Shown here: in pieces, positions 1 through 64,000 of the stretch
How positions within the stretch are numbered: the first letter of the stretch is position 1
How the letters are laid out: each line of letters begins with the position of its first letter
Notes under the pieces: generated by a model
The model's database searches: none
What the model saw: the letters and a program-made list of their open reading frames with translations, nothing else
What the model was told of the DNA's origin: nothing
Assembly: GCA_937930175.1 (NCBI GenBank)
Contig: CALGLP010000006.1
Span: 129,749 to 193,748 of the forward strand
Direction of reading: 5' to 3'
DNA length: 64,000 bases
DNA from: an uncultured bacterium
Lineage (GTDB): Bacteria > Omnitrophota > Gorgyraeia > Zapsychrales > Aceulaceae
Made by a program: the position numbers and the translations under genes

Positions 1-23
1 CTTTATTCATAGAACCTCTTTGC

Positions 24-410
24 TTAATAATTGCCTTGGGATTGGATAAAACTTTTTTCAATTTTCTGAAGGATTTCTTCCGCCTCTGGAGTTGCCTGTT
101 CGATCTCAACACGAATATCATAAATGGTATTAGGAACTTTTTCCTTGGAATCAACGACTTTGGTGATGATGTTGATGGTTTGCCCCATGTAAGGAGTCTT
201 GATCATGGTCTGAAGCCTTGTGCCAACAGCTAGGGCAAAACTACTTGAAAAACAAAGCCCTCCGCGGCTGATGTTTTTTAGTTGGGAAACGCAATGATCC
301 GCATCTTTTTTGTCAAGATCATACGCTGTGAGGATGAAATGTTTTTCAATACGAGGATGCTTGCGACGTTCTTGTCCAGGACCAGGCTTGTTGGTAAAAG
401 GAAGTGTCAT
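24..410 (-). CDS. PilZ-domain c-di-GMP receptor protein
   Basis: 128 aa. RxxxR motif (RRKHPRIE) and DxSxGG motif (NISRGGL) typical of PilZ. Confidence 0.7.
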   Translation of the reverse strand: MTLPFTNKPGPGQERRKHPRIEKHFILTAYDLDKKDADHCVSQLKNISRGGLCFSSSFALAVGTRLQTMIKTPYMGQTINIITKVVDSKEKVPNTIYDIRVEIEQATPEAEEILQKIEKSFIQSQGNY

Positions 411-434
411 AGATTGCTCCTTCGTTTATTAAAG

Positions 435-513
435 ATGGTCGGAGCGGTGAGATTCGAACTCACGACCACTTGAACCCCATTCAAGTGCGCTAATCCAAGC
501 TGCGCTACGCTCC
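435..513 (-). tRNA. tRNA-Pro (anticodon GGG)
   Basis: Reverse-complement folds as a cloverleaf. Acceptor CGGAGCG/CGCTCCG, T-loop TTCGAAT, anticodon loop ATGGGGT with G37, discriminator A, encoded CCA. Confidence 0.8.
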
Positions 514-521
514 GAAATTTC

Positions 522-1514
522 TTATTCTGCTTTTAATTTTCTTGTCATTAAATCTTTAACAGCATCACGTGGATTCTTCTTTTGATAAAGAATACGAAAA
601 ACTTCCGTTGTGATGGGCATACTTATAGCGTGTTTGCGACTTAATTGATAAATGGATTTTGTGGTTGGCACGCCTTCGGCAATCATTTCTGTTGAGGCAA
701 GGAAGTTTTTAAGTGTTTTTCCCTTGCCAAGTTCTTCGCCAAGCTGACGATTGCGGCTTTGAGGGCTAAAGCATGTTGTGGCCAGATCCCCCAATCCGCT
801 TAATCCAAAGAACGTTTGTTTTCTTGCCCCCAAAATTTCACCCAGTCTTGCCATTTCTGCAAGACCACGGCAAAGAATCGCGGATTTAGTATTTGCCCCA
901 AAACCAAGCCCATCGCAAACACCGCAGGCAATGGCAATGATATTCTTGATGCTTCCGCCTAACTCTACGCCTATCATATCAGAGTTTGTATAAATACGAA
1001 AGGATTGTGAATGAAAAATTTTCTGTAATTCTTTTGCTAAGGCAGGATTGCGGGCGGCAATGACCGCTGTTGAAGGAATCTTTGATGCGACTTCCCCGGC
1101 AATAGTTGGTCCAGATAAGACCGCGAGCGGAACATTACCTAGAGTCTGGTGAATAAGTTGAGATATGCGGATAAGCTTGACATTGTCCATTCCTTTGATC
1201 ACGCTTAAGAATGTTTTATGGGAATAGTCCTGTTTCTTGATCTCTAAGAGAACCGATTTGATGTATTGTGAAGGAGTTGCGAGGACGATCAAGTTAGATT
1301 GCGCTATGGCAGCTTGAAGATCGCTTGTTATTTCAATTTTTTTTGGGATTTTAACGCCAGGTAAGAATTTTGTGTTATTTCGTGTTCTTGCAACGCGTGC
1401 GACATATTGAGGAAAAGCGCCCCAGAGTTTTACCTGAAAACCTTGTTCGCAAAGATGGATCGCAAGGGTTGTCCCCCATCCGCCATCCCCGATGACAGCA
1501 ATTATTTTAGTCAT
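522..1514 (-). CDS. gpsA: NAD(P)H-dependent glycerol-3-phosphate dehydrogenase
   Basis: 330 aa. N-terminal GxGxxG Rossmann motif (IGDGGWGT). Full-length similarity pattern to GpsA (…GANTKSA…LGDL…). Confidence 0.9.
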   Translation of the reverse strand: MTKIIAVIGDGGWGTTLAIHLCEQGFQVKLWGAFPQYVARVARTRNNTKFLPGVKIPKKIEITSDLQAAIAQSNLIVLATPSQYIKSVLLEIKKQDYSHKTFLSVIKGMDNVKLIRISQLIHQTLGNVPLAVLSGPTIAGEVASKIPSTAVIAARNPALAKELQKIFHSQSFRIYTNSDMIGVELGGSIKNIIAIACGVCDGLGFGANTKSAILCRGLAEMARLGEILGARKQTFFGLSGLGDLATTCFSPQSRNRQLGEELGKGKTLKNFLASTEMIAEGVPTTKSIYQLSRKHAISMPITTEVFRILYQKKNPRDAVKDLMTRKLKAE

Positions 1515-1647
1515 GCGTAATACCCTATTTATATTTATTATATGTATATATTAGTATAATCCATGTCGATAAGCTTTCAAGAAAAAAAGTCGAAAGGTTT
1601 TGGTCGTTATAACGATTGACAGAAAGAATGCGAAAGGGTTTCAGCGT

Positions 1648-2352
1648 TTATCGCCAAACAAAAAGTTCTCGGAAGACTTCGAACATGTAGGCAGCACCCC
1701 AGCGTAAAATTTGAAGCTTGCGCTCCCCTCCTTCGCGCTTGGGCTCATCTCCAGGGATTTCACCTAGTTTTAATTTTCGTTTTGCTGCGCGAATGGAGAG
1801 AAGAGGCTCCCAGCTAACATTGGTGTGAAAAAGCTTTTCTTCAAATGCGTAGCTAGAATCTTTGTGCAGATCGAGATCGTAGATGAGTTTTGTTTTATAG
1901 GCGCGAAACATGACCATCGCATCGGTGTAGCGAGCTCCATGAAAGATGTTGATAAATGTTGTAAAAAGTTTATTGCCGAAGGCCGTCACGATATCATCAT
2001 CATAGCTTTTAGCTCCCTGAAGATAGCGTGAAACAATGACCATGTCGTAGCCTTCTTTCATTTTGTTGATGCAATCGGGAATGAGCTCTGGAATGCTGTT
2101 GCCATCTGGGCTAAAGGTCAAGACGACGTCGCCTGTGATGTGTTCAAGGGCTTCGTTGTAGGCATTGCGCAGTCCCTTTTTCTTTTGGATGATTAGCGGA
2201 TAGCCTTGGGATTTAATGTATTCAATAGTTCCGTCAGTGGATTGGCCGTCTACAATGAGAAGCTGATCATACCATTCTTTTTTGATCCTGGGCATGATCG
2301 CCTTCATGCCTTGGATCTCATTGAGTGTTGGAAGAAATAAGGTGACTTTCAT
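1648..2352 (-). CDS. family 2 glycosyltransferase (Dpm1/GtrB-like catalytic domain)
   Basis: 234 aa. GT-A fold motifs: LIVDGQSTDGT near the N-terminus and a DxD-like region. Confidence 0.7.
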   Translation of the reverse strand: MKVTLFLPTLNEIQGMKAIMPRIKKEWYDQLLIVDGQSTDGTIEYIKSQGYPLIIQKKKGLRNAYNEALEHITGDVVLTFSPDGNSIPELIPDCINKMKEGYDMVIVSRYLQGAKSYDDDIVTAFGNKLFTTFINIFHGARYTDAMVMFRAYKTKLIYDLDLHKDSSYAFEEKLFHTNVSWEPLLSIRAAKRKLKLGEIPGDEPKREGGERKLQILRWGAAYMFEVFRELFVWR

Positions 2353-2372
2353 GTGTGCTGCCTTTCAAAATA

Positions 2373-2446
2373 TGGAGCGAGAGAAGGGAATCGAACCCTC
2401 GTGACCAGCTTGGAAGGCTAGCGTTCTGCCACTGAACTACTCTCGC
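2373..2446 (-). tRNA. tRNA-Gly (anticodon TCC)
   Basis: Cloverleaf on minus strand. Acceptor GCGAGAG/CTCTCGC, anticodon loop CTTCCAA, T-loop TTCGATT, discriminator U, CCA encoded. Confidence 0.85.
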
Positions 2447-2459
2447 ATGCGATGAAACA

Positions 2460-2545
2460 TGGTGGGCAGAGAAGGATTCGAACCTCCGTAGTGCAAGCAC
2501 AGCAGATTTACAGTCTGCCCTCGTTGACCACTTGAGTATCTGCCC
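2460..2545 (-). tRNA. tRNA-Tyr (anticodon GTA)
   Basis: 86 nt with long variable arm. Anticodon loop CTGTAAA, T-loop TTCGAAT, CCA encoded. Confidence 0.85.
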
Positions 2546-2552
2546 TTTAAAA

Positions 2553-2574
2553 TGGAGCTGGCGAGAGGCCTCGA
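2553..2574 (-). other. partial duplicate of the tRNA-Thr 3' end (T-arm/acceptor/CCA fragment)
   Basis: TCGAGGCCTCTCGCCAGCTCCA (minus strand) matches the 3' end of the adjacent tRNA-Thr (TTCGAAGCCTCTCGCCAGCT) with 2 mismatches. It sits in the 148-bp spacer between tRNA-Thr and tRNA-Tyr. Confidence 0.5.
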
Positions 2575-2693
2575 CGCCGATTTTTCCTCCTTTTGTTTTT
2601 AGGAGGAAACCGGCACATCGTCTTCTTCTGGACAGGTCACAGGAAAAGACGATGACCCCCCGACACTCAGCCCTGAAAATCTTCAAGTTTTTA

Positions 2694-2766
2694 AGCTGGC
2701 GAGAGGCTTCGAACCCCCGACCTGCTGATTACAAGTCAGCTGCTCTACCAACTGAGCTACGCCAGC
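2694..2766 (-). tRNA. tRNA-Thr (anticodon TGT)
   Basis: Acceptor GCTGGCG/CGCCAGC, D-arm GCTCAGTTGGTAGAGC, anticodon loop CTTGTAA. T-arm pairing is slightly irregular. No encoded CCA. Confidence 0.75.
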
Positions 2767-3028
2767 AAATTAAACAAAGGAACGGTGTTAACGCTAAAAA
2801 CTGTTTCAGAGCTGCACCATGGTTGCATTTTTATTGATAAAACGGTGTTATTTATACCAGATTTTTATAGGGCTGTAAAGGGTGATTTGCTGAAAAGTTT
2901 GCTGAAAAGTAAAAGGGATCTTTTCTCTTTCCTTTTTTATTGATTTTTAAAATGCGCTATGATAGTCTACCTTCTGTTTAAACAAGCGTTCATTTTATAT
3001 CTTACATTATAAAAAGGAGAAAAAGAGA

Positions 3029-4234
3029 ATGAAAAATATTGGCATTATTACAAGTGGTGGTGATTGTGGAGGTCTAAACGCTGTTGTGAAAGGTGTTGCC
3101 CAAATGGCGCATCGTAAGGGTTTGTCGTGCTATGTGATCCCCAATGGATATGCGGGACTTTATAATCTTGTTGATTTTAATAGCCTCGTTGAATTGACGC
3201 CAGAGCGTGTTGATTCCGTGAGCTCTGCCCTGGCCGGATCAGAAGCGGGACATTCGAGGGTCAAGATCTCCAAGATTAAGGATGAAAAGAAGTATGATCG
3301 CATCAAACAAGGTTTAAAGAAATTTGGGATCGATGGTCTTGTTATTAGCGGTGGCGATGACACCGGAAGTGTGATCGTGGATCTTTCAGAACAAGGGATT
3401 AAATGCGTTCATGCGCCTAAAACGATGGACCTAGATCTTCAAACGTATTCTGTGGGTGCGGATTCAACGATTAGTCGCATTGCGACATTTGCCGAAGATT
3501 TAAAAACAACAGGACGCACGCATAATCGTATTATTGTGCTTGAGGTTTTTGGTCGTTATGCAGGACACACGGCATTTCGTGGCGGTGTTGCCGCGGATGT
3601 GGATGCGATTTTGATTCCGGAGATCCCTGTTGACTTTGATGTTCTATATCAGCATGCCAAAAAACGCTTTGCAAAGCGTATTGAACAAAGCGATGTTAGA
3701 GCTGGTACGTATATGATTATTGTCGCTGAGGGATTAAAGAATTCAAATGGCGAAGAGCTTGTGGATGAATCTGCGGGTATTGATGCTTTTGGTCATAAAA
3801 AACTTGCGGGAGCTGGAAAATTTGTTTGTCAGGAGTTGAGTAAGCGTTTTAAGCAAGACGCAACAGTCAAAGAATTTATGAAGAAAGAAAAAATGTATGT
3901 TGAGGGTCTCTATGAAATTCCTGAGGTGCGCTCGGTGATGCCTGGCCACTTGGTCCGTTGTGGTCGCTCGTCTGCTTATGATGCGAATTTTGGTAAAGAA
4001 GCTGGAGCTGCGGCTGTTCTTTTGTTGACGGGAGGCATTGATGGCGTGACCGTTGTTGGCGTGAGCGGAAAAAAGATCCGCTACATGGCCACCAAGGAAG
4101 CCATCAAGCAGCGTCATGTGGACCTCGACCTTATTCCTTTGCATGAAACGATGGGCATTTGTTTTGGTCGTGAGCGACAGAGCTTGAGTCCTGTTTTTGA
4201 AAAAGTTGTTGCACCGATTGAGCGACATCTTTAA
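3029..4234 (+). CDS. pfp: 6-phosphofructokinase, probably pyrophosphate-dependent (PPi-PFK)
   Basis: 401 aa PFK fold (TSGGDCGGLNAV; GGDDTGS; PKTMDLDL). Both residues that discriminate PPi- from ATP-PFKs are of the PPi type: Asp at the E. coli G104 position (GGDD) and Lys at the G124 position (PKT vs PGT). AGGAG RBS 10 nt upstream of the ATG. Confidence 0.8.
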   Translation: MKNIGIITSGGDCGGLNAVVKGVAQMAHRKGLSCYVIPNGYAGLYNLVDFNSLVELTPERVDSVSSALAGSEAGHSRVKISKIKDEKKYDRIKQGLKKFGIDGLVISGGDDTGSVIVDLSEQGIKCVHAPKTMDLDLQTYSVGADSTISRIATFAEDLKTTGRTHNRIIVLEVFGRYAGHTAFRGGVAADVDAILIPEIPVDFDVLYQHAKKRFAKRIEQSDVRAGTYMIIVAEGLKNSNGEELVDESAGIDAFGHKKLAGAGKFVCQELSKRFKQDATVKEFMKKEKMYVEGLYEIPEVRSVMPGHLVRCGRSSAYDANFGKEAGAAAVLLLTGGIDGVTVVGVSGKKIRYMATKEAIKQRHVDLDLIPLHETMGICFGRERQSLSPVFEKVVAPIERHL

Positions 4235-4254
4235 ACATTAGAATTATTAAATGA

Positions 4255-4292
4255 AGAAGCGCCTTTCCATTGGGAAAGGCGCTTTTTGTTTA
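4255..4292. terminator. Rho-independent terminator between convergent pfk and nnr
   Basis: GC-rich hairpin GAAGCGCCTTTCC-attg-GGAAAGGCGCTT followed by TTTTGTTT. Confidence 0.6.
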
Positions 4293-4323
4293 AAGGCGAA
4301 ATAAGTGTTAAGCGAGAAATTAG

Positions 4324-5208
4324 TTAAAGCGTAGACCGTTTCTTAGGCATTGATTGTTGTATGGCACGCATGGCCGTTGGTAGGCTTTCAATTAGATCTG
4401 TTGCGATTAGAGAAGTCTTTCCTTTTTGGCGCGCGGCCATATCCCCTGCTTTTCCATGAAGGAAGACGCCAATCTTTGCCGCCTCAAAGCTATCAATGTC
4501 TTGAGCGAGTAAGGCCGCAATAATTCCGGTTAAGGCATCCCCCATTCCTGCCTTGGCCATGCCAGCATTGCCTGTGTCATTGACGTAAACTTTTCCTTGG
4601 GGAGAAGCCACAACAGTTCGATGCCCTTTAAGAACGAGAATGCATTGGTAGTTTTTTGCGAAATCTTTAGCCACCGTCTTGCGATGATCTTCAATAAAAG
4701 CAACGGATCGCTTGATTAAGCGGTTCATTTCTCCAGGGTGTGGAGTCAAGATTTTGATTGAGTTTGTTTTACGTAGGATATTTAAATTCCCTGTGATGGC
4801 ATTGAGCGCGTCAGCATCGATTACCATAGGAGCCGTAAGCGAAGAAATGATCTTTAATAGGAGTTTTTTTGTTAAAGGATCTTGAGACATCCCAGGACCA
4901 AGGGCAATCGCATTATAGCGCGAGGATTCTTTTTTTATGTCAGGATAAGCTTTGATGGAGAGGCTTTGCTCTTTTGTTTCGTTAAGTGGCAAGGTCATGA
5001 CCGTTGAAGAGATCTTTTTCTGGGCAGTCATATTAAGGCTTTTGGCAATTCCCAGCGTCACGAGGCCCGCGCCTGATCGCATGGCAGCGGTGCATGCCAA
5101 GGCGCTTGCGCCAAGCATGCGTTTTGAGCCAGCCAGAATAAGGACATGGCCAAAATCATTTTTGTGGCAGTTAGGATTATGTCGTAATAGTGGCGCTGGC
5201 AACTGCAT
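4324..5208 (-). CDS. nnrD: ADP-dependent NAD(P)H-hydrate dehydratase (YjeF C-terminal / carbohydrate-kinase-like domain)
   Basis: Motif HVLILAGS…GAGLVTLG…GHRTVVASP…GDALTG. I moved the start to the internal Met (MQLPAPLLRHNPN) because the long ORF would overlap acpS by about 200 bp. Confidence 0.75.
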   Translation of the reverse strand: MQLPAPLLRHNPNCHKNDFGHVLILAGSKRMLGASALACTAAMRSGAGLVTLGIAKSLNMTAQKKISSTVMTLPLNETKEQSLSIKAYPDIKKESSRYNAIALGPGMSQDPLTKKLLLKIISSLTAPMVIDADALNAITGNLNILRKTNSIKILTPHPGEMNRLIKRSVAFIEDHRKTVAKDFAKNYQCILVLKGHRTVVASPQGKVYVNDTGNAGMAKAGMGDALTGIIAALLAQDIDSFEAAKIGVFLHGKAGDMAARQKGKTSLIATDLIESLPTAMRAIQQSMPKKRSTL

Positions 5209-5527
5209 ATTCTTTTGTGTGCGACATGGAGATGAGAATTTTTTGTTTGAATTCTTGATGATGGAAAAGGCAGGAAGGCTTGCCGCTGTGTTGATTGATG
5301 ATCTCAATATCTTTCCAGCCGATATCCGCGTTCTCTCCAATGGCTTTGAGGACCGCCTCTTTGGCCGCAAAACGGGCAGCAAAATGCTGGTCAGGAAAAC
5401 GGCGTTTTCTGGCGTAGGCGATTTCTTGGTCTGTGAAAATATGCTTCAGGAAGTCATCTCCCCATCGTTCAATCGCTTTTGCGATGCGGCTCACTTCAAT
5501 GATATCGATGCCCTGTCCAAGAATCAT
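5177..5527 (-). CDS. acpS: holo-[acyl-carrier-protein] synthase
   Basis: 116 aa. MILGQGIDIIEVSRI start and FAAKEAVLKA motif, classic AcpS. Stop/start overlap with pdxJ, the conserved pdxJ-acpS pairing. Confidence 0.85.
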   Translation of the reverse strand: MILGQGIDIIEVSRIAKAIERWGDDFLKHIFTDQEIAYARKRRFPDQHFAARFAAKEAVLKAIGENADIGWKDIEIINQHSGKPSCLFHHQEFKQKILISMSHTKEYAVASATITT

Positions 5528-6243
5528 TGTGACCTTACGATGGTTATCATTTCGCGAACAGCCTTAGGCAAACCAACAAAAAGGGATCTTGTGATAATCG
5601 CGTGTCCAATATTAAGTTCGTTTATTCCCTTGATGGCGGCAATGGCGCGGGTGTTGTGATAATTTAAACCATGACCAGCATTCACGACAAGCCCAAGCTT
5701 GTTACCTAGAGCAACAGCATTACGGATTTTCTTTAGTTCTTGCTGTGTTTTATGTTTCGTTTGAGCATTGGCATATGCGCCAGTGTGAATCTCAATGGAT
5801 TCTGCCCCTGTTTCTTTGGCTTTTAAGATTTGATTCTTATGGGGGTCAATAAAAAGACTGATTATGATTTTACGTGCTTGAAGGATTGTGACAACTTTTT
5901 TTATTGTGGAGAAGTTTTTAACAATATCTAGGCCGCCTTCGGTTGTGAGTTCTTGACGTTTTTCTGGAACAAGCGTTGCTTGATCAGGTCGTAGAGCGCA
6001 GGCAATGCCAACAATGGCGTCTTGGATGGACATTTCGAGATTAAAGCGTGTACACACAGTTTTGCGCAGCTTTTGGATATCGTCATCGTTAATATGGCGG
6101 CGATCTTCTCGCAGATGCGCAACAATGCTATGGGCTCCTGCGCTTTCGCAGAGTTTTGCCCCGTGCACGGGGTCAGGATGCTCTCCGCCTCTTGCTTGGC
6201 GAAGAGTTGCAATGTGATCAATGTTCACGCCGAGTTTTGGCAT
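5524..6243 (-). CDS. pdxJ: pyridoxine 5'-phosphate synthase
   Basis: 239 aa. LGVNIDHIATLRQARG…HLREDRRHI motifs typical of PdxJ. Confidence 0.9.
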   Translation of the reverse strand: MPKLGVNIDHIATLRQARGGEHPDPVHGAKLCESAGAHSIVAHLREDRRHINDDDIQKLRKTVCTRFNLEMSIQDAIVGIACALRPDQATLVPEKRQELTTEGGLDIVKNFSTIKKVVTILQARKIIISLFIDPHKNQILKAKETGAESIEIHTGAYANAQTKHKTQQELKKIRNAVALGNKLGLVVNAGHGLNYHNTRAIAAIKGINELNIGHAIITRSLFVGLPKAVREMITIVRSQ

Positions 6244-6256
6244 AAGATTAAAAAGG

Positions 6257-6358
6257 TTAGTAGCGACGTAAGAGTTCTTGGATGTAAACCCATGTCATAA
6301 CGGCAAGGCCCAAGGCAATAATTTTAAGTGTTAAATTATGACGAAACCATTTGTTCAT
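6257..6358 (-). pseudogene. 33-aa remnant resembling the N-terminus (signal-anchor) of the CdaA regulator CdaR/YbbR
   Basis: Not in the ORF track. Translation is MNKWFRHNLTLKIIALGLAVMTWVYIQELLRRY. It starts 1 nt after the cdaA stop, the position cdaR normally occupies, and resembles only the N-terminal TM segment of YbbR proteins. Confidence 0.35.
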
Positions 6359-7131
6359 GCTTTTTCTTTCTGTCCAACGAGTAAGCTTTTTAAGATGCTT
6401 GAAAAATTTTCTTTGCTGACAATTGGAATAAAGCGGCCCTCAGAGGCCACGGAGATGTTGCCAGTTTCTTCAGAGACCATGACAGCGATCGCGTCAGTTT
6501 GTTCGGTCAAACCCAAGGCCGCGCGATGACGCGTGCCAATAATTTTACTTAAGTTGATATTCTCCGACAACGGAAACAAGCAGGCTGCAGCCAAGATGCG
6601 GTCGTTGCGGATAATGATGCCTCCATCGTGGAGTGGGGATGTTGGGACAAAGATGCTTTGAATGATTTCGGAGGTAACCTTGCCGTCAATGGCGACTCCG
6701 CTTTCGATATAGGTTTTGAGTTTCGTTTCTTTTTCAAGGGCAATCAGGCACCCAATTTTTCGTCGCGCAAGCTTGTGTGTTGCGGCCATGATTTCTTCAA
6801 TCATCGCTGTAATTTCTGACTCTTCAAGACTTCCGACAAAAAGATGTTGTTGACCTAGGCGGGCCAAGCCTTGACGTATTTCCTGCTGGAAAATGATCAA
6901 GAAGGCTAAGACGGATATGGTAAAGAAATAGCGTAATAGTAAGGTCAATGTGGTCAATCCTATAAATTCAAAAATAAGAAATCCAATCAGGAGATAAATA
7001 AGACCTTTTAAGACTTGAAAAGCTTTTGTTCCGTTAAAAAAAGCCAGGATTTGATAGAAGACAGCCCAGAGAATAAGAATCTCAGCGATGGGCTTTGATG
7101 TATTCCAGATTGTGAGAATTGTTGGCAGCAT
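6355..7131 (-). CDS. cdaA: diadenylate cyclase (c-di-AMP synthase), membrane-anchored
   Basis: 258 aa. Three N-terminal TM helices then a DAC domain (DGA/HDGGIII…LGTRHRAALG…ETGNISVASEG). Confidence 0.85.
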   Translation of the reverse strand: MLPTILTIWNTSKPIAEILILWAVFYQILAFFNGTKAFQVLKGLIYLLIGFLIFEFIGLTTLTLLLRYFFTISVLAFLIIFQQEIRQGLARLGQQHLFVGSLEESEITAMIEEIMAATHKLARRKIGCLIALEKETKLKTYIESGVAIDGKVTSEIIQSIFVPTSPLHDGGIIIRNDRILAAACLFPLSENINLSKIIGTRHRAALGLTEQTDAIAVMVSEETGNISVASEGRFIPIVSKENFSSILKSLLVGQKEKA

Positions 7132-7142
7132 GGGCTAGATTT

Positions 7143-7937
7143 TTAGTTAGAATTTAGAATGGCATCTGTGACGCTAACAACATCATGCATTTGTCGCACG
7201 TCATGAACACGTACAATATGAGCACCATTTTGAATGCATGCGCAAACCGTTGCGGCTGTTCCCCAGATCCGATCCCAGGGGTCCTTGTTGATGATTGTTC
7301 CGATAAACGATTTGCGAGAAGTCCCAATTAGAATAGGTTTTCGCAGAGCCGAAAAAGCATCGAGGTGTTTAATAATTTCAAGATTATGCTCTGCGGTTTT
7401 TGCAAATCCAATCCCTGGATCAATAAGTATTCTATCTGATTTGATGCCTCTTTCCAAGCATTTTTGTACGGATTTCTCAAGCTCAGAAAGTATTTCTGCG
7501 ATGAGATTTTGATAGGAAATATTTTTTTGCATCGTTTGAGGTTTTTTTCGCATGTGCATTAAAACAATAGCCGCATGATATTCTTTGATTATTTTTAACA
7601 TGGCGAGAGATGGAGTTGTTCCCTTGATCGTGTTGACCATCACGGCCCCAGCCTCAAGGGCAAGTTTAGCGACTTCAGGCTTATAGGTATCGATTGAAAT
7701 GGGAATGTGCGTTTTTTTCGCTAAAAGACGGATGACGGGAACAACGCGTTGAGCTTCTTCTTTAATTGAAACAGGCTTTGATTCCGGACGCGTGGATTCT
7801 CCTCCGATGTCAAGGATATCTGCCCCCTCCTGGATGAGTTTAAGTCCATAGCGCATGTGGTTTTGGGGATCTTTGCCGAGTTTTGACAGAAGTCCGTCGG
7901 AGCTAAAAGAATCTGGGGTGATGTTGAGAATCCCCAT
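7143..7937 (-). CDS. folP: dihydropteroate synthase
   Basis: MGILNITPDSFSDGG…DILDIGGESTRP motifs. Start moved to the internal Met so it abuts the ftsH stop. Confidence 0.85.
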   Translation of the reverse strand: MGILNITPDSFSSDGLLSKLGKDPQNHMRYGLKLIQEGADILDIGGESTRPESKPVSIKEEAQRVVPVIRLLAKKTHIPISIDTYKPEVAKLALEAGAVMVNTIKGTTPSLAMLKIIKEYHAAIVLMHMRKKPQTMQKNISYQNLIAEILSELEKSVQKCLERGIKSDRILIDPGIGFAKTAEHNLEIIKHLDAFSALRKPILIGTSRKSFIGTIINKDPWDRIWGTAATVCACIQNGAHIVRVHDVRQMHDVVSVTDAILNSN

Positions 7938-8038
7938 GATTTTTGTTTGTGTCCCGAGCTTGATATTTAATTGGCAGGCTGAAAGGTTAAAGCAAGGCCT
8001 TTGCCATGACAGTTTTTGTTTTTGGCGCGGAGAGAACA

Positions 8039-9985
8039 TTATCCTGTAGCGTTGTTGATGAGCGGAGCCTCGGGCTTTTCCGCAGCAATATCTTTTGGAT
8101 CAGGTTGCATCCCAAGGAGTATCCTAGTTTCTTCGACATCTAAAACTTCTTTTTCTTTTAATTTGGCAACAAGAGTTTCTATTTTTTCTTTGTTGGCGTT
8201 CAGAAGCTTTTTTGCTTGTGTATAACAATCATCGATAAAGCTACGAATCTCGTCGTCAATTGCCTTGGCCGTGGCTTCACTGTAGTTTTTCTCTTCCATC
8301 ATGTCGCGGCCTAAAAAGACTTGACCGTGATGATGTCCTAAGGTCAGCGTTCCGAGTTTATCGCTCATGCCATATTCGCAGATCATGGCCCGGGCAATGC
8401 CTGTGGCTTGTTGTAAATCGCTTTGGGCGCCAGTTGTGATGTCGCTTAAGAAAATTTCTTCGCAGGCTCTGCCTCCGAGGGAAACAATGATTTTCGCTAA
8501 AAGTTCTTTGCGACCCCAGGTTTGTTTGTCTTCTATGGGAGGCGTGATGGTGTATCCTCCGGCCATGCCACGAGGAATAATGGAGACTTTAGTAAAAGGA
8601 TCTGCTCCGGCAACCAACAGCGAAAGGATCGCATGTCCGGCTTCATGATAAGCAGTAATTTCCTTTTCTTTTTTAGAAACGATGTGGCTTTTCTTTTCTG
8701 GGCCCATGGTGACGCGTTCAATCGCCGCTTGCATTTCTTGATGTTCGACTAAGTCTTTGTTTTTTCGAGCAGCAAGCAGGGCCGCTTCATTGCAGGCATT
8801 GGCCAAATCTGCGCCGGAGAAATAAACCGTTTGTTGGGCAATTTTTTTTAAATTAACATTTTCGGATAGCTTGATGTTGCGGGTATGAACTTTTAGGATT
8901 TCTTCGCGACCCACAATATCGGGGAGCGGAACAACGACTTGTCGGTCAAAGCGTCCTGGACGAAGAAGCGCGGGATCAAGCGTGTCGGGGCGATTGGTTG
9001 CGGCCATGACAATAAGACCTCCATGGGTGTCAAAGCCATCCATTTCTACCAGAAGGGCGTTTAAGGTTTGTTCGCGTTCATCGTGTCCTCCGCCAATGCC
9101 AGAAAAGCGGAGTCGACCAACAGCATCAATTTCATCAATAAAAATTATACATCCCTTGCCAGAAACTTTTGAGGCCTTGCGTGCCTGGTCAAAAAGGTCG
9201 CGTACGCGGGAGGCGCCCACGCCAACAAACATTTCAACAAAATCTGAACCGCTTAGCGAGAAAAAAGGAACATCGGCTTCCCCGGCCACAGCCTTGGCCA
9301 AAAGGGTTTTACCCGTTCCTGGACGGCCAATCAAGAGAACACCTTTGGGGATTTTCCCGCCAAGGCGCTCAAATTTCTTTGGTTCTTTAAGAAATTGGAT
9401 GATTTCTTCAAGTTCTTCTTTAGCTTCATCAACACCGGCAACGTCGTTAAATGTGATCTTGAAATTTTTTCCGTCATTCATGCGTGCACGGGATTTGCCA
9501 AAAGACCAGATTTTGTTGCCCATCTGGGACCCGCGGTTGGAGAGAAACCAGAAAAAAAGGATAAGGATCAAGATAGGTCCTAGTGAAAAAAGTAAATTTG
9601 ACCAGAATGTGTTTGCCACCACAACCTTAAAATCGCTTACATTTTCGCGCACGAGATCAAGAAGAGCCTTATCATCGGCGGGAATCGTTACGTGAAATTT
9701 TGTTCCATCGCCGGAAGATCCCTGCATCTGATTATCTGTCATGGCGAGAGATTTGATCGAAGCTGTTTGCGGATTATCCTTGAGCATTTTGTAGAATTCA
9801 CTATAGGTGATTTCTTTAGAGGGGGATGTTCGACTGCCAACGTTTTCTTGGGTCATCAGGACCATGGCCAGAAAAGCCAGGCCTATCCAGAGCCAGAAAT
9901 GATTGGGTTGATTTTTCTTAACGGGCGGTTTCTTGAGCCCTTTTTTAAAACGCAACTTATTGGTGAGTTTTGGTTCTTCAGTCAT
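8039..9985 (-). CDS. ftsH: ATP-dependent zinc metalloprotease FtsH
   Basis: 648 aa. N-terminal TM helices, AAA+ Walker [19 protein letters not shown], second region of homology, HEAGHA zinc motif. Confidence 0.95.
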
Positions 9986-10005
9986 GGTGTATCTTTCCGT
10001 AAAAG

Positions 10006-11073
10006 TTATGTTATTATAACGTCTTTTTTCTTTTTATCAAGAGTCGTTTTTGATACCGTGGTGATAATGATACGTCCGTTTTTTTTGATAGCTGATAGTT
10101 TGTAAGGTAGATCAACGATTGCGTGATTGGGTCGGGCCTGGACAAGATCTTCAAGGGCTTGAATATGGGCAAAGGTTAAAGCGCGCGTGTGTCCTAAAAG
10201 CTTTTCAATCCCAAGGCGCATGGTTTCCCGTAAAACAGCAGGATGAAGAGTTCTAATGGCTTTGAGATCCATGCACAAGGAAGAGCATTTTTTGTTTGTT
10301 GATGAGAATTTTGAAAGAACACCTTCTGCTTGTTTTTTAACATAATTATGGAGAAGTGCCGTGCTTTGGGAAAAGTGGATTAAGGTTTTCTTAATACTCG
10401 GATTATAGTTTTTTTCAAGCAAAGGGATGAGATGGTGACGAATCTTATTTCGCAGGAATTGTGTGTCGAGATTAGACGCATCGACATAAAACCTGATTTT
10501 TCTTGTTTTTAAGAATTTCTCAATAGCGCATCGGTTTGTTTCAAGAAGTGGTCGAATAAAGGTAATCCCCTGTATTGTTCGCTTGGGAAGAATACATTTG
10601 ATGCCCATTGGGCCTGTTCCTCGTATCATGCGCATGAGGATGGTTTCTGCCAAATCGTCTTGGTGGTGACCTAAGGCAATGGCATGCGCGTTGACTTTTT
10701 TTGTGGTATCGACCAGGAAAGCAATGCGTGCTTCCCTCGCTTTTTCTTCGAGGGATCCCTTTATTTTTTGAAGGTGGACCGTTTTGGTAAAAAGAGGCAG
10801 CCCAAGTTTTTTGGCTAATTCTTTGACATAGGCTTGCTCGGGAATAGACTCAGGTCGTAGGCCGTGATTGAGATGAGCGACGAAAAGTTGTAAGCCGAAG
10901 TCATGGTGGAGCGCTTCAAGAGCATATAGTAAAGCTATAGAATCCGGTCCACCAGATACCCCAACAACAATACGGTCCCCGCGCGAGAGAAGTTTATGCG
11001 TGAGGCAGGTATTTTTGATACTTTCAATAAAAGTCATAGGATTATTAGAATTGATTAAACCAACGTGCTCCAA
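10006..11073 (-). CDS. tilS: tRNA(Ile)-lysidine synthetase
   Basis: PP-loop motif VGVSGGPDSIALL. Conserved tilS-ftsH-folP synteny. Confidence 0.85.
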   Translation of the reverse strand: MEHVGLINSNNPMTFIESIKNTCLTHKLLSRGDRIVVGVSGGPDSIALLYALEALHHDFGLQLFVAHLNHGLRPESIPEQAYVKELAKKLGLPLFTKTVHLQKIKGSLEEKAREARIAFLVDTTKKVNAHAIALGHHQDDLAETILMRMIRGTGPMGIKCILPKRTIQGITFIRPLLETNRCAIEKFLKTRKIRFYVDASNLDTQFLRNKIRHHLIPLLEKNYNPSIKKTLIHFSQSTALLHNYVKKQAEGVLSKFSSTNKKCSSLCMDLKAIRTLHPAVLRETMRLGIEKLLGHTRALTFAHIQALEDLVQARPNHAIVDLPYKLSAIKKNGRIIITTVSKTTLDKKKKDVIIT

Positions 11074-11142
11074 AAGCTGCGATGAGAATAAGGAGCAATA
11101 TGAGAGTTAAAAGCATTAGCCAGTCTTGGAGCATAACGATTA

Positions 11143-11685
11143 TTAGTTTCCTTGCAGGCCTCTTTTTTCTTTTTGCGCCTCCAGGTATGCCCCGCGGAGT
11201 TCTTTTTCGTAGGTTGTGTTTGGAGGCGTGATACGAAGGTTTGAAAAACCTTGTCGGATGATTTCCGCGTTAATAAATGTTCCATCGCTTAAGAACGCAT
11301 AAGCCAAGAGATAGCCTTTGGGGTCGCGGTAGAGGTTGTCAAATTCAAGGCGGACCTCTTTGTTGATAATCAGATCATTGATAAAATCATAGGCTCTCTC
11401 TTCGAAGGAAATAATCGGATTTTCTTCTTCTTCAATAATAATATTATATTCATTGCGTGGAAGATCTTTACGTTTGGGACGATCTAGGGGAACAAGACCA
11501 ATCAGTTTGATTTTTCGACCATCAGCGAGGCGAAAAGTTATTGAATCAATCATGCTTTCAATCGTTCCTTGGGATTTCGCCTGTGAGAGTTCGAAGAAAG
11601 GACTGCTTTGCTGGGCATGCGTCTGCGACATGACAAGGAAAGATAAAAGGCAAGATAAAAAGAAGATTCGGGTTCTTTTTTGCAT
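11143..11685 (-). CDS. secreted thermonuclease (staphylococcal nuclease, SNase-like) family protein
   Basis: Signal peptide (MQKRTRIFFLSCLLSFLVMSQTHAQ) then an SNase-like OB-fold pattern (…GRKIKLIGLV…DRPK…EYNIIIE…GYLLAYAFL…). Start moved to the internal Met to remove overlap. Confidence 0.55.
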   Translation of the reverse strand: MQKRTRIFFLSCLLSFLVMSQTHAQQSSPFFELSQAKSQGTIESMIDSITFRLADGRKIKLIGLVPLDRPKRKDLPRNEYNIIIEEEENPIISFEERAYDFINDLIINKEVRLEFDNLYRDPKGYLLAYAFLSDGTFINAEIIRQGFSNLRITPPNTTYEKELRGAYLEAQKEKRGLQGN

Positions 11686-11689
11686 AGGA

Positions 11690-12271
11690 TTATCGGAATT
11701 TCTTCTCAATCACTTTTTCAAATTCGGTGATTTGTTTTGTAATAGCATGTTTGTTTTCTTGAGCTTTTTTAAGTCGTTCTTGATTTTTTCTGATTTCTTC
11801 TTTTAATTTTTCTTGTTGCTTGTCAATGATGGTCTGAGCCTTGGCAAGATCATTCTCAAAGCTTGCTTTTAAGGTCTCGAGGGTTTGTTGTTCTTTGGCG
11901 AGCGCCTCCTGGGCGCGTTCGACTTTTTTTTGGGCGCGATCGATCTTTTCTTGGAGTTTTAGCCTTTCTTTTTCCAAACGCTCATCTTCTTCACTTAAGA
12001 ATTTTTCTAGCTTTTTCTTAGCGTCGGTAACATCAGTTTGCGCTTTTTGTTCCTTCAAACGGGCCTCGCTCATTCTTTCAGTATATTTATCGAGTTCTTT
12101 TTTTTCTTCCTCCGTTAATTGTTTTTGCCGTAATCGCCAGATCTCAAGATTTTCTTTAAGTTCGTCGTTGTAAAAAGCTTTAGGTTCTTGCGCATAGCCG
12201 ACGCCGATTTGGTTTAGTACAGAGAACATGATGAGGGGTAAAAAGACAGAAAGATTTGGTGTTTTTATCAT
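11690..12271 (-). CDS. secreted coiled-coil protein (possibly Skp/OmpH-like), hypothetical
   Basis: 193 aa. Signal peptide then a low-complexity K/E/Q-rich heptad coiled coil. Confidence 0.4.
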   Translation of the reverse strand: MIKTPNLSVFLPLIMFSVLNQIGVGYAQEPKAFYNDELKENLEIWRLRQKQLTEEEKKELDKYTERMSEARLKEQKAQTDVTDAKKKLEKFLSEEDERLEKERLKLQEKIDRAQKKVERAQEALAKEQQTLETLKASFENDLAKAQTIIDKQQEKLKEEIRKNQERLKKAQENKHAITKQITEFEKVIEKKFR

Positions 12272-12277
12272 TTAAGT

Positions 12278-12354
12278 TGGTGGCGGCGAGTGGATTTAAA
12301 CCACTGACCGATCGGGTATGAGCCGAGTGCTCTATCAGGCTGAGCTACGCCGCC
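12278..12354 (-). tRNA. tRNA-Met (anticodon CAT; elongator or tRNA-Ile2-lysidine type)
   Basis: Acceptor GGCGGCG/CGCCGCC with G1-C72 pair (so not initiator), anticodon loop CTCATAC, T-loop TTTAAAT, CCA encoded. Confidence 0.75.
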
Positions 12355-12411
12355 AGAAGTTATGGATTTTACGTTATTCGTTGTGTGATAGCAAGCTTTT
12401 TTGTGAATGTC

Positions 12412-12717
12412 TTATAAATGATAAAAGATGATGTATAAGAAAAAAAGAATGATCCCTATGGCGATGATATAAAAGTCATTGAAGTAAAAGAAATCCCTGA
12501 GGCGTTCACTGGAGGTGTATTCATAGTGTGTGCTTTCTGCAACAACCGATCCAGCGTTTTTGATGCCAGCAATATCCGCGCGCTTAAAGCGAATAAATTG
12601 ACCCGCAATACGATAGGATAAAAGCTTTCCTTGTTCGGAAAGTTCCATGATTTTCTTTTCCGAAACCTTTAAGATTTGGGCTGCTTCTCGGACTGAGATA
12701 AATTGATCGGTTGTCAT
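12412..12717 (-). CDS. excisionase-family (HTH_17) helix-turn-helix protein with C-terminal transmembrane anchor
   Basis: N-terminal ISVREAAQILKVSEKKIMELSEQGKL…IRFKRADI matches the excisionase/MerR-type HTH. C-terminal IIAIGIILFFLYIIF is a hydrophobic helix. Confidence 0.55.
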   Translation of the reverse strand: MTTDQFISVREAAQILKVSEKKIMELSEQGKLLSYRIAGQFIRFKRADIAGIKNAGSVVAESTHYEYTSSERLRDFFYFNDFYIIAIGIILFFLYIIFYHL

Positions 12718-12732
12718 AGGGTGAGCTTTATT

Positions 12733-13248
12733 TTAGCCTTTAGCTTTTTCGAGTGTGATCCAATGGTCAATCTTGGCGCGTTCAAATCGCCAGTCATTGC
12801 CCTCTTTGATCCCGGGAAGTGTGCCGGTATTTGCCATTTCTAAAACAGATGAGAGATCTAATTCTAGATAGCGTGCTGTTTCATCTAAGCTGAATTGTTC
12901 TTTGAACATCTGACATTGGCCTTCAAAAATCGCCCCTTCCACGATATTGAGCTTAGGTGTTGAGATGTTGCCAAGGAGTTCTGCCGAAGGCATCAAAACG
13001 AGCATTGTCGAGGCCACAACATCTCCTTTGACTTTGCCGGCAATGATTACGCTTTCCCCTGTGATCCTGGCTTCGACATTTGCTGATTCTCCAACAGTGA
13101 GCGTGCCTTTGGTTTGAAGGGATCCTGAGAAGAGGCCGTTGATGCGTAAATTGACAGGGTCGTTAAAGGTTAGCGTTCCTTTCATTTCGGCATTGATTTC
13201 AATCGCTTTTTCTTCCGGTTCATTTTTTTTTCGATCGCGTAGCCCCAT
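12733..13248 (-). CDS. bactofilin-domain protein fused to a C-terminal excisionase-family HTH
   Basis: Central beta-helical bactofilin repeats (GTLTF…LRINGLFSGSL…GTLTVGESANVEARITGESVIIAGKVKGDVVAS…LNIVEGAIFEG). C-terminus LDETARYLELDLSSVLEMANTGTLPGIKEGNDWRFERAKIDHWI is an HTH_17-type domain. Confidence 0.6.
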   Translation of the reverse strand: MGLRDRKKNEPEEKAIEINAEMKGTLTFNDPVNLRINGLFSGSLQTKGTLTVGESANVEARITGESVIIAGKVKGDVVASTMLVLMPSAELLGNISTPKLNIVEGAIFEGQCQMFKEQFSLDETARYLELDLSSVLEMANTGTLPGIKEGNDWRFERAKIDHWITLEKAKG

Positions 13249-13262
13249 GATTTCCTCCTCGT

Positions 13263-13715
13263 TTATTCTTTAAAAAGTGTTTCGAGTTTTTTCTCAAGAG
13301 AACGTAAGCCATAAAGTACCCAAAAAACGATAAAGGTTACAATCACGGCCGCGGTCCAAAATCCAGCACCGACCGCAATGCCAATACACGAGACAACCCA
13401 GAGACTTGCGGAGGTTGTTAGCCCGGAGACGTTGTCCCCTGAGCGAATAATGGTTCCAGCGCACAAAAAACCAATCCCTGTGACAATGGCCGCAATAATG
13501 CGCGTTGGATCCCCGAGATTAATATATCTATGTATATCAGAAACATAATATGAAGTCAACACGAGTAGCGTAGAGCCGACGCCAATCAAGATATGGGTTC
13601 GTAGCCCTGCCCCTTTGTGGCGTAAATATCGCTCTGCGCCAATAATGCCCGATAAAATGACGATGAGGGTTGTTTTGGCAAGGATTTCGATCATTTCATA
13701 TACGATTGGGCTCAT
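13263..13715 (-). CDS. MgtC/SapB family membrane protein
   Basis: Four-helix MgtC pattern (ILSGIIGAERYLRHKGAGLRTHILIGVGS…). Start moved to the internal Met that abuts the tsaD stop. Confidence 0.7.
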   Translation of the reverse strand: MSPIVYEMIEILAKTTLIVILSGIIGAERYLRHKGAGLRTHILIGVGSTLLVLTSYYVSDIHRYINLGDPTRIIAAIVTGIGFLCAGTIIRSGDNVSGLTTSASLWVVSCIGIAVGAGFWTAAVIVTFIVFWVLYGLRSLEKKLETLFKE

Positions 13716-14707
13716 TGATGATTTCTCCTTTTTTGATTGGTGGTATGTGCCTGATGAAATCCTAATCCTGCAACCATGGCGGCATTGTCCATGCACAAAG
13801 CAAGATCAGGGAAAAAAACACGAAGGCCGTGTTGTGCGCCTTCGTGGATGAGCGTTTTACGCAAGAGTGAATTTGCCGCAACACCGCCCCCAACGATGAG
13901 TGTTTTTATTTTCTTGGCTAAGCAGGCTTCAATGGTCTTTTTGGTTAGGGATGCGACAACGCTTTGTTGAAAACTGTAAGCAATTTTTTCTAAGGGAAGC
14001 TTTCGAGGATCCCTGTTGCGCTTGGCAAAATAATAAACAGCGGTTTTGATACCGCTAAAACTAAAGTCATGGCTGTTGGGCAAGGCAGCGCAGGGAAAAA
14101 TAATTTCTTCGTTGGTTCCCTTGTGAGCTAAGCGGTCGAGCACTGGGCCACCAGGATAGCCAAGGCCTAAGATACGCGCCACTTTGTCGTACGCCTCCCC
14201 CGCAGCGTCATCGCGGGTTTGGCCAAGGAGTTCAATGGATTGAAAGTTTTTAACAAGAAAGATGCTTGAGTGTCCTCCGGAGACAACAAGGCCGATCGCG
14301 GGAAGTTTTGGTTGGGATGTCATCGGTGGTGCATTTTTAAATTGTAGAAAATTTGCGTATAAATGTGCAGATACATGATTGATTTCAATCAGCGGGATGT
14401 TGAGTCCGTAGGCAAGCGCGCGGGCAAAACACATGCCAACAAGGAGCGAGCCAATCAGTCCTGGTTGAACAGTGACAGCAATAGCATCGATGGCAGATAA
14501 TTTTTTGCCTGAAATACGGAGGGCATCTTGAATCACAAAATTCATAAGCTCAAGCTGTTTGCGTGATGCGATTTCAGGAATGATGCCGCCATATTTTTTG
14601 TGATTGGCAAGACTTGAAGCGATCACATTGGCAAGAATGGTTTTGCCATTCTTCACGATGGAGGCGGCGGTTTCATCACAGGAGGTTTCAATGCCGAGGA
14701 TATGCAT
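13712..14707 (-). CDS. tsaD: tRNA N6-adenosine threonylcarbamoyltransferase
   Basis: 331 aa. MHILGIETSCDETAASIV N-terminus and HxxH-type metal motifs of Kae1/TsaD. Confidence 0.9.
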   Translation of the reverse strand: MHILGIETSCDETAASIVKNGKTILANVIASSLANHKKYGGIIPEIASRKQLELMNFVIQDALRISGKKLSAIDAIAVTVQPGLIGSLLVGMCFARALAYGLNIPLIEINHVSAHLYANFLQFKNAPPMTSQPKLPAIGLVVSGGHSSIFLVKNFQSIELLGQTRDDAAGEAYDKVARILGLGYPGGPVLDRLAHKGTNEEIIFPCAALPNSHDFSFSGIKTAVYYFAKRNRDPRKLPLEKIAYSFQQSVVASLTKKTIEACLAKKIKTLIVGGGVAANSLLRKTLIHEGAQHGLRVFFPDLALCMDNAAMVAGLGFHQAHTTNQKRRNHQ

Positions 14708-14710
14708 AGG

Positions 14711-15574
14711 TTATTGTTTGTTGATTGTTTTGGCTTGGGTGATGATTTCTCGAACTGTAAGAAAAACAAATCCTTTCGCCTGAAGGATGCGGCTTTGCTC
14801 CTTGATCATTTGAAGAGTTAAGGGTCGCGCATGGCCAATACCAACGGCATAGCCTTTTTTTTCTGCCAGGTGCGCAAGCTTAGCAAACTCACCTTCGATC
14901 ATTGTGCGATCAGCGACATTATCCAAGAAGACATCACGTTTAATGAAGGGCATTCCAAGACTTGTGGCTGTCTTTTTGCAAACAGATTTTTCAGAAACGT
15001 AACTATCCACGGCAAAGAAATTTTTTTCTTTAAAGTAAGCAAAAACAGTCTTAAGAAGTTCTTTGTTCTCGGTTGCCTTAGATCCCATATGATTATTGAA
15101 TCCTTGAGCAAAAGGAACTGTGGCTAGCGATTCATCGATAATTTTTCGTATTCTTTCTGGTTTCATAAATCCCTTAATGACGTAATCTTTAGGATAGTTA
15201 TCGGCAGTATAGTGTGGTTCAAGAGGTAGATGCAACATAACTTCTTTGTCATTTCGCGCAGCGCGCTGGGCAATGGTTTTGCTAAAAGGGAGTTTGGGCA
15301 AGACCGCGATGGCCACAGGAATATCAATCGTTTCAAGAAAATCAATGGCTGTGTCATTGTATCCCCAGTCGTCGATAATGATGGCGATAAAACCGCGTGT
15401 TGGTTTTTTGATCTTTTCAGGTAAAGGGATCGCTGTAGTTGTGGATGGTTTTTGTTCCGAGATTTTTGAAACCCAAATGCCAAAAAGAAAGCTTGCGATC
15501 ATTAAGACACAGGCAGTCATAATGATGTTTTGATTTGAAAGTTTCTTTAAGCTTCGGCGTTTCTTTTTTGGCAT
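14711..15574 (-). CDS. divergent polysaccharide deacetylase family protein (YibQ-like)
   Basis: N-terminal TM then IAIIIDDWGY…VAIAVLPKLP…VMLHLPLEPH motifs. Confidence 0.65.
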   Translation of the reverse strand: MPKKKRRSLKKLSNQNIIMTACVLMIASFLFGIWVSKISEQKPSTTTAIPLPEKIKKPTRGFIAIIIDDWGYNDTAIDFLETIDIPVAIAVLPKLPFSKTIAQRAARNDKEVMLHLPLEPHYTADNYPKDYVIKGFMKPERIRKIIDESLATVPFAQGFNNHMGSKATENKELLKTVFAYFKEKNFFAVDSYVSEKSVCKKTATSLGMPFIKRDVFLDNVADRTMIEGEFAKLAHLAEKKGYAVGIGHARPLTLQMIKEQSRILQAKGFVFLTVREIITQAKTINKQ

Positions 15575-16891
15575 TTATTTTTTGTAAATTTTGATTCCTT
15601 TGATAACATTCATGGCCGCTTGGACTTGATTGTCTGCGAGAAGCTTTGCTTTTGCGTCGTTCTCTTTCTTAGCCAGATCATCAGTTGTGGGTTTTTTTTC
15701 TGTTGCCTTGTTCTCAACATTATTGAAGATTTCTTCAGCTTTTTTTGCGCCTTCGATTTTTTCATCAAGGATTGAAGGTTCGGGTGTTCTTTCAACGAGG
15801 ATATCCGGTTCGATGCCGACGCCATGGATGGAGATATCCGAAGGAGTATAATATTTGCTTGTGGTGAGCTTGAGTCCTGCGCCGTCGGGCAAAGGAATTA
15901 CCGACTGTACGGATCCTTTGCCAAAGGATTTTGTTCCAATTGTGATGGCGCGTTTATTATCCTTGAGGGCGCCTGCTAAGATTTCGCTTCCTGAAGCGCT
16001 TCCCTCGTTAATTAAAACTGCCATGGGCCAGGTTAAGAAGGCCCCGTTTTTGTTGGATGACTTGGACACACTATTTTGGGATGGATTGCGTGATTTTGTC
16101 GATACAATTATTTGGCCCTCAGGGAGGAATTCTTCGGTAATGTCGATGGCAATGTTGAGGAGTCCGCCTGGGTTATTGCGCAAGTCAAGAATGAGGCTGT
16201 CCGCTCCTTTTTCTTTTAAGGCACTTAGTCCCTTGTGAAACTCTTTAAAGGAATCTTCACGGAATTCTGTTAAGCGAATATAGCCGATATTGTCCCCTAA
16301 AATCATGACATCCTTAACATCGTGGATGTGGATGATTTCGCGCGTAATGGCTAGCTCCAAGATTTTGCCTTCGCTTTCACGGAAGATTGTAAGGTTGACC
16401 GCTGACCCAGGGTTGCCGCGAAGTTTTTTAACTGCTTCGCTTAAGGTAATATCCTTGGTCGATTCTTCATCAATCTTAACAATTTTATCCAAAGGTTTGA
16501 TGCCGGCTTTCCATGCGGGGGTATCTTCAATCGGCGATATGACGGTCAGAAGATTGTCGCGAATAGAGATTTCGATTCCTAGTCCCCCAAATTTTCCTTC
16601 AGTTTCTGTCTTGAGATCAGTGAAGTCTTCTGGGCTTAAGAATTGGCTATGTGGGTCTAGGGAGCCTAGCATGCCTTTAAGGGATCCATAAATAAGGTCT
16701 TTGGAGGAGGGTTCTTCCACGTAGGCTGCCTGAACCGTAGTGAGTGCATAGCTAAAAAGTTCAATCTGGGAGTAAAGGTCATCAGTGATCTTATCTTTTT
16801 TCTCTACTTCGCAAATTGCAAAGCGTGCAAGTGAGATGATCATTAATAATGACGTTGTTGTGATTAAGAATTTTTTAACTGCTTGAGACAT
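15575..16891 (-). CDS. ctpA: carboxyl-terminal processing protease (S41 family)
   Basis: PDZ domain plus S41 catalytic region (…GLLNIAIDITEEF…INEGSASGSEILAGAL…). Start at Met10 to limit overlap with gatB. Confidence 0.85.
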   Translation of the reverse strand: MSQAVKKFLITTTSLLMIISLARFAICEVEKKDKITDDLYSQIELFSYALTTVQAAYVEEPSSKDLIYGSLKGMLGSLDPHSQFLSPEDFTDLKTETEGKFGGLGIEISIRDNLLTVISPIEDTPAWKAGIKPLDKIVKIDEESTKDITLSEAVKKLRGNPGSAVNLTIFRESEGKILELAITREIIHIHDVKDVMILGDNIGYIRLTEFREDSFKEFHKGLSALKEKGADSLILDLRNNPGGLLNIAIDITEEFLPEGQIIVSTKSRNPSQNSVSKSSNKNGAFLTWPMAVLINEGSASGSEILAGALKDNKRAITIGTKSFGKGSVQSVIPLPDGAGLKLTTSKYYTPSDISIHGVGIEPDILVERTPEPSILDEKIEGAKKAEEIFNNVENKATEKKPTTDDLAKKENDAKAKLLADNQVQAAMNVIKGIKIYKK

Positions 16892-18320
16892 TGTGGATCC
16901 TCCCTTTAATGAGTTCACCGATTTTTTTAGGATTAGCTTTTCCTTGGGTTTTTTTCATGCATTGTCCAACCAGAAATCCGATGGCGTTTTCCTTGCCGGA
17001 TTTGATCGCGTGGACAATGTCCGCGTTTTCTGCTAGGACTTGATCGATAATCGTATTGAGACTTGCATCATCGGAGACTTGGGTTAAGCCTTTTTCTTGA
17101 ATAAGTGTAGCGCTGTCTTTGCCTGTATCGAGCATGTGGGTCAAGACTTCTTTTCCGGTTAAATTGTTGAGGGTCCCGTTTTCAACCTTTTGAATGAGTT
17201 CAGTAAAGTGGGTGATCGATAATTTTGTCTGCGCGATCGTAAGTCGACGGGCGTTAAGTTCTTGTTTTAAAATGCTGATGATCCAGTTTGTAATCTTTTT
17301 GGGATTGTTCCATGCCTTGACGCAGGCTTCAAAAAAGAACGCCAGGTTCTTGTCTTGAACCAAGACGCCTGCATCGTAAAGAGAAAGCTTGTAGTCATTG
17401 ATAAAACGAGTTAATTTCTCTGTAGGAAGTTCGGGAAGGGCTTGACGAGCTTTTTCTGCCATGGAGGTCTCAATCATGAAAGGAACCAAATCTGGCTCAG
17501 GGAAATAACGATAGTCATGTGCTTCTTCTTTGCTGCGCATAGAAACAGTGATTTGCTTTTCTTCATTCCACAGCCGCGTTTCTTGAATGATGCGCTCCCC
17601 GGCTTCAAGGGTCTGGATTTGTCGCTGAACTTCGAAATCAATCGCATTTTTAACGGCGCGAAAGGAGTTGAGATTTTTTAATTCTGTTTTTGTGCCTAGT
17701 ACTTGGACACCCTGTTCGCGAATAGAGACATTGGCATCACAGCGTAAGCTCCCTTTTTCCATGTCACAATCAGAAACATCCAAGTAGGACAAGAGAAGTT
17801 TAAGTGTTGTGAGATAATCATAGGCTTCTTGAGCGCTGCGCATGTCAGGAGCGCTCACGATTTCCACCAAGGGTACACCGGTACGGTTGTAGTCTACAAG
17901 GCTACTTTTTGTTTCAGGGCTATGAATGAGTTTGCCGGCGTCCTCTTCCATGTGCGCACGGATAATGCCCATTTTCTTAACTTGGCCGCCTGTTTCAACT
18001 TTGAGGAAACCCTCTTTGGCGATGGGAAAATCATATTGTGAAATTTGATACGCTTTAGGAAGATCAGGGTAATAATAATTTTTGCGATCAAATTTTACCA
18101 AACTGTTGATGGTGCAGTTGAGTGCCAGTCCAATGGTCATGCCCGAAAGCAGGACCTGTTCGTTTAACACCGGAAGGGATCCTGGAAGCCCCAGGCAGAC
18201 AGGACATGTTTGGCTGTTGGGTTCTCGTCCAAATTGGGTTGAACAGCCACAAAAAATTTTTGTTTGCGTGTTTAACTGCAAGTGAACTTCAAGGCCTATG
18301 ACGGTTTCATAATTTTTCAT
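16875..18320 (-). CDS. gatB: Asp-tRNA(Asn)/Glu-tRNA(Gln) amidotransferase subunit B
   Basis: 481 aa. [17 protein letters not shown]-terminus. gatCAB order. Confidence 0.95.
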
Positions 18321-19756
18321 AGACTCACCCGCTTTTTATGCCACTCCGTAGCTTGCTCATAGGCATGTCCAATACGGAACAGCATTTCCTCGTCAAAAGG
18401 TTTCCCAATGATTTGCAGACCGATGGGCAGTCCATTTTTTGCAAACCCACACGGAAGAGAGATTGCTGGAACTCCCGCAAGATTAACAGAAATAGTATAA
18501 ATATCAGACAAATACATCGACAGCGGATCAGATGTCTTTTCTCCAAGCTTAAAGGCTGTGGTCGGTGCTGTCGGTGTGATGATGGCATCAAATGATTTAA
18601 AGGCTTCATCGAAATCTTGCTTAATCAAGGTTCTCACCTTTTGAGCTTTAAGATAATAGGCGTCATAATACCCCGAGGACAAGGAATATGTTCCAAGCAT
18701 GATACGCCGTTTGGCTTCGGCACCAAAACCTTGATGGCGTGTTTCTTCATAAAGGTCGATAATGGGTGTTCGGCGCTGCTGGCTAGGCTGGGCACGTAGA
18801 CCATATTGAACACCATCAAAGCGCGCGAGGTTTGAGCTTGCCTCCGCAGTCGCGAGAATATAATAGGTGGCCACCGCGTAGGCGGTGTGTGGCATAGAAA
18901 TTTCTTTAAACTGAGCCCCTTTGGCCTTGAGCAGTTCAATGGCATCGAAAATGCTTGTCTTTACTTCCTCATCGATACCTTCCACAAAATATTCTTTTGG
19001 GATGGCAATCTTGAGATCTTTGACATCCTTGGTGAGCGCGTGTGTGAAATCAGGCACTGGGATGTCAGCTGATGTAGAATCCATTTCATCGTGCCCTGCA
19101 ATTAAATTAAGTAAGAGCGCGTTGTCTTCAATATCTTTGGTGATGGGCCCAATTTGATCAAGGCTTGAGGCAAAGGCAATGAGCCCATAGCGTGAAACTC
19201 TGCCATAGGTCGGCTTGAGGCCAACGACACCACAAAAAGAAGCTGGTTGACGAATGGAGCCACCTGTGTCGGACCCCAACGCCCATATGGCTTCATTTGC
19301 GGCTACAGCCGCGGCTGATCCTCCGCTTGATCCCCCAGGGACACAATCTAATTTCCACGGGTTTCGTGTCACACCAAAATACGAACTTTCCGTCGAGGAA
19401 CCAAAGGCAAATTCATCCATGTTGGCATGTCCAAGAAAAATAAGGCCAGCCTCGCGCAATTTCTTAATGACGGTTGCGTCATAGGGCGGTCTAAAGCCTT
19501 GCAAGATATGCGAGGCACAGGTTGTCGGATAATTTTTAATGCAGATATTATCTTTGATCGCAATGGGAATAGGAAAGCGGCCGAACTTCTTTTCATCAAA
19601 GGCAATCCCGTCATCTTCGTGATGTACGTAGGCATGGATTTTTGGATCGTGGGTTTTGATGGCTTCACGTACAGAGCGATAAACATCAGCAGGGTTGATG
19701 CATTTTTCGCTCATCCCTTTTAAGATTTCATGGGCTGTTAATTCGTTGAGTTTCAT
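18317..19756 (-). CDS. gatA: Glu-tRNA(Gln) amidotransferase subunit A
   Basis: 479 aa. Amidase signature ([13 protein letters not shown]). Confidence 0.95.
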
Positions 19757-20037
19757 TCGATGACCTGTGGAACCTTAAAGGAACCTTTGTGGCTTTCCGG
19801 AGCACTTTTGATCGCGTCAGCTTGGCTTAATGAGGGGCGAGGAAGATCCCGGCGAAAGACATTTTGAAGCGGCAAGACATGGCTTGTGGGTTTCACCGTG
19901 GAAACATCAAGGGTGTTTAACTTCTCAATATAGCCAAGAATATCTTCTAGGGTTGTTGTCAGTTTTTCTGTTTCTTCATCTGTGAGATGAATCCGAGAAA
20001 GGTGGGCGATGTATTGGACGTCTTTTTTCGTTATCAT
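19753..20037 (-). CDS. gatC: Glu-tRNA(Gln) amidotransferase subunit C
   Basis: 94 aa. Position and size in the gatCAB operon. [11 protein letters not shown] motif. Confidence 0.85.
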
Positions 20038-20140
20038 ATGATTATATATAATTAGTAAGTCTTATAATAAAAATATATACTAGCATTAATGGGTATTTAT
20101 GACAAGGCAAAATCAGATTTGCTTAAATCTGTTATTAAGT

Positions 20141-20536
20141 CTATGTGGTGGAGAGCTTTGCGCGAAGATCATCGGGCAAAGGTGTTGGTTTAAATCCTGA
20201 ATCAAGGCAAACGAGCGTGACTTCAGCCTCAACGATCGTGCGTTGCGTATGTTTTTCAACAATGGTTTGATCAAAAACAAGCTGTGCTGCGGTCATCTTT
20301 TTTAGGTGTGCTGTACAGGTGAGAACTTCAGCGTAACGTGCTGGGCTCTTATAGGTTATGGTGCATTTACGAACCGCATAAAGATTTCCTTTTTTCTGGA
20401 ATTCCGCAACGCTCAATCCCCTGTCTTCCAGGAATTCTGTTCGCGCCTCTTCAAGGTAGTTTAAGTAGCGCCCATAATAAACAACTCCGCCAGCATCCGT
20501 GTCATGATAGTAAATACGTTTTTCCATGATTCTCAT
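20141..20536 (-). CDS. acyl-CoA thioesterase, YbgC/4HBT (hotdog) family
   Basis: YYHDTDAGGVVYYGRYLNYLEEAR hotdog-fold motif. Start moved to an internal Met because the N-terminal extension looks spurious. Confidence 0.7.
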   Translation of the reverse strand: MRIMEKRIYYHDTDAGGVVYYGRYLNYLEEARTEFLEDRGLSVAEFQKKGNLYAVRKCTITYKSPARYAEVLTCTAHLKKMTAAQLVFDQTIVEKHTQRTIVEAEVTLVCLDSGFKPTPLPDDLRAKLSTT

Positions 20537-20731
20537 TTCTGTTTTATTTTTTAATTTGAAACACATCCTATTTTTAGCATCTTCCTCGACGAAAGTCAAG
20601 AAATCCAAGAATAAAAAAAAGATGTTCTTGACCTTGATAAGTGAAGGTCTATGTGGTATATTTATTCTAGCCACGGAACCGTGAACACGGGCAAGTGGCT
20701 TTTTTTATTGGGATTAACCAGAAAGAACTCC

Positions 20732-21115
20732 ATGGCTCAAAATGATAGCAGTGAATTTAATGATGACGGGCGATATTTCCCCCGCTGGGAAGTTGCCAAC
20801 AAAGTAACGTATAAGCATGAAAAAGGTGTTAATTTCCACGAATGTGTAAGTCATGATATCAACAATACAGGTGTCTGCTTACGGACTTACGAAAAGATTC
20901 CTACCAATGAAAAGGTCTCCATGACCATCGAACTTGCCGACGGTGTTACCGTGCAGGCGCACGGACGAGCTGTTTGGGAGCGCAATAATGGCAAGGATTT
21001 CCTGATTGGTGTTCGCTTTGAGGATATCAGCGATAAGGTGCAAGATTTGATCTTTAACTGCGCCTTTGAAGCCCATCCCCAGCAGTTTCGTGACAAATGG
21101 TTTCAGGGGGCGTAA
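20732..21115 (+). CDS. PilZ-domain protein
   Basis: RYFPRWE (RxxxR) and DINNTGV (D-x-N-x-T-G variant of DxSxGG). Start moved to MAQNDSS. Confidence 0.55.
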   Translation: MAQNDSSEFNDDGRYFPRWEVANKVTYKHEKGVNFHECVSHDINNTGVCLRTYEKIPTNEKVSMTIELADGVTVQAHGRAVWERNNGKDFLIGVRFEDISDKVQDLIFNCAFEAHPQQFRDKWFQGA

Positions 21116-21235
21116 GGCCTTTCCCTGGTTGGATAATAAATAGATCATCTCGATTTATTTGCGTCTTGAGATTTCAAAAACTCAAGATTAAGCCATCCTG
21201 AATTATTCCAAGTAAAGTAAGCAGTCTTTTTTATT

Positions 21236-22042
21236 TTATCTTTTTATTTTAGTTAGTGCGTTGGCGATTTGGACATAATCAGAAACAGAGAGATTTTCGG
21301 CTCTTGCCTGAGGGTCGATGGCGAGATCGGCTAAGAGTTCTTTGAGGTCAGATTTTGTTGTCAATGTCGCAAGGGCGTTTTGGAGTTGTTTGCGACGCTG
21401 CTGAAAAGCCATTTTAATCAATCTAAGAAATATTTTTTCATCGATCGCCTGGGGGCTTGGCATGTCCTTGAAGTGAATCTTGACAAAGCATGATTCAACC
21501 TTAGGCGCTGGAGAAAACGAAGTGTTTTTAATTTTAAAGAGCATTTTGGGTTCTGCGAAATATTGAATGACACAGCTTAAAGCGCTGTAGTCTTTGCTTC
21601 CCGGAGTTGCGACAAGCCGTTTCCCGAATTCAAGCTGAACCGTAATAAAAACATCAGATATTTTTGCGCGATTTTGGATCAATTTTTCAATGATTGGAGA
21701 TGAAATATTGTAGGGAAGATTTCCGATGATTTTGAGTGGAGGCGGTAGCTTGGAAAAGTTAAAGTCTAAAAAATCTTGATGATAAAGGGTTGAGTTTGCG
21801 CTCAGGATGTTTTTAGTCAAGTGCGCATAAAGATCGTGATCTTTTTCAACAGCGTGAAAACATTTGACCGCTGGTGCGATTTTTTCTGTCAGCGCTCCCA
21901 GGCCAGGGCCGATTTCAAGCACGGTTTCGTCTCGTTGCAACTGGCAGGCTGTAATGATTTTGTGGATCACATGGGGGTCGTGGAGAAAATTCTGGCCAAG
22001 GCTTTTGCGTGGCTTATGGACAAGGCGTTTGTTATTGTTCAT
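21236..22042 (-). CDS. rsmA: 16S rRNA (adenine1518/1519-N6)-dimethyltransferase
   Basis: 268 aa. SLGQNFL N-terminal motif and SAM-binding VLEIGPGLGALT. Confidence 0.9.
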   Translation of the reverse strand: MNNNKRLVHKPRKSLGQNFLHDPHVIHKIITACQLQRDETVLEIGPGLGALTEKIAPAVKCFHAVEKDHDLYAHLTKNILSANSTLYHQDFLDFNFSKLPPPLKIIGNLPYNISSPIIEKLIQNRAKISDVFITVQLEFGKRLVATPGSKDYSALSCVIQYFAEPKMLFKIKNTSFSPAPKVESCFVKIHFKDMPSPQAIDEKIFLRLIKMAFQQRRKQLQNALATLTTKSDLKELLADLAIDPQARAENLSVSDYVQIANALTKIKR

Positions 22043-22986
22043 TGTGTAAGGCGTACAGCTAATTTAATCGACTCGCACATCGACGAGGGATCGGCCTTGT
22101 TTTTTCCAGCAATATCAAAGGCTGTTCCGTGCGCTGGCGATGTGCGAATCACCGGAAGCCCGATGGTCAGATTGACAAGTTTATAGAAATTGGTGGTTTT
22201 GATAGGCACAAGGCCTTGGTCGTGGTACATAGCGATAATAGCATCATATTTAGCAGCATTAAAATCACAAAATAACGTATCAGCGGCAAAGGGGCCTTCA
22301 ATCCTTTTGCACATTTTACGGACTTGTCTCATGGCCGGCAGGATGATTTCGATTTCTTCTTTTCCGATGTGCCCCCCTTCACCAGCGTGGGGATTGAGTC
22401 CGCAAACCGCGATTTTAGGATTTTGAATATGGAAGTAATTGTTTAGGGCCTTAGCGGTTAAGCAAATTGTTTTTACAATAAGCTTCTGCGTGATTGCGCT
22501 GGGAACATCTGCCAAGGGAACATGCCGAGTTGCAATCACCACTTTCAAATCTTTTAAGACAAACATCATGTCAAATTCTTTGACCCCAAAGAATTCGGCT
22601 AAATATTCAGTGTGGCCCTTGAAGTGAGGGTTGGTGAGCTGAACCGCTTCTTTGCATAGTGGAGCTGTCACAAGCGCGGAGATCGTTTTTGCTTTCAGCA
22701 GTTCAAGCGCGGTATCAAGATAGTGAACGGCTGCTTGGCCTGAGGCCTTGCTGAGGGTGCCAACTTTTATTTGACCATCGGGAATAGTGTTTAAATCGAT
22801 GAAGGTACAATTTTTTAAAGGTTGCATTTGGTAGCGAGAAAAGATTTTTTTGTTACCGATAATTTGAAAGTGGGCCAGGCGGTTGACGTCAGGATTAGAC
22901 AGGGCTTTGACAATGATTTCAGGACCAATCCCCGCGGGATCCCCCATCGTGATGCCAATCGTTGGTTTGGGACGTAAACGTGTCAT
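22039..22986 (-). CDS. pdxA: 4-hydroxythreonine-4-phosphate dehydrogenase
   Basis: 315 aa. IGITMGDPAGIGPEI N-terminus. surA-pdxA-ksgA synteny. Confidence 0.9.
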   Translation of the reverse strand: MTRLRPKPTIGITMGDPAGIGPEIIVKALSNPDVNRLAHFQIIGNKKIFSRYQMQPLKNCTFIDLNTIPDGQIKVGTLSKASGQAAVHYLDTALELLKAKTISALVTAPLCKEAVQLTNPHFKGHTEYLAEFFGVKEFDMMFVLKDLKVVIATRHVPLADVPSAITQKLIVKTICLTAKALNNYFHIQNPKIAVCGLNPHAGEGGHIGKEEIEIILPAMRQVRKMCKRIEGPFAADTLFCDFNAAKYDAIIAMYHDQGLVPIKTTNFYKLVNLTIGLPVIRTSPAHGTAFDIAGKNKADPSSMCESIKLAVRLTQ

Positions 22987-23963
22987 TGTTTGATTTCGAT
23001 ATATGCTTCTTCGCGTAGTTTTTTAAGCCAGGTTTCACGGCGTTCGTTAAGTTGCTTCTGGAAAAGCATATCGTAAATGTTATCTTTGACTTCCTCCAAG
23101 GGAGCCATGGCCTCAGGAATTCTTTCTTGGAGCTGAAAGATATAGACACCATTTTCTGTTGGGACGGGTTCTGAAATCTCGCCAGGAGCAAGCTTTGACA
23201 CAACATTTTCAACTTCAGGAAGCATCTCACCTTTGTGTACGGTACTGACCGAGGCTGTTCCAGAAAATTTCTGTGCGATATCCTCAAATCCTTTAGGGTA
23301 TTGACTAAGCTGAGCAGGATCTTTAATGATTAAGAGAGCATCTTGGGCATGCTGTGTGGCAAGGGCCTTTGCGCCTTCTTCGTAGGGAATAAAAATTGTG
23401 TTGAGTGTTAAGCGTTCGGGTGTGAGAAATTTAGAAAGATTTTGCTGATAGTATTCGGTGACCTGCTGAGGGCTTACCATAACCTTGGATTTAATCTCCA
23501 GTTCTTCGGCGTAGTAGGCCTTAAATTGATCTAAGATCTTATTTTTTAGGTCTGTGAGTGTCATCCCTTGTGCGGTGAGATCATCAGAAAAAGCTTGTGC
23601 TGAGGGGTATTTCTTTCTAATCTCTTGAATGCGTTTGTCAATGGTTTCGGGTCGGATCTTGATTTCCATTTTATCCGCATGACTTATTTTGAGGCGCTCA
23701 TCGATAAGTTTTTCTAAGCCGTTTTCTTGATAATAGGCCATGGTCTCTTTGATTTCGCTTGGGTTCAGTTTTGATGACGAGAGACCCATATAGACGATGG
23801 AGAGAAATTCATGGAGGTCTTTGAGAGTGATGATATCATCGTTGACAATGGCGATAATACCGTCGTTGAGAGTCGCCAATGATTTTGACGTGGGCAGAAG
23901 AATAGCCGTAGCATAAATTAATGTTGTGCAAAATAAAAGCGAAAGAGATTTTTTTATGTTCAT
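22983..23963 (-). CDS. surA: periplasmic chaperone / peptidyl-prolyl isomerase, SurA-like
   Basis: Signal peptide then a SurA N-domain pattern. Start moved to [11 protein letters not shown], which overlaps the mfd stop by ATGA. Confidence 0.7.
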   Translation of the reverse strand: MNIKKSLSLLFCTTLIYATAILLPTSKSLATLNDGIIAIVNDDIITLKDLHEFLSIVYMGLSSSKLNPSEIKETMAYYQENGLEKLIDERLKISHADKMEIKIRPETIDKRIQEIRKKYPSAQAFSDDLTAQGMTLTDLKNKILDQFKAYYAEELEIKSKVMVSPQQVTEYYQQNLSKFLTPERLTLNTIFIPYEEGAKALATQHAQDALLIIKDPAQLSQYPKGFEDIAQKFSGTASVSTVHKGEMLPEVENVVSKLAPGEISEPVPTENGVYIFQLQERIPEAMAPLEEVKDNIYDMLFQKQLNERRETWLKKLREEAYIEIKQ

Positions 23964-25843
23964 GGCGCGAGCGTTTCCTTTTTTAAGTTTTCGATGGATT
24001 CTTTTAAGAGCCGACAATATAGATCAAAACCAATATTTGTGATATAGCCGTGTTGCTGTTCGCCAAGTAAATTCCCTGCCCCGCGTATTTGTAAATCTTC
24101 AAAGGCGATATGAAAGCCTGAGCCAAGCCCAGCATGTTTTTGAATCGCCGCAAGCCTTGATTTGGCCACCGAGGATAGTTCGGCGTTTGGTAATGTTAGA
24201 AAATAGGCATAGGCTTTCTTTTCAAATCGTCCCACCCTCCCGCGCAATTGATGCAAATCCGCGAGTCCAAAGCGGTCGGCACGATTGACAATGAGCGTAT
24301 TGGCGTTAGGGATATCGATCCCCGATTCAATGATCGTTGTGCAAATCAAGACATCAATAGCCCCTTTAAGGAATTGTAACATCATTTGTTCCAAAAGGCG
24401 ACCAGGCATTTGTCCGTGGGCCACACAAATCCGCGCGCGCGGAACAAGCCTGCGTATCATATTACCAACTTTTTCAATATCTTCAACTCGATTATGAAGA
24501 AAAAAGACTTGTCCTTTGCGCCGAAGCTCTTTGGTGATGGCATCTTGGATTAAGTCTTCATCAAACTCGGTGACATGGGTTGAGATGGGGATGCGATTTT
24601 GAGGTGGCGTGTTAATTGCCGACATATCTCTACCGCCTGCCAGGGCAAGATAGAGCGTGCGCGGGATAGGTGTTGCGCTTAAGGTCAAGACATCAACAAG
24701 TAGACGAAAATGCTTGAGACGTTCTTTGGCCTTGACACCAAAGCGTTGTTCTTCGTCGATGATGACAAGACCAAGATCTTTAAAATGGACATCATCAGAG
24801 AGAAGTCGATGAGTACCAATCAAGATATCCACAGAACCTTCCGCGGTCTTCTGAATAATATTTCGTTGTTCTTTGGGTGTGCGAAAGCGGTTGAGCATCT
24901 CAACCTGGACAGGAAAGTCCTTAAGGCGTTTGGTGAAATTAAAATAATGTTGTTCGGCTAAAATGGTTGTTGGGACAAGAATGACGACTTGTTTACTGTC
25001 CATGACAGCTTTAAAGCTTGCCCGTAGCGCGATTTCTGTTTTTCCATATCCTACATCGCCGCAGATCAAGCGATCGGTTGGGTATTTGGAATTCATATCG
25101 GATTGCACATCTTGCCAGGCTTTGGTCTGATCGGGTGTTTCTTTAAAGGGAAATGTCTTTTCAAAGTCGCTCATCCAGGGCGTGTTTCTAGAAAAAGCAT
25201 AGCCTTCTACGCTTGTGCGCAAAGCCTGCAAATGTAAAAGTTCTGCGGCGAACCGTTGAATACTTTTTTGAATGCGTGAGCGCATTTTGTTCCACTGCTT
25301 GGAGCCAAGTTTATAAATCGTTGGTGGCCTTTTATGAAAGCCAACATATTTTTGCACAAGATGCATATCGTTTTTGGGAACATAGAGTTTGTCGCCATGG
25401 GCGTATTCGACGATCAAATGTTCTTTGCCTTCTTGGCCAATGCGAAGTTCTGTGATCCCTAAGAATTTTCCAATGCCATAGTTGTTGTGGACAACATAAT
25501 CCCCTTGTTCAATATCGACAAAGTGATTGAGCGGGGTTTCCGCGTTAAAGGTTTCAACTTTAGATTTCCGGCATGGCAGGATGATGACAATATGGTGAGA
25601 AAAGAGGATTTCGCCGGTAAGGGTGTTAAAGGTGGCGATGCTGCGGATGCGGTCATCGTCGATATCGATCCGGATGGGGGCGTCAAAATTGGTGGGAAAA
25701 ATGTCTATAATGCCGCCGCGTTGGCTAAACTCCCCTTCTTCGGATATGGTTTTTTGGTTTTTGTAGCCGAAGCTAACAAGCTGGGTTAAGACAGATTCCG
25801 TCGAAATGATCTGGGAAGCAAAGAATTTAAGCGACCGAAACAT
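23960..25843 (-). CDS. mfd: transcription-repair coupling factor Mfd, lacking the N-terminal UvrB-homology/UvrA-binding module
   Basis: 627 aa. RNAP-interacting (TRG-like) region, DEAD-box translocase motifs ([11 protein letters not shown]; DEEQRFG; helicase C), and C-terminal D7. E. coli Mfd is about 1150 aa. secDF begins 18 bp upstream, so no N-terminal exons are possible. Confidence 0.8.
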
Positions 25844-25860
25844 GGTTTGTTTGCGGGTTG

Positions 25861-28068
25861 CTATTTATTGCGATTTGGTTTTTTTTGCCATGCTAACACA
25901 AGTGGTGTTGCAATAAAGACCGTGGAGTAGATACCTGAAATAAATCCTACGAGCAAACAAAACGCAAACGTGTTTAAAACTTCTCCACCGAGCAAAAAGA
26001 GGACAATGACCACAAGCAGCGATGTGACGGATGTGATAATGGTTCGGCTTAAAGTTTCATTGACGCTTAAGTTAAGGACATCGCGAAGATTTGTTTTCTT
26101 GACTTTGAGAAGATTTTCACGAACGCGGTCGTAGATGACGATCGTGTCGTTGATCGAATACCCCGCAATGGTCAAGAGCGCGGTGACAACCAAGAGATCG
26201 ATTTGACGGTTTGTGATCATGAGAAAACCTACCGTGATAATAATATCGTGCAAGAGGGCGATCACACCCGCTAGGGCAAAGTCAAAGTGTTTAAAGCGAA
26301 AGCCAACATAGATCAAGATGCCACCTAAGGCAAAAAGAATAGCCAGAAAGGCTCGCTTACGCAAGGCCTGGCCTACGACAGGCCCAACCTTCTCAAGGCG
26401 CATGACTTCAAAGGCATTATCACTAAATTTTGTTTTAAAGACTTCAATGGTTTTGTCATAGCTGTCTTCAGAAGAGCGGATCATGACGGTTTCAGGGTTT
26501 TTGTCGAATTGTTGGATGACAAAATTCTTGACTCCTCCCTCGTCCAAGGCTTTGCGCAAGTTTTGGGTGTCTAAGGGCTTGGTAAATTTGTATTCTTGAA
26601 TTTGGCCGCCCGAGAAATCAACACCATAGGCGGTATCTTTGTGAACCCAGAAAAAGTACATACCAACGGCAATGGTCACGAGTGATAAGGCATAGAAAAA
26701 ATGTCGGATGGCCACAAAGTCGATCTTTGTATTGTTTAAGAGTTTGAGACTTTTGAGAGATTTGATAATGCCGATTTTAATAAAGAAATCAAAAAGGGCG
26801 CGAGAGACAAAAAGTGCTGTAAACATGCTCGAGATAAGACCGATGGCTAATGTAATCGCAAAGCCTTTGATGGGGCCTGATCCAAACTGAAAAAGCATGA
26901 AGGCCGCAATGAGCGTGGTCAAGTTGGAATCAAAAATTGCGGTAAAGGCCTTGTTAAAGCCGTTATTAACCGCGGCTTGTAAGGTTCGGCCATTGGCAAA
27001 TTCTTCGCGGATACGTTCGTTGATCAAGACATTGGCATCCACAGCCATGCCAAGTGTCAAGATAATACCGGCTATACCTGGTAAGGTCAGCGTTGCTTGG
27101 GCGTCAGGCATCATGGTGTTTAAGAATCCCATGATTCCGGTAATAAAGATGAGGTTAAAAAGCAAAGCAATATCCGCAATAAAGCCGGACATAAAATAAT
27201 AAAGAAGCATAAAAACAATAACGACAACGAGGCCGATCACCGTAGCGCGAATACCTGCATCAATGGAGTCTTTTCCCAAGAGAGGTCCAATCGTTCGTTC
27301 CTCTTCCACATACATGGGTGCTGGCAATGCGCCTGAGCGAAGTGAGAGCGCAAGAAGATTGGCTTCATCAAAGGTGAACATGCCTGTGATTTCTGCGCTT
27401 CCCGTTAAAATAGGCTCACGAATATTGGGAGCGGATAACACTTCCCCATCCAAAACGATGGCAAGGCGGCGATTGGTGTTTTCTTGTGTGATGGTGGCAA
27501 ATTTCTTTGTTCCATCAGCATTGAGCGTCAGAGAGATCCGCGGCTGGCCAAAACTTCGTTGATCAAAATCAACACGGGCATCTGAAACAGTTTCACCACT
27601 TAACGCTGTTGATTTCTCAATAAGCACAGGGCGGTTTTCTTCGCCTTTGATATATTTGAGCTCGTAGTTGGCATCCACTTCCCCACCTAAGGCTTTTGTT
27701 AAGAGAGCTGGATCATCACTGACCAAACGAAATTCAAGCTGGGCAACCTTTCCGATCATCGCGAGGGCTTTATCGCGATCTGTAACGCCTGGCAATTGGA
27801 CTAAGATTTGATTCTCACCTTGGATCTGGATTGTTGTTTCCCCTACGCCAAGGCCGTCAATGCGGTTACGCAAGATTTCCATCGCACGCAAAACAGCATC
27901 TTTTTTGGCATCCTCAGAAAGTTTCTCTGTTTGAACACGCAAAACAAGGTGCATCCCGCCTTTAAGATCAAGGCCGAGGTTAATGCGTTTTTCTAAAGGC
28001 AGAGAAAACCATAGACAAGCGCCTAAGATAGCGAAAATAATGAGGAAACGTTTCTTCAGGTCTTTCAT
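25861..28068 (-). CDS. secDF: protein translocase subunit SecDF (fused)
   Basis: 735 aa. Two 6-TM SecD/SecF repeats with a periplasmic domain. Confidence 0.9.
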   Translation of the reverse strand: MKDLKKRFLIIFAILGACLWFSLPLEKRINLGLDLKGGMHLVLRVQTEKLSEDAKKDAVLRAMEILRNRIDGLGVGETTIQIQGENQILVQLPGVTDRDKALAMIGKVAQLEFRLVSDDPALLTKALGGEVDANYELKYIKGEENRPVLIEKSTALSGETVSDARVDFDQRSFGQPRISLTLNADGTKKFATITQENTNRRLAIVLDGEVLSAPNIREPILTGSAEITGMFTFDEANLLALSLRSGALPAPMYVEEERTIGPLLGKDSIDAGIRATVIGLVVVIVFMLLYYFMSGFIADIALLFNLIFITGIMGFLNTMMPDAQATLTLPGIAGIILTLGMAVDANVLINERIREEFANGRTLQAAVNNGFNKAFTAIFDSNLTTLIAAFMLFQFGSGPIKGFAITLAIGLISSMFTALFVSRALFDFFIKIGIIKSLKSLKLLNNTKIDFVAIRHFFYALSLVTIAVGMYFFWVHKDTAYGVDFSGGQIQEYKFTKPLDTQNLRKALDEGGVKNFVIQQFDKNPETVMIRSSEDSYDKTIEVFKTKFSDNAFEVMRLEKVGPVVGQALRKRAFLAILFALGGILIYVGFRFKHFDFALAGVIALLHDIIITVGFLMITNRQIDLLVVTALLTIAGYSINDTIVIYDRVRENLLKVKKTNLRDVLNLSVNETLSRTIITSVTSLLVVIVLFLLGGEVLNTFAFCLLVGFISGIYSTVFIATPLVLAWQKKPNRNK

Positions 28069-28083
28069 GGGTATTCCTTTGTG

Positions 28084-28377
28084 TTAAGTAGTGGGGGAAC
28101 CTTTTTTTTCGATGCGGGCCACAGCGCCGCGGTCAATTTCGATTTTGACATTGTCATCGATGCGAAGAATTAATGTTTTTTCTTTCATGTTGACGATCGT
28201 ACCGTGAATGCCACCGCTGGTAACGATGTCATCATTTTTCTTGAGATTATCAATCATTTTCTGGAATTCAGTTTGTTTGGCTTTCTGCGGTTTGATGACA
28301 AGAAAATAGAAGATCCCAAAAATAAGCGCGTATGGAATCATCATGGCAAGCGGATTGATCGAATTTTCTGTTCCCAT
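28084..28377 (-). CDS. yajC: preprotein translocase subunit YajC
   Basis: 97 aa. Single TM then a conserved GG…G…V..I.KEK.LIL..D.V motif. Directly downstream of secDF. Confidence 0.85.
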   Translation of the reverse strand: MGTENSINPLAMMIPYALIFGIFYFLVIKPQKAKQTEFQKMIDNLKKNDDIVTSGGIHGTIVNMKEKTLILRIDDNVKIEIDRGAVARIEKKGSPTT

Positions 28378-28410
28378 AGAATATCCTTTTGTTGGTAATG
28401 GTTCTAAATA

Positions 28411-28665
28411 TTATTTGCTATTTTTGCGAAACTTTTTGACTAGATTTTTGACCGTATCACTCATGACCGCACCTTTGGCGATCCATTGATCAAGTTTTGT
28501 GAGATCAATGGAAAGTGATGCGGGTTTTTTGGCAGGGTCATAATAGCCAAGCATCGCTAATGTTTTTGAGTCCCTTGATTTTGGTTTTGCAATAGCGATG
28601 ATGCGATAATTAGCTGCTTTGTTGATCGATTTTCCAATACGTTGCATACGAATACAGACTTCCAT
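28411..28665 (-). CDS. rpsP: 30S ribosomal protein S16
   Basis: …YRIIAIAKPKSRDSKTLAMLGYYDP… S16 signature. Start chosen at an internal Met. Confidence 0.85.
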   Translation of the reverse strand: MEVCIRMQRIGKSINKAANYRIIAIAKPKSRDSKTLAMLGYYDPAKKPASLSIDLTKLDQWIAKGAVMSDTVKNLVKKFRKNSK

Positions 28666-28746
28666 GAGCACTCCTCTTTCTGATGTTTTATTTAGGAACA
28701 AATATTATGTATATATTAGCGTTTTTTTTAAATATTTCAATGTCTT

Positions 28747-30258
28747 TTATGCGAAATTGTTGTGCGCCATGGTAATGGCAGAAAGTAGGGCTTGCGCCTT
28801 GTTTTTTGTTTCTTGGTATTCTTTTTGCGGGTTAGAATCTGCTACGATGCCTGCTCCAGCCTGAACATAAGCAGTTTTGTCTTTGATGACAACGGTACGG
28901 ATGGTAATACAGGTATCAAGGTTTTGCGCAAAACCTAGGTAACCAATGGCCCCGGCATACGGGCCGCGCGTAAGAGGCTCAAGGGTGTCAATAATTTCCA
29001 TCGCGCGAATTTTAGGTGCGCCAGAAACTGTTCCAGCGGGAAAAGCCGCTTGGAGGACATCAAAAGGGTTTTGGTCTTTGTCGAGCTCTCCTTTAATGTT
29101 GCTTACGATATGCATGACATGAGAATAATGTTCAATATTCATAAATTCTGATACTTGCACAGTTCCTTTTGCGCAGACGCGGCCTAAATCATTACGGCCA
29201 AGATCTACAAGCATGATATGTTCTGCCCTTTCTTTAGGGTCAGACAAGAGCTCTTTGGCCAAGCGGAAATCTTCTTTCTCGTCGATGCCACGTGGACGCG
29301 TTCCGGCAATGGGGCGTGTTTCCACGATATTGTTTTCACAGCGGACAAGAAGTTCTGGCGATGAACCGGCAATGACCATGTCGTCAAAATGTAGATAATA
29401 CATATAGGGCGAAGGATTCACCGTGCGTAGGGCTCTGTAGATGTTTAAAGGATGCGTTGAGACGGGGGTTGAAAAGCGCTGGGACAAGACAACCTGGATG
29501 ATATCGCCTTTAAAAATATTTTTTTTGGCGCTGACAACGGCTTGCTCAAATTGTTTTTCTGTAAAATTGGAAGAGACCTTAAGCTTGATGGGCTTGGTGC
29601 TTGCTTTTGGCGCGCTTGATTGAGGGACTACGGCGCGTAAGGAGAGAATTGTTTTTTCGATTCTTTTTTGAGCGTTCTTGTAAGCCAGGCGTTTTTGGGC
29701 GAGGGTTGCCGTGGATTTGATCTCAACACACGAAACAATCTTGATTTTATGATTGAGATGGTCAAAGATCACGAGGTCTTTGACAAGAGCTAAGATCATG
29801 TCTGCAAGCTTTAAATCATCTTTTGGTTTATGGGGAAGATGCTCGAAAAAGCGTACCGTGTCGTAGCCCATGTAGCCAATAAATCCACCGCAGAACTTTG
29901 GGAGACCCTTGACGGCAACAAAATGATAGTGGGACATGATTTTCTTTATTTCGTCTAAGGGATTTTGACTAACAGTGAATTTCTCTATCTTTGGCTTTGC
30001 GCTGAAAAAGGTTAAAAGCTCTGCCTCCTTGCCCTTACTTTTAAACACAAGCTCAGGATCTTTGGCCAGAAAAGAATAGCGGCATACCTTTTCCCCGCCC
30101 TCGACGGATTCAAGTAAAATGGCATATTTTGATTTGCTGGTGAGTTTAAGGTAAGCCGAAACAGGTGTTTCGAGATCGCCTAAGATTTCTTTGTAAATAG
30201 GAATCAGGTTGCCTTTTTTGGTGAGCGTAAGAAATTCTTTTTCCGTGGGATAGATCAT
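28747..30258 (-). CDS. chorismate-utilising enzyme, anthranilate synthase component I / aminodeoxychorismate synthase family (TrpE/PabB)
   Basis: 503 aa. Chorismate-binding C-terminal domain (…GTRPRG…[12 protein letters not shown]…GAIGYLGF…) and a TrpE-like N-domain. Start moved to abut the hisI stop. Confidence 0.75.
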
Positions 30259-30611
30259 CTTTTTCCTTTGAGTGTGCGGTAGAAGCAGCTTTTCTTGCCT
30301 GTATGGCATGCTGCGCCAACCTGACGCACTTTAATGAGAATTGTGTCGAGATCGCAATCATAGCAGATGGATTTGACGTATTGAAAATGACCTGAGGTCA
30401 TTCCCTTGGTCCAAAATTCTTTGCGGGAACGTGACCAAAAACAGGTGCGTCCATCTTTGAGGGTTTTTTTAAGTGAAGCCAAGTTCATGTAGGCCATCAT
30501 CAAGACATCCTTTGTTTTGTCGTCTTGAACAATGGCAGGAATAAGCCCGTCACTATTAAAGCGCAATTTTTGCAGATTGCGTGACGTGATGATGAGCGTT
30601 TCGTTGGTCAT
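30255..30611 (-). CDS. hisI: phosphoribosyl-AMP cyclohydrolase
   Basis: 118 aa. …GLIPAIVQD…[11 protein letters not shown] motif. Confidence 0.85.
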
Positions 30612-31363
30612 GTGCGTACCTCAATGGTTTTTGTTTTTAGGTATTCTTTTACCTTAGGGATAGGAATCTCTCCATAATGAAAAATTGACGCGGCGAGCGC
30701 GGCATCGGCAGATGTTTGGGTAAAGACGTCGTAAAAATGTTCAAGGCGGCCAGCACCTCCTGAGGCAATGACGGGAATGGTTACAGCGTCGCAAATCGCC
30801 TTGGTTAGATCAAGCGCAAAGCCATCTTTAGTTCCATCGTGATCCATGCTTGTCAAAAGGATTTCTCCTGCGCCAAGACGCTCGCCTTCTTTAGCCCAGG
30901 CCACCGCGTCAAGCTTGGTCGGGGTTCGCCCGCCGTGGGTAAAGACTTGCCAGCTCTTGTGATGTTCTTTGGCATCAATGGCAAGGACAATACATTGGCT
31001 GCCAAATCGTTGCGCTGCTTCTGTGATGAGACGTGGATTTTCAACCGCAGAGGTGTTGATGGAAACTTTATCCGCTCCAGCATTTAAGAGGTCTCGAATA
31101 TCGTCAACAGAGTTAATTCCCCCGCCAACCGTGAGAGGCATAAAGACTTGCTCAGCGGTCATTTTGACCACATCAAGAAAGATGGGGCGTTTTTCATGGC
31201 TTGCGGTAATGTCGAGAAAGACAATTTCATCCGCTTGCGCCTTGTCATAGGTTTTGGCGCATTCAACCGGGTCTCCGGCATCGCGCAGCTGGACAAAATT
31301 AATGCCTTTGACCACGCGGCCGTTTTTGACATCAAGGCATGGGATTATGCGTTTTTTAAGCAT
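30608..31363 (-). CDS. hisF: imidazole glycerol phosphate synthase cyclase subunit
   Basis: 251 aa. [17 protein letters not shown]-terminus. Confidence 0.95.
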
Positions 31364-32076
31364 AGATCAATCGCGTCTTTTAAATGGAATTTCTTTTCAT
31401 ATAAGGCTTTTCCTGTGATCGTGCCGTAAAGATTTTGCGCTTTAAGATCAAGCAATTGTTGAATGTCAGCGAGACTTGCAATGCCGCCGGAGGCAATCAC
31501 CTGCATCTTGGTTATCTTGAGAATTTGTTTTAAGCTTTTCATGTTGGGGCCCTTAAGCATACCATCGGTTGCGATATCCGTAAAAATAAGTGTTTGAAGT
31601 CCCATGTCTTCAAGTTTTGGAATAAGATCCATGGCCTTGATCGACGATACAGCTGTCCACCCCTTTGTGGTGATGAGTCCATTGGCACAATCAAGGCTGA
31701 CCGCGATTTTAGGGCCCCATGTCTTGAGAGCTGTTTTAAGAAAGTCAATATTTTCTACTGCTTGTGTTCCCAGGATAGCGCGGGCAACATTGATGGAAAA
31801 AACTTTTTCAAGTGTTTTTATGTTACGGATACCACCACCCATTTGAATGGAGGCGCTTGTTGCCGCAATAATTTCTTTAATGCGATCAAGGTTTTGGGGT
31901 GTTCCTTCTTTGGCGCCATCGAGATCAATGATATGAATAAGCTTTGCGCCATCACGAGCCCATGCTTGAGCAACGGGCAGCGGGTTTTGGTCGTATATCT
32001 TTTCCTGGTCAAATTTTCCTTGGGTCAGGCGAACAACATGACCATTTTTAATATCAATGGCGGGAATAATAATCAT
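31345..32076 (-). CDS. hisA: ProFAR isomerase
   Basis: 243 aa. [16 protein letters not shown]-terminus. Confidence 0.9.
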
Positions 32077-32687
32077 GGCTTTAAAAGGCAGAAATTTTTT
32101 AAAATGGTTAATCCAGCCTCTTGGCTTTTTTCAGGGTGAAATTGAACCGCAAAGAGATTGTCCTTCCACACCGACGATGTAAAGGCGCGTCCGTAATGTG
32201 TTTGGGTGGCCACAATCTCGCTTTGCGATGGCGCTACATAGAACGAATGGCAAAAATAAAAATTTGTTACGGGGTTGATCCCCTGTAAGATAGGGCAATT
32301 AGGTTTTGTTAGGGTGATATCGTTCCAACCCATGTGGGGCACTTTGAGAGTTGTAAAGCGTGTTACTTTTCCAGGAAGAATTGATAAAGTTGGGATGTCC
32401 CCACCCTCTTCGCTTTGTTCAAAGAGCAGTTGCAGCCCAAGGCAAATACCTAAAAAAGGTTTTCCTGATTTGATAAAAGTTTTGATCGGCGAAACAAGAT
32501 TGAGGTCTTCTAGGCGTTGCATGGCTGGCGTAATGGCTCCGACCCCAGGCAGGACAACTTTTTCTGCCGCAAGGATGACATCAGGTTTATCTGTGATGCA
32601 GGTTTTAGCGCCAACGCGTTCTAGCGCTTTCTGAACACTTCGCAGATTTCCCGTTCCATAATCAATAATGGCGATCACAGAGGACAT
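32073..32687 (-). CDS. hisH: imidazole glycerol phosphate synthase glutaminase subunit
   Basis: 204 aa. Class I GATase triad region (GICLGLQ…H). Confidence 0.9.
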   Translation of the reverse strand: MSSVIAIIDYGTGNLRSVQKALERVGAKTCITDKPDVILAAEKVVLPGVGAITPAMQRLEDLNLVSPIKTFIKSGKPFLGICLGLQLLFEQSEEGGDIPTLSILPGKVTRFTTLKVPHMGWNDITLTKPNCPILQGINPVTNFYFCHSFYVAPSQSEIVATQTHYGRAFTSSVWKDNLFAVQFHPEKSQEAGLTILKNFCLLKP

Positions 32688-33304
32688 TAGTCAATAATTC
32701 CTTTGGTTGAAGGAATTCCTTGGCGACGTGTGTCGATTTGAACGGCTTGATCCAGGGCCAGACCAAGGGCCTTGAAAACTGTTTCCATGGTGGTGTGTAG
32801 ATCTTCCGATACATTTTTAATGTTTACAATAAGATTGGCCCCGAGGTGATTGGCGAAAGATTCGAGGAAATGCTCAAGGTAGGCAAGCGCGTAGCCGTCT
32901 TGTTTATTTCCTTTGAGGAGCCCAAGCCCTTCGATCTTGCAGTAGCCTCGCCCGCTTAAATCAATAATGATCTCCGAGAATGTAGACTCCATGGGCGCTG
33001 CTGCGAATCCAAAGCGGCGAATTTTTGATTTGTCGCTTAAAGCTTTTTTAAAAAGTTTTCCCATGACAATCCCCACATCTTCGTTGGTGTGGTGAATGTC
33101 AATATTGGTGTCTGCTTTTTTGACCTCAAGCTTGAGGTCAAAGTGGCCATGAAAGGCAAATAGTTCGATCATGTGGTCAAGGATGCCGATATGGGTTGTG
33201 ATCTTTGTTTTCCCGCATCCATCGAGATTGAGGTCGGCGACAATTTCCGTTTCTTTGCTTTTGCGGCTTTCGCTAGCACAGCGAGGTTTCTTAAAAGTAA
33301 ACAT
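32687..33304 (-). CDS. hisB: imidazoleglycerol-phosphate dehydratase
   Basis: 205 aa. Duplicated HH/E metal motifs of IGPD. Confidence 0.9.
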   Translation of the reverse strand: MFTFKKPRCASESRKSKETEIVADLNLDGCGKTKITTHIGILDHMIELFAFHGHFDLKLEVKKADTNIDIHHTNEDVGIVMGKLFKKALSDKSKIRRFGFAAAPMESTFSEIIIDLSGRGYCKIEGLGLLKGNKQDGYALAYLEHFLESFANHLGANLIVNIKNVSEDLHTTMETVFKALGLALDQAVQIDTRRQGIPSTKGIID

Positions 33305-33319
33305 GGTGTTGTTCCTTTC

Positions 33320-34543
33320 CTATTTGAAGCGGATCTGAACCGATTCGTTATGCTTGGTCAATCCTTCGAGAAGCGCGACTTTTTGCAAAGGCTCACGGAT
33401 CGCTTCCAGGGCTTTCTTTGAATACGAGATAATATGACTTGTTTTTGTAAAATCTGATAAACAAATACCAGAGAAAAAGCGCGCGGTTCCTAGCGTTGGT
33501 AGGACATGGCTGGGGCCCGCGATATAATCTCCGACGGCCGTTGGACTAAAGGGACCCAAAAAGATCGCTCCGGCGTTTTGAATTTTATTGGCAATGCCCG
33601 CGGCGTTGTTGGTTAGGATCTGAAGATGTTCAGGGGCAATCTTATTGGCAATTTCAATGGCTTCGGTAATGTTTTTTGCGCAAATGGCATAGCCGTTTGG
33701 AATATGCTTGCGTAGCTGTCTCGCAAGTTTTCTAGACGTCGTTATGAGAATCGCAAGGCCTCCGACATGTTCTGCCTGAGACTCGAGATCAGCGAGAATA
33801 TAAGCGGGATCACTGTGGCGGCTCGCAATAATGGCGAGTTCACTTGGGCCTGCGAGCATATCAATATCCACATAGCCGAAGAGTTGTCGTTTGGCTTCAG
33901 TCACGTACATATTGCCGGGACCAATGATTTTATCAACCTTGGGAATTGTTTTTGTTCCTAAGGCGAGCGCAGCAATGGCTTGGGCCCCGCCGATTTTATA
34001 GATCTCATTGACTTTTAAAAGATTAGCGACGGCTAGAATATAGGGATTGATATGGCCGGTTTTATCTGGCGGTGAAACTAAAACAATGCGCTTGACCCCT
34101 GCAATCTTGGCTGGGATAACTGTCATGTAGACCGAAGAGACTAAGGGCGCTGTTCCTGCGGGGATATAAATTCCCACGGATTCAAGGGGTAAGATCTTTT
34201 CTTTGAGAACTGCGCCATCATGATCGCTGACACGGCAAGGTTTTTTAAGTTGTTTTTCATAAAAGAGAGAAACATTATTAATAATCAGCTTGAGTGTTGT
34301 AATAAAATCACTGGTAATGTTTTGAAAGGCACCGCTAATTTCTGCTTCTGCGACTTTGATTTGTTTTTGCGTTAGCTTGACCTTGTCAAAGCGCCGGGTG
34401 TATTTGATGATGGCATCATCACCGTTTAGCTTGATATCGTCGATAATGTGACGCACTTTTTCTTCAATGTGCTTTTTTCGCGCGTAAAGATTGCGGTCGT
34501 AAAGTTTTTGAACACCGGCCGATGTGGGTTTTAGAATTTTCAT
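33320..34543 (-). CDS. hisD: histidinol dehydrogenase
   Basis: 407 aa. HisD family pattern (…YIPAGTAPL…GPGNMYV…). Confidence 0.85.
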   Translation of the reverse strand: MKILKPTSAGVQKLYDRNLYARKKHIEEKVRHIIDDIKLNGDDAIIKYTRRFDKVKLTQKQIKVAEAEISGAFQNITSDFITTLKLIINNVSLFYEKQLKKPCRVSDHDGAVLKEKILPLESVGIYIPAGTAPLVSSVYMTVIPAKIAGVKRIVLVSPPDKTGHINPYILAVANLLKVNEIYKIGGAQAIAALALGTKTIPKVDKIIGPGNMYVTEAKRQLFGYVDIDMLAGPSELAIIASRHSDPAYILADLESQAEHVGGLAILITTSRKLARQLRKHIPNGYAICAKNITEAIEIANKIAPEHLQILTNNAAGIANKIQNAGAIFLGPFSPTAVGDYIAGPSHVLPTLGTARFFSGICLSDFTKTSHIISYSKKALEAIREPLQKVALLEGLTKHNESVQIRFK

Positions 34544-34547
34544 AGGG

Positions 34548-37181
34548 TTATTTCTCTTTGATCAGTTTTTCAATGGATTGAAACATTTGGACGAGATTAA
34601 TTTTTTCTTTCGTTCCTGCTTGCGCGAGCGCGGGCCGTCCTCCGCCGCTACCGTTGATTTCTTTGGCGATATCTGCGATGAGTTCATTAGCCTTGATGTT
34701 TTTGGCAATGAGATCATCGGTCACGCAAATAATCAAAGATGTCCCACTGTCATTCTGTGCTCCTAAGGCGACGATGGCAGATTTTGCTTTATTTTTCACG
34801 AGATCAGCAACGGTGCGCAGTGTCTCAATATCCATGTTGTTAAAGCTTGCTGCGATGTAATTCATCGTTTTGATTGTCTTGGCTTTGGCAATAATGTTGG
34901 TGAGGGACCCTTTGATATTTTCAATTTTTAGGTGCGCGAGCTCTTGCTCAAGGCCTTTGATCTTTTTCATTTGTGCTTCAAGTTTTGCAAGAGATTCGTC
35001 TTTGGGCGATTTGAGTATTTTTGCTATTTTGCTAGCGTGTTCTTCCATCTCGTGAATGAATTTAAGCGCGTGGCGTCCGGTTGTGGCTTCAATACGTCGG
35101 ATTCCTTGGGCGATAGCGCTCTCCCCTAAAATTTTTAAAATACCAATTTGTCCTGTGTTATCAAGATGCGTTCCTCCGCAGAGCTCTTTGGAGGTCTTCT
35201 CTACGGTAATCACGCGGACAGCAGCATTGTATTTTTCGGCAAAAAACGCAAGGGCACCTTGTTTTTTAGCTTCATCTAAAGATAGCTGCTCTTTTTTGAC
35301 CGTGAGGCACTGTTGAACAGAGGCGTTCACTATATCTTCGATGGTGCAAAGCTCTTTTTCCGTTAAGGCTTTGGGATGTGTAAAGTCAAAGCGTAGTCGA
35401 TCCTCGGTAACCAAGGAACCTTGCTGCTGAACATGATCACCCAGGACCTGGCGTAAGGCAGCTTGGAGCAGATGCGTTGCGGTATGGTTACGCATAATAT
35501 CAAGGCGCCGTTGTTCGTCAATTTTAGCTGTTAAGGCATCGCCAATGTTAAGAGATCCTTTTTGGATTTGGCCACAGTGGATACAGATGTCAGAGATTTT
35601 GTTGGTTTGCAATATGTGGACCATCGTGCCTTCTGTTGTGAGCGTTCCCTGGTCGCCGACTTGGCCACCCGATTCTCCGTAAAAGGGTGTTTGATCGAGG
35701 ATCACTTTAATCTGGACTGGGGCTTGTGCCTTCGTTACAGGTTTGTCGTCAACAAAAAGAGCGATAACCTTGGCAGTGCATGTCAGTTGTTCATAGCCCA
35801 CAAAATGTGTTTTTGGGATCTTGTCACAATTTATTTCCGAGGAGGTGAAGACATCGCCGGTCATTTTGCTTGAGGCGCGTGATTTTTCTCTTTGAGCATT
35901 CATGAGTTGTTCGGCGTCGTTCATGGCCCTTGCGATCGTTTGTTCTTTAAGACCCAATCCTTCAAGAACTGTTTTGACCGCAGTTAGGGTAAGGCCATAA
36001 GTATCGCGATATTTAAAAATGATATGTCCTAATTGCTCAGGTTTTTCTCTGGCTTCTATTTGAAGCTCTGGAATACGTTCCTGCCGCACTTTTTGATAGG
36101 CCTCTTCTGTTTTTTTGATCCAGGCAGCAATATTATTTTGCTTAGCCAAAAGATCGTCGTAAGGGTCTTTCATGGCTAAAACAACCGAAGGCACGAGCTT
36201 GTGCACAAAGGATGTTTTACCCTTTTCCAGAAGGAGGTCTGTGATGTCGGTAATCAGTTTTTTGATGACATAGCCGCGACCTTCATTGGACGGAATAACG
36301 CCATCGGCAATGCCAAAAACAATAGCGCGCATATGATCGGCAAGGATGTAGCGCTCTTTTGTTGTCAAGGTGATGTGATTTTTTTTAGCTTCAGCGTCGA
36401 TTGATTTTAAAATAGGATCAAAGAGATTAGTTTCAAAGTTTGTTGTTTTTCCTTGAACAACAGCGGCCAGGCGTTCTAAGCCCATGCCGGTATCAATATT
36501 TTTGTTTGGCAGCGGATCTAAAGTTCCATCCTCTTTACGATTAAACTGTGTAAAAACTAAATTCCAGATTTCTGCAAAACGACCACAGCTGCAGTCTGGA
36601 TTACACTCAGGGCTTTTGCATCCAACATCCACTCCGTAATCATAAAAGATTTCCGAGCATGGTCCACAGGGACCGTTGGGGCCTTTTTGTTTTGCTTCGG
36701 AAGGCCAGAAATTACTTTTATCGCCAAGTTCGACAATTCTTTGGGGATCGAGCTTGATCTCGCTGAGCCATAGATTCTTGGCTTCTTTGTCCTCATGGTA
36801 GACGGAGACCCATAGCCGCTCTTGCGGTAAGCGCATGACCTGGGTTAAAAATTCCCAGGCCCAGGCAATGGCTTCTTTCTTGAAATAATTGCCAAAGGAG
36901 AAATTGCCAAGCATTTCAAAAAAGGTATGGTGAAAAGCGGTCACGCCGACTTGGTTAAGATCGTCCGTACGAAGGCATTTTTGGGAGGTTGCCACGCGGG
37001 AGAGGCCATCGGTTTGCCCTAAAAATTGTTTTTTAAATTGTTGCATGCCGGCGGTTGTAAAAAGTACCGTGGGATCATCCTTGGGAACCAGAGAATCACT
37101 TGCAAGAATCTTGTGTTCTTTGGAGGCAAAGAAATCTAGAAATTTTTTACGAATATCATTTGTTGTCATAGCTGTGAACAA
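34548..37181 (-). CDS. alaS: alanine--tRNA ligase
   Basis: 877 aa. Class II catalytic core, editing-domain HxxxH…CxxxH motifs, C-terminal C-Ala domain. Confidence 0.95.
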   Translation of the reverse strand: MFTAMTTNDIRKKFLDFFASKEHKILASDSLVPKDDPTVLFTTAGMQQFKKQFLGQTDGLSRVATSQKCLRTDDLNQVGVTAFHHTFFEMLGNFSFGNYFKKEAIAWAWEFLTQVMRLPQERLWVSVYHEDKEAKNLWLSEIKLDPQRIVELGDKSNFWPSEAKQKGPNGPCGPCSEIFYDYGVDVGCKSPECNPDCSCGRFAEIWNLVFTQFNRKEDGTLDPLPNKNIDTGMGLERLAAVVQGKTTNFETNLFDPILKSIDAEAKKNHITLTTKERYILADHMRAIVFGIADGVIPSNEGRGYVIKKLITDITDLLLEKGKTSFVHKLVPSVVLAMKDPYDDLLAKQNNIAAWIKKTEEAYQKVRQERIPELQIEAREKPEQLGHIIFKYRDTYGLTLTAVKTVLEGLGLKEQTIARAMNDAEQLMNAQREKSRASSKMTGDVFTSSEINCDKIPKTHFVGYEQLTCTAKVIALFVDDKPVTKAQAPVQIKVILDQTPFYGESGGQVGDQGTLTTEGTMVHILQTNKISDICIHCGQIQKGSLNIGDALTAKIDEQRRLDIMRNHTATHLLQAALRQVLGDHVQQQGSLVTEDRLRFDFTHPKALTEKELCTIEDIVNASVQQCLTVKKEQLSLDEAKKQGALAFFAEKYNAAVRVITVEKTSKELCGGTHLDNTGQIGILKILGESAIAQGIRRIEATTGRHALKFIHEMEEHASKIAKILKSPKDESLAKLEAQMKKIKGLEQELAHLKIENIKGSLTNIIAKAKTIKTMNYIAASFNNMDIETLRTVADLVKNKAKSAIVALGAQNDSGTSLIICVTDDLIAKNIKANELIADIAKEINGSGGGRPALAQAGTKEKINLVQMFQSIEKLIKEK

Positions 37182-37632
37182 TTTTTAAGGCCATGGTTTG
37201 AGAAAATCCTTTGCGAATAAGAAATCCATAGATGCGGCGCTGCAAAGTGGATGTTTCTAGGTTGTGGTAGCGGTGGATGCGTTTTTTGGCTAAATCGCGC
37301 GCAATACGTTCCTCATTGTAATCCGTAAGCGCATTATTAAGCGTTTCTGTGATCAGGGTGTCGTTAATGCCTTTTTGTTTAAGCTCGGCAATGATGCGAT
37401 GCTTACCGTAGCTATTGGTTAGTCGCCAAGAAACCCAATCATGGGCAAAGCGCCTATCATCGATGAGTTTTAAACCTGTGAGAACGGCAACTACTTTAGC
37501 AATAACTTCTGGCGAATAATTTTTCTGTGTTAAGCGCTCTTGAAGTTCTTGCCGGCTTCGTGGACGTATTTTAAGAAGCCTAAAACAAGTCTGTTTTGCT
37601 TTGGAAAAAGGCTCATCAATAGTTTTGGGCAC
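37156..37632 (-). CDS. recX: recombination regulator RecX
   Basis: 158 aa helical-repeat protein directly downstream of recA. Confidence 0.8.
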   Translation of the reverse strand: MPKTIDEPFSKAKQTCFRLLKIRPRSRQELQERLTQKNYSPEVIAKVVAVLTGLKLIDDRRFAHDWVSWRLTNSYGKHRIIAELKQKGINDTLITETLNNALTDYNEERIARDLAKKRIHRYHNLETSTLQRRIYGFLIRKGFSQTMALKIVHSYDNK

Positions 37633-37640
37633 GACGTTAA

Positions 37641-38657
37641 TTATTTCGCGACAATGACTTTTTCGCGGACTTTCTTTTCAATTTGAGCCAAGATCTTTGG
37701 ATTGTCTTTCAAGAATGCCCGTGCGCTTTCACGGCCTTGGCCAATTTTTTCTGTTTCATAGGAAAACCAGGATCCTGATTTGACAATCAAACCTTCTCGA
37801 ATCCCTAAGTCTAAGATATCGCTGAGCCGTGAAATGCCTTCATCAAAATAGATCTCAAACATGGCTTCACGAAATGGAGCGGCGACTTTATTTTTAACAA
37901 CCTTGGCTTTGACGAGGTTTCCGACGAACTCCTCACCTTTTTTAATGCTTTCCACGCGACGAAGGTCAATGCGCACGGAGGCATAAAATTTGAGCGCGCG
38001 TCCACCCGTCGTTGTTTCTGGTGAGCCGAACATAACGCCGATTTTCATACGGATTTGATTAATAAAAATGACACAGGTCTTGGATTTGCTAATCGCGGCT
38101 GTGAGTTTGCGCAGAGCTTGGGACATCAGTCTTGCTTGAAGGCCCATGTGGGAGTCCCCCATTTCACCTTCAATTTCAGCGCGCGGGGTTAAGGCAGCTA
38201 CAGAGTCAATGACTACTAAGTCAACGGCGTTAGAGCGGACAAGGGTTTCAGCGATTTCGAGGGCTTGCTCGCCCGTGTCGGGCTGTGAAATCAAAAGATC
38301 ATCAAGCTTGACGCCAAGGGTTTTGGCATACGATGAGTCAAAGGCATGTTCTGCATCGATAAATGCAGCTACACCGCCTTGTTTTTGAATTTGATTGATA
38401 ATGCTTAAGGTTAGGGTTGTTTTTCCAGATGATTCTGGCCCGTAAATCTCAATGACGCGTCCTTTGGGAACGCCGCCAATGCCCAGGGCTGCATCAAGGG
38501 CAATCGAACCCGTTGGGATGCAATCGACATGGGAAGAGATATTTTGGCCAAGGGTCATGATGGATCCTTTGCCAAATTGCTTCTCAATTTGAGTTAAGGC
38601 AAGTTCAAGGGCTTTTTTCTTATCCGTATTCACTTCTGGTTTTTTTTCTTCTTTCAT
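37641..38657 (-). CDS. recA: recombinase RecA
   Basis: 338 aa. Walker [11 protein letters not shown]1/L2 loop regions. Confidence 0.97.
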
Positions 38658-38690
38658 AAAATCCTCCGTTGTTAAAGGTGTGAGGAGTGA

Positions 38691-38719
38691 ATTATACCTG
38701 AGGGGCTTTCCCTTGTCAA
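38691..38719 (-). promoter_or_regulatory. sigma70-type promoter for recA (consensus -35 TTGACA, 17-nt spacer, -10 TATAAT)
   Basis: Minus-strand reading TTGACAagggaaagcccctcaggTATAAT. GGAGG RBS 5 nt before the recA ATG. Confidence 0.6.
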
Positions 38720-38734
38720 ATGCAAAAGGGTTCT

Positions 38735-38766
38735 GGCGCTGGCGCCTTAAGGCGCCAGCGCCAGAT
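38735..38766 (-). terminator. perfect GC-rich hairpin (14-bp arms), probable rsmE terminator
   Basis: CTGGCGCTGGCGCC-ttaa-GGCGCCAGCGCCAG. On the minus strand it is followed by AACCCTTTTGC. Lies between rsmE and the recA promoter. Confidence 0.5.
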
Positions 38767-38806
38767 AGAAATCATATTAATACTAGTATATAGAAGAGGG
38801 CAACGT

Positions 38807-39550
38807 TTATGATCGTAAGGAAAGCATGAGAAAGGATATGGCGGCCATGGCAGCGGTTTCAACTTTTAAAACCTGCGGGCCCAGACTAACGGGTAAAGAG
38901 CCTTTACTGAGAGCAAGATGCATTTCTTCGTCGGTAAAATCCCCTTCTGGGCCAATGAGGATATAGATTCTTTGAGTCTTTCGGAGCTGATTGAGCGAAA
39001 GGCTGGCAAGAGGTTTACGGTTTTGATGGAGCGATCCGATGAGGCTTAGGTCGTCAGCTGTGATCATCGCGAACATGGCGTCCAAAATCATGACAGGATG
39101 AATCTTGGGCAAGAAAGATCGCTGCGATTGCTTGCAGGCATTGATAGCAACTTCTTGATAGCGCTCGTGTTTGTGTTTTAAGTTTTCCGCAGAGCCTGAC
39201 ATTTCCGTGCGGATTGTTTTCAGAGGGATAATTTCGTCAGCGCCAAGTTCGGTGCATTTTTCAATGATGGTTTCAAACTTTGATTTTTTGGGGATCGCGC
39301 AGGCAAGGACCAATGAAGGCTTTAGACGTTGGTGATTTGAAAAGTTTTGGAGGCGAATTTGGGCGCTTTTTTTGGAAATCGCCTGGATGGTCCCCAGGGC
39401 TTCAAGACCTTGGCCGTTAAAGACAATAAGATCGTCATTCTTTTTAAAGCAAAGCACGTGGAAGAGATGGTGAAGTTCATCGTTGTCAAAAATAGAAATA
39501 ATTTTTTGGTTTTGAGTTAGGCTTGGAAAATAAAAACGGTGTAATGTCAC
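38807..39550 (-). CDS. rsmE: 16S rRNA (uracil1498-N3)-methyltransferase
   Basis: 247 aa. RsmE/SPOUT pattern (…LIGPEGDFT.EE…). Confidence 0.8.
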   Translation of the reverse strand: MTLHRFYFPSLTQNQKIISIFDNDELHHLFHVLCFKKNDDLIVFNGQGLEALGTIQAISKKSAQIRLQNFSNHQRLKPSLVLACAIPKKSKFETIIEKCTELGADEIIPLKTIRTEMSGSAENLKHKHERYQEVAINACKQSQRSFLPKIHPVMILDAMFAMITADDLSLIGSLHQNRKPLASLSLNQLRKTQRIYILIGPEGDFTDEEMHLALSKGSLPVSLGPQVLKVETAAMAAISFLMLSLRS

Positions 39551-39572
39551 AGGTAGTCGTTAGCAGTTCTCT

Positions 39573-40217
39573 TTATTTACGAAAAACAGGAGCTGCTGTT
39601 GTTGTTGGTGGCGGCGTTGTTGTTGCTGCTAGTGGATCTTCTCTCCCTTCCGGTGGTTCTTTTGTCTCAGCTGTTGGCGTTGTTGTTGCTGGCGGCGTTG
39701 TTGTTGCTGCTGGTGGATCTTCTCTTCCTTCCGGTGGTTCTTTTGTCTCAGCTGTTGGCGTTGTAGTTGCCGGTGGCGTTGTTGTTGCTACTGGTGGATC
39801 TCTATCATCGATGAAGGTTGCGGTATCTCCCATGTTAATAGCGCTGCAGCCGCTTCCCTGACATCCAATGGATCCGGTTGAGGCAATGGATAGAGTATAG
39901 GCACCAGTGTCTCTGGTCATGAGTGCAAGCTGAGTTGGGTTATTGCTGACTGTGAGATTAAACCCATCAGGAGCTGTAGCGGCAACATCAAGAGATTTAT
40001 CGTCTGGGGCGTATTCATCATTATCAATAAAATATCGTCGTTGGGACATATGAATGTTGCTGAGAGCGGTTTTGGCTGTGCTTGCTTTCTGGTTTTCGAT
40101 CATCTCAGGGAACTTTGGCAAAAGAATTGCCGTAAGAACACCTGTCACAATGGTGACAATTAATATTTCCATGGCGGTAAAAGCTCTAAGATTTTTTAAA
40201 AAGAACGTTTTTTTCAT
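39573..40217 (-). CDS. type IV pilin-like protein with C-terminal Thr/Pro-rich tandem repeats
   Basis: Prepilin-type N-terminal motif (…RA/FTAMEILIVTIVTGVLTAILLP, Glu at +5). Two Cys in the C-terminal half. Then 2.6 copies of a 27-aa repeat ATTTPPATTTPTAETKEPPEGREDPPA. Confidence 0.7.
   Translation of the reverse strand: MKKTFFLKNLRAFTAMEILIVTIVTGVLTAILLPKFPEMIENQKASTAKTALSNIHMSQRRYFIDNDEYAPDDKSLDVAATAPDGFNLTVSNNPTQLALMTRDTGAYTLSIASTGSIGCQGSGCSAINMGDTATFIDDRDPPVATTTPPATTTPTAETKEPPEGREDPPAATTTPPATTTPTAETKEPPEGREDPLAATTTPPPTTTAAPVFRK
39597..39810. repeat. 81-bp tandem repeat (2.6 copies) inside the pilin gene
   Basis: Near-identical 81-bp units beginning at 39610 and 39691, with a diverged third partial unit at 39772. 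Explains the spurious Gly/Val-rich + strand ORF 39523..39861. Confidence 0.85.
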
Positions 40218-40437
40218 ATTAATCCTCTCTTTTGTCTAAGCATACCAACCTACATCTTCCATTTAAAGTATATCACCTAAAAAAAGCGATTGCCAAGAAA
40301 ATTTTAGATCGTGTTGTGGAAACTCGCATTTGATTTTTATGATTGCACGGTGATAATAATGATGAAGATATAAATGTTTCTAATCGTTACAATTTGGGAT
40401 TGTGCAAAAGGTAGCAGTCCCTTGAGAGGTTTTAAAA

Positions 40438-40510
40438 TGGACCGAGGGGGAGTCGAACCCCCGACCTTCTGATTGCGAACCAGACATTCTCCCAGCTGAA
40501 CTATCGGCCC
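40438..40510 (-). tRNA. tRNA-Ala (anticodon CGC)
   Basis: G3:U70 identity pair (GGGCCGA/TCGGTCC), anticodon loop TTCGCAA, discriminator A73, no encoded CCA. Confidence 0.8.
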
Positions 40511-40536
40511 TTTGAGTGGATATTTGAGGAAGTTTT

Positions 40537-41151
40537 TTATATGGTTTGCCCGCCGGTTGAAACGGCAGAGATGGTTGTTTCGGTTGTAAATTCAGAGGCT
40601 ATGCAGGTTGCAGGGTCAACGCAAGCCTCAATAACGATTCGCACTTGGTTCTCTAGGGTTGTGCTGTTGGTTGTGAATCCAACTTTAAAACTTTTAATTC
40701 TTCCTGAGCCAAGCGTGACTGTGTCAGCTGCGGCCATACAGGAACCCTTTGCTGTGCAAAATTCAATGCCTGCATCTTTAAGTTCATAACAAACCCAGGG
40801 GTCGTCAGCATAATTTTGGGGTGTTTCATTTTTGTCTTGAAGGATCGAGAGAGCTGTTCCTCCTCCAGAGATCTCGATCCCGGTGAATGTTGCGTCACTT
40901 CTTGCCAGTTGAATATTACGTGCCATATGCAAGAGTATGGAAGTTGTTTCAACAGAAAGCATGCCACGTGATCCTCTGTTTTTGTACATCATGCGAACGG
41001 CATAGTCCATGGATGCAAGGCTTGCCAAGACAGTCATGGCAATGATTGAGGCAACAATAATTTCGATTAAGGTGATACCTTTGTTGTTTTGAAGTTTGGC
41101 CTGAGGTGAAGAACGAAAGAAGGATGGTTTGATAGAGTAAAAATATTTCAT
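40537..41151 (-). CDS. prepilin-type N-terminal cleavage/methylation domain protein (minor pilin/pseudopilin)
   Basis: …NNKG/ITLIEIIVASIIAMTVLASLA class III signal with Glu+5. Confidence 0.7.
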   Translation of the reverse strand: MKYFYSIKPSFFRSSPQAKLQNNKGITLIEIIVASIIAMTVLASLASMDYAVRMMYKNRGSRGMLSVETTSILLHMARNIQLARSDATFTGIEISGGGTALSILQDKNETPQNYADDPWVCYELKDAGIEFCTAKGSCMAAADTVTLGSGRIKSFKVGFTTNSTTLENQVRIVIEACVDPATCIASEFTTETTISAVSTGGQTI

Positions 41152-41153
41152 GT

Positions 41154-41540
41154 CTAGTCAGTCCATGTTAGGGTAAGTGTAACCTTGCGCGCTCCAGAAA
41201 TTTCTGTGCAGGTGTACGAAATCGAGTTTCCTTCAAAGGTCTCACCGGGCCAAATCTGTTCACTGCCGTTACAAATCAGTTTCCAGCTACCTTCCCATAT
41301 CCGTTGGTCAGTTTTTGCGCGTAAGTCTTCTAAGAGCTCGCGTCCTTTGTTGGCCGCCCGAAGTTTATTATCGGAAACAAGATTGTTTCGTGAACCGAAT
41401 GAAAAAGCAGAAAGAATGCCAAGAAAACCAACGGAGAGAATAATAACGGTGACAATGATTTCAATAAGGGTGTAGGACTTTATGGTTTGAAATCTTTTTA
41501 ATAGCGGCATATTGAGCCGATCGGTTTTCTTAGTTAACAA
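41154..41540 (-). CDS. prepilin-type minor pilin
   Basis: …IKS/YTLIEIIVTVIILSVGFLGIL. Likely true start is Met11 (41510). Confidence 0.65.
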   Translation of the reverse strand: MLTKKTDRLNMPLLKRFQTIKSYTLIEIIVTVIILSVGFLGILSAFSFGSRNNLVSDNKLRAANKGRELLEDLRAKTDQRIWEGSWKLICNGSEQIWPGETFEGNSISYTCTEISGARKVTLTLTWTD

Positions 41541-41889
41541 CAGGAGTTGGGGCAGTTATATCAATGGATAGACTAACTCCCGTTCCGGTGGCATAGCATA
41601 CTTTTGGATCGCAGTTGTAAGCAACCTTATTTGGAATAATTCCTAAATTTAAATTTGTATTAAGTTCATCCACATTTGCCCCTTCAACATAAACTCCGTG
41701 TTCATTAAAATAAATTTTTTGTGCGGTATATAGCAGTTGAAGAGTTGTTGTGGCGTCCTTAATGCGAGTTTGAGTCATGACGTTTTGATAGCTCGGAATG
41801 GCAATGGTTGCAAGAAGGCCTAAAAGAACAACGGTAATAACGCCTTCCATAAGTGTAAAACCATTTTTTGATTTCATTTTTTCTTTCAT
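41530..41889 (-). CDS. type IV pilin / pseudopilin
   Basis: …SKNG/FTLMEGVITVVLLGLLATIAIP. Two Cys near the C-terminus (disulfide loop). Confidence 0.7.
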   Translation of the reverse strand: MKEKMKSKNGFTLMEGVITVVLLGLLATIAIPSYQNVMTQTRIKDATTTLQLLYTAQKIYFNEHGVYVEGANVDELNTNLNLGIIPNKVAYNCDPKVCYATGTGVSLSIDITAPTPVVN

Positions 41890-41969
41890 TCAGTGGTATA
41901 TAATATTTTTTTAATTTGAAAAGGCTCGGAGCTGTTGCTCCGAGCCTTTTATTGTTTATCCTACTCGGC

Positions 41970-42320
41970 TTAGTCTATCCATGTACACGAATATGTTAAA
42001 GTTTTGCACTTAGTCGCATCGCCGGTTGTCGCAGTGCAATCTATACCATTGGCTCCGTTTGCAGCACAGGTAGGCTTACCGCAATTAGAGGCAACATTAA
42101 CAGTAGTAGGAACAAAGGCGTTAGTGAAAGCGCCTTTTAAGGTTGATTGCGCCGCTACTTCTCGGCAAATTGAAGCAAGAGCTGAGTTACCTGCTCCTTC
42201 TCTTGAGCTCTTTAGTGTATCTGCAAATTTGGGAAGTGCGATACTTGCTAGAATACCCAAGATAATAATGACAATAATAATTTCAAGTAGAGTAAAGCCT
42301 GATTTTTGATGAACTCTCAT
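41970..42320 (-). CDS. type IV pilin (PilA/GspG-like, candidate major pilin)
   Basis: MRVHQKSG/FTLLEIIIVIIILGILASIALPKF canonical prepilin leader and alpha1-N. Cys-rich C-terminal region. Confidence 0.75.
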   Translation of the reverse strand: MRVHQKSGFTLLEIIIVIIILGILASIALPKFADTLKSSREGAGNSALASICREVAAQSTLKGAFTNAFVPTTVNVASNCGKPTCAANGANGIDCTATTGDATKCKTLTYSCTWID

Positions 42321-42416
42321 TGTGTTCTCCTTTGTTTTAATAGTTAATACCACATTTCTTAACCTGCTTTAAATATAGCATATGCGTACCTTTCACGCAA
42401 TAAAACATTTATTTTT

Positions 42417-43673
42417 TTAACCACCTCCTCCTGCCGTGGGTGCTCCCAAGGAAGACATATTGAGCATGGGTAAAAACATAGCAACAATAATTGTTCCAAT
42501 GGTGCCACCCATGACAATGAGCATGATCGGCTCGAAGGTGGCTGTAAAGCGTTGCGTGGCGATGGCAAGAACACGTTGATAATACTCTGCGACATGATTG
42601 AGCATTTTGGCGAGCTCTCCTGTTTCCTCCCCTACAGCGATCATTTGGATTGCCATAGAAGGGAAAAAGTTAGTTTTGGCCATTTCCTCTGAGATCATTT
42701 TTCCTTCACTGACGTTTTTTTTAATTTGTTTAACAAGCCCTTCACAAATTTTGCTTCCGATCAGGCGCTCAATGATGTCTAGCGCTTGGATGATTGGAAC
42801 CCCGCTTTCAACAAGGATGGTCATTTGAGAAGCAAATTTTTCCATGATGGCGGTCTTTTGCAGATCACCCAAGACTGGTAATGAAAAGAGCAACTGCTCC
42901 CACTGCACTTTCCCGATAGGCGTTGCGAGATATTTTCTTATCATCATAATGAAAATAATGATTGAGCCAAGAAGAATGAAAAATTTAGATCGGATAAAGC
43001 TAAAAAGATCTAAAAGCCCCTGGGTTAGGCCTGGGAGATTAGACCCCAGGGTGGAATATAACTCTTGGAATCTTGGTCCAATGAAAATAGCAAAGACAAG
43101 AATGGCTCCGACAACAGCAGTCAGAAGAATCGCTGGATAAATGAGCGCGGAAATAATTGCTGATTTTAGGGCTTCGGCTTTTTCTACGTATATGGTAATT
43201 TTATTTAAGACCCTCGGCATGGTACCTGAGGCTTCACCGACTTCGATGAGGCTGGTCCAGAGGGTATCAAACACCTTGGGGTAACGGGAGAGGGCTTTGT
43301 TTAAGCTGATGCCTTGTTCGACATCGTTACGAACGTGCTGAAGTATTTCATAAAATTGTTTACTTTCTGTTTGTTCTACAACGATGGTGAGGCTTCGCAT
43401 CAAGTTGACTCCTGAATCAAGCATGGTGGCGAGTTGGCGAGCCAGCAAAAGTTTGTCCTGCGTCGCAACGCCATTACGGGTGAATTTTCGTGATATTTTT
43501 ATTTTTTGGGATGATCCTTGAGGGTTTATTGACAGGATTCCCTCCGTCACGGCAAGAATGAAATAGCCTTTTTGTTGGAGATCAGCAATTAATGCTTCTT
43601 TGCTGTCAGCTGCGGTTGACGCTTTGATCGTTTTTCCAGAAGAATCTTTGACTGTGTAGGTAAAGTCGGGCAT
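42417..43673 (-). CDS. pilC: type IV pilus assembly platform protein PilC (GspF family)
   Basis: 418 aa. Duplicated T2SSF domains, 3 TM segments. Confidence 0.85.
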   Translation of the reverse strand: MPDFTYTVKDSSGKTIKASTAADSKEALIADLQQKGYFILAVTEGILSINPQGSSQKIKISRKFTRNGVATQDKLLLARQLATMLDSGVNLMRSLTIVVEQTESKQFYEILQHVRNDVEQGISLNKALSRYPKVFDTLWTSLIEVGEASGTMPRVLNKITIYVEKAEALKSAIISALIYPAILLTAVVGAILVFAIFIGPRFQELYSTLGSNLPGLTQGLLDLFSFIRSKFFILLGSIIIFIMMIRKYLATPIGKVQWEQLLFSLPVLGDLQKTAIMEKFASQMTILVESGVPIIQALDIIERLIGSKICEGLVKQIKKNVSEGKMISEEMAKTNFFPSMAIQMIAVGEETGELAKMLNHVAEYYQRVLAIATQRFTATFEPIMLIVMGGTIGTIIVAMFLPMLNMSSLGAPTAGGGG

Positions 43674-43674
43674 A

Positions 43675-45390
43675 TTATAAGAGTGTAATGGCTAAAACTT
43701 CTTCAAGGCTTGTTTGGCCTTCTTTGACTTTTTTAATACCTGTTTCAAATAACGTGCTCATACCGTTTTGACGTGCGGCTTCCTTGATGTCAGTGTATAG
43801 GGCATTTTTAGCAATCATTGATCGGATAGCATCATCCACAAAGAGGACCTCTGCGATGGCAATCCTTCCTTTGTAACCGATGTGATTACATTTTTCACAA
43901 CCCTTGGCGCGATAAATAAGTTCAGATTTTAAATTAAATTTTTCTTTTTGTTCTGCTGAAGGCTCGTAGGCTTCTTTGCAGCTTTGACAGAGTTTTCGCG
44001 CTAAGCGCTGGGCAACGATGATATTTAAGGAAGGTGTTAGTAAGTACGATGGAATGCCGATATCTAAAAGGCGCGTCACCGCGGATGCCGCGTCATTGGT
44101 GTGCATCGTGCTTAAGACAAGATGTCCGGTCAGGGCTGCGCGTAGACAAATCTGAGCGGTTTCAAGGTCGCGCACCTCTCCGACCATGATAATGTCCGGG
44201 TCTTGACGCAAGAAGGCGCGTAGGGCTGCGGCAAAGGTAAAGCCAATGTCGGGCTTGACATGAATTTGATTGATGCCGTCGAGTTTGTATTCAACAGGAT
44301 CTTCGGCCGTCATGATATTTTTCTTGGAATCAATAATTTCGCTTAATGCAGAATAGAGTGTTGTGGATTTGCCGCTTCCCGTTGGGCCTGTGATAAAACA
44401 TAGTCCATAAGCCGCACGGATAGCTGTGCGTATTTGCTCGAGCTGTTTGGTGTCAAAGCCTAGGGTCGCAATATCTAAATTGACAGCACTTTGGTCTAAG
44501 ATGCGCATAACAACTTTTTCACCCCAAATTGTTGGAATTGAAGAAACACGAAGATCGACCATGCGGTCTTCAAGTTTGGCGGCAAGCGAGCCATCTTGCG
44601 GAAGTCTCTTTTCCGCAATGTCAAGCTTGGAAAGGATTTTAATTCTTGAAATAATGGGGAGCAAGAGGTGCCTTGCCGGTGGTGGAATCTCGTAAAGGGC
44701 CCCATCGATACGATAACGCACGGAAATTTTTTCTTTATGGGATTCAATATGAATATCGCTCGCGCGTTGATCAATCGCCTGGCGAATAATCAAATCAACA
44801 ACCTTGATAACTGATGCGTCGCCTGCCCTTTCTGTAAGCTTGTCCACGCTAAGCTCTGTGTCCTCGCGCTGTTTTTGATTAACAAGGAGCTCTTCTTTTT
44901 CTTTAGGTGCCTCATAGGTGCTTTGTGCGGCTCTAGGTGATGATGATTGGCCACCCTTGGCATAGCAATCTTCAATAGCCAGAGCGATATCTTTTTTTGT
45001 TGCTAAGACAAGACTAAGTCCATAACCAGTTATGGTGCGTAAATTATCAATGAGGAGAAGATCGAGGGGATCAAAAATCGCACAAGTTAGCGTGTTGCTA
45101 TTGAGGGACAAGGGCAAGACAAAATTTTTCTGGGCAAAATCTTTTGGGATGAGCTTCAGAAGCTCAGGTTTCTGAGGCTTTAATAGTCCAGAATTGTACG
45201 AAAGATAAGGAATGTTTAGTTGTTTGGCAAGGCAAGCAATAATATCATTTTCTTTGACAAATCCAAGCTGGAGCAGGATTTCACCAATGCGGCCACGTTG
45301 TTTTTTTTGGGCATCAATGGCTTGGTTAAGTTGGGTCTCGGTCAGAGCACCTTGTTGGATAAGAATTTCGCCTAAGCGTAATCGTGTCAT
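43675..45390 (-). CDS. pilB: type IV pilus assembly ATPase PilB (GspE family)
   Basis: 571 aa. N-terminal T2SSE_N domain, Walker A GPTGSGKST, Asp/His boxes, tetracysteine CxxC…CxxC zinc motif. Confidence 0.85.
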   Translation of the reverse strand: MTRLRLGEILIQQGALTETQLNQAIDAQKKQRGRIGEILLQLGFVKENDIIACLAKQLNIPYLSYNSGLLKPQKPELLKLIPKDFAQKNFVLPLSLNSNTLTCAIFDPLDLLLIDNLRTITGYGLSLVLATKKDIALAIEDCYAKGGQSSSPRAAQSTYEAPKEKEELLVNQKQREDTELSVDKLTERAGDASVIKVVDLIIRQAIDQRASDIHIESHKEKISVRYRIDGALYEIPPPARHLLLPIISRIKILSKLDIAEKRLPQDGSLAAKLEDRMVDLRVSSIPTIWGEKVVMRILDQSAVNLDIATLGFDTKQLEQIRTAIRAAYGLCFITGPTGSGKSTTLYSALSEIIDSKKNIMTAEDPVEYKLDGINQIHVKPDIGFTFAAALRAFLRQDPDIIMVGEVRDLETAQICLRAALTGHLVLSTMHTNDAASAVTRLLDIGIPSYLLTPSLNIIVAQRLARKLCQSCKEAYEPSAEQKEKFNLKSELIYRAKGCEKCNHIGYKGRIAIAEVLFVDDAIRSMIAKNALYTDIKEAARQNGMSTLFETGIKKVKEGQTSLEEVLAITLL

Positions 45391-46913
45391 TTATTGATTC
45401 GTTGTTGTTCAGTCAGGAAAAGGGCTTTGTTGATTTCTTTTCTTTTGGCTTCTGAGATGCTTTGCTCGCGAGTTGTCATGCTAGCAGTAAGAGTTTTGGG
45501 CGTTATGTTATTTTGATCATCAATGATTTTAGGGGTAATGAAGATCACAAGTTCACGCTCTTGATGCGCTTTTACTGTGTAGCGAAAAGCTCCTCCAATC
45601 AAAGGAATGTCGCCTAAGAGCGGGACCTTTGTAACGGTATTCGCGTTTGTATTTTTTTTAAGGCCTCCTAAAAAGATTGTTTCATTGTCTTTAACGCGGA
45701 GAATAGTTTTACTCGAGCGTTCTTCAGGGTCTTTGTAGTTTTCGCCGGATCGAGGATCTTTAATTGAACCGATCCGTGCCTCAATCACCTTGGGCACGAT
45801 CGCCATAGTGATTTCTCCTGTCTCGATATTGATTTGGGGAGTGACCGTTAAAAAGATACCTGTTTCTATGCGCTCTGCTTCAACTGTTGAATCTGTAACG
45901 CCGCTTCCGCCCCCCGTTGTTGTTGAGACTGTTCCAATGGCTTCGTTGCTTGATATTTTGATTTCAGCGCTTTGATTATTCAGGGTTAAAATTTTAGGAT
46001 TTGCAAGATTCTTTGTATCGACTTGATTCTTTAAGAATTGCAGCATAACGGTAAGGCCTGAGGCATCAATGGTTCCTGCGGTATATTCAGGATCGAGTTC
46101 AAAGCCTTTAGATAAAATCTTATTTTGATCCCAAGGGTACAGAACAGAACGCTTAGCCCCTGAAAAGCTAAGAGCTGTGCCATATTGGACCCCAAGTTGG
46201 TCAGCGGTAGTTTTAGAAATATCAAGCATTTCAACTTGAATAAGAATTTGAGGTGTAGGGGCATCGAGTTGCGCGATTGTCTTTTCAATAATAGGAAATT
46301 GGCTTGGGATATCCGTGACAATCAAGCTGTTGGTGCGAGGGTCTTCAATCACCTTGCCATTATCAGGCGTCAAAACGCTTTCGAGAACAGCAATCATTCC
46401 ACCTCCTGTGTTGCTATCACCTATTGTGCTTGTCGATTCTGTTTTTGTAGAAGCACTATTGCTGCTTTCGCTTCCAAGGGTTGTCAAGAGTTTTGATGTA
46501 GAAACAGTTGCGTTCTTAAGGGTGTAAACGCGCGTGATGACTTCGACGGTAGGCTTTGTTACTTTTTTTACGGTAAAGATATCGCTTCCGGGCTCGACTT
46601 CGTAGATTAAGCCATTGGCATTCAGGATACGTTCAAGGGCTTCTTCCACGGGGACATTTTCAAAAAAGAGTGTCACCTTCATGCTGGCAATATCCGTGGC
46701 TGCAATAAAATTCATTCCAGATTGCTGAGAAAAGATTTTTAGAACGTTGCGCAAGTCCGCATCTTTAAAATCCATCGAAATTTTTTTGGAGTATTCGGGA
46801 TAGACAAATTTGCTAAAACGAGATATTTCAGCAAAGGAAGAATAATGCGTGATAAGGAGAAAGCTAAAAAGGAAGAAAGTGGTTAGAGCGATAGGTGACA
46901 TCTTTTTTTTCAT
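45387..46913 (-). CDS. pilQ: type IV pilus secretin PilQ
   Basis: 508 aa. Signal peptide, N-domains, C-terminal secretin domain (…VPLLGDIPLIGGAFR…). Confidence 0.8.
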   Translation of the reverse strand: MKKKMSPIALTTFFLFSFLLITHYSSFAEISRFSKFVYPEYSKKISMDFKDADLRNVLKIFSQQSGMNFIAATDIASMKVTLFFENVPVEEALERILNANGLIYEVEPGSDIFTVKKVTKPTVEVITRVYTLKNATVSTSKLLTTLGSESSNSASTKTESTSTIGDSNTGGGMIAVLESVLTPDNGKVIEDPRTNSLIVTDIPSQFPIIEKTIAQLDAPTPQILIQVEMLDISKTTADQLGVQYGTALSFSGAKRSVLYPWDQNKILSKGFELDPEYTAGTIDASGLTVMLQFLKNQVDTKNLANPKILTLNNQSAEIKISSNEAIGTVSTTTGGGSGVTDSTVEAERIETGIFLTVTPQINIETGEITMAIVPKVIEARIGSIKDPRSGENYKDPEERSSKTILRVKDNETIFLGGLKKNTNANTVTKVPLLGDIPLIGGAFRYTVKAHQERELVIFITPKIIDDQNNITPKTLTASMTTREQSISEAKRKEINKALFLTEQQRINK

Positions 46914-46924
46914 GAGAACGTTCC

Positions 46925-47371
46925 TTAAGTCGATTGAGTTATGGTTTGATCAATGCGTATTGTAAAAAGTGTATTTAAACGCATAAGGTCAACACCATCC
47001 TTGTGAATATCAACAACTTTTGAATCCTCGATCATATCACCGATCGATACCACTTGATCATTAATAATCGCCTGAGGTCGATCGCTACTCCAAACAAGTC
47101 CGCTGAGGATCACCTTGGGAGGCTTTACCTCTTTTACGGGTTGAACGATTGTTGGCTGAACATTAGTGTCTTTGCCAGGAACTACTATATTTATTATCTT
47201 ATCTGGTTCTTGTACGATTTCAATCTTTTCTTCAACTTTTGGTAGCCATGTTTCGAAAGGGTTTCTTATGTTTAAGGTTTCTTGTAAATCAAGCAAAAGG
47301 TTTTGCGCATATCCTTGCGATGCTGATGCCAGAAGCAGGATGATGGATACTCGAATAATATTATTCTTCAT
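46925..47371 (-). CDS. PilP-like pilus assembly protein
   Basis: Signal peptide, RNPFE motif, C-terminal beta domain (VILSGLVWSSDRPQAIINDQVVSIGDMI…) typical of PilP. Gene order between pilO and pilQ. Confidence 0.55.
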   Translation of the reverse strand: MKNNIIRVSIILLLASASQGYAQNLLLDLQETLNIRNPFETWLPKVEEKIEIVQEPDKIINIVVPGKDTNVQPTIVQPVKEVKPPKVILSGLVWSSDRPQAIINDQVVSIGDMIEDSKVVDIHKDGVDLMRLNTLFTIRIDQTITQST

Positions 47372-48008
47372 GGTTTAATCTCGTTGAGCTAACGGAAATC
47401 TCCCATCCCATAGCTTCTTCTTCTTGCGCTATTGTTTTATTGCGCGCGTTTCGTTGCGACGCGCTACCAGCGCTATTTTTCCATGTATTGATACGTAAGT
47501 TTTCTTTGTTTTTTTCTAATGCTTGCATGAGTGAAAGCATGTTTGCATAGGTTGACGCGAGGGTAAAATTAATAGTTTGAATTGTGTAGTAGTTTTCTTT
47601 TTGAGAACCTGTAGGGGTATAAAAGATCACATCAACGTTGTGGGTTGCCGCAAGATTAATAATGCCTTTGATGATTTCTGTTTCGGTGGGAAAACCTTGG
47701 GGAGTTACTTTAATCAAGGCATCGAGGCGTTTTTTAGCATCTTCCAGCATGATCGCTGTTTTTTGTTTTTCTTCAAGTGCGGCCATTTCATTTTTCATCG
47801 CAGCCATTTTGTCATTGCTGACTTTCCAATAATAGTGCATACCGAAAAGAGTTGTGAGGACCAGGATGCTATTGATAAAGATATCTTTGCGATGATCAAG
47901 GGTTTCGCGAATAGATTGAACGTTGATTTGGCTCATATCAAAATCAAATTTGATTTTGCTTAAGTCTTCAATTTTTATGTTTTGCAATTTTTTAAGGATA
48001 TTATTCAT
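47361..48008 (-). CDS. PilO-like (PilN/PilO family) inner-membrane pilus alignment protein
   Basis: Single TM (ILVLTTLFGMHYYW), coiled-coil region, periplasmic domain. Start moved to MNNILKK. Confidence 0.55.
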   Translation of the reverse strand: MNNILKKLQNIKIEDLSKIKFDFDMSQINVQSIRETLDHRKDIFINSILVLTTLFGMHYYWKVSNDKMAAMKNEMAALEEKQKTAIMLEDAKKRLDALIKVTPQGFPTETEIIKGIINLAATHNVDVIFYTPTGSQKENYYTIQTINFTLASTYANMLSLMQALEKNKENLRINTWKNSAGSASQRNARNKTIAQEEEAMGWEISVSSTRLNHEE

Positions 48009-49587
48009 TGGTTTCGTCCGTTTCAATGATGATTTCAAAGAATGTAACGGGAAAGCCTCCAAGCGTTTCTTTTTTGACTTGCGTGAGCTCAATTTTTTTA
48101 GAATATTTCTTGAAAAAAGCGTTCGAACGTAATCTTTCTAAGAATTCTTCGATGAGGCTTATTTGGCGATTGAGTTTTTCATCATAAGAGTAGCCTTGGA
48201 GATTCACGTAAACCTTGATTTCACGTCGGCCTGTCTCTTGGGGATTACCATAGCCAATATTGAGATTCGATAGCCAAGCACCATCAAGGAGCGCGTCAGA
48301 AATGTTCTTAAGATAGAGGGTCATATGACTTTCAAGGCGAAGTTTTTTGTAGTCAGTTGTCTTTGCCTCAACATCGACAATCATTTTTTCTAGGTCAGGC
48401 TTTGAGGCGTTTTGATATTTCTGAACAAATGTTTTAAATTCAGAAAACTTCTTTTCTAAAGGAAGCGCTTGTGAGCGTGTGATACCGTATAGCCCCCCTC
48501 CTAGACTTAAGCAAATCCAAGCCACGATAATTGTTGTTTTGTAGTTAGGTGTTTGTGTAAGAAAACTTTTTGTTCCTGAGTCAGAGACTTTAGAATGCTT
48601 TAGCTTTCGTGATTTTGCTAAATCGAGATTGAAGCTTGAGGGTGTCGTGTCTGTTAAGCTAATGCCAATGGCGTTGGCCATGTTGGAATGAAGTTCATTT
48701 TCATATCGAAAAAGATTGTTGAGGTTAAGCGATGTTGCTGCAATGCCGAGCTCATCGTTAATTCCTTGCGAAGTTTCCTTAGCGTTTTGATCAGTAAAAA
48801 GATAGATGTGTGTTACTTGACTGCTGGGATTCGCTGCTTTTGGTTGACGATTATAAAATTCAATGGAATTACGGATTTCGCTAGCAAGATTTGCAACGAT
48901 AGATCGAAAATCTTGCTCTGAGCCATCGCTGTTGGCTGTCAGTAGATTAAAGTTGCGGATCAGATGAGGAATTTGCTGGTTCACCACCATGATGGATCCT
49001 TGGCCCTCGATGATTTGAACAATGGCGATTGTTTGGGTGGCATTGGAAAGTTTTTTGACGTGAAGAATCCTTAAAAGACTTAAGATCGAGGGTTCAACCG
49101 ATAGGATTTCAGCGTTGGCGTCTTCAATAATTTTACAATACTGATCGAGCTTGTCTTGGCGTATGGCAAGAAAAAGGATCTGGTTTTTTTTTATATCTTT
49201 TTCCATAAAAGGGATTGCGTGAAAAGCATAAAATAGCTCATCGAGCTTAAAGGGCATGTATCGTGGGGCTTCAAAGGCAATCGCGTTTTCGGTTTCCAAA
49301 GGACTCATGAAGGGTATTGTAAAAGAGCGGAAAATAATATCGCGGACAGGAATTGAGAGTCGCATCTTAGGCTTATCTATATTTCGATCCTTGATTAGCC
49401 TTAGAATTGCTGCGGTTAAATGCACGTCTTCGGAGATAGCCATACCTTCAGCAGAAAGCGGTGGATTGAGATTGTCTGGGATTTGTCGCGGAATGGCTGC
49501 AGAGAAAATAAGTTGATCGCGCTGCATTTCTGCAACGGATAAGAATTCTGATCCCCAGAAAATACCAATTTGTTTCTTGGAGGCCAT
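48001..49587 (-). CDS. PilM-PilN fusion protein (actin-like ATPase-fold PilM domain + TM/periplasmic PilN-like C-terminus)
   Basis: About 529 aa. N-terminal ~350 aa with PilM/FtsA-like pattern, internal TM (TTIIVAWICLSLGGGLYGI), then a coiled-coil/periplasmic tail. Start at MASKKQ, coupled to the upstream small ORF. Confidence 0.6.
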   Translation of the reverse strand: MASKKQIGIFWGSEFLSVAEMQRDQLIFSAAIPRQIPDNLNPPLSAEGMAISEDVHLTAAILRLIKDRNIDKPKMRLSIPVRDIIFRSFTIPFMSPLETENAIAFEAPRYMPFKLDELFYAFHAIPFMEKDIKKNQILFLAIRQDKLDQYCKIIEDANAEILSVEPSILSLLRILHVKKLSNATQTIAIVQIIEGQGSIMVVNQQIPHLIRNFNLLTANSDGSEQDFRSIVANLASEIRNSIEFYNRQPKAANPSSQVTHIYLFTDQNAKETSQGINDELGIAATSLNLNNLFRYENELHSNMANAIGISLTDTTPSSFNLDLAKSRKLKHSKVSDSGTKSFLTQTPNYKTTIIVAWICLSLGGGLYGITRSQALPLEKKFSEFKTFVQKYQNASKPDLEKMIVDVEAKTTDYKKLRLESHMTLYLKNISDALLDGAWLSNLNIGYGNPQETGRREIKVYVNLQGYSYDEKLNRQISLIEEFLERLRSNAFFKKYSKKIELTQVKKETLGGFPVTFFEIIIETDETNE

Positions 49588-49589
49588 GA

Positions 49590-49766
49590 TTATTGCACTT
49601 TCCTTGATTGAGAGCGCAACCACTTATCTATTTCTTTGCGATCAAAACGCCAGACGCCGCCGATTTTGATCCCTGCGATCTTGCGTTGATTAAGCCAGTT
49701 GTAGATCGTCTGCTTTTTCAGCTTAAGATATGCAGCAAGCTCATCAACATCTAATAAGTGATCCAT
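49590..49766 (-). CDS. small excisionase-family HTH (HTH_17) protein, first gene of the pilus operon
   Basis: Not in the ORF track (58 aa): MDHLLDVDELAAYLKLKKQTIYNWLNQRKIAGIKIGGVWRFDRKEIDKWLRSQSRKVQ. Its TAA stop overlaps the pilMN ATG (ATAATCATGG). Same G.WRF.R..ID.W motif as the two HTH proteins at 12.4-13.2 kb. Confidence 0.6.
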   Translation of the reverse strand: MDHLLDVDELAAYLKLKKQTIYNWLNQRKIAGIKIGGVWRFDRKEIDKWLRSQSRKVQ

Positions 49767-50053
49767 CGCTTCCCTGTCTTTGGTATTTGTTTATTTTATA
49801 ATTTAGTTGCGTAGAGAGCTGTATTCTTATTTCAATATCATTAGAGCATAATAGAATTACTCTGTCAATAGAAAAGTTATATATAAATCTTTAAACTTAC
49901 TCACGTTTACTTTTAGTAATCTAAGAATCTTGAAGATTGGTTTCTTAAGGGCAACGCATTGCGATTAGTTGTTGAGCTCAGAGCCCAGTCTCTAAAAAAG
50001 TTTTAGAAAAAGAGATTAAAAAATTAAAGATAACCTTTCAAATTGTAGTTTAT

Positions 50054-52270
50054 TTGATAAGATTAAGTATGGTCATTGTAGGATTCCTTAAGAAGCATTT
50101 CTTTACTATCCTGGTTCTGTTTGCAGGGTTTATTAATCTACCGTTTTTCCTTAATAAAACTCCGATTTATCATGATACCCTTGCGCACTACATTGCGTTT
50201 TACAACACCTACAACTCTTTTTTCTTTCACGCGGAATTGCCTCGCTGGCTTCCCTATACAAGCTTTGGAGTCTCAAGCGATTTCTTCATCTTTCTGCCAA
50301 CTGATTATTTCTTTATGCTTGTTGGTAGCCTTCTAAAAATAATAAATGTTTTATTTTTATATAAGGCATCTTTCTTTGCAACCCAACTCATCTATCTTCT
50401 AGGAACCTATACTCTTGCAAGAGACATTTTTAAGAGTCGTTTTTCAATTTGGCTTGTTTGTCTATGTGCAGCAGGGAGCCTCATGCTAAGAGATCAGATT
50501 GGCTGGGGATTTTCCTATTTTTACTTGCTACCATGGATGCTTTTTTACTTTCGAAAACTGATTATTGATAAGAATCCTTTTCCTTTCTTCTTTTTATCGG
50601 TCATTTCGCTTCTTGGCTGTCTTCCTTATTTTACTGTTATCGTCTTTTTCCAATTTTTTGTTTTTTTTATTCTATTGTGGATCGTCAATCGGCGACAAAT
50701 TTTCTGCGGCTATAAAGCTCCCTGCAAATCTTCTGTTTTAATTAATATAATTAAGTGTCTTGGTCTCTTTGCTTTTGTCTTTGCATATTTTTATATTTTG
50801 TTCCATTCAAAAGATTTAATACAAATTCTTTCCGTAGGTCGAGATCCAGAATCTTTCGGAGTTTCCTTACAGACATTCTTGAGCTATGGTGGTCATATTG
50901 GTCTTAAGAAATTTATTTTTTTCATTACTCCTATTCATTTGGCAACTTCCTTTTCTGATCTGCATATTTATTTAGGATTAACACTTTGGATTTGCGTTGT
51001 TTATGGAATTTTTCGTAGCAAAGAACCACTATTCGCTGTTTTCTTTGTCCTTGCAGCGGTTGTTTTTCTTTTCTCGTTAGGGAGTTATTTTAGTGTCTTT
51101 TGTTATTATTTTATGCCAGGGATGAAGCTCTTTCGTCATATTGGCTTAACCGCAAATCTTTTGCGTTTTTATGTTCCCATCCTTGCAGGCTTCGGCTTGC
51201 AGGCCTTGCTCAATGATATCGCCAAGCAGAAAGATAATAATCAATCCTATCTTTTTCTATTTTTTGGCGTTTTTATGGTCGCCTTTAGCTTTTTAGTTGT
51301 CTGCCCTGGAGAAAGCTTGTTGTGGGCCGTTGCTTATCCCTGCTTGATCCTTGCGATCGTTTTATTCGCATTCTTTTTTGCGCAATTAAGAAAGACCAAA
51401 TCACCGCATTTGGGCGTTCTTCTTGTTTTATTTTGTGTTCTTGAATTGGTGGTTGCCCAATTCTTGATCGCAGAGCGTGTTCATAAGAATGCGCCTGCGC
51501 AGCCTAAATCGTTAAGCTATGTTTCTAGAAATCTTTATCAGTCCTCACGAAGCTCTAAGCCACCTTCAATCAGGGCAAAAGAACTTAAGGACTATCTTTC
51601 ATTTTTCCATCATCGTTGGGGTTGTGGCATCTATGCCTATTATTACGACTTTCTGCAGTGGGATCCGTGTGATTGCGACCTGCGTTTAGATTTTATGAAC
51701 AAATATGTCTATGATTTCTTAAAAATAACAGGAAATAAGCCGACTTTGCAAGGGTTTACCCTACCTGAGAGCTCCTTTGTCCGCAACGCTGTCGGATGCC
51801 AAACACCAAAGATTCAGCTTATTTCAAAAGTTATTTTTAGCAATGATCCGAAGACAACTCTCAAGGCTATAAAAACAAAGGACGCGATTGTTGTCGCCGG
51901 CGCATCTACTAAGCTTCAAAATACTTGGAAAAACCATGCGAAGTCTGAAGGATACATCGTTGTAAATGATTTTTCATCAAATCGGTTAAAGTTGACCGCT
52001 TTTGTTCCTGAAAGGCAGGGCGCATGGCTGTATTATAAGGACGGGTACCATCCGGATTGGACGGCCAAGATCAACAATCAACGATCAGTTGTTTATCAAG
52101 CAAACATCGCCTTTAAGGCCATTAAGCTCCCGTATGGGCTAAATAGTGTTGAATTGTCTTTTGATAATCGGAAAATGGCGTTATGTTTTTATGTGTTAAT
52201 TTTGGGAGGATTGTTGTTCACGGTGTTCATGCTAGTGAAAATATTTTCAGAGATCTTGTACCCTAATTAA
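50054..52270 (+). CDS. large polytopic membrane protein, GT-C-fold glycosyltransferase-like (GtrC/YfhO/TfpW-like)
   Basis: 738 aa. About 480 aa with at least 12 predicted TM helices, then a roughly 230-aa soluble C-terminal domain. Divergent from the pilus operon, convergent (10 bp) with the sugar operon. TTG start in the track; ATG at 50069 also possible. Confidence 0.45.
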   Translation: MIRLSMVIVGFLKKHFFTILVLFAGFINLPFFLNKTPIYHDTLAHYIAFYNTYNSFFFHAELPRWLPYTSFGVSSDFFIFLPTDYFFMLVGSLLKIINVLFLYKASFFATQLIYLLGTYTLARDIFKSRFSIWLVCLCAAGSLMLRDQIGWGFSYFYLLPWMLFYFRKLIIDKNPFPFFFLSVISLLGCLPYFTVIVFFQFFVFFILLWIVNRRQIFCGYKAPCKSSVLINIIKCLGLFAFVFAYFYILFHSKDLIQILSVGRDPESFGVSLQTFLSYGGHIGLKKFIFFITPIHLATSFSDLHIYLGLTLWICVVYGIFRSKEPLFAVFFVLAAVVFLFSLGSYFSVFCYYFMPGMKLFRHIGLTANLLRFYVPILAGFGLQALLNDIAKQKDNNQSYLFLFFGVFMVAFSFLVVCPGESLLWAVAYPCLILAIVLFAFFFAQLRKTKSPHLGVLLVLFCVLELVVAQFLIAERVHKNAPAQPKSLSYVSRNLYQSSRSSKPPSIRAKELKDYLSFFHHRWGCGIYAYYYDFLQWDPCDCDLRLDFMNKYVYDFLKITGNKPTLQGFTLPESSFVRNAVGCQTPKIQLISKVIFSNDPKTTLKAIKTKDAIVVAGASTKLQNTWKNHAKSEGYIVVNDFSSNRLKLTAFVPERQGAWLYYKDGYHPDWTAKINNQRSVVYQANIAFKAIKLPYGLNSVELSFDNRKMALCFYVLILGGLLFTVFMLVKIFSEILYPN

Positions 52271-52280
52271 GGGATGTTCT

Positions 52281-52979
52281 TTAGCCAAAGATTTTAACTT
52301 TTAGGATCGCCCATAAAGCAGGAATAACAGTATCTACGGCTTTTATGGTTTTTCCTTGTTGATGCGTCCTGGGTGTATAAGAAACGGCTTCTTCGGCAAT
52401 CTTGTATCCCGCCCGACAAAGTTTGCTCACCAATTCAACGGCAGCCGCGTGTCCATTAGAATTAAATCTTGTTGCCTTTAAAATTTTTGTTTTAATCAGA
52501 CTAGATCCTATCACATCTGTAAAATTTCGCCCATAGAATAAATTAATCAACGATGTTGCAATAATGGTTCCAAGCCAATATGGCCTTTCTTTAATTAATG
52601 TAAATATTGGAACATTTTTCCGGTCTAAAAGTCTTGAGCCAAAAACAACATCTAAGCTCTCGCGTTCCATTTTTTCCATCATTTTCTGGACATCTCTCAT
52701 GCTATACTCAAGGTCTGCGCCAAGTCCAGAGAAATACTCCCCTTTAGCCAATTCCATTCCTTCACGGCCCGAATACCCAACTCCCATATTTTTTGAGTGA
52801 AGAATTATCCTGAGGTCCTTGTCATTTTTTAATCCCTGGAGCAATTCTCTGGTGCCATCTGTTGAGCAATTGTCAATAATAATGATCTCTTTATCAATGT
52901 TGACGGCTTTAGCCTCCTCGATGGCTTTAAGAATCGTTGTTTTCTCATTGAAACACGCGATAACCATGGTAAGCTTCAT
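52281..52979 (-). CDS. family 2 glycosyltransferase, polyprenol-phosphate sugar synthase-like (GtrB/Dpm1 catalytic domain)
   Basis: MKLTMVIACFNEKTTI…IIIDNCSTDGT… GT-A motifs. Start moved to Met29 (ATGA overlap with the rfbH stop). Confidence 0.65.
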   Translation of the reverse strand: MKLTMVIACFNEKTTILKAIEEAKAVNIDKEIIIIDNCSTDGTRELLQGLKNDKDLRIILHSKNMGVGYSGREGMELAKGEYFSGLGADLEYSMRDVQKMMEKMERESLDVVFGSRLLDRKNVPIFTLIKERPYWLGTIIATSLINLFYGRNFTDVIGSSLIKTKILKATRFNSNGHAAAVELVSKLCRAGYKIAEEAVSYTPRTHQQGKTIKAVDTVIPALWAILKVKIFG

Positions 52980-54292
52980 TCTATCTCCTTTAGAAAATCG
53001 ATCAAAATCTTTTTTATGTACGACAGCATTCCTTGGGTAAGGCCAGGATAGACTCCTATCCAAAATAAATTATTCATGACAACATCTGTATTGTTCAAAT
53101 TTCTAGCCACCTTATATTTTATATTTTTGTAAGCAGGCTGTTTTAAAAGGTTACCGCCAAACAACATTCTTGTGGCAATCTTATGATCTTCAAAATAATT
53201 AACAATATCTGCCCTCTTAAAAGGCGCACTTTCTCTGACTAAGATAGGAAAACCAAACCAGCTCGGATCCGAATACTTCTCAGCTTCTGGGAGTACAAAA
53301 TAATTTCTATACTTCTTAAGCACTGCGTAAAGAAATTTGAAATTTCTCTTTCTAGCTTCAATAAATCTAGGCAATTTTTTTAGTTGAGCGCATCCGATGG
53401 CTGCTTGCATCTCCGTAATCTTTAAATTATAACCCACATGCGAATAAACGTATTTATGATCATATCCGTAAGGTAAGTCGCCAAACTTTTGGCTAAACCT
53501 TTTTTTGCATGTATCATCATCTCCTGGGTTACACCAGCAATCCCTTCCCCAGTCCCGAAAAGACAGTATTATTTTTCTTAATAGCGAATTGTTAGTCAAA
53601 ACAGCTCCACCCTCTCCCGTCGTTATGTGGTGCGAGGGATAGAAACTACAGGTCGAAATATCGCCAAAGGTTCCAGCATGCTTACCCTTGTACATTGATC
53701 CTAACGCGTCACAGTTGTCTTCAATAAACCATAGGTTATATTTTTTTGCTATTTTAGAAATTAACCCCAGATTCGCGGGATTACCCAACGTATGCGCGAT
53801 GAATATTGCTTTTGTCCTGTTGGTAAGCATCTTTTCTATCAGCTCAGCTTTAATATTATATGTTCCCAGTTTTATGTCTAAAAATACTGGTGTTAAGCGA
53901 TTTTGTAAGATTGGGTTGAGGGTGGTTGGAAAACCGCAGGCTGTGGTAATAACTTCATCTCCAGGCCTCAATCTTCTATCTTTTAACAAAGGAGAAGTCA
54001 GGCTAGAAACCGCCAAAAGATTAGCTGAAGAACCTGAATTTGTTAATAGACAATGCTTAACCCCTAAGAAACTAGCAAGGCCTTTTTCAAATTTATCGGC
54101 GTATCTGCCAGCCGTAAGCCAAAAATCCAGCGAAGCATCAACCAAGTGAATAAGCTCATCTTCGTTATAAACCCGGCCGGCATAAGGAATAGGACTCTTC
54201 CTTTCAAGAAATTGACTTTTTTTTCTTTCGGAGGCGCAATACGTTGCTACTTTTTCTAATATGTCGCGTCTTAATTTTATGCTTTTATTCAT
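52976..54292 (-). CDS. ddhC: CDP-6-deoxy-D-xylo-4-hexulose-3-dehydrase (E1; RfbH/DdhC family, DegT/AHBA-synthase fold)
   Basis: 438 aa. Length and N-terminal pattern (…LVDASLDFWLTAGRYADKFEKGLASFLGVKHCLLTNSGSSANLLAVSSLTSPLL…) match RfbH-type PMP-dependent 3-dehydrases, not ~380-aa aminotransferases. Confidence 0.7.
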   Translation of the reverse strand: MNKSIKLRRDILEKVATYCASERKKSQFLERKSPIPYAGRVYNEDELIHLVDASLDFWLTAGRYADKFEKGLASFLGVKHCLLTNSGSSANLLAVSSLTSPLLKDRRLRPGDEVITTACGFPTTLNPILQNRLTPVFLDIKLGTYNIKAELIEKMLTNRTKAIFIAHTLGNPANLGLISKIAKKYNLWFIEDNCDALGSMYKGKHAGTFGDISTCSFYPSHHITTGEGGAVLTNNSLLRKIILSFRDWGRDCWCNPGDDDTCKKRFSQKFGDLPYGYDHKYVYSHVGYNLKITEMQAAIGCAQLKKLPRFIEARKRNFKFLYAVLKKYRNYFVLPEAEKYSDPSWFGFPILVRESAPFKRADIVNYFEDHKIATRMLFGGNLLKQPAYKNIKYKVARNLNNTDVVMNNLFWIGVYPGLTQGMLSYIKKILIDFLKEIE

Positions 54293-54332
54293 TAATTCTC
54301 GCTATTTAGATCGCAGACATGCAGCCCACACC

Positions 54333-54779
54333 TTAAGCCTTAAATATGTTTTTGTTCCCAAAGGAAAGATGTCTATGTCCAAGATAGTTGAAAGGAGTGG
54401 CTATAACGATACACAAACATTGTGCCAGGATCGGATACAAGCCTAAAAGACTGACCAATAGATACATGAGTACAAAACCAAGCACAGCGCTCCCACTGTA
54501 AACCAAATAACAGCGAAAATATTCTTTGAGATAATTCCCCTTTGTTCTAAAAACAACAAACTTATAGCCAAGATATGCGTTGGTAATAGCTAAAATATTA
54601 GCCGGAATCAATAATAGCAGATAGTTAACACGGGCATGCAGCAACTTGTATAAAATAGCATAAGCTCCTATCCCAAACAATGTGTTCCAGCCGCCAATGA
54701 GCATATAGCGCATCATCCGGCGAATCTCTTTATCGTGTTTTTTATATTTCTCCACTAGCTGAACACCTATTGCGTGCAT
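54333..54779 (-). CDS. GtrA-family membrane protein (polyprenol-phosphate-sugar flippase-like)
   Basis: About 130 aa, 4 TM helices, YMLIGGWNTLFGIGAYAIL…ATPFNYLGHRHLSF GtrA signature. Confidence 0.65.
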   Translation of the reverse strand: MHAIGVQLVEKYKKHDKEIRRMMRYMLIGGWNTLFGIGAYAILYKLLHARVNYLLLLIPANILAITNAYLGYKFVVFRTKGNYLKEYFRCYLVYSGSAVLGFVLMYLLVSLLGLYPILAQCLCIVIATPFNYLGHRHLSFGNKNIFKA

Positions 54780-54848
54780 ATGTCGTATCCGTTCAAATTA
54801 ATTTCTACTTTTTATCCTCAGGGACAAGCATATTGTTTTAAAGAAATA

Positions 54849-55982
54849 CTAAATTATTTCTAATCCGAAATCTCGCAATATCGCAACCTTTGTATTACTA
54901 AAACTCTGCTGTATTATCCCAACCACCTCATCGGAATAACTAGCTGCCATAACAACAACCGCATCAACCGGATCTGATCTAAGAGTGTTAGGTGTTACGA
55001 TCGGTAAATGCGTAGCCGGAGTGTATTTGCCTTGCTTGAAAGGCGCTGAATCGATGACGTATCTGATTTTGTCTGCAATTCTTGTCAAGGCAATGATGGC
55101 TAAGGCCTGATGGCCAGCGCCCCAGATGGCAACACTTTTTTCCTTGAAATGGCTAAGAAACTCATTGATTTCAGATTCAATTTTGATTTGATAATCATAA
55201 AAGTGCATTATGTCGAGCTTTCCTCTTTTTTTTACAACAACGGAAATAACATAATCATCCCGTGTCTGGCTGAAGTCAATGATGTCAAATCCATTAATAG
55301 ACAAAGTTGTCTGTAGCGTTTCTTTGGTAAAGTACAGCAGATGATCGCTAATGAATTCTGAGAAAAGGTTTTTTCGTAATATCATGTCAAAATTCGGCAC
55401 TTCAATTAAGCCTACGGCATCTTCAGTCAAGTTATTATAAATTCCTTTGAGCGCATGATTTGGCGCAGGTATATGCTCCAAAAACATCAATAAAAGAAAG
55501 GCGTCAAAAGGACCCTGATCCAGTTTCTTAGAATTGCTATCGAGATATTCTTTTGATACATTCAGCCCATCTTTCACACACTGCTTAACTGAAAGTTCTG
55601 AATACTCCAATCCGTAAGCCTTGACGTCAAGCGGCTGCAGCAAGGAAAGAAATTCCCCTTTTCCGCATCCGATCTCGATAATCTTTTTCCCCTTTAATGA
55701 ATATTTCTCAATAAAGTTGGCGAATTGTTTGGTTTTAAAATCTTTGATAATTTCCGAAACAGCTGCGGCCCGAATAACCTCTCGGTAATACGAAACAGGA
55801 TCATCACTTAGCTGCACTAAGCCACATCCTGAACATTGACAAACGGTTAAATTGACGCCTGTTTCGTTTTTCAAAGAATTTGCGTCAGGGAAATGTTGAG
55901 CAGCTTTCGGCATGTTTTTGTAGACGAGCAGTGGTTTATTAAAAAATTCTCGACCACAAACTCTGCAAATCGAAATTGACAT
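54849..55982 (-). CDS. NDP-hexose C-methyltransferase (TylCIII-like; zinc-ribbon + SAM MTase + C-methyltransferase C-terminal domain)
   Basis: N-terminal Cys4 zinc ribbon (CRVCG…CQCSGCG), SAM motif IIEIGCGKGEF, and C-terminal Rossmann-like domain (VAIWGAGHQA…YVIDSAPFKQGKYTPATHLPIV…) as in sugar 3-C-methyltransferases. Confidence 0.65.
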   Translation of the reverse strand: MSISICRVCGREFFNKPLLVYKNMPKAAQHFPDANSLKNETGVNLTVCQCSGCGLVQLSDDPVSYYREVIRAAAVSEIIKDFKTKQFANFIEKYSLKGKKIIEIGCGKGEFLSLLQPLDVKAYGLEYSELSVKQCVKDGLNVSKEYLDSNSKKLDQGPFDAFLLLMFLEHIPAPNHALKGIYNNLTEDAVGLIEVPNFDMILRKNLFSEFISDHLLYFTKETLQTTLSINGFDIIDFSQTRDDYVISVVVKKRGKLDIMHFYDYQIKIESEINEFLSHFKEKSVAIWGAGHQALAIIALTRIADKIRYVIDSAPFKQGKYTPATHLPIVTPNTLRSDPVDAVVVMAASYSDEVVGIIQQSFSNTKVAILRDFGLEII

Positions 55983-56001
55983 TAATCGTTCCTATATTTT
56001 T

Positions 56002-57021
56002 TTATCGTAATCTTTCAATTGGAAATCCGTCAATATTGTCTCTGGTGTAATAATCGTTACGATAAATATTACATCTTAAGCATGAATAATTCTCGTGTTT
56101 TCTATCCTTTAGTTGCAATTTTTGGAATTCAAGCCATTGCCTTGAATTCCATATCTGTTGCAAGCTCATATCATCAACGTTTCCCAGATTTGTGCCACCA
56201 ATAAAATCTACACAGCAGGGAGAAACATCACCGTTACTTCGAACCGCCATTGTCGTAAAAGCCATAGGGCATGCAACTCTTTGAGTACTATGTTTCTTTG
56301 AATCATCAAGGGCTTTAATTATGTCGTCTTTGTAATAATCTTTTATAAAATCTACTCCATCTACCTTGATCCAGTTATGTGGTTTTTCAATGTAGACTTC
56401 ATCGGCTACATCGCTATACATTTCCATGAAGGCATCGTTATCTGAGTTATACGCATCAAGCATCTTTGCGGCAACAAAAGGGCTTTTGCTATTAGCACAT
56501 TTTTTTATAGCCTGCAAGGTTTTTAAATTTTCATGTATTTTGTGTATATCGAACTTTGTGCCGGTAATTTCCTCATGCTTATCTTGATAAGGCGAATATA
56601 TCGAGACCCTAATATAATCGAGTTGATACTCAACAAGTTTTTCTGCTACTTTTTCAGTAAGCAGTGAGGCATTTGTTGTCGTTTCAATTCTTTCAGCAAT
56701 GTTTGCCTCCCTTGCCATTTCCAGCATCTCACAGAAATCCGGATTAAGTAAAGGTTCCCCGTACAAGCTGAGCTTTAATACTTTAAGTTTTTTCTCATTC
56801 CAACTTTTTAATTGTTCAATCACCTTTACATAGGTATCAAACGGCATATGTTGACGATTTTCTGTAAAATAATTCTCTTCCTTCAGGCTCTGGAAACACT
56901 GGACGCATTTAAAATTGCATAAACTCGATGGCTCAATCAGCACCGTAAACGGTTTAGATAGCGGTAATACATTTCTGAGATTTTGCCGTTTAGTTGATTT
57001 TAGCTCAGTATATTTGATCAT
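56002..57021 (-). CDS. radical SAM / SPASM-domain enzyme
   Basis: CxxxCxxC (CNFKCVQC) cluster, LYGEPLL and TTN motifs, C-terminal Cys-rich SPASM region (CPMAF…SPCCVDF…CLRC). Confidence 0.75.
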   Translation of the reverse strand: MIKYTELKSTKRQNLRNVLPLSKPFTVLIEPSSLCNFKCVQCFQSLKEENYFTENRQHMPFDTYVKVIEQLKSWNEKKLKVLKLSLYGEPLLNPDFCEMLEMAREANIAERIETTTNASLLTEKVAEKLVEYQLDYIRVSIYSPYQDKHEEITGTKFDIHKIHENLKTLQAIKKCANSKSPFVAAKMLDAYNSDNDAFMEMYSDVADEVYIEKPHNWIKVDGVDFIKDYYKDDIIKALDDSKKHSTQRVACPMAFTTMAVRSNGDVSPCCVDFIGGTNLGNVDDMSLQQIWNSRQWLEFQKLQLKDRKHENYSCLRCNIYRNDYYTRDNIDGFPIERLR

Positions 57022-58067
57022 CTAATAAAATCTTCTTTGTCAAATGCTTCAGTCCAATGAATAGGTAGCGGTTTGCGATAAGTTTTGGACATATATTTAT
57101 TAATAAAATTACGATCTTCTCCAGAAAGGCACAAGCTGCTGTATTCTTGAAAACATTTAATGCTCTGTCCGCGTTTGATGATGTTGGCCAGGCTTTCCTT
57201 AAAAATACTACCGATGGATATAGGGATATATACGCACGGTGTTACATCACCATACTGAGTGATGTGCAATGTCGAATCAACACAACCACAACCTTTGTTC
57301 ATGCCGTAAGACGGGAAAGTGTCGCGATGTAATACAGGATACTGATCATGGGCCTTGCGGAGAAATTCTGCGTCTTCCTTATCGATTAACACTTCATGTT
57401 TCCCTTCCCATGCTCCAGTGGCCCGAGCAATTAACACGTCAATCGTAAAGTCATTCTTCTGAGCGAATTCGGCCATCTGTATTAAGCGATCCGTCTGACA
57501 GTTTTGATGGGTAACAACCGTTTGGACCACCACGCTCAAGCCCGCCTTTTTGGCGTTGAACATGGCATCCATCGCTTTTTGATAGGCTCCGCTGCTGTTG
57601 CGATTTTCGTTATGCCGTTTTTCGTCAAAATCATCCAAACTAATTTTGAGCTTATCCATGCCCATTGCCTTTAAGTGTCTAGCGGCTTTTTTGCTCAAAA
57701 AATGACCATTGGTGCTCATCGTCATGTGGAACTTGTGTGGTTGCAGAGCCAGGATTACCCCATCTAGGTCTTCAAAGATTAATGGTTCTCCGCCAGAGAT
57801 ACAAAACTGACAAAGGCCGAGAGAATGGGCCTCATCGCTAAGTTTTTTCAGGTCAGGTGGGGTTAGTTTTCGTCCTTTTTTTGCAAAACGAGCGGCTGTG
57901 CAGTGCTGACACTTCAGATTGCAAGCATAGCTATAAGCAATATCGATGATCGGTGTGGCAATCCCCTTTTGGTGACGCTCGATAATTTTTATTATCTTGT
58001 CGTAGACCGCAGGTTTTTCCTGTCGCAATTTTTCTCGCTTAGCGTCTTCAATCTCTTTTTCTTGCAC
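57018..58067 (-). CDS. radical SAM / SPASM-domain enzyme (paralog of the upstream gene)
   Basis: CNLKCQHC radical-SAM cluster, SGGEPLI and STNG motifs, C-terminal CGCVD…TPCVY…CLSG SPASM cysteines. 4-bp overlap with the preceding gene. Confidence 0.75.
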   Translation of the reverse strand: MQEKEIEDAKREKLRQEKPAVYDKIIKIIERHQKGIATPIIDIAYSYACNLKCQHCTAARFAKKGRKLTPPDLKKLSDEAHSLGLCQFCISGGEPLIFEDLDGVILALQPHKFHMTMSTNGHFLSKKAARHLKAMGMDKLKISLDDFDEKRHNENRNSSGAYQKAMDAMFNAKKAGLSVVVQTVVTHQNCQTDRLIQMAEFAQKNDFTIDVLIARATGAWEGKHEVLIDKEDAEFLRKAHDQYPVLHRDTFPSYGMNKGCGCVDSTLHITQYGDVTPCVYIPISIGSIFKESLANIIKRGQSIKCFQEYSSLCLSGEDRNFINKYMSKTYRKPLPIHWTEAFDKEDFIR

Positions 58068-58088
58068 AGATCGCCTTTCTAGAATTTT

Positions 58089-59210
58089 TTAAAGAACTGC
58101 ATAACATACAGTTTCATATTCCAGTTTTGTATGATGCCTTAAATAAATTTTATATTCCGGGACCAATTCTTTTATATAAAGCGGGATTTCCCATAAATGT
58201 TTAAAATCATGATAAACGCATATAGCTAGCTTAGGTTTTTGAGTCTTAATAATGCTTTTAGATCCTTTCAGCGCTTGCAGCTCTGCTCCTTCAATATCCA
58301 TTTTAATAAACGTAACTTTTTCATTTTTCAACATCTCATCAAGTGGAACCACATGGCCGCGGGCTTCACCTTCACCAATAGTGCTTTGGGACTGGCTAAT
58401 ACTATAAGCGATGTCGCTTTCACGATCCCATAATCCTAGTTCAAAGATTCTGATCCGGTCGCAATTAGGCATATTTTTTACATTATCGTTCAATAAGCGA
58501 AAGTTGATTGAATTAACCTCAAAGGAGAAAATATTCTCAAATTTTCCGTTTACACGCTTAATAAAATCTTTAACCGTATCCCCATTAAAAGCTCCAACGT
58601 CAATAAAGCTTTCATGATCGGATAGCTTGATTATATTTGCAGGAAAGTACTGATTTTTCTCACAAACATCTGCCATGACGCCAATATCTTCTCCATTGCT
58701 CAAAACTCGATTAACAATAGCATGAAAAACTTTTTTAGATTGTTCATCTGATAAAATCTTGCAAGCTTGGCATAGTTTATCTCCAATTTCTAAGCAATTC
58801 TGATCTAGAAGGAAATTAGAGGTAATAAGATCGTACTTATAGATTTGATTAACCAATGGAAATCCACTTTCGATCAAGTTCTTAAAAACTGGTTCAAAAT
58901 CGCCAATCGTAATAAAGACAGCGCTCCTATTCTTTATTTTTACTAATTCTTGAAAAGAAAGGCATTTTGTACCACAAAAATACTTCCCCCATTTGACGCT
59001 GTCGCTATCGCAGCAATAATCGACTTTTCGCCCAACATATGCATTCCAAGTGTCAACAATACTATTGAAAATTGCGCCGCAACCATAAAACACGATATAA
59101 TCGTAATGTTTTACTAAGTCTTTAATTTCCTGCCGATAGTTTCTTTTTCTTTTTAACAATTCAGCAAAATGGTCGCGTAGTTGTGAATGATCATGCAGCA
59201 TTGTCATCAT
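58089..59210 (-). CDS. FkbM-family methyltransferase with N-terminal extension domain
   Basis: C-terminal FIDVGAFNGDT…FIKMDIEGAE FkbM signature. About 150-aa N-terminal domain of unknown function. Confidence 0.7.
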   Translation of the reverse strand: MMTMLHDHSQLRDHFAELLKRKRNYRQEIKDLVKHYDYIVFYGCGAIFNSIVDTWNAYVGRKVDYCCDSDSVKWGKYFCGTKCLSFQELVKIKNRSAVFITIGDFEPVFKNLIESGFPLVNQIYKYDLITSNFLLDQNCLEIGDKLCQACKILSDEQSKKVFHAIVNRVLSNGEDIGVMADVCEKNQYFPANIIKLSDHESFIDVGAFNGDTVKDFIKRVNGKFENIFSFEVNSINFRLLNDNVKNMPNCDRIRIFELGLWDRESDIAYSISQSQSTIGEGEARGHVVPLDEMLKNEKVTFIKMDIEGAELQALKGSKSIIKTQKPKLAICVYHDFKHLWEIPLYIKELVPEYKIYLRHHTKLEYETVCYAVL

Positions 59211-59673
59211 TCTCCTGATTTTTCACAATCCATTCCAGTAACTCCCAGACACATCCTTCGCCCCCGCGAGCGGAGAGCTTGATTGCTGCAAGCTCTCTGA
59301 CTTCCGAGCTGGCATTTGACGGACAAGCCGAAAATTTCACCGCCTTCATAACATCGACATCGTGCTTAGAATCGCCCAAATAGCAGATAGCATCAGCGCT
59401 CAATCCGGTTTTATCAATGATTTTCTGTAACGCTAGAATTTTATTTTTACACCCGTTATAGAAAAAATCCGGTTTGAAACGTTCTTTGAAAACTAATGTG
59501 ATAGGAGTGTTTTCACCGGTTATTAAGCCAACCAAGAGCTTTTGCCTTTTCATTTCAAATATTGCGTCGATATCTTTAAAGTTAATGGTTTTATATTCAT
59601 TCCCATGGGAGTCTATTGTAGCTTTGCCATCAGTTAATACCCCATCAATATCAAGCAAGATGAGCTTTATCAT
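59191..59673 (-). CDS. HAD-IIIA phosphatase, KdsC-like (3-deoxy-ulosonate phosphate phosphatase family)
   Basis: 160 aa. LILLDIDGVLTDGK motif I and GDSKHD(V)D motif, as in KdsC / KDN-9-P phosphatases. Confidence 0.7.
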   Translation of the reverse strand: MIKLILLDIDGVLTDGKATIDSHGNEYKTINFKDIDAIFEMKRQKLLVGLITGENTPITLVFKERFKPDFFYNGCKNKILALQKIIDKTGLSADAICYLGDSKHDVDVMKAVKFSACPSNASSEVRELAAIKLSARGGEGCVWELLEWIVKNQENDDNAA

Positions 59674-61463
59674 GGTTTTTTTCCTTTGATGATCATATTC
59701 TGCTCAAGCTCTTGAGCTGAAAGATATGGCCACATATCCTCGAGCGGCTTGGAAATCATATTGCCATCAGGTAGTTTCATGGCTTGAACTTTTGGCGCAG
59801 TAATATGGAACTCAGAAACCTTAATGCTGCATAACACAGGGTCGTCTCCATCGAGAGTTTTTGCAATAGTTGTTTTTAATTCTTTATGATTAGTTGCTTG
59901 TTCGTGACGAATACCATAGGCTTGAGCTATCGCTTGTAAATTTGGTAACGTGAGTCCACTGCTTGGCTCTGAACCTACATAAAAACCATTAAACATATTT
60001 TTTTGTGTCGTCATAATGCTGCCATAGCCATTGTTTTCAAGAATAAACATTTTGATCGGCAGTTTCAATCTTACCACAGTTTCTAGCTCTTGAATGTTTA
60101 ATTGAAAAGCGCCATCTCCATTGATGAGAATGGTGCGCTTTCGTTGCTGTGAGATACAAGCGCCGATTGCATAAGGCAGGCCAAATCCCATGGCGCCAAG
60201 GCCAGCGGCATTTCTAATCTTCTGTCCTTTTTTAACGCAAGCGGCTTGATAGGTAACTTCACCAGCCGCTCCAGAACTTTCAGGCGTTATAATATCATCA
60301 GCAGTCAGTTGCTGGAAAAGCATTTCTGTAAAAACGTATAAATTAATATTTTCATCGGAATTGCGATATTCGTCTAAGACCACCGGATACCGTTTCTTAA
60401 GCTGCTGACAATAAGATAACCAGTCGCTGTGGTCAGGTGATTTAATATCTACTTGTTGTTCACACAGTGAGCGCAAGAAGTGACCAGCATCTGCGACAAT
60501 AGGAAGATCGATATGTGCGATTTTATGGATTTCAGCTTCGTCGATATCAACCATGATCTTTTTCGCATTTTTACCAAAGTTCGCGCTGTTGAAGGCGGTG
60601 ATACTAGGGTCAAGGCGACTTCCTAAGATGATCAAAAGATCGCAATTTTGTACGATGAAATTTGCATAGCGACATCCCATGATGCCAGGGCTACCAAAAT
60701 TCAAAGGATGGTTAGAATCTAAGAAATCTATTGTTTTCCAGGTGAGCACCATTGGAATTTGATGCTTTTCCGCAAAGCAGCTCAAGGCTTCTTCTGCCTC
60801 AGCCAGCTTGACCCCGTTTCCCACCAGAATAAGTGGTCGCTTTGCATGATTCAAGAGGTTGATAATTTCGGTTATGGAGAGAGGCGCTGGATCAATAAGC
60901 TCGTTATGCTTATTGGAAAATCCCTGTAACCCTGTTTCGTCAATCATTGTCGCTTGGACATCAAGAGGAATGTCTAGCCACACTGGCCCCATCCTCCCGC
61001 TTGTTGCCAAATGCCAAGCCTTTTCCAAGTGATAGCGAATGTCATTGGGATCTAAGACAGTAATCGCGTATTTCGTGATACACGATATCATGGCAACGAT
61101 ATCAACTTCTTGAGATCCTTTTTGGCGGATACCACTGTTACCTTTAAGATCTGAACGTTTTGCTTGGCCGGAGATAAATATGCAAGGAGTTGAATCAATG
61201 TAAGCCGCTGCCACGCCGGTAATGGTATTGGTGCTCCCCGGGCCTGAGGTAACTAACCCTACCCCTGGAAAACTCGTGAATTGGCCATAGCTTTCTGCTG
61301 CAATGGCGAGCGCTTGTTCATGAAGAAAGCAGGTATATTCCAAGTCCTTGCATCGACCAAGAGAATCATCCAGGTGCATGGCCCCGCCACCGGGTAACAT
61401 AAAAACATGGCGAACTCCCCTGGCAACCAAGAAATTCATTACATAATCTGAAAGTTTTATCAT
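59670..61463 (-). CDS. thiamine-pyrophosphate-dependent acetolactate-synthase-family enzyme (YerE-like sugar C-branching enzyme candidate)
   Basis: 597 aa. Three-domain TPP enzyme (N-terminal PYR domain …MLPGGG…, central domain, C-terminal TPP-binding GDGAFQ…NN motif). Located inside a deoxysugar operon. Confidence 0.6.
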   Translation of the reverse strand: MIKLSDYVMNFLVARGVRHVFMLPGGGAMHLDDSLGRCKDLEYTCFLHEQALAIAAESYGQFTSFPGVGLVTSGPGSTNTITGVAAAYIDSTPCIFISGQAKRSDLKGNSGIRQKGSQEVDIVAMISCITKYAITVLDPNDIRYHLEKAWHLATSGRMGPVWLDIPLDVQATMIDETGLQGFSNKHNELIDPAPLSITEIINLLNHAKRPLILVGNGVKLAEAEEALSCFAEKHQIPMVLTWKTIDFLDSNHPLNFGSPGIMGCRYANFIVQNCDLLIILGSRLDPSITAFNSANFGKNAKKIMVDIDEAEIHKIAHIDLPIVADAGHFLRSLCEQQVDIKSPDHSDWLSYCQQLKKRYPVVLDEYRNSDENINLYVFTEMLFQQLTADDIITPESSGAAGEVTYQAACVKKGQKIRNAAGLGAMGFGLPYAIGACISQQRKRTILINGDGAFQLNIQELETVVRLKLPIKMFILENNGYGSIMTTQKNMFNGFYVGSEPSSGLTLPNLQAIAQAYGIRHEQATNHKELKTTIAKTLDGDDPVLCSIKVSEFHITAPKVQAMKLPDGNMISKPLEDMWPYLSAQELEQNMIIKGKKP

Positions 61464-61504
61464 GAGTAACTTTCTTAACCCATTTTAAGGAAATACCGAA
61501 TAGA

Positions 61505-62374
61505 TTATTTATTCACCCGACGTAGTTTCTTTAAGACCGGGATTTCTCTCTCGTAAACGCGTTTAATCCCATCCCCCAGAGAAGACTCTATCAAGCGAAT
61601 ATCGCGCACAAGGATCTCAAATCCGTGAGCGCCTAAAGATGCGGCTTGATCAGACCCCCACATGGAGCGATCAAGGGTAATGTGCCGCTCAATCATGCAA
61701 GCCCCTAGTGATGTGGCGGCCACAGACGTGGCGATGCCCGTTTCATGCCCGGAATACCCAATAGGGACTTTATAGCGATCTTTCAAAGTTTTAATGACCC
61801 GTAGATTTAACTCATCATAATTTGCTGGGTATGTGCTTGTCGTGTGTAAAATGATTAGATTTTCTTTGCCTAAAATCTCCACCGCATGATCAATTTGTTC
61901 AATTATGCTCATGCCCGTAGACAATATGATGGGTTTTTTCTTTGTTCGGTGGTAGCGAAGCAGGTCGTCATCGGTCAGAGTCGCCGAGGCGATCTTGTAG
62001 CAAGGCACGTCAAATTGGTCGATAAAATCAATGGATTTTTCATCCCAGCAGGAGGCAAACCAAGGTATTTTTTTTTCTTGGCAATAGCGATCGATCTCCT
62101 GATAGTCTTCCAGTTCCAGCTCCAAACCATATTTTAAATCACCATTTGTAGGACCGAAATAGTTTTCTCGGGGGAGACTTAACTCTTCAGCCGTATACAC
62201 TTGGTCGATGGTACGTTTTTGAAATTTAACAGCATTGCATCCGGCTTTGATTGCGGCATCGATGAGGTTCTTAGCTATCGCAACATCACCATTGTGGTTA
62301 ATGCCTATTTCGGCGACAATGTAACAGGGATGATTGTCGCCTACGAGGGTATTGCCTATCTTTACCTCTGCCAT
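61505..62374 (-). CDS. NeuB-family PEP-dependent sugar aldolase (N-acetylneuraminate/KDN-9-P synthase-like, no SAF domain)
   Basis: 289 aa. IVAEIGINHNGD…KFQ… TIM-barrel NeuB motifs. Lacks the C-terminal antifreeze-like domain. Confidence 0.7.
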   Translation of the reverse strand: MAEVKIGNTLVGDNHPCYIVAEIGINHNGDVAIAKNLIDAAIKAGCNAVKFQKRTIDQVYTAEELSLPRENYFGPTNGDLKYGLELELEDYQEIDRYCQEKKIPWFASCWDEKSIDFIDQFDVPCYKIASATLTDDDLLRYHRTKKKPIILSTGMSIIEQIDHAVEILGKENLIILHTTSTYPANYDELNLRVIKTLKDRYKVPIGYSGHETGIATSVAATSLGACMIERHITLDRSMWGSDQAASLGAHGFEILVRDIRLIESSLGDGIKRVYEREIPVLKKLRRVNK

Positions 62375-62404
62375 TTCTTCTCCTTTTTCAGGTTAGTAGA
62401 AAAT

Positions 62405-63460
62405 TTATCTAGCAACATCATCTTGGGAGCGATAAAAATCTGTCATCTTTCGGATGCCATCTTGCAGGCTAATCCATTGACGCAAACCTAATTCTTTCTC
62501 TGCCAAGCGGGTATCCGGAACATAGCGTTCAACAGGACAGCGCTTGTTTCTTATTTTATTTTGAATTCTTATTTCTATTTTCGGAGAAAAAGTTTTTGCC
62601 ACTAAATTTGCTAAGGTCAAGATCGAACAAGCTTTAGATGACCCAACATTGTATGGCTTATTCGGCTTTCCTAAAAGTAAAATGGTCCAAAGCCAGATCA
62701 TAAGATCAGCCGAATATAGATATGCGCGATAAACAGGTTTGTCGCTTTTTACGTTGATCGGCCCACCTATCAAGGCGTCTCTTACGAAATTCCCGGCGGC
62801 AAAATTAATGTTTAACGGTAATTTGGGTCCTAAGAAAGCGAAACACCTTGCTATTTTAACATTGATACCGAATTCTTGGGCATAATTTGTACAATAAAAT
62901 TCAGAAGCTCTTTTGCTCTTGGCATATGCTGAATGACCATGACGGATGAGCGGAGATCCTTGATAATGCTCTGGGATGCGCAACATGGCAGAGGGTTGCT
63001 TTCCATAAACAGCACCGGAGCTAATGAAAAGAAAGGCATCATTCTGACTGACTTTGGCAAAATCAAGGACTCTTTGTGTGCCGAGTATGTTATTGTTAAA
63101 CAAATCCAATGAAGACGAAGAAGGATTGTTATCTGTTGCCGCATGAACGATGTAGTGATGCTGTCCTTTGGGGAATCGAAAAGAGCGCATATCCCCTTTC
63201 AGAAAGTTTACAGATTTAATTTTATAAAAATGAGGATTATTTCTTTTAAAACGCTCAGGATTTCGTGATAATACAATCGCAGAAGAGTTAAGCTTGAGGC
63301 GTTCGTTGATCCAGACAAAGCTCTCGAGCAACCATGACCCAAAGAATCCAGTCCCGCCTGTAATAAAAAATTTCTTTTTATAAACATTTTTAAATAAAAT
63401 GCGCGTTTTGTTTAGTATGTGATCGAGATCTTCTTGAGGTAGGCTCATGGAATTACGCAT
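62405..63460 (-). CDS. NAD-dependent epimerase/dehydratase-family SDR (candidate NDP-sugar 4-ketoreductase/epimerase)
   Basis: 351 aa. TGGTGFFGSW Rossmann motif, extended SDR. Confidence 0.65.
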   Translation of the reverse strand: MRNSMSLPQEDLDHILNKTRILFKNVYKKKFFITGGTGFFGSWLLESFVWINERLKLNSSAIVLSRNPERFKRNNPHFYKIKSVNFLKGDMRSFRFPKGQHHYIVHAATDNNPSSSSLDLFNNNILGTQRVLDFAKVSQNDAFLFISSGAVYGKQPSAMLRIPEHYQGSPLIRHGHSAYAKSKRASEFYCTNYAQEFGINVKIARCFAFLGPKLPLNINFAAGNFVRDALIGGPINVKSDKPVYRAYLYSADLMIWLWTILLLGKPNKPYNVGSSKACSILTLANLVAKTFSPKIEIRIQNKIRNKRCPVERYVPDTRLAEKELGLRQWISLQDGIRKMTDFYRSQDDVAR

Positions 63461-64000
63461 TGCTCTTAGAAAAATAAGTAAGGTACCACGGGAGAGTCTT
63501 TTTTAGGCCATCGCGTAGATTATAAGTTGGCTTCCATCCTAGAATGCGGTGGGCTTTTGCTGCAGAAAGAGACTGTTCTTTTATTTCATAACGTGCCTTA
63601 TTGAGAATCCTGTAGTTTGGTTTTTTGTCCATAAAACGATAAATCATATTGACTATATCAATAACTGTTTTAGGTCTTTCATTACTCAAATTAAAGGCCT
63701 CCCCTGCGAGGCTTAGAGATTTTAATTTTTCTGCGACAAGAATATACCCCGCAACAACATCATCTATAAAGATATAGTCACGGGTAAATTTGCCGTTACT
63801 GCGAATGAGGAGTGTTTCTTTTTTGTGCGCGCAGCGGATTGTTTCTGGAACGATTCGTGAGAAATGAAAATCGCCGGGGCCGTAGATGTTGCCACATCTG
63901 GTGACAGCTACCGGTAAGCGATAGGTATGGAAATAGGTCTGTGCGATTAAATCGGCACAACTTTTAGAAACATCATAAGGATGGTTGGCGAGCAGCGGCG
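63453..64000 (-). CDS. ddhB: CDP-glucose 4,6-dehydratase-like (DdhB/RfbG), C-terminal part; gene continues past the window end
   Basis: Continuous reading frame to position 64000 (…PYDVSKSCADLIAQTYFHTYRLPVAVTRCGNIYGPGD…). YxxxK active site and pattern match CDP-glucose 4,6-dehydratases. 8-bp overlap with the downstream SDR. Confidence 0.6.
   Translation of the reverse strand, partial: PLLANHPYDVSKSCADLIAQTYFHTYRLPVAVTRCGNIYGPGDFHFSRIVPETIRCAHKKETLLIRSNGKFTRDYIFIDDVVAGYILVAEKLKSLSLAGEAFNLSNERPKTVIDIVNMIYRFMDKKPNYRILNKARYEIKEQSLSAAKAHRILGWKPTYNLRDGLKKTLPWYLTYFSKSNA

Follow-up and report, generated by a model that had tools for sequence, protein, structure and literature searches.

A bactofilin-winged helix fusion and a tail-anchored winged-helix protein form a conserved gene pair in the Omnitrophota

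The locus and its genes

The gene pair described here is found within a 64,000-nt stretch of assembly GCA_937930175.1 (contig CALGLP010000006.1), referred to as the window, and all coordinates are positions within it. The pair encompasses ORF A, in which a bactofilin domain is fused to a helix-turn-helix domain of the winged type (wHTH), and ORF B, a tail-anchored protein that harbors a further wHTH. A third gene, ORF C, lies outside this module and acts as a comparator. The relevant features are as follows.

12278..12354, minus strand: tRNA-Met(CAT), 57 nt downstream of ORF B and not part of the module
12412-12717, minus strand: ORF B, tail-anchored wHTH protein of 101 aa (ORF list, Pfam, 114 homologues)
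12733-13248, minus strand: ORF A, bactofilin-wHTH fusion of 171 aa (Pfam, homologues, AlphaFold2 with pLDDT 79.6)
13263..13715, minus strand: MgtC-family membrane protein, separated from ORF A by 14 nt on the upstream side
13712..14707, minus strand: tsaD, upstream of ORF A
49590-49766, minus strand: ORF C, stand-alone basic HTH_17 protein of 58 aa (65 bits for HTH_17, whose cutoff is 27)

The initial annotation had described ORF A as a bactofilin joined to an excisionase-family HTH within one gene, and the Pfam searches bear this out. The bactofilin domain (PF04519) spans residues 16-113 at 85 bits against a cutoff of 27.9 (E 4.5e-24; profile positions 3-98 of 98), and HTH_17 (PF12728) follows at residues 120-164 with 34.5 bits against a cutoff of 27 (E 2.4e-8). 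The TIGR01764 "excise" profile reaches 28.8 bits in ORF A, which equals its cutoff. In ORF B, HTH_17 matches residues 7-50 at 36.3 bits, also above the cutoff of 27, and TIGR01764 scores 33.7 bits.

A PilM-like gene begins 5 nt past the end of ORF C, and genes for a secretin, T2SSE, T2SSF and pilins come after it; ORF C heads a type IV pilus operon, as had been noted earlier. The further proposal that the motif G.WRF.R..ID.W is common to all three HTHs holds for A (GNDWRFERAKIDHW) and C (GGVWRFDRKEIDKW); the motif is missing from B (GQFIRFKRADIAGI). The HTH of A is 37% identical to C by BLASTP (E 3e-12), and the same program returns no alignment of the HTH of A with that of B, nor of B with C. 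A and B, which had been said to carry the same HTH, do so only at the level of the Pfam family. That B is a recent duplicate of the A HTH is rejected, because BLASTP finds no similarity between them.

Distribution and gene linkage

There are 646 homologues of ORF A, and the best 120 of these all contain both domains within a length of 150-190 aa. The fusion is present in at least 211 species-level genomes, its spread is Omnitrophota-wide, and the best 80 genome records that bear it are titled either Omnitrophota or with generic MAG labels. The identical ORF A protein is found on nine contigs of independent assemblies. A sequencing frameshift or assembly artefact, the former raised at the outset as a possible origin of the fusion, is ruled out by these nine contigs together with the two-domain homologues. 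In the bactofilin literature that can be searched, the fusion does not appear, in keeping with the novelty that had been claimed for it relative to the characterized bactofilins. The fusion and its tail-anchored neighbor are a genuine, uncharacterized pair that is conserved across the phylum.

The adjacency of the two genes is strict. In each of 87 loci, the gene immediately downstream of A is a B orthologue, with gaps of -35 to +120 nt. Many B starts overlap the A stop codon by 4 nt, and the frequency of these start/stop overlaps suggests that translation of the two is coupled; in the window, B starts 15 nt after the A stop codon. The arrangement is retained even when the identity of B drops to 31-35% and B has a 31-residue linker insert, and also where the flanking genes differ (loci L088 and L096). 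One fusion paralogue, P0188/P0284, is without any B partner. A magnetosome-cluster reading of the paralogue locus L095 found no support: the MamK score of 21 bits is far short of its cutoff of 400, and the MamF_MmsF family is not known to be confined to magnetotactic bacteria.

Across the phylum, the flanks of the pair include tsaD, mgtC, SNase, tilS and ftsH in conserved order. In 75 of 80 loci tsaD is found upstream of A, which sets the pair within a housekeeping gene string; mgtC, adjoining A in 44 of 80 loci, is an optional neighbor. Envelope genes are also found in the neighborhood, encoding a CtpA-like protease and a YibQ-like deacetylase, along with SPOR and PDZ proteins in L088. No integrase occurs near the A-B locus, the flanks in about 80 loci being conserved housekeeping genes, and a promoter and terminator scan around the pair gave no more sites than shuffled sequence.

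The bactofilin-wHTH fusion

ORF A is made up of three segments, all on the minus strand.

13207..13248, minus strand: residues 1-14, disordered N-terminal peptide MGLRDRKK (pLDDT below 50 at residues 1-12)
12910..13203, minus strand: residues 16-113, bactofilin beta-helix core (Pfam, phmmer, Foldseek, invariant columns)
12739..12897, minus strand: residues 118-170, acidic wHTH of beta-alpha-alpha-beta-beta-alpha order (AlphaFold2, Foldseek, charge and contact positions)

The core is modeled by AlphaFold2 at pLDDT 86-93, and Foldseek matches the model to the Thermus bactofilin 6rib with a target-normalized TM-score of 0.89 and an rmsd of 1.4, and to 2n3d with a TM-score of 0.66. In phmmer alignments to 6ria and 2n3d, Phe108 of A pairs with the residue of the polymerization interface, F130 in BacA and F105 in TtBac, and it is invariant among 60 homologues. 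Canonical bactofilins are directed to the membrane by the sequence MFSKQAKS, in which F2, K4 and K7 are critical (PMC12448750). A census of N-termini in the A family yields M-[AG]-[LFI]-[RN]-x-[RK]-[KR] which resembles the membrane-targeting consensus MFSKxxK without matching it, being hydrophobic and basic but shifted by one residue and often with Asp at position 5.

The core and the wHTH are separated by a linker of about 4 residues, and a linker this short places the wHTH at the C-terminal polymerization interface, where it could alter or block filament formation. The orientation of the two domains is not defined by the AlphaFold2 model (pTM 0.59). Close relatives of the A core carry other C-terminal modules, either PilZ or a transmembrane segment, and have no adjoining B gene, which fits a role for the C-terminal domain as an adaptor.

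The fold neighbors of the A wHTH, obtained with Foldseek from the AlphaFold2 model, are BldC, NmlR, RdfS, Xis, RacA and CbpM, the last of which uses its MerR-like fold for protein binding. Both A and B have the MerR-like alpha1-alpha2-beta-beta-alpha3 topology, with matches to BldC, Xis, RdfS and RacA at an rmsd of 1.0-2.4. The initial annotation had taken the C-terminal segment of A to be a working DNA-binding domain on a filament-forming protein, a view that its composition contradicts. Net charge, which is a crude proxy, lies between -2 and -8 in every one of 81-83 orthologues of the A wHTH and is zero or below in 34 of 35 full-length fusions of a 50%-identity library. In one divergent fusion, P0135, the HTH is basic and RKW occurs in its recognition helix. 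The comparators known or expected to bind DNA, namely ORF C, the stand-alone HTH_17 protein of L093 and BldC, are at +4 to +6.

The contact positions point in the same direction. Residues were mapped by hand alignment to a sequence that we take to be that of BldC. Its numbering fits every residue named in PMC5859096, from which the BldC DNA contacts were taken. At the equivalent of the base-reading Arg30, Glu or Asp is found in 87% of A orthologues, and an acid occupies the equivalents of Arg22 and Arg50 in 99% and 100%, respectively. The recognition-helix contact positions hold a basic residue in only 0-4% of orthologues, and a basic DNA-contact surface across recognition helix and wing is a feature that the A wHTH does not have. 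It does retain the wing residues K/R148 (99%), K/R154 (70%) and R157, which, given how crudely net charge reports on binding, would make weak or wing-mediated DNA binding possible. Judged on its charge and on the recognition-helix and BldC-equivalent positions, the A wHTH probably does not bind DNA in the canonical way and looks built for protein binding instead.

The tail-anchored partner

ORF B also falls into three segments, the last two of which overlap slightly.

12556..12705, minus strand: residues 5-54, basic wHTH (AlphaFold2, Foldseek, column composition)
12469..12519, minus strand: residues 67-83, juxtamembrane motif YT..ER..DFFYFNDFY (alignments)
12418..12474, minus strand: residues 82-100, C-terminal transmembrane helix (hydropathy, AlphaFold2)

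The HTH of B resembles BldC with a target-normalized TM-score of 0.84-0.87, and Foldseek also returns Xis and RacA. It is net positive, and at each of the positions R10, K21, K22, R36, R43 and K45 a basic residue is found in 88% of orthologues or more. A basic DNA-contact surface is present in part, through the conserved K21, K22, R36, R43 and K45, and in the hand alignment B has an acid at the equivalents of BldC R30 and K33. The two wHTHs of the module are of opposite charge, acidic in A and basic in B.

The most conserved stretch of B is not the HTH but the aromatic-acidic juxtamembrane peptide DFFYFNDFY, and the helix at residues 69-79 falls within blocks of pLDDT 63-89. A search for the combination of this peptide and a transmembrane tail on other proteins gave only four short fragments and no new architectures. 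A C-terminal transmembrane helix behind the HTH, as proposed earlier for this neighboring gene, is well supported: the 18-mer at residues 82-99 has a Kyte-Doolittle value of 2.66, 85 of 87 orthologues reach 1.6 or above, and AlphaFold2 models a helix at residues 81-100 with pLDDT 94-96. Only 1-3 residues follow the transmembrane helix, and B is consequently without a periplasmic domain.

A proposed mechanism and its alternatives

The reading that we tentatively prefer, and to which we would give close to an even chance, is that A and B make up an Omnitrophota-wide, two-gene cytoskeletal module in which a membrane-bound bactofilin scaffold displays its acidic wHTH as a protein-docking module for B, after the pattern of RodZ and MreB or of BacR and its bactofilins. 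A would be a polymerizing bactofilin in which a MerR/excisionase-type wHTH takes the place of the usual disordered C-terminal tail, and B would be a tail-anchored inner-membrane protein whose flexible tether holds its wHTH at the cytoplasmic face. Filaments of A would form on the inner face of the membrane, with an acidic wHTH on every subunit that, having lost its basic DNA-reading residues, may serve as a protein-docking module and possibly as a DNA mimic. The filament would then collect B into membrane-bound arrays, either because the acidic wHTH of A meets the basic wHTH of B or because the invariant aromatic-acidic juxtamembrane peptide of B docks on the polymer, much as PbpC does on BacA with a peptide at its N-terminus. 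Any contact with DNA would be made by B, with the outcome that nucleoid DNA is tethered to the membrane or that the DNA-binding face of B is kept occupied. Polymerization and membrane binding of A, contact between A and B, and the choice of which partner, if either, binds DNA are all inferred steps in this scheme. Its precedents are the binding of MreB by the RodZ HTH, of BacR by BacE and BacF, of BacA polymers by PbpC, and of protein by the MerR-like fold of CbpM.

Contact between the two proteins was assessed by covariation in 69 pairs of A and B (effective number 49), scored as mutual information after average-product correction. Enrichment in the HTH-by-HTH block is not significant: the block holds 7 of the 20 top-ranked residue pairs where 4 would be expected (p 0.086), and there is no enrichment at the top 50 or top 100. 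The top covarying pairs that hint at HTH-by-HTH contact, within this non-significant enrichment, are A134-B40, A162-B39 and A164-B44. The net charges of the two HTHs show no correlation across the 69 pairs (rho 0.04). The lack of signal in these tests would fit A and B being functionally independent, with an adjacency that reflected operon inheritance only. Such independence appears very improbable, however, since the A-B order is kept in about 80 distinct loci and down to 31-35% identity in B while mgtC comes and goes, and since the 4-nt overlaps suggest coupled translation.

A different role for the same components, along the lines of the initial annotation, would be a direct DNA tether, in which both wHTHs bind DNA and the filament, together with B, fixes part of the chromosome, a plasmid or incoming DNA in place at the membrane or at a polar scaffold in the manner of RacA-DivIVA or BacNOP-PadC-ParB. 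Both proteins pass the HTH_17 cutoff and fold like BldC, Xis and RacA in their DNA-bound form, and A keeps its wing residues; moreover, BldC and Xis multimerize head-to-tail on DNA, which would lend high avidity to an array displayed on a polymer, and bactofilins organize ParABS components in Myxococcus (PMC5703909). Even so, we regard this as unlikely, if with an appreciable chance of being right, because the A wHTH is acidic in all main-clade orthologues, has an acid where BldC and RacA have a base-reading Arg, is all but devoid of basic residues at the contact positions of the recognition helix and stands apart from the comparators known or expected to bind DNA, which are positive. Tethering of DNA is possible and is more plausibly achieved through B, which, and not A, keeps the conserved basic residues of the wing and the start of the recognition helix.

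In Bacillus subtilis, the HTH protein BacR is bound by two bactofilins, BacE and BacF, which draw it to the membrane and prevent it from binding DNA (PMC13649987), and this precedent, along with the envelope genes near the pair (CtpA-like and YibQ-like, with SPOR and PDZ in L088), would be consistent with a polymer-gated regulator. B, or else A, would then be primarily a transcription factor whose access to DNA is set by bactofilin assembly or by the state of the membrane, tuning its own operon or envelope genes. We consider this improbable. B is integral and tail-anchored without a periplasmic sensor, and no factor that might cleave or release it was identified in the analysis; the pair resides inside a housekeeping operon, with A starting 14 nt after mgtC and without a dedicated promoter region; and neither protein matches DUF4004, the family of BacR.

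The family to which the HTHs belong, HTH_17/TIGR01764, includes excisionases, and a tRNA-Met lies close to B, so that the pair might also be viewed as the remnant of a mobile element, or as an assembly or frameshift artefact. This has a negligible probability and is refuted by conservation: there is no integrase, the order of the flanking genes is kept across the phylum, and the identical fusion recurs in independent assemblies and the fusion itself in at least 211 species. The defence protein MADS1 (NF047737) was considered and rejected as well, its weak matches of 43 bits in A and 24 in B, and that of 73.4 in C, all lying below the cutoff of 80. A role for A and B as a functional excisionase or recombination directionality factor was rejected on the absence of an integrase and the housekeeping flanks in about 80 loci.

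Returning to the cytoskeletal module, a bolder version would see it as a phylum-wide system of nucleoid-membrane coupling, in which DNA-mimicking acidic wHTHs, arrayed regularly on the A polymer, would compete with DNA for the basic wHTH of B, such that assembly and disassembly of the filament switches chromosome attachment, or B-dependent DNA organization, in the very small cells of the Omnitrophota. We put this forward as speculation that is unlikely to hold.

Significance

Bactofilins are widespread, though the ways in which they select and retain clients have been worked out in only a few cases. The A-B pair is a naturally occurring example of direct fusion between the polymer and a folded client or adaptor domain, paired with a dedicated membrane anchor, and it is conserved inside the housekeeping gene core of an uncultivated phylum. 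It also provides independent support for the recently reported link between bactofilins and HTH proteins through BacR. At 171 and 101 aa, the two proteins are small and tractable for asking whether winged helices can connect to a cytoskeleton or can tether DNA under the control of a filament. If either the DNA-tether or the DNA-mimic reading is true, the pair would represent a new mode of chromosome-membrane coupling.

Comparison with known systems

The canonical bactofilins, such as Caulobacter BacA, Thermus TtBac and Helicobacter CcmA, share with A the PF04519 beta-helical core, the polymerization Phe and a short peptide at the N-terminus in which basic residues come after a hydrophobic one. 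They differ in having a disordered C-terminal tail, where A has a folded wHTH after its short linker, and in an N-terminus of the form MFSKxxK, where the A family is MALRDRK-like. With the exception of the P0188/P0284 paralogue, A also has an obligate tail-anchored partner gene.

BldC, Xis and RdfS are the closest solved folds for both HTHs, and these proteins oligomerize head-to-tail. All three stand alone as DNA-architectural proteins or recombination directionality factors, whereas A and B occur without an integrase or mobile element. RacA, whose DNA-binding domain is a structural neighbor of both HTHs by Foldseek, belongs with DivIVA to the systems that, like BacNOP-PadC-ParB/ParA, link a MerR-like wHTH (RacA) or ParB to a polar or polymeric scaffold. 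The DNA binders of the RacA and ParB type are basic, with a base-reading Arg where A has an acid, and both systems tether through separate adaptors rather than through a fusion or a transmembrane helix.

PbpC binds BacA polymers via the aromatic-acidic peptide MNDWTLPPYKFDD, and PbpC can replace the membrane-targeting sequence of BacA (PMC12448750). Like B, PbpC is a bitopic membrane protein with a short, conserved aromatic-acidic cytoplasmic peptide, which in B is ER..DFFYFNDFY. PbpC, however, is a PBP1A-type cell-wall synthase with its peptide at the N-terminus, far from the membrane, whereas the motif of B lies right against its transmembrane helix and no enzymatic domain is present in B. 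RodZ, the HTH of which binds MreB and not DNA (PMC6946637), resembles B in its N-terminal cytoplasmic HTH, juxtamembrane linker and single transmembrane helix. The likeness is one of architecture only, as RodZ has an XRE-type HTH and a periplasmic domain (RodZ_C), B has HTH_17 and no periplasmic part, and the partner of RodZ is the actin-like MreB rather than a bactofilin.

BacR (YhbD, DUF4004) shares with A and B the genetic linkage of an HTH to bactofilin genes. It is a separate, soluble protein of around 210 aa, whereas the HTH of A is covalently fused to the bactofilin and that of B is anchored by a transmembrane helix. As DUF4004 (PF13171) has no match in A or B at E values up to 1, the likeness to BacR is functional only. 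In this comparison, the Omnitrophota fusion may be taken as a Rosetta-stone-like hint that the coupling of bactofilins to HTH proteins recurs in distant lineages.

The gene pair and its domains

Two minus-strand open reading frames, running in the same direction, fill positions 12412-13248; a third gene serves as comparator.

12733-13248, minus strand: ORF A, 171 aa, bactofilin-winged-helix (HTH_17) fusion protein
12412-12717, minus strand: ORF B, 101 aa, tail-anchored winged-helix partner
49590-49766, minus strand: ORF C, 58 aa, stand-alone HTH_17 protein (65 bits) outside the A-B module

The initial annotation read A as a bactofilin and a helix-turn-helix (HTH) in one gene, and the Pfam search bears this out, with both domains above cutoff: Bactofilin at aa 16-113 (E 4.5e-24, 85 bits, cutoff 27.9) and HTH_17 at aa 120-164 (E 2.4e-8, 34.5 bits, cutoff 27). 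The NCBIfam "excise" domain model scores A exactly at its cutoff, and the NCBIfam model for the MADS1 defence protein scores it well under cutoff. B begins 15 nt after the A stop codon and, as had also been proposed, joins an HTH (HTH_17, aa 7-50, 36.3 bits) to a C-terminal transmembrane helix, a strongly hydrophobic segment with a Kyte-Doolittle mean of 2.66 over aa 82-99. The claim that the three genes share one HTH holds for A and C: the A HTH aligns with C at 37% identity (E 3e-12), and both proteins carry the G.WRF.R..ID.W motif; B has GQFIRFKRADI instead, and BLASTP gave no alignment of its HTH with that of A or with C. In the window genome A and B occupy one reading frame, with start codons 531 nt apart and TAA plus five codons between the genes, such that a single stop-codon read-through would yield a 277-aa A-B fusion. 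The shared frame is probably a coincidence, because the spacing is not kept in other loci.

C does stand, as annotated, at the head of a type IV pilus operon (41970-49587, minus strand), ending 5 nt before the gene for a PilM-like fusion protein, which is followed by those for a secretin, a T2SSE ATPase, T2SSF and a pilin. C is basic, scores 73.4 bits against the MADS1 model, just short of the cutoff of 80, and has about 290 nt of AT-rich intergenic DNA upstream; it is possibly a dedicated pilus regulator.

Distribution and genomic setting

The fusion is real and conserved. An identical A protein is present on 9 contigs from independent assemblies, and a word-indexed search returned 646 homologues, of which the best 120 all contain both Pfam domains within 150-190 aa and derive from Candidatus Omnitrophota wherever a source is named. 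When one genome per GTDB species was scanned with a pattern, relatives were confirmed in 211 stretches; the best 80 loci carry the title Omnitrophota, belong to generic "uncultured Planctomycetales" MAGs or come from unlabelled bacteria. A full profile search over 1.84 billion cluster representatives found 22,115 bactofilins, among which full-length fusions form only about two dozen distinct 50%-identity clusters. Conservation spans both halves of the protein: Phe108 of the core is invariant, as are, among others, Tyr127, Leu128, Phe155 and Trp163 of the HTH, where Trp153 is nearly so. Profile matches also include unusual poly-winged-helix proteins with three (P0163, 231 aa) or eight (P0189, 479 aa) tandem HTH_17 repeats.

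A B orthologue lies directly downstream of A, on the same strand, in 87 of 87 loci (about 80 distinct). These orthologues consist of an HTH and a hydrophobic tail and measure 97-101 aa when alternative start codons are taken into account, one copy being truncated by a contig end and another shortened. Gaps range from -35 to +120 nt, and a 4-nt overlap of the B start with the A stop codon is common. The pairing is kept where B is only 31-35% identical and bears a 31-residue linker insert (132-aa forms), and also where the flanks differ, as in L088 (SPOR, PDZ and TPR genes) and L096 (BatD/TPR and MgtC). The usual setting is a housekeeping gene string, typically gatB, ctpA-like, yibQ-like deacetylase, tsaD, sometimes mgtC, A, B, SNase, tilS and ftsH. 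Since tsaD lies upstream of A in 75 of 80 loci and mgtC is adjacent in only 44 of 80, A-B is the conserved unit. No integrase is found near the pair, and promoter and terminator scans between the genes gave nothing above chance, which is consistent with co-transcription.

In the divergent lineage of L088 (2289-3946), SPOR-domain and PDZ/TPR proteins precede A-B in place of tsaD and mgtC. SPOR domains bind septal peptidoglycan, and these neighbours hint that the pair may be connected with cell division or the envelope. In the window, the sole locus scanned for tRNAs, a tRNA-Met lies 57 nt downstream of B. Between it and the SNase-like nuclease is a 193-aa protein (11690-12271, minus strand) with a hydrophobic, signal-peptide-like N-terminus, a highly charged Lys/Glu-rich coiled-coil-like body and no Pfam match; only 6 of 80 loci keep it downstream of A-B.

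Predicted structures

In the AlphaFold2 model of A (60-sequence alignment, mean pLDDT 79.6), aa 1-12 at the N-terminus are disordered and aa 15-113 form a beta-helix (pLDDT 86-93). A linker of just some 4 residues joins this to a winged helix of beta-alpha-alpha-beta-beta-alpha topology (aa 118-170, pLDDT about 66-79). In Foldseek searches the core matches the Thermus bactofilin filament 6rib (target-normalised TM-score 0.89, rmsd 1.4) and BacA, and Phe108 aligns with the polymerisation-critical BacA F130 and TtBac F105. The C-terminal domain matches BldC, the MerR-family proteins NmlR and SoxR, the excisionases RdfS and Xis, RacA, and the MerR-like, protein-binding CbpM. The family N-terminus, M-[AG]-[LFI]-[RN]-x-[RK]-[KR], resembles without matching MFSKQAKS, the bactofilin membrane-targeting sequence defined by experiment, which depends critically on F2, K4 and K7 (PMC12448750).

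In the model of B (49 sequences, pLDDT 77.6), aa 5-54 form a winged HTH, aa 55-68 are a linker of low confidence, aa 69-79 make a short helix and aa 81-100 the terminal helix (pLDDT 94-96). The nearest folds to the B HTH are those of BldC (TM-score 0.84-0.87), Pukovnik Xis and the DNA-binding domain of RacA. The best-conserved part of B is not the HTH but a juxtamembrane peptide, Y-T-x-x-E-R-x-x-D-F-F-Y-F-N-D-F-Y, that runs into the transmembrane helix. Only 1-3 residues follow this helix, and B is therefore a tail-anchored protein without a periplasmic sensor. A profile of the tail found no other architectures.

Charge and DNA-contact residues

In all 81-83 orthologues examined, the net charge of the A HTH lies between -2 and -8 (mean about -4.5), and A-type HTHs are at or below zero in all but one of 35 full-length fusions in the 50%-identity library. 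Mean charge is +1.7 to +2.9 for the B HTH, and net charge is +4 to +6 for C, +4 for another stand-alone Omnitrophota HTH_17 and +6 for BldC residues 11-60. A BldC sequence whose numbering fits every residue named in PMC5859096, the source of the contact residues, was aligned by hand with the G-K-L turn and R-[FY] wing as anchors. On this mapping A has Glu or Asp at the equivalents of base-reading Arg30 (87%), Arg22 (99%) and Arg50 (100%) and only 0-4% basic residues at recognition-helix contact positions; its wing keeps K/R148, K/R154 and R157. With this acidic charge and these lost basic contacts, the A HTH does not look like a canonical double-stranded-DNA reader. In B, at least 88% of orthologues have a basic residue at each of R10, K21, K22, R36, R43 and K45, yet the Arg30 and Lys33 equivalents are acidic; to judge from these residues, its HTH is the more plausible candidate for backbone or minor-groove binding.

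Related bactofilin fusions

Paralogous Bactofilin-HTH_17 proteins of 187-188 aa (P0284, L095:6001-6567; P0188, L090:1743-2306) lack a B partner; their N-terminus, MKFFSQKKRN, looks like a canonical membrane-targeting sequence, and their HTH is very acidic (-7). Neighbouring genes encode an actin-like protein (Pfam Volactin; MamK score 21 bits against a cutoff of 400), a ParA-like ATPase of 465 aa that carries an AMPK1_CBM domain, a membrane protein of the MamF_MmsF family and two uncharacterised proteins, each about 217 aa long, in what looks like a cytoskeletal gene cluster. P0158 (L097:768-1529) is a 253-aa Bactofilin-PilZ fusion; a hybrid histidine kinase/response regulator and a sigma-54 activator are encoded after it. 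A 225-aa membrane protein upstream of it is 36% identical to one downstream of P0188 (L090:2369-3154), which suggests a second conserved membrane partner family.

Proposed mechanism and comparison with known systems

The reading that we hold most likely, though tentatively, is that A would polymerise on the inner membrane face, with its acidic winged helix as an adaptor, possibly a DNA mimic, and that the polymer would gather B into arrays through HTH-HTH contact or through the aromatic-acidic juxtamembrane peptide of B; DNA, if involved, would be held by B. The domains, folds, conservation, gene adjacency and residue patterns are observed here, while polymerisation, membrane binding, contact between A and B and DNA binding are inferred. 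Near relatives of the A core have different modules at the C-terminus (PilZ for P0158, a transmembrane segment for P0156), and the two informative loci show no B neighbour, which is consistent with a modular adaptor position. In inter-protein covariation over 69 A-B pairs, HTH-by-HTH pairs rank top, although the enrichment is not significant (p 0.086 at the top 20, none at the top 50 or 100), and the two HTHs show no correlation in net charge.

The direct DNA tether of the initial annotation draws on the fold, the wing residues and avidity; the charge and recognition-helix residues of A oppose it, and we regard it as unlikely. A BacR-like regulatory switch is improbable, given that B appears unable to leave the membrane and that no dedicated promoter was found. 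That A and B are simply independent neighbours is contradicted by their strict linkage and seems more improbable still, while a mobile-element remnant or artefact is refuted by conservation and deserves virtually no weight.

Each element of the adaptor mechanism has a precedent. The RodZ HTH binds MreB rather than DNA (PMC6946637). Bacillus bactofilins bind the HTH protein BacR, whose gene is linked to theirs, keep it membrane-bound and prevent it from binding DNA (PMC13649987). PbpC binds BacA polymers via the peptide MNDWTLPPYKFDD and can replace the BacA membrane-targeting sequence (PMC12448750). Among the papers searchable here, none joins bactofilin with excisionase or HTH_17, or bactofilin with Omnitrophota, and in databases the proteins bear only generic names ("polymer-forming cytoskeletal protein", "excisionase family DNA binding protein"). 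What is new here is that a folded winged helix is fused to a bactofilin and that the fusion has its own tail-anchored partner. The pair, whose function we infer, would be notable to the bactofilin specialist as a compact system for testing the newly reported connection between bactofilins and HTH proteins.

Follow-up and report, generated by a model that had tools for sequence, protein, structure and literature searches.

The 64-kb window, that is, the whole stretch of DNA that was analysed, encodes a pilus-like locus on its minus strand, in which one gene specifies a prepilin with a repetitive C-terminal tail (the tailed pilin; table 1). The last ~75 residues of this prepilin consist of two full copies and one partial copy of a 27-residue Thr/Pro/Glu unit. 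Genes for PilB/GspE, PilC/GspF, a secretin, and a PilM-like protein were found 2–9 kb upstream on the same strand, and this synteny was kept in relatives. The NCBIfam ATPase models scored 613 bits (PilB) and 593 bits (GspE), both below cutoff, and did not separate a type IVa pilus (T4aP) from a type II secretion system (T2SS). No prepilin peptidase (PilD, Peptidase_A24) was detected among the annotated ORFs of the window. As the initial annotation had stated, the tailed pilin stands apart from the other four pilins, behind a tRNA-Ala and ahead of rsmE, which begins 22 bp past the pilin stop codon. A terminator-like site was not found on the minus strand in the pilin-rsmE gap, and no non-coding RNA other than tRNAs was detected. 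The TGnTATACTT element upstream of the gene was invariant across six orthologous loci, a near-identical promoter element (TGCTATACTA) was observed at locus L022, and the orthologs have AAGGAGG at the Shine-Dalgarno position; a scan for sigma-54 promoters upstream of the tailed pilin gave zero matches.

Table 1. Features at the tailed pilin locus (positions within the window)
Feature	Position	Strand	Evidence
rsmE, 16S rRNA methyltransferase	38807..39550	-	Pfam Methyltrans_RNA (1.1e-43) and PUA_4
Tailed prepilin gene, 214 aa (stop codon 39573-39575)	39573..40217	-	ORF list
C-terminal tail, aa 131-214 (84 residues), predicted disordered	39576..39827	-	AF2, composition
Partial repeat copy c, ~39 bp, PLAATTTPPPTTT, then unique end AAPVFRK	39597..39635	-	Tandem Repeats Finder and register alignment
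Repeat copy b, 81 bp, PPAATTTPPATTTPTAETKEPPEGRED	39636..39716	-	Register alignment
Repeat copy a, 81 bp, PPVATTTPPATTTPTAETKEPPEGRED	39717..39797	-	Tandem Repeats Finder and register alignment
Predicted pilin module, aa 13-130: alpha-1 helix, four-stranded sheet, Cys119-Cys124 mini-loop	39828..40181	-	AF2, Foldseek, PDB profile search
Class III signal (leader) peptide MKKTFFLKNLRA, aa 1-12	40182..40217	-	Sequence reading and homolog alignment
Shine-Dalgarno GAGAGGA, 5 nt before ATG	40223..40229	-	Sequence reading
Promoter-like TTGGCA-18-TATACT with TG extended -10	40267..40296	-	Consensus scan, 10/12 matches
tRNA-Ala(CGC), between the tailed pilin and the four upstream pilin genes	40438..40510	-	ARAGORN, Rfam
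Four upstream pilin genes (204, 128, 119, and 127 aa)	40537..42353	-	ORF list, Pfam
Filament machinery, whole span	42417..49623	-	Pfam, NCBIfam
PilC/GspF	42417-43673	-	Pfam, NCBIfam
PilB/GspE with MshE-type N-domain	43675-45390	-	Pfam, NCBIfam
Secretin	45387-46913	-	Pfam, NCBIfam
PilM-like protein (two ORFs without assignment before it)	48001-49623	-	Pfam, NCBIfam

Class III signals combine a short leader of basic character, Gly or, rarely, Ala at -1, Phe or Met at +1, Glu at +5, and a hydrophobic stretch of about 20 residues. By inspection and homology, such a signal was recognized in the tailed prepilin (MKKTFFLKNLRA/FTAMEILIVTIVTGVLTAILLP), with cleavage predicted before Phe13 (MKKTFFLKNLRA/FTAMEILIVTIV). 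The junction of leader and mature protein, MKKTFFLKNLRA/FTAME, has Ala at -1, not the canonical Gly; both residues occur at this position among the aligned homologs, which have F, Y, or W at +1 and E at +5. The prepilin assignment made earlier was borne out by the ORF translation, from which Phe+1, Glu+5, and exactly two cysteines (C119 and C124, each kept in at least 90% of the homologs) could be read. The Pfam N_methyl model (12 bits against a cutoff of 21.2) and TIGR02532 (9.9 against 16.3 bits) both scored below their cutoffs; thus, the signal motif was assigned by inspection and homology rather than by curated thresholds. The AF2 model reached a pLDDT >90 over residues 11-130, with a helix at 15-66 and four strands at 86-121, and the best Foldseek matches of this model were the type IV pilins 1AY2, 6XXD, and 8TJ2 with an E value of only 4e-3. 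A profile search against the PDB retrieved PilA of M. xanthus (1.4e-17), as well as a Geobacter pilin, PilA4 of T. thermophilus, and GspG. In addition, an exhaustive HMMER search yielded 4646 homologs at E<1e-3, all aligned to residues ~1-130 only. The alpha-1N segment was atypical (FTAMEILIVTIVTG), being divergent and Thr-rich. Taken together, the homologs, the predicted fold, and the machinery context indicate a type IV pilin-like protein, with the pilin fold being that of a predicted model and not of a solved structure.

The tail contains 24 Thr, 19 Pro, 12 Ala, and 8 Glu in its 84 residues, with a net charge of -7 and no Cys. The initial annotation had described Thr/Pro-rich 27-residue repeats encoded by an 81-bp DNA unit and had asked whether they form an extension; Tandem Repeats Finder confirmed the array (39598-39801, period 81 bp, 2.5 copies, 94% matches, score 359), the copies could be aligned in register, and AF2 predicted the tail as an unstructured extension (pLDDT 52-70, without secondary structure). 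An 18-bp sub-repeat (6 aa, ATTTPx) is nested within the array. A Pfam search of the tail gave zero family matches. When 5.8 billion proteins were searched by a word-indexed method with the whole protein, only the query was returned and no tail homolog, as low-complexity candidates swamped the list; with the pilin domain alone, the same search again returned only the query itself, and the family surfaced solely in the exhaustive HMMER scan. Copies a and b differ at 5 of 81 nucleotides, with a longest identical run of 38 nt, and four of these differences are synonymous and one is non-synonymous (pN/pS 0.10, P=0.024), which suggests that the peptide has been conserved and that the duplication is not very recent. 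This divergence of 6%, mostly synonymous, also argues against a fast-turnover array. The tail thus appears, from the pattern of substitution, to be translated and constrained. Independent assemblies (ENA ERZ724082, ENA ERZ724083, and NCBI GCA_036722365.1) contain the same sequence, and the identical protein was found in both NCBI and ENA assemblies; the tailed gene is therefore no assembly artefact. An antisense ORF at 39523-39861 on the plus strand was rejected as a gene, being a by-product of the codon composition of the repeat. We also dropped a possible common aromatic-basic C-terminal motif (PVFRK, WFFR, YPIR, and YPLQK in several tails), which was weak and inconsistent.

The surroundings of the tailed pilin were well conserved among related genomes. 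At least six related lineages share the order of pilin genes, tRNA-Ala(CGC), TGnTATACTT, tailed-pilin ortholog, and rsmE-recA-recX, with alaS after recX wherever the contig extends that far. Positional orthologs beside rsmE-recA-recX were observed at loci L004, L006, L010, L012, and L015-L021; the tRNA-Ala lies at the equivalent site in L004 and L006, and L010 and L022 contain its 3' end. This arrangement of tRNA-Ala, tailed pilin, and rsmE is ancestral and conserved, not the result of an insertion. As a side observation, RecA and AlaS are 80% and 64% identical, respectively, to those of a Ca. Omnitrophica MAG that carries a homolog.

The C-termini of the orthologs all differ from one another, comprising low-complexity tails, Cys-rich modules, or helical modules, and the tails could not be aligned. 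Among 152 sequences (the 150 best family representatives of the HMMER search and two extra sequences from cluster look-ups), 47 have tails longer than 30 residues, which usually open with a P/T/S/E/D/G-rich stretch. The ortholog modules comprise 150-250 residues; in the AF2 model of P0011, a four-helix module with a pLDDT of ~90 comes after a disordered linker, and others are Cys-rich. A folded second module of this kind was not detected in the tailed pilin, of which the cargo is linker-like sequence only. In another lineage, P0004 independently keeps a module-less T/S/E/P tail (EPTPEPEPKPEP) that is like the rod of TonB, which is built of Glu-Pro and Lys-Pro. The closest homolog, P0002 (53% identity; contig coverage 1.1x), appears to be tail-less, which suggests that the tail is not obligatory. 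The family stems from uncultured Omnitrophota, and related pilins occur in Elusimicrobiota, with much larger Cys-rich cargos. Because each ortholog bears a different appendage, the gene behaves like a "carrier" pilin whose cargo is hypervariable. We regard it, with moderate confidence, as probable that the tailed pilin is an accessory type IV pilus-like subunit composed of a conserved pilin module and a lineage-specific disordered appendage.

A rival account, built on the initial annotation, takes the tail as a heavily O-glycosylated acceptor on a pilus tip or adhesin subunit, with the 81-bp repeat driving phase or antigenic variation through its copy number. Among the alternatives this account survived best, and we consider it possible but doubtful. 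The phase variation it invoked was not borne out: the 81-bp unit (27 codons) is intragenic and a multiple of three, so the reading frame is kept when the copy number changes and on/off switching of the tailed pilin is impossible. The repeat neither shifts the frame nor alters promoter spacing in the manner of a contingency locus, and any change in copy number would alter the length of the tail rather than switch its expression. In addition, the window contains no silent cassettes, of either pilin or tail, that could feed gene conversion, and no inverted repeats flanking the gene, invertible promoter, or repeats in the promoter region were detected. Four assemblies of this population, derived from at least two ENA analyses (ERZ724082 and ERZ724083) and with one differing by a SNP elsewhere, have an identical 2.5-copy array and an intact frame over 252 nt of repetitive sequence; they represent essentially one strain, and this constancy is thus a weak test. 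Scans for other strains gave zero matches, both in genomes (with the pilin alignment and PilC) and in metagenomes (with the alignment and with a pattern for TTTPTAETKEPPEGRED that allowed for codon degeneracy). The divergence of the copies and their signature of purifying selection also stand against rapid variation. In favor of this account, tail alleles of 200, 206, and 247 residues were observed among strains of a sister species, indicating that length variation occurs among related tailed pilins. The tail of this species is a hot spot of polymorphism, with a 123-bp in-frame indel and with six of nine SNPs in 6.6 kb within 35 bp of its 3' end, and this counts in favor of the accessory subunit with a variable appendage; strain-level hypervariability was also found in the C-terminal half of the first pilin of this species.

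As for glycosylation, the abundance of Thr and Pro in disordered residues makes O-glycosylation of the tail plausible on compositional grounds, and bacterial O-glycosylation systems modify flexible low-complexity regions and pilins (PMC3643930; 10.1101/2020.04.19.049825). A trio of GtrA, polyprenyl-P GT2, and YfhO-like GT-C genes together with a sugar-biosynthesis cluster adjoins the pilus operon. However, no oligosaccharyltransferase gene lies next to the tailed pilin, which has rsmE downstream and the tRNA-Ala upstream, whereas tfpO and tfpW directly follow pilA, and the annotated ORFs of the window include neither a Wzy_C nor a PglL-type protein. The only GT-C enzyme in the window is the YfhO-like protein (50054-52270), encoded 10 kb from the tailed pilin; similarity of this enzyme to the TfpW, TfpO, and PglL families was not detected, and its homolog P0155 belongs to an LPS/heptose cluster that has no pilus genes. 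The trio was rejected as specific evidence of a dedicated pilin glycosylation system, given the context of P0155 and the general glycan cluster around the trio (RfbH, NeuB, radical-SAM enzymes, and methyltransferases). Linkage of transferase and pilin is not obligatory, as illustrated by pglL of Neisseria (PMC3643930), and the lack of an adjacent transferase therefore weakens the glycosylation claim without refuting it. Overall, the variation and glycosylation mechanisms first proposed for this gene are weakly supported.

A second explanation, which we consider unlikely, is that the tailed pilin is the major structural pilin and that the filament is a "bottle-brush" coated with 84-residue disordered tails. 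The surface-exposed pilin C-terminus known from T4P structures could accommodate such tails, Glu+5 is present, and the best sequence matches (M. xanthus PilA, T. thermophilus PilA4, and GspG) are major pilins. A conserved extended -10 promoter of its own and a strong Shine-Dalgarno sequence precede the gene, and in L015-L021 the ortholog is monocistronic and has a terminator of its own; the promoter, the Shine-Dalgarno sequence, and the terminator in L015 would fit a major subunit with high expression just as well. However, the 127-residue pilin encoded first after pilC (41970-42353) has a canonical N-terminus (GFTLLEIIIVIIILGILASIALPKF) and is followed by a terminator hairpin (41919-41950), and for these two reasons it is likely the major pilin. 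Moreover, it would be difficult to fit ortholog modules of the size found here onto each subunit of a filament, and the alpha-1N segment of the tailed pilin is divergent, with the homolog P0009 having Asp at +5. The style of the N-terminal sequence and the hairpin, the two features considered for this point, suggest that the tailed pilin is probably a minor rather than a major subunit.

It is also conceivable, and in our judgment very unlikely, that the tail is a functionless linker left over after loss of a C-terminal module, which has since drifted or been expanded by replication slippage. The orthologs do have linker and module where the tailed pilin has linker-like sequence only, and the closest homolog is seemingly tail-less; nevertheless, the predominance of synonymous differences between copies and the frame that is intact in all assemblies are at odds with drift, a module remnant was not found downstream within the 22 bp before rsmE, and P0004 has retained a module-less tail independently. 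Least likely of all is a T2SS with the tailed protein as a pseudopilin, in which the Pro-rich tail would act as a spacer similar to TonB and, instead of being displayed at the surface, might stay in the periplasm throughout: the GspG, GspE, GspF, and GspD models come close in score to the pilus models, five consecutive pilin genes resemble the order GspG-K, and the P0004 tail resembles the TonB rod, but the locus encodes a PilM-like protein in place of GspL/M/C, PilB was the top-scoring ATPase model, such loci of Omnitrophota have been classed as T4aP (PMC10066038), and the sister-species hypervariability in the tail and the first pilin fits external exposure better.

In the favored reading, the tailed pilin would serve a type IV pilus-like filament as an accessory subunit, probably of low abundance and possibly at the tip, in a bacterium that probably belongs to the Omnitrophota. 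A prepilin peptidase encoded outside the window would process the prepilin, and the N-terminal 130 residues would insert the protein into the filament, so that the tailed pilin would be incorporated into pili. In relatives, the appendage comprises a linker rich in Pro, Thr, and Glu and, after it, a predicted folded module that is helical or Cys-rich; here linker-like sequence alone is present, as an acidic, Thr/Pro-rich, predicted disordered stalk that was probably lengthened by tandem duplication of the 81-bp unit. Such a tail would project outward as a mucin-like spacer or brush, extended and hydrophilic and up to ~25 nm long, would alter the surface properties or the adhesion targets of the filament, and might be O-glycosylated on its 24 Thr.

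[quoted passage not shown] A conserved pilin of which the only fast-changing part is a presumably exposed C-terminal appendage is thus a candidate determinant of specificity or immune evasion. Extending this, we propose as a speculation, improbable in its full form, that the rsmE-adjacent pilin is a T4P display scaffold of Omnitrophota (and Elusimicrobiota) for fast-diversifying cargos that set partner, host, or prey specificity or permit phage evasion, with a glycosylated mucin-like Thr/Pro brush as a new type of cargo here. The Thr/Pro-repeat version would be an unusual pilin with a mucin-like tail only, and would offer a natural test case for tail glycosylation in the phylum; taken alone, the tailed pilin gene fits unremarkably into the modular-pilin theme, without evidence of switching.

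Repeat-variable surface proteins include the in-frame arrays of the streptococcal alpha-C/Rib proteins and the octapeptide repeats of PilQ in N. meningitidis. The tailed pilin resembles these in having an in-frame tandem DNA repeat in a gene for a surface structure and indels in the tail of the sister species; unlike them and unlike contingency loci, it has only 2.5 copies with 94% identity, shows no polymorphism among four assemblies of one strain, and allows no on/off switching. The Pro/Thr-rich ("PT") linkers of secreted enzymes and mucin-like surface repeats are often O-glycosylated and often tandemly repeated. Like these, the tail is ~50% Thr and Pro with acidic residues, and would be expected to be extended and resistant to proteases and collapse; however, PT linkers join two folded domains, whereas the tail ends the protein and is attached to a filament subunit.

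[quoted passage not shown] The tailed protein is likewise a type IV pilin, with predicted exposed Ser/Thr acceptors, and C-terminal or near-C-terminal glycosylation is known in these systems. TfpW, a GT-C enzyme, acts together with a GtrA-like partner, and the window likewise encodes a GT-C enzyme and GtrA. In contrast to Pseudomonas, in which the transferase gene is immediately downstream of pilA, the tailed pilin is followed by rsmE, and the known glycosylation sites are single residues or loops of folded domains rather than an 84-residue repeat tail.

The closest parallel is provided by the modular type IV pilins defined by Raynaud et al. 2021, which include PilB and PilC of S. sanguinis, CofB of ETEC, and TcpB of V. 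cholerae (PMC8179133). In common with these, an N-terminal pilin module is joined to a C-terminal appendage by a flexible linker, the appendage varies by lineage on a conserved carrier, and the orthologs of the tailed pilin carry predicted folded C-terminal modules (AF2 of P0011). The tailed pilin differs in that its appendage is a wholly disordered Thr/Pro repeat without a folded second module or Pfam domain, in its fixed position beside rsmE with its own promoter, and in that its adhesion function is putative. Thus, we concluded that the tailed pilin belongs to the modular-pilin theme and is novel in carrying a disordered Thr/Pro-repeat appendage alone.

The tailed pilin opens with a class III signal-peptide-like N-terminus (MKKTFFLKNLRA/FTAMEILIVTIVTGVLTAILLPKF) with Phe+1, Glu+5 and, at position -1, Ala rather than Gly; it carries two cysteines (C119 and C124), and over its last ~75 residues a 27-aa unit, PP[V/A]ATTTPPATTTPTAETKEPPEGRED, recurs as two complete copies and a partial third. 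Tandem Repeats Finder reported the underlying array with an 81-bp period (2.5 copies, 94% matches, score 359) and a nested 18-bp sub-repeat; the full copies differed at 5 of 81 positions, with a longest identical run of 38 nt. Thus, the prepilin with Thr/Pro repeats described in the initial annotation was borne out by the ORF and the repeat analysis, and its location behind a tRNA-Ala, apart from four other pilins and next to rsmE, was borne out by the window annotation; rsmE starts 22 bp past the stop codon. The array was the same in the window and in all matching ENA/NCBI metagenome assemblies, and the repeat-bearing ORF was confirmed as real and not an assembly artefact. GCA_036722365.1 and ERZ724083 showed 100% identity to the window over 10.9 kb and 2.9 kb, respectively. 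ERZ724082 NODE_352 differed by one base over 6.6 kb, at 39875 (C/T, C in the window), which produces G115R at a glycine invariant in close-homolog alignments; the difference may be a genuine polymorphism or an error due to low coverage (6.9x).

Positions of the features considered, and gene neighbors of the orthologous loci
Feature	Position	Strand	Description
PilZ-domain protein	24-410	-	stand-alone
PilZ-domain protein	20651-21115	+	stand-alone
Tailed pilin gene	39573-40217	-	ORF, 214 aa
81-bp repeat array	39598-39801		within tailed pilin gene
Promoter-like site	40267-40296	-	between tRNA-Ala and tailed pilin
tRNA-Ala(CGC)	40438-40510		four pilin genes upstream
Hairpin	41919-41950		directly 3' of first pilin gene
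PilB/GspE	43675-45390	-
YfhO-like GT-C	50054-52270	+	738 aa, divergent from pilM operon
Periplasmic glycosylation set	50054-54779		three components
Glycan biosynthesis cluster	54849-63460
L004 (P0004)			secretin, PilB, intervening 23S_rRNA_IVP-family ORF, PilC, four pilins, tRNA-Ala(CGC), tailed pilin, rsmE, recA, recX, alaS, his genes
L006 (P0003)			pilins upstream, tRNA-Ala(CGC)
L010 (P0006)			contig begins at tRNA 3' end
L012 (P0011)			pilins upstream
L015-L021 (P0012, P0159)			PilC and six upstream pilins in most
First-pilin SNP hot spot	L015:382-541		C-terminal half of first (presumed major) pilin
Tail-coding region	L015:3400-3621
Tail indel site	L015:3561

Word-indexed protein searches with the tailed pilin returned no match besides the query protein, and curated models grazed it with marginal matches only: Pfam N_methyl scored 12 bits (cutoff 21.2 bits), Pfam ComP_DUS gave E=7e-4, and NCBIfam PilA_Myxo and GspG matched the N-terminal ~90 residues. 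An exhaustive HMMER scan covering 1.84 billion representatives recovered 4646 homologs at E<1e-3, of which 68 reached E<1e-10, and in every homolog the match covered residues ~1-130 only. AlphaFold2, supplied with an alignment of 87 sequences, predicted a helix (15-66) and four strands (86-121) with pLDDT >90 over residues 11-130, and a tail (131-214) lacking secondary structure at pLDDT 52-70. Residues 11-130 are thereby confidently predicted to form a pilin fold. The top Foldseek matches of the model were full-length type IV pilins (gonococcal 1AY2, Thermus thermophilus PilA4 6XXD and Myxococcus xanthus PilA 8TJ2), at weak E values of ~4e-3, and a PDB search with the family profile recovered M. 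xanthus PilA (1.4e-17), a Geobacter pilin, PilA4 and GspG.

Positional orthologs were observed immediately 5' of rsmE-recA-recX in L004 (whose pilin P0004 is annotated as from a Candidatus Omnitrophica MAG), L006, L010, L012 and L015-L021, with alaS next after recX wherever the contig was long enough. Identity between the window and these loci was 80-89% for RecA, 64-74% for AlaS and 35-47% for the pilin module. The promoter-like site had equivalents in L004, L006, L010, L012 and L015 and a near-identical variant in L022. In the 100 nt 5' of the start codon, the extended -10 element TGnTATACTT was invariant in six of six orthologous loci, followed in most by a TAGAAG-like box; a -35 box (TTAGCA/TTGGCA) was present in three of the six, and a strong Shine-Dalgarno sequence lay in the same interval. 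The tailed pilin thus has a conserved promoter of its own, and its separation from the other pilins by the tRNA is ancestral. The closest homolog, P0002 (53% identity), is likewise preceded by this tRNA and by an almost identical promoter element (TGCTATACTA); its sequence ends at residue 130, without the second Cys, on a 577-bp contig (L022, ERZ4223250) of unreliable sequence (coverage 1.1x) that has a convergent ORF where rsmE would be.

The C-terminus was unlike in each positional ortholog. P0004 ends in a 40-aa T/S/E/P low-complexity tail (…EPTPEPEPKPEPVKKLPLK), P0003 in a Pro-rich linker and a Cys-rich module, and P0012 in an S/G/P linker and a small Cys-containing module. The tails of P0006, P0009, P0011, P0020 and P0026 combine a low-complexity linker with at least one, and up to several, copies of a ~40-aa helical module without a Pfam family (W[IV]EENP[DE]xW..LL..YP[DE]). 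In the AlphaFold2 model of P0011, a disordered linker of 28 residues joins the pilin module to a compact four-helix unit (pLDDT ~90; residues 160-199), and by this prediction P0011 is a genuine bimodular pilin. Among 152 sequences (the 150 best family representatives of the 4646, plus two from cluster look-ups), 89 had no tail, 16 a tail of 11-30 aa, 7 of 31-100 aa and 40 of >100 aa; most long tails began with a P/T/S/E/D/G-rich stretch. The largest, Cys-rich tails belonged to Elusimicrobiota, whose pilins (P0025, P0031, P0038, P0044, P0052 and others; P0163 is from Ca. Avelusimicrobium aviculae) carry, behind TPEPEP-type linkers, 300-500-aa C-termini with up to ~50 Cys and constitute a large, undescribed group of modular pilins. 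The window protein is the linker-only extreme, with the longest-period near-perfect repeat of the 152-sequence set.

The initial annotation had also proposed copy-number variation of the repeat, as phase or antigenic variation of a pilus tip or adhesin. Phase variation was not upheld: slippage stays in frame because the unit spans 27 codons, and no flanking inverted repeats, silent copies or RNA element were found in the window. Copy number was identical in four assemblies, a weak test as all represent one strain and genome and metagenome scans turned up no other. The full copies had diverged by 6%, with four of five changes synonymous (pN/pS 0.10, P=0.024 under neutrality); the tail is therefore translated and its peptide constrained, without rapid turnover of the array. 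In the sister species carrying P0012, the loci were 99.7-99.9% identical over 6.6 kb and encoded alleles of three lengths (200, 206 and 247 aa). A clean in-frame indel of 123 bp separates the two longer ones, the 247-aa allele containing an internal IEYDMPVAPEP duplication, and of the nine SNPs that distinguish L015 from L020, six lay in a 35-bp stretch at the 3' end of the tail. A second hot spot, in the first pilin, held ~19 mismatches in 160 bp, with the rest of the locus ~99.9% identical, which suggests recombination or diversifying selection on an exposed part. Both clusters fit exposed, diversifying surfaces.

Genes for filament machinery lie upstream on the tailed pilin's strand. They encode PilC/GspF, PilB/GspE (whose N-domain is of the c-di-GMP-binding MshE type) and a secretin, beyond which lie two unknown ORFs and a PilM-like protein. 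NCBIfam scored the ATPase at 613 bits for PilB and 593 bits for GspE, both under cutoff and inseparable between a type IVa pilus and a type II secretion system; we favor the former on the basis of PilM and of Omnitrophota surveys, which point to T4aP for such loci (PMC10066038). The two PilZ-domain proteins, together with the MshE-type N-domain, hint at c-di-GMP control of the pilus. The hairpin behind the first pilin gene (AAAAGGCTCGGAGC-TGTT-GCTCCGAGCCTTTT, perfect stem) is a bidirectional terminator or attenuator and probably governs the major:minor pilin ratio. The tailed pilin could itself be the major pilin, as its own strong promoter, and its own terminator in L015, would suit. We favor a low-abundance, possibly tip-located subunit, because its alpha-1N segment is atypical, because the first pilin after pilC has a canonical major-pilin N-terminus and the 14-bp-stem hairpin, and because the modules on the orthologs are bulky, like those of modular minor pilins (PMC8179133).

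The tail is acceptor-like in composition, with 24 Thr and 19 Pro in 84 disordered residues. A YfhO-like GT-C beside the pilus operon, of a rare family (four homologs found), forms a three-component periplasmic glycosylation set with a polyprenyl-phosphate-type GT2 and GtrA, an RfbH-like dehydrase lying between the components. A dedicated tail glycosylation system was weighed against by four observations: Pseudomonas tfpO and tfpW directly follow pilA, whereas here rsmE is adjacent; no Wzy_C or PglL-like protein was found in the 64-kb window; the set is part of a wider glycan cluster with RfbH, NeuB, radical-SAM enzymes and methyltransferases; and the GT-C homolog P0155 is encoded in an LPS/heptose cluster that has no pilus genes. 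Since transferase linkage is not obligatory, Neisseria pglL being unlinked (PMC3643930), O-glycosylation of the tail is possible but unsupported. The neighboring biosynthesis cluster encodes a C-methyltransferase, two radical-SAM/SPASM enzymes, an FkbM methyltransferase, a HAD hydrolase, a TPP enzyme, NeuB and an epimerase/dehydratase, which suggests an unusual modified sugar, nonulosonic or dideoxy.

We proposed that a prepilin peptidase encoded outside the window would cleave the tailed pilin, and that the pilin module would take it into the filament with its C-terminus pointing outward. Pilin C-termini are exposed in solved type IV pilus structures. The tail would form a stalk or brush that is acidic, hydrophilic and extended, presumably ~25 nm at full length. 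It would modify adhesion or shield the filament, and it may be glycosylated. A conserved rsmE-adjacent carrier pilin with hypervariable cargo appears to be new in Omnitrophota, as does cargo consisting solely of a mucin-like Thr/Pro repeat. The protein resembles glycosylated pilins in its exposed Thr only, and repeat-variable surface proteins in its in-frame repeat only; it would work like the modular pilins, but is without the folded second module that defines that family.

Follow-up and report, generated by a model that had tools for sequence, protein, structure and literature searches.

A probable glycan island with a putative three-component extracytoplasmic glycosylation system beside a pilus operon in an Omnitrophota genome

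In mycobacteria, galactosamine is transferred onto arabinogalactan by PpgS (Rv3631), Rv3632 and Rv3779, which combine a short GT2 glycosyltransferase without a membrane segment, a small GtrA-like membrane protein and a GT-C. The CsbB/GtcA/YfhO systems of B. subtilis, S. aureus and L. monocytogenes, which place GlcNAc on lipoteichoic or wall teichoic acid, consist of a GT2 making a C55-P-sugar, a GtrA-family flippase and a YfhO-family GT-C (PMC8035078). Three-component logic is also found in diderms, where the GtrA/GtrB/GtrC O-antigen glucosylation systems (Shigella, Salmonella phages) and the GT136 pentofuranose systems are mobile, strain-variable modules that add single periplasmic sugars (PMC11127046). 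Proteins can be acceptors as well. For example, streptococcal GtrB/PgtC2 and PgfS/PgfM1, which pair a GT2 making an Und-P-sugar with a YfhO-family GT-C, O-glycosylate Ser/Thr-rich disordered regions of extracytoplasmic proteins (PMC12041528). Similarly, the GT-C TfpW arabinosylates group IV pilins of Pseudomonas aeruginosa and is described as modifying Ser/Thr of the pilin with sugar drawn from a polyprenol-P-linked donor; the sugar cluster encodes a GtrA-like protein (bioRxiv 10.1101/2020.04.19.049825).

The 64,000-nucleotide stretch of DNA from an uncultured Omnitrophota bacterium analysed here (the window) carries genes of the same three families as CsbB/GtcA/YfhO, at one end of what is probably a self-contained glycan module of ~15.6 kb. 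The relevant features are as follows.

39573–40217, minus strand: last pilin-like gene of the pilus operon, with a Thr/Pro-rich tail (detected by TRF); speculative candidate acceptor
49767–49954, minus strand: conserved promoter region of the HTH_17-pilus operon, outside the island (alignment A5)
49955–50053, no strand: island-specific end of the spacer, including any GT-C promoter, without counterpart in relatives (alignment A5)
50054–52270, plus strand: predicted YfhO-family GT-C glycosyltransferase, 738 aa from a TTG at 50054
52281–52979, minus strand: GT2, putative polyprenol-phosphate sugar synthase (Dpm1/PpgS-like), 232 aa; PF00535, 92 bits
52976–54292, minus strand: RfbH/E1-type CDP-6-deoxy-4-hexulose 3-dehydrase; NF011936 (RfbH), 709.6 bits against a cutoff of 423
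54333–54779, minus strand: GtrA-family small membrane protein; PF04138, 66.2 bits against a cutoff of 26.1, model positions 1–117 of 117
54849–55982, minus strand: NDP-hexose C-methyltransferase-type enzyme; Pfam Methyltransf_14 (C-methyltransferase C-terminal domain), Methyltransf_13 (zinc-binding domain) and Methyltransf_23
56002–57021 and 57018–58067, minus strand: two radical SAM/SPASM enzymes; Pfam Radical_SAM and SPASM in both
58089–59210, minus strand: FkbM-family methyltransferase; PF05050, TIGR01444
59191–59673, minus strand: KdsC/KDN-9-phosphate-phosphatase-like HAD hydrolase; NF058599 (120 bits) and TIGR01670 (103.5 bits), both below cutoff
59670–61463, minus strand: thiamine-diphosphate (ThDP) enzyme of acetolactate-synthase type; Pfam TPP_enzyme_N, _M and _C
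61505–62374, minus strand: NeuB-family PEP-condensing enzyme; PF03102, 264 bits, below the NeuB and PseI equivalog cutoffs
62405–63460, minus strand: SDR epimerase/dehydratase-family enzyme; PF01370, PF16363
63453–64000, minus strand: 3′ part of a CDP-glucose 4,6-dehydratase-like gene; TIGR02622, 210 bits, below the cutoff of 278

The GT-C, GT2 and GtrA genes were confirmed at the coordinates and in the orientations given by the sequence-only reading. The convergence that it described also holds, since the GT-C and GT2 stop codons lie 10 nt apart. On the identical MAG contig, NCBI annotates the GT-C from an ATG at 50069 instead, which shortens it to 733 aa.

Comparison among Omnitrophota places the insertion point of the island between an ExbBD/small-gene cluster and the HTH_17-pilus operon, both of which are conserved. 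In five related Omnitrophota this pilus operon and its upstream neighbours are likewise present, but neither sugar nor GT-C genes separate them; the flanking genes are 172–197 bp apart there, and their orthologues are 88–93% (HTH_17) and 35–62% (small genes) identical. Relative to these five genomes the block that includes GT-C, GT2 and GtrA is one insertion, and the comparison indicates that all three were inherited with the sugar operon as a single unit. The outer end of the island falls at about window-equivalent position 65343, beyond the 64-kb window, and the remainder of the window consists of housekeeping genes. Because the junction into which the island was inserted is intact in the five relatives, its adjacency to the pilus operon appears, as far as the comparative data show, to be a consequence of where it landed.

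The pilus operon is headed by the HTH_17 gene (49590–49766, 58 aa) and contains a PilM fusion, a secretin, a PilB-like ATPase, a PilC-like platform protein and five pilin-like genes. The 287-bp spacer between the HTH_17 and GT-C genes (49767–50053) had been taken for a shared promoter region. The spacer and the divergent arrangement are real, but an alignment of the spacer with five relatives (A5) assigns ~190 bp of it to the conserved pilus promoter and leaves ~100–115 bp that are specific to this genome. The conserved part includes an invariant TTGACA (49863–49868), a −10-like element and a GTAAGT-N4-GTAAGT repeat, and was left untouched by the island. Consensus promoter and terminator scans returned sites no more frequently than expected by chance.

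No other protein found is more than 35% identical to the GT-C, and against PF09586 (YfhO) the GT-C scores 23 bits, below the gathering threshold of 28.5, with only residues 634–703 matched. Within its own subfamily, 50 of 61 members match PF09586 (best E 5.6e-11), and a profile search with the subfamily recovers proteins that NCBI names ‘YfhO family protein’. When the subfamily profile (A2) was compared by hhalign with 25 PF09586 proteins, the probability was 100% (E 5.7e-46) across 677 aligned columns (query 20–728). Judged by these profiles, the protein is a diverged YfhO subfamily, homologous to the YfhO family over its full length. Its predicted layout comprises TM1, a first outward loop with an invariant His40-Asp41, about 13 TM helices, a beta-rich extracytoplasmic domain (~480–705) and a final TM helix (706–735); the multi-pass membrane core and the extracytoplasmic loop after TM1 are those of a GT-C fold. 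Asp41 is invariant across the 61 subfamily sequences and lines up with the Asp that is invariant in YfhO proper, and Lys13 and Lys14 ahead of TM1 fit the inferred topology, with the N terminus inside and the loop outside. The homology and the loop aspartate agree with the original description of the 738-aa protein as GT-C-like. Its family match is to YfhO, not to a transporter or polymerase. Two public assemblies of the same population have a stop codon at residue 713 of this gene, with loss of the last TM helix and nothing else, downstream of the conserved domains; the gene is perhaps not under strong selection in all strains.

The GT2 is the sole cytoplasmic glycosyltransferase of the island. 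Its ATG start and the stop of the RfbH-like gene ahead of it overlap in the sequence ATGA, with AAGGAG just upstream, an arrangement by which the two genes are predicted to be translationally coupled. No hydrophobic segment was detected in its 232 residues, in agreement with the soluble enzyme first proposed, and it therefore belongs to the Dpm1/PpgS type rather than to the membrane-anchored GtrB/CsbB type with its two C-terminal TM helices. The best NCBIfam matches are AglJ and PpgS, with all scores far below equivalog cutoffs; PpgS, a joint-best match, aligns over positions 4–208 of 226 (E 3.3e-15) at 56 bits against a cutoff of 370. Among solved structures the best relative is the P. furiosus Dol-P-Man synthase 5mlz (E 2.3e-8), followed by, among others, GtrB 5ekp. 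In alignment with the Dol-P-Man synthase the ADL(E/Q) and GSR motifs are kept and the first Asp of DAD is Gly. The GT2 thus resembles polyprenol-phosphate sugar synthases, and we regard it as a putative member of that group. Two genes upstream of it, beyond the RfbH-like gene, lies the GtrA gene, whose product is a clear PF04138 member, as the earlier reading had it, and a putative polyprenol-P-sugar flippase or assembly partner.

The 13-gene sugar-biosynthesis operon that travels with the trio begins just beyond the window with a glucose-1-phosphate cytidylyltransferase (TIGR02623, 415 bits against a cutoff of 300), and the CDP-glucose 4,6-dehydratase-like gene runs past the window edge at 64000. 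Both the cytidylyltransferase and RfbH exceed their own equivalog cutoffs. The RfbH-like enzyme has a DegT fold, yet is not an aminotransferase: in its translation His replaces the Schiff-base Lys (SFYPSHHITTGEGG) and a C-x-C-x7-C motif is present (DCWCNPGDDDTC). We take the Lys-to-His change at the cofactor site and this Fe-S cysteine motif to be the signatures of E1. The best acetolactate-synthase matches of the ThDP enzyme in NCBIfam are all below cutoff, and presumably this enzyme is a candidate YerE-like adder of a two-carbon branch. The NeuB-like and KdsC-like genes have no fitting place in the CDP-hexose pathway proposed here.

Homology suggests how each enzymatic step might proceed. 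The glucose-1-phosphate cytidylyltransferase, 4,6-dehydratase, RfbH/E1 3-dehydrase, ThDP enzyme, C- and other methyltransferases and radical-SAM enzymes would make a CDP-activated 3,6-dideoxy hexose, probably branched and methylated, in the cytoplasm. The GT2 would then move this hexose onto undecaprenyl (polyprenyl) phosphate; we know of no polyprenol-phosphate GT2 that uses a CDP-sugar. The GtrA-family protein would flip the lipid-linked monosaccharide or help to present it, and the YfhO-family GT-C would pass the sugar to an extracytoplasmic acceptor by means of the invariant Asp41 of the first outward loop. Genes for an initiating phosphoglycosyltransferase, Wzx, Wzy or WaaL are absent from the island, which would therefore be expected to add single residues to a pre-existing acceptor rather than to build a polymer.

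Set beside the described systems, the island shares with YfhO full-length GT-C homology and the same invariant loop-1 Asp, and it differs from the CsbB/GtcA/YfhO systems in several respects: the host is a diderm Omnitrophota without teichoic acids, the GT-C represents a diverged subfamily and scores under the Pfam cutoff, the two C-terminal TM helices of CsbB and GtrB are missing from the GT2, and the donor is probably a CDP-derived branched dideoxyhexose rather than UDP-GlcNAc. In its GT2, short and without a membrane segment, the island resembles the PpgS system, although GT-C family, sugar and acceptor all differ from those of PpgS/Rv3632/Rv3779. The GT-Cs of the Gtr* and GT136 systems are not of the YfhO family, GtrB is membrane-anchored, and the 13-gene biosynthesis operon carried along with the trio sets the island apart from them. 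Likewise, TfpW is described as a protein with TPR motifs that weakly resembles Emb enzymes rather than YfhO; its donor is supplied by the DprE1/E2 pathway, and the island lacks that pathway (no DprE1/E2-type domains among its Pfam matches).

Surveys of related loci bear on the acceptor. Among 81 related pilus loci, of which 38 extend at least 5 kb upstream of pilM, none contained a YfhO-like gene, GtrA or RfbH, and PilB, PilC, secretin or PilM was found in none of 42 loci with related YfhO-like genes. Across these loci and the five relatives with intact junctions, the GT-C/pilus linkage is unique to this genome, and a glycosyltransferase gene both adjacent to and co-inherited with pilus genes was not seen. 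The linkage is thus conserved in neither direction, and the proposal that physical linkage marks the pilin as acceptor is not borne out. The usual setting of related YfhO-like genes is instead a sugar/polysaccharide cluster with several GT2s, epimerases, heptose genes and methyltransferases. About 12 of the 42 loci have GT2 genes. In five of these (L015, L019, L020, L031, L039) the GT2 has GtrB/CsbB architecture with a C-terminal hydrophobic block, and in two of the five its gene is directly upstream of the GT-C gene. In fact L015, from another Omnitrophota, brings together RfbH, a two-subunit ThDP enzyme, a C-methyltransferase, a GT2 and a YfhO-like GT-C without pilus genes. GtrA lies beside none of the 42 GT-C genes, so the complete trio does not form a conserved cluster.

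An envelope glycan (LPS core, O-antigen, capsule or another polysaccharide) is a serious candidate, at somewhat under an even chance; the pilus operon would then be unrelated and the system would act as GtrABC, ArnT and YfhO do, the last on teichoic acids. This reading accords with the polysaccharide clusters in which related YfhO-like genes mostly lie, never with pilus genes, and with the large beta-rich extracytoplasmic domain of the GT-C, as such domains bind glycan acceptors in other GT-Cs and most characterised three-component systems decorate glycans (PMC8035078; PMC11127046). The island also resembles a mobile, strain-variable module, as serotype-converting loci do. Against a glycan acceptor, neither the island nor the 64-kb window holds acceptor-glycan genes (Wzx, Wzy, WaaL, an initiating transferase or other glycosyltransferases), and YfhO enzymes act on proteins too (PMC12041528).

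Ser/Thr-rich disordered segments of envelope proteins, taken together, might equally be the acceptor, again at a little less than even chance, and about half of that chance falls to the Thr/Pro-tailed pilin; an acceptor of some other kind is improbable. General O-glycosylation of such segments in many extracytoplasmic proteins, with the pilin tail and the Ser/Thr-rich PilQ linker among possible targets, would follow streptococcal GtrB/PgtC2, in which the YfhO-family PgtC2 modifies many membrane-associated proteins (PMC12041528). The window's secretin linker does have 17 Ser/Thr in 30 residues, but secretins of relatives without the island at this locus have poly-Ser linkers that are richer still (24–27 of 30), so Ser/Thr linkers do not track the island, and this general form is doubtful.

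Dedicated pilin O-glycosylation, in which the GT-C would move the sugar from polyprenol phosphate to Thr in the tail of the last pilin or to other pilus proteins, is similarly unlikely. The Thr/Pro-repeat pilin noted earlier is real: TRF finds an 81-bp tandem repeat (2.5 copies, 94% matches) that encodes a 27-aa unit, and the 75-residue tail contains 22 Thr and 19 Pro. Among the orthologues seen, such a tail occurs only in the island-bearing organism; in close relatives the tail is rich in Gly/Asp/Pro or in Ser, and in distant ones it is missing. This is a single co-occurrence (n=1), without statistical weight. By analogy, the best precedent is that of GtrB/PgtC2 and PgfS/PgfM1, in which Ser/Thr-rich disordered regions are the O-glycosylation targets of PgtC2 and PgfM1, and the genes of the adhesin substrates adjoin pgf (PMC12041528); TfpW, assisted by a GtrA-like protein, offers a second (bioRxiv 10.1101/2020.04.19.049825). 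The divergent orientation of the GT-C gene and the pilus operon also speaks for this reading. Here, however, linkage of island and pilus is not conserved, and sugar and cell envelope differ too. [quoted passage not shown] The adjacency is explained by insertion at a junction intact elsewhere, the pilus promoter is untouched, and the island's share of the spacer is only about 100 bp.

That the trio is not one unit, the GT2 being a Leloir transferase for a cytoplasmic or Und-PP-linked acceptor and the GT-C using another lipid-linked donor or decaying, is very improbable: the GT2 does miss every equivalog cutoff and has no Asp at the first position of DAD, GtrA is missing from related GT-C loci and the GT-C has its nonsense variant, but that variant costs only the last helix, the GT2 is the island's only glycosyltransferase, operon-coupled with GtrA two genes upstream, the GT-C arrived with the operon as one block, and the pairing of GT2 and YfhO-like genes recurs in unrelated genomes.

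A three-component (multi-component transmembrane) glycosylation system thus remains plausible for the YfhO-family GT-C, polyprenol-P-synthase-like GT2 and GtrA of this inserted block, and this half of the sequence-only interpretation stands; its step from linkage to a pilin acceptor does not. As a whole, the locus is probably best explained as an inserted glycan island that would provide this organism with three-part extracytoplasmic sugar attachment.

The three genes that the sequence-only reading had grouped as a glycosylation system were all recovered, in the arrangement it described, beside the type IV pilus operon. They are listed here with the other features discussed below.

39573-40217, minus strand: last pilin-like gene of the pilus operon (the tailed pilin)
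45387-46913: PilQ-type secretin
49590-49766: 58-aa HTH_17 gene, head of the pilus operon
49767-49954, minus strand: about 190 bp upstream of the HTH_17 gene
50054-52270, strand opposite to GtrA and GT2: 738-aa polytopic membrane protein (GT-C)
52281-52979: 232-aa GT2 (PF00535, 92 bits)
54333-54779: GtrA-family protein (PF04138, 66 bits)
56002-58067: two adjacent, overlapping radical SAM/SPASM genes
59191-59673: KDN-9-phosphate-phosphatase-like (KdsC-like) HAD
61505-62374: NeuB-family PEP-condensing enzyme

The start codon of the GT2 gene and the stop of the RfbH-like gene ahead of it overlap as ATGA, behind an AAGGAG, and the GT2 and GT-C genes converge with 10 nt between their stops. On its other side the GT-C gene, which NCBI calls at 733 aa from an ATG at 50069, is separated by a divergent 287-bp spacer from the HTH_17 gene. 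The window is identical to contig DAIMJH010000012.1 (NCBI MAG GCA_036722365.1) across the 12.5 kb compared and differs from ENA contig ERZ724084 NODE_180 at two bases, 52192 and 40515, the latter in the spacer ahead of the tailed pilin gene. Position 52192 is a T in the window and the NCBI MAG (TAT, Tyr713 of the GT-C) and an A in ERZ724084 and Logan SRR3330212, where the resulting TAA stop, a nonsense polymorphism at strain level, leaves a 707-aa product without the final transmembrane helix.

The 738-aa protein belongs to the GT-Cs of the YfhO family. Searched as a single sequence, it scored 23 bits against the Pfam YfhO cutoff of 28.5, over the C-terminal domain only, and a word-indexed search returned four homologues. 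Exhaustive HMMER searching from a profile of these four gathered 36,038 cluster representatives at E <= 1e-3, of which 955 reached E <= 1e-30, and the subfamily profile also recovered proteins named 'YfhO family protein' by NCBI. PF09586 matched 50 of the 61 aligned subfamily members, and profile-profile comparison of the subfamily with 25 NCBI-named YfhO proteins gave a probability of 100% (E 5.7e-46, 677 columns), with Asp41, Trp65 and Gly72, all invariant in the subfamily, aligned to invariant residues of YfhO proper. A structure search found no solved structure for YfhO. AlphaFold2 gave a poor model from five sequences (pLDDT 60.5) and a confident one from the 61-sequence alignment (pLDDT 90.6, pTM 0.92), in which TM1 is followed by an outward loop starting at His40-Asp41, about 13 helices, a beta-rich extracytoplasmic domain at roughly 480-705 and a terminal helix. 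The family matches and this predicted layout therefore place the protein among the GT-Cs, as had been proposed, and not in a transporter or polymerase family. Its diverged subfamily comes mostly from MAGs of diderms (Omnitrophota, Nitrospirota, Planctomycetota, Chloroflexota and others). Related genes occur as tandem paralogues at two loci (L004 and L027) and in several copies in one Omnitrophota bin (L033 and L046), which points to diversified acceptor or donor specificity.

The second member of the trio, the GT2, has no hydrophobic segment in its 232 residues. Its best solved relative is the Pyrococcus Dol-P-Man synthase (5mlz, E 2.3e-8), with Synechocystis GtrB also matching, and among NCBIfam models it comes closest to AglJ and to PpgS, the mycobacterial polyprenyl-phospho-GalNAc synthase, all scores lying far below equivalog cutoffs. 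The ADL(E/Q) and GSR motifs align with those of Dol-P-Man synthase, whereas the DAD metal/donor motif reads GAD, its first Asp replaced by Gly, a change that may be connected with a donor that is a CDP-sugar and not a GDP- or UDP-sugar. These relatives and motifs, together with the fact that the GT2 is the only glycosyltransferase of its operon, make a polyprenol-phosphate sugar synthase the likely assignment.

The other genes of the GT2 operon suggest what sugar the enzyme would load. Read past the window end on an NCBI MAG contig (L049), the 13-gene operon encodes, in order, a glucose-1-phosphate cytidylyltransferase (TIGR02623, 415 bits, cutoff 300), a 4,6-dehydratase-like SDR, a second SDR, the NeuB-like protein, a ThDP enzyme, the KdsC-like HAD, FkbM, the two radical SAM/SPASM proteins, a C-methyltransferase, GtrA, RfbH and GT2. 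RfbH, at 709.6 bits, clears its cutoff of 423, and its translation carries a Lys-to-His change and a C-x-C-x7-C motif, which we take to be the marks of E1 3-dehydrases. Given the scores of the cytidylyltransferase and RfbH and the E1-type motifs of the latter, the donor is probably a CDP-activated 3,6-dideoxyhexose, further methylated and branched, the branch presumably being added by the ThDP enzyme by analogy with YerE. We know of no polyprenol-phosphate route for a CDP-derived branched dideoxyhexose. Two genes inside this apparent CDP-hexose pathway do not fit it: that of the NeuB-like protein, which falls below the NeuB and PseI cutoffs and is missing the C-terminal portion of the NeuB model (329 residues), and that of the KdsC-like HAD; neither NeuA nor NeuC was found alongside them. 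The models nearest to the radical SAM/SPASM pair are cofactor and peptide maturases, all far below cutoff, so that these two enzymes may perform new sugar chemistry.

The sequence-only reading had taken the physical linkage to the pilus genes as a pointer to a pilin acceptor, and comparison across genomes did not bear this out. The pilus operon comprises a PilM fusion, the secretin, a PilB-like ATPase, a PilC-like platform protein and five pilin-like genes, and every PilM homologue bearing a source name is from Candidatus Omnitrophota. We compared its upstream junction in five distinct Omnitrophota relatives (PilM identity 56, 52, 50, 50 and 38%). Where contigs are long enough the order is UvrA, a 620-aa gene, a TPR protein, ExbB, ExbD, small genes, 172-197 bp, HTH_17, then PilM and the remaining pilus operon, and in none of the five is there a sugar or GT-C gene between the small genes and HTH_17. 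In the window organism the flanks are orthologous to those of the relatives (HTH_17 88-93% identical, small genes 35-62%), and precisely at the junction that is intact in the relatives lie about 15.6 kb that comprise the GT-C gene and the 13-gene operon. Aligning the spacers showed no counterpart in the relatives of the 100-115 bp adjoining the GT-C gene. Relative to these five genomes the sugar operon and GT-C gene are one inserted block; in co-inheritance the GT-C is tied to the sugar operon, not to the pilus. A horizontal origin argued from GC content was dropped, the island (39.3%) not being distinctive against the far flank (40.5%). Scanned for consensus promoters and terminators, 49500-52500 yielded no more sites than expected from shuffling, and the scan was therefore not counted as evidence.

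The pilus side of the divergent spacer has features of its own. The roughly 190 bp upstream of HTH_17 are conserved in the five relatives (L051, L053, L054, L056 and L057) despite PilM identities of only 38-56%, and HTH_17 itself remains 88-93% identical in relatives whose PilM is just 38-50% identical. The conserved elements are an invariant TTGACA (49863-49868), a -10-like TCTAAT 17 nt downstream and, upstream, a GTAAGT-N4-GTAAGT direct repeat that is likely an operator, perhaps for the HTH_17 protein itself.

Searches beyond this junction gave the same answer. PilB, PilC, secretin or PilM was found within 10 kb of none of 42 genome loci carrying related YfhO-like genes, where a GT2 occurs at about 12 loci and an RfbH/DegT-like gene at about 10. 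Conversely, among 81 loci with pilus operons of this kind, 38 of which extend 5 kb or more upstream of pilM, none had a YfhO-like gene (by either of two HMMs), GtrA or RfbH. The GT2s adjoining five of the related GT-Cs (L015, L019, L020, L031 and L039) are built like GtrB/CsbB, with a C-terminal hydrophobic block after the GT-A domain, and in the first two the GT2 lies directly upstream of the GT-C. At the L015 locus (1-22133; Omnitrophota MAG JACPSR010000142.1), for example, a GtrB-type GT2 immediately precedes a YfhO-like GT-C of 794 aa; the locus also encodes two nucleotidyltransferases, RfbH (E 2e-150), SDRs, an alpha/beta ThDP enzyme resembling pyruvate dehydrogenase E1, a GHMP kinase and C-methyltransferases, and it has no pilus genes. 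By this gene content it would be a parallel module passing a branched dideoxyhexose to a lipid carrier and on to a GT-C, which suggests that lipid-carrier delivery of branched dideoxy sugars recurs in Omnitrophota. A strict GtrA filter proved unsafe, the window GtrA itself having just two hydrophobic segments at a threshold of 1.6. Repeated with a looser filter, for which the window GtrA served as positive control, the search found GtrA beside none of the related GT-C loci, and the full trio in a single block is therefore particular to this locus.

Taken together, the family assignments support the idea of three-component periplasmic glycosylation, and we consider it probable that the trio works as such a lipid-carrier-mediated system; the pilin acceptor, unsupported by conservation, becomes a minority possibility. 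No initiating transferase, Wzx, Wzy or WaaL is encoded in the island, and the ten largest genes sampled from the left half of the window (1-34000) are housekeeping (FtsH, a CtpA-like protease, GatA/GatB, KsgA, PdxA, SurA, Mfd, SecDF, TrpE), with no glycan genes among them; therefore, the system must decorate something made elsewhere. SurA fits a diderm envelope.

To our knowledge no acceptor of the diverged YfhO subfamily has ever been identified in diderms. A glycan and a protein acceptor seem to us equally credible, each falling somewhat short of an even chance. The first has precedents in YfhO, which acts on teichoic acids (PMC8035078), and in Gtr and GT136, which act on O-antigens (PMC11127046), and the usual genomic neighbours of the GT-C subfamily are polysaccharide-type clusters. 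The second has precedents in the YfhO-family proteins PgtC2 and PgfM1, which O-glycosylate Ser/Thr-rich disordered regions, the pgf genes adjoining those of their adhesin substrates (PMC12041528), and in TfpW, which acts on pilins (bioRxiv 10.1101/2020.04.19.049825); pilins specifically take half of the weight we give to proteins. Some other acceptor is rather unlikely.

The Thr/Pro-repeat pilin that had been put forward as acceptor is real: its gene holds an 81-bp tandem repeat of 2.5 copies (94% matches), encoding a tail in which 22 of the 75 residues are Thr and 19 are Pro. Its orthologues combine a conserved pilin core with a hypervariable low-complexity tail, which in two relatives (L053, 20743-21602, and L060) is Gly/Asp/Pro-rich, with GTDPGTGGV/PIEEPDPG repeats and a helical end, and in a third (L054, 20189-20809) is poly-Ser and then Gly/Pro-rich; orthologues in distant relatives have no tail. 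Among the orthologues seen, the Thr/Pro version occurs only in the island-bearing organism, a single co-occurrence. We dropped the Ala at -1 of the prepilin site as an aberration, since it recurs in several relatives and is common in this pilin family. The secretin linkers are also rich in Ser/Thr, with 17 of 30 residues in the window against 24-27 of 30, almost poly-Ser, among close relatives (L051-L054), and are possible sites of periplasmic O-glycosylation or flexible spacers; since the relatives that lack the island at this locus have the richer linkers, Ser/Thr-richness does not track the island.

The most specific form of the pilin reading joins several claims. In an Omnitrophota bacterium that is ultra-small and may depend on a host, the YfhO-family GT-C of a recently acquired island would O-glycosylate a type IV pilin-like protein on its mucin-like Thr/Pro tail; the sugar, with undecaprenyl phosphate as its carrier, would be a branched and methylated 3,6-dideoxyhexose of CDP origin that has not been described before. 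As a whole we regard this reading as improbable. If true, it would supply the first case of YfhO-type glycosylation of protein in a diderm, of a pilin modified by this route and, as far as known, of a polyprenol-phosphate GT2 working with a CDP-sugar. Strain variation in the island and hypervariability of the tail would then jointly diversify a pilus surface that contacts host or prey. Type 4a pili have been proposed to mediate host attachment in Omnitrophota (PMC10066038), and a pilin-tail acceptor would bear on partner recognition by these pili.

Since periplasmic glycosylation by three components is familiar and YfhO proteins form a very large superfamily, another instance is in itself unsurprising. 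This one is a compact, complete example in a candidate phylum without a cultured model, in which nucleotide-sugar synthesis, lipid loading, flipping and the GT-C travel as a single insertion and thus offer a ready-made cassette for heterologous reconstitution. What sets this system of known type apart is its likely unusual donor sugar, its form as a complete mobile cassette and its membership of a large YfhO subfamily of diderms.
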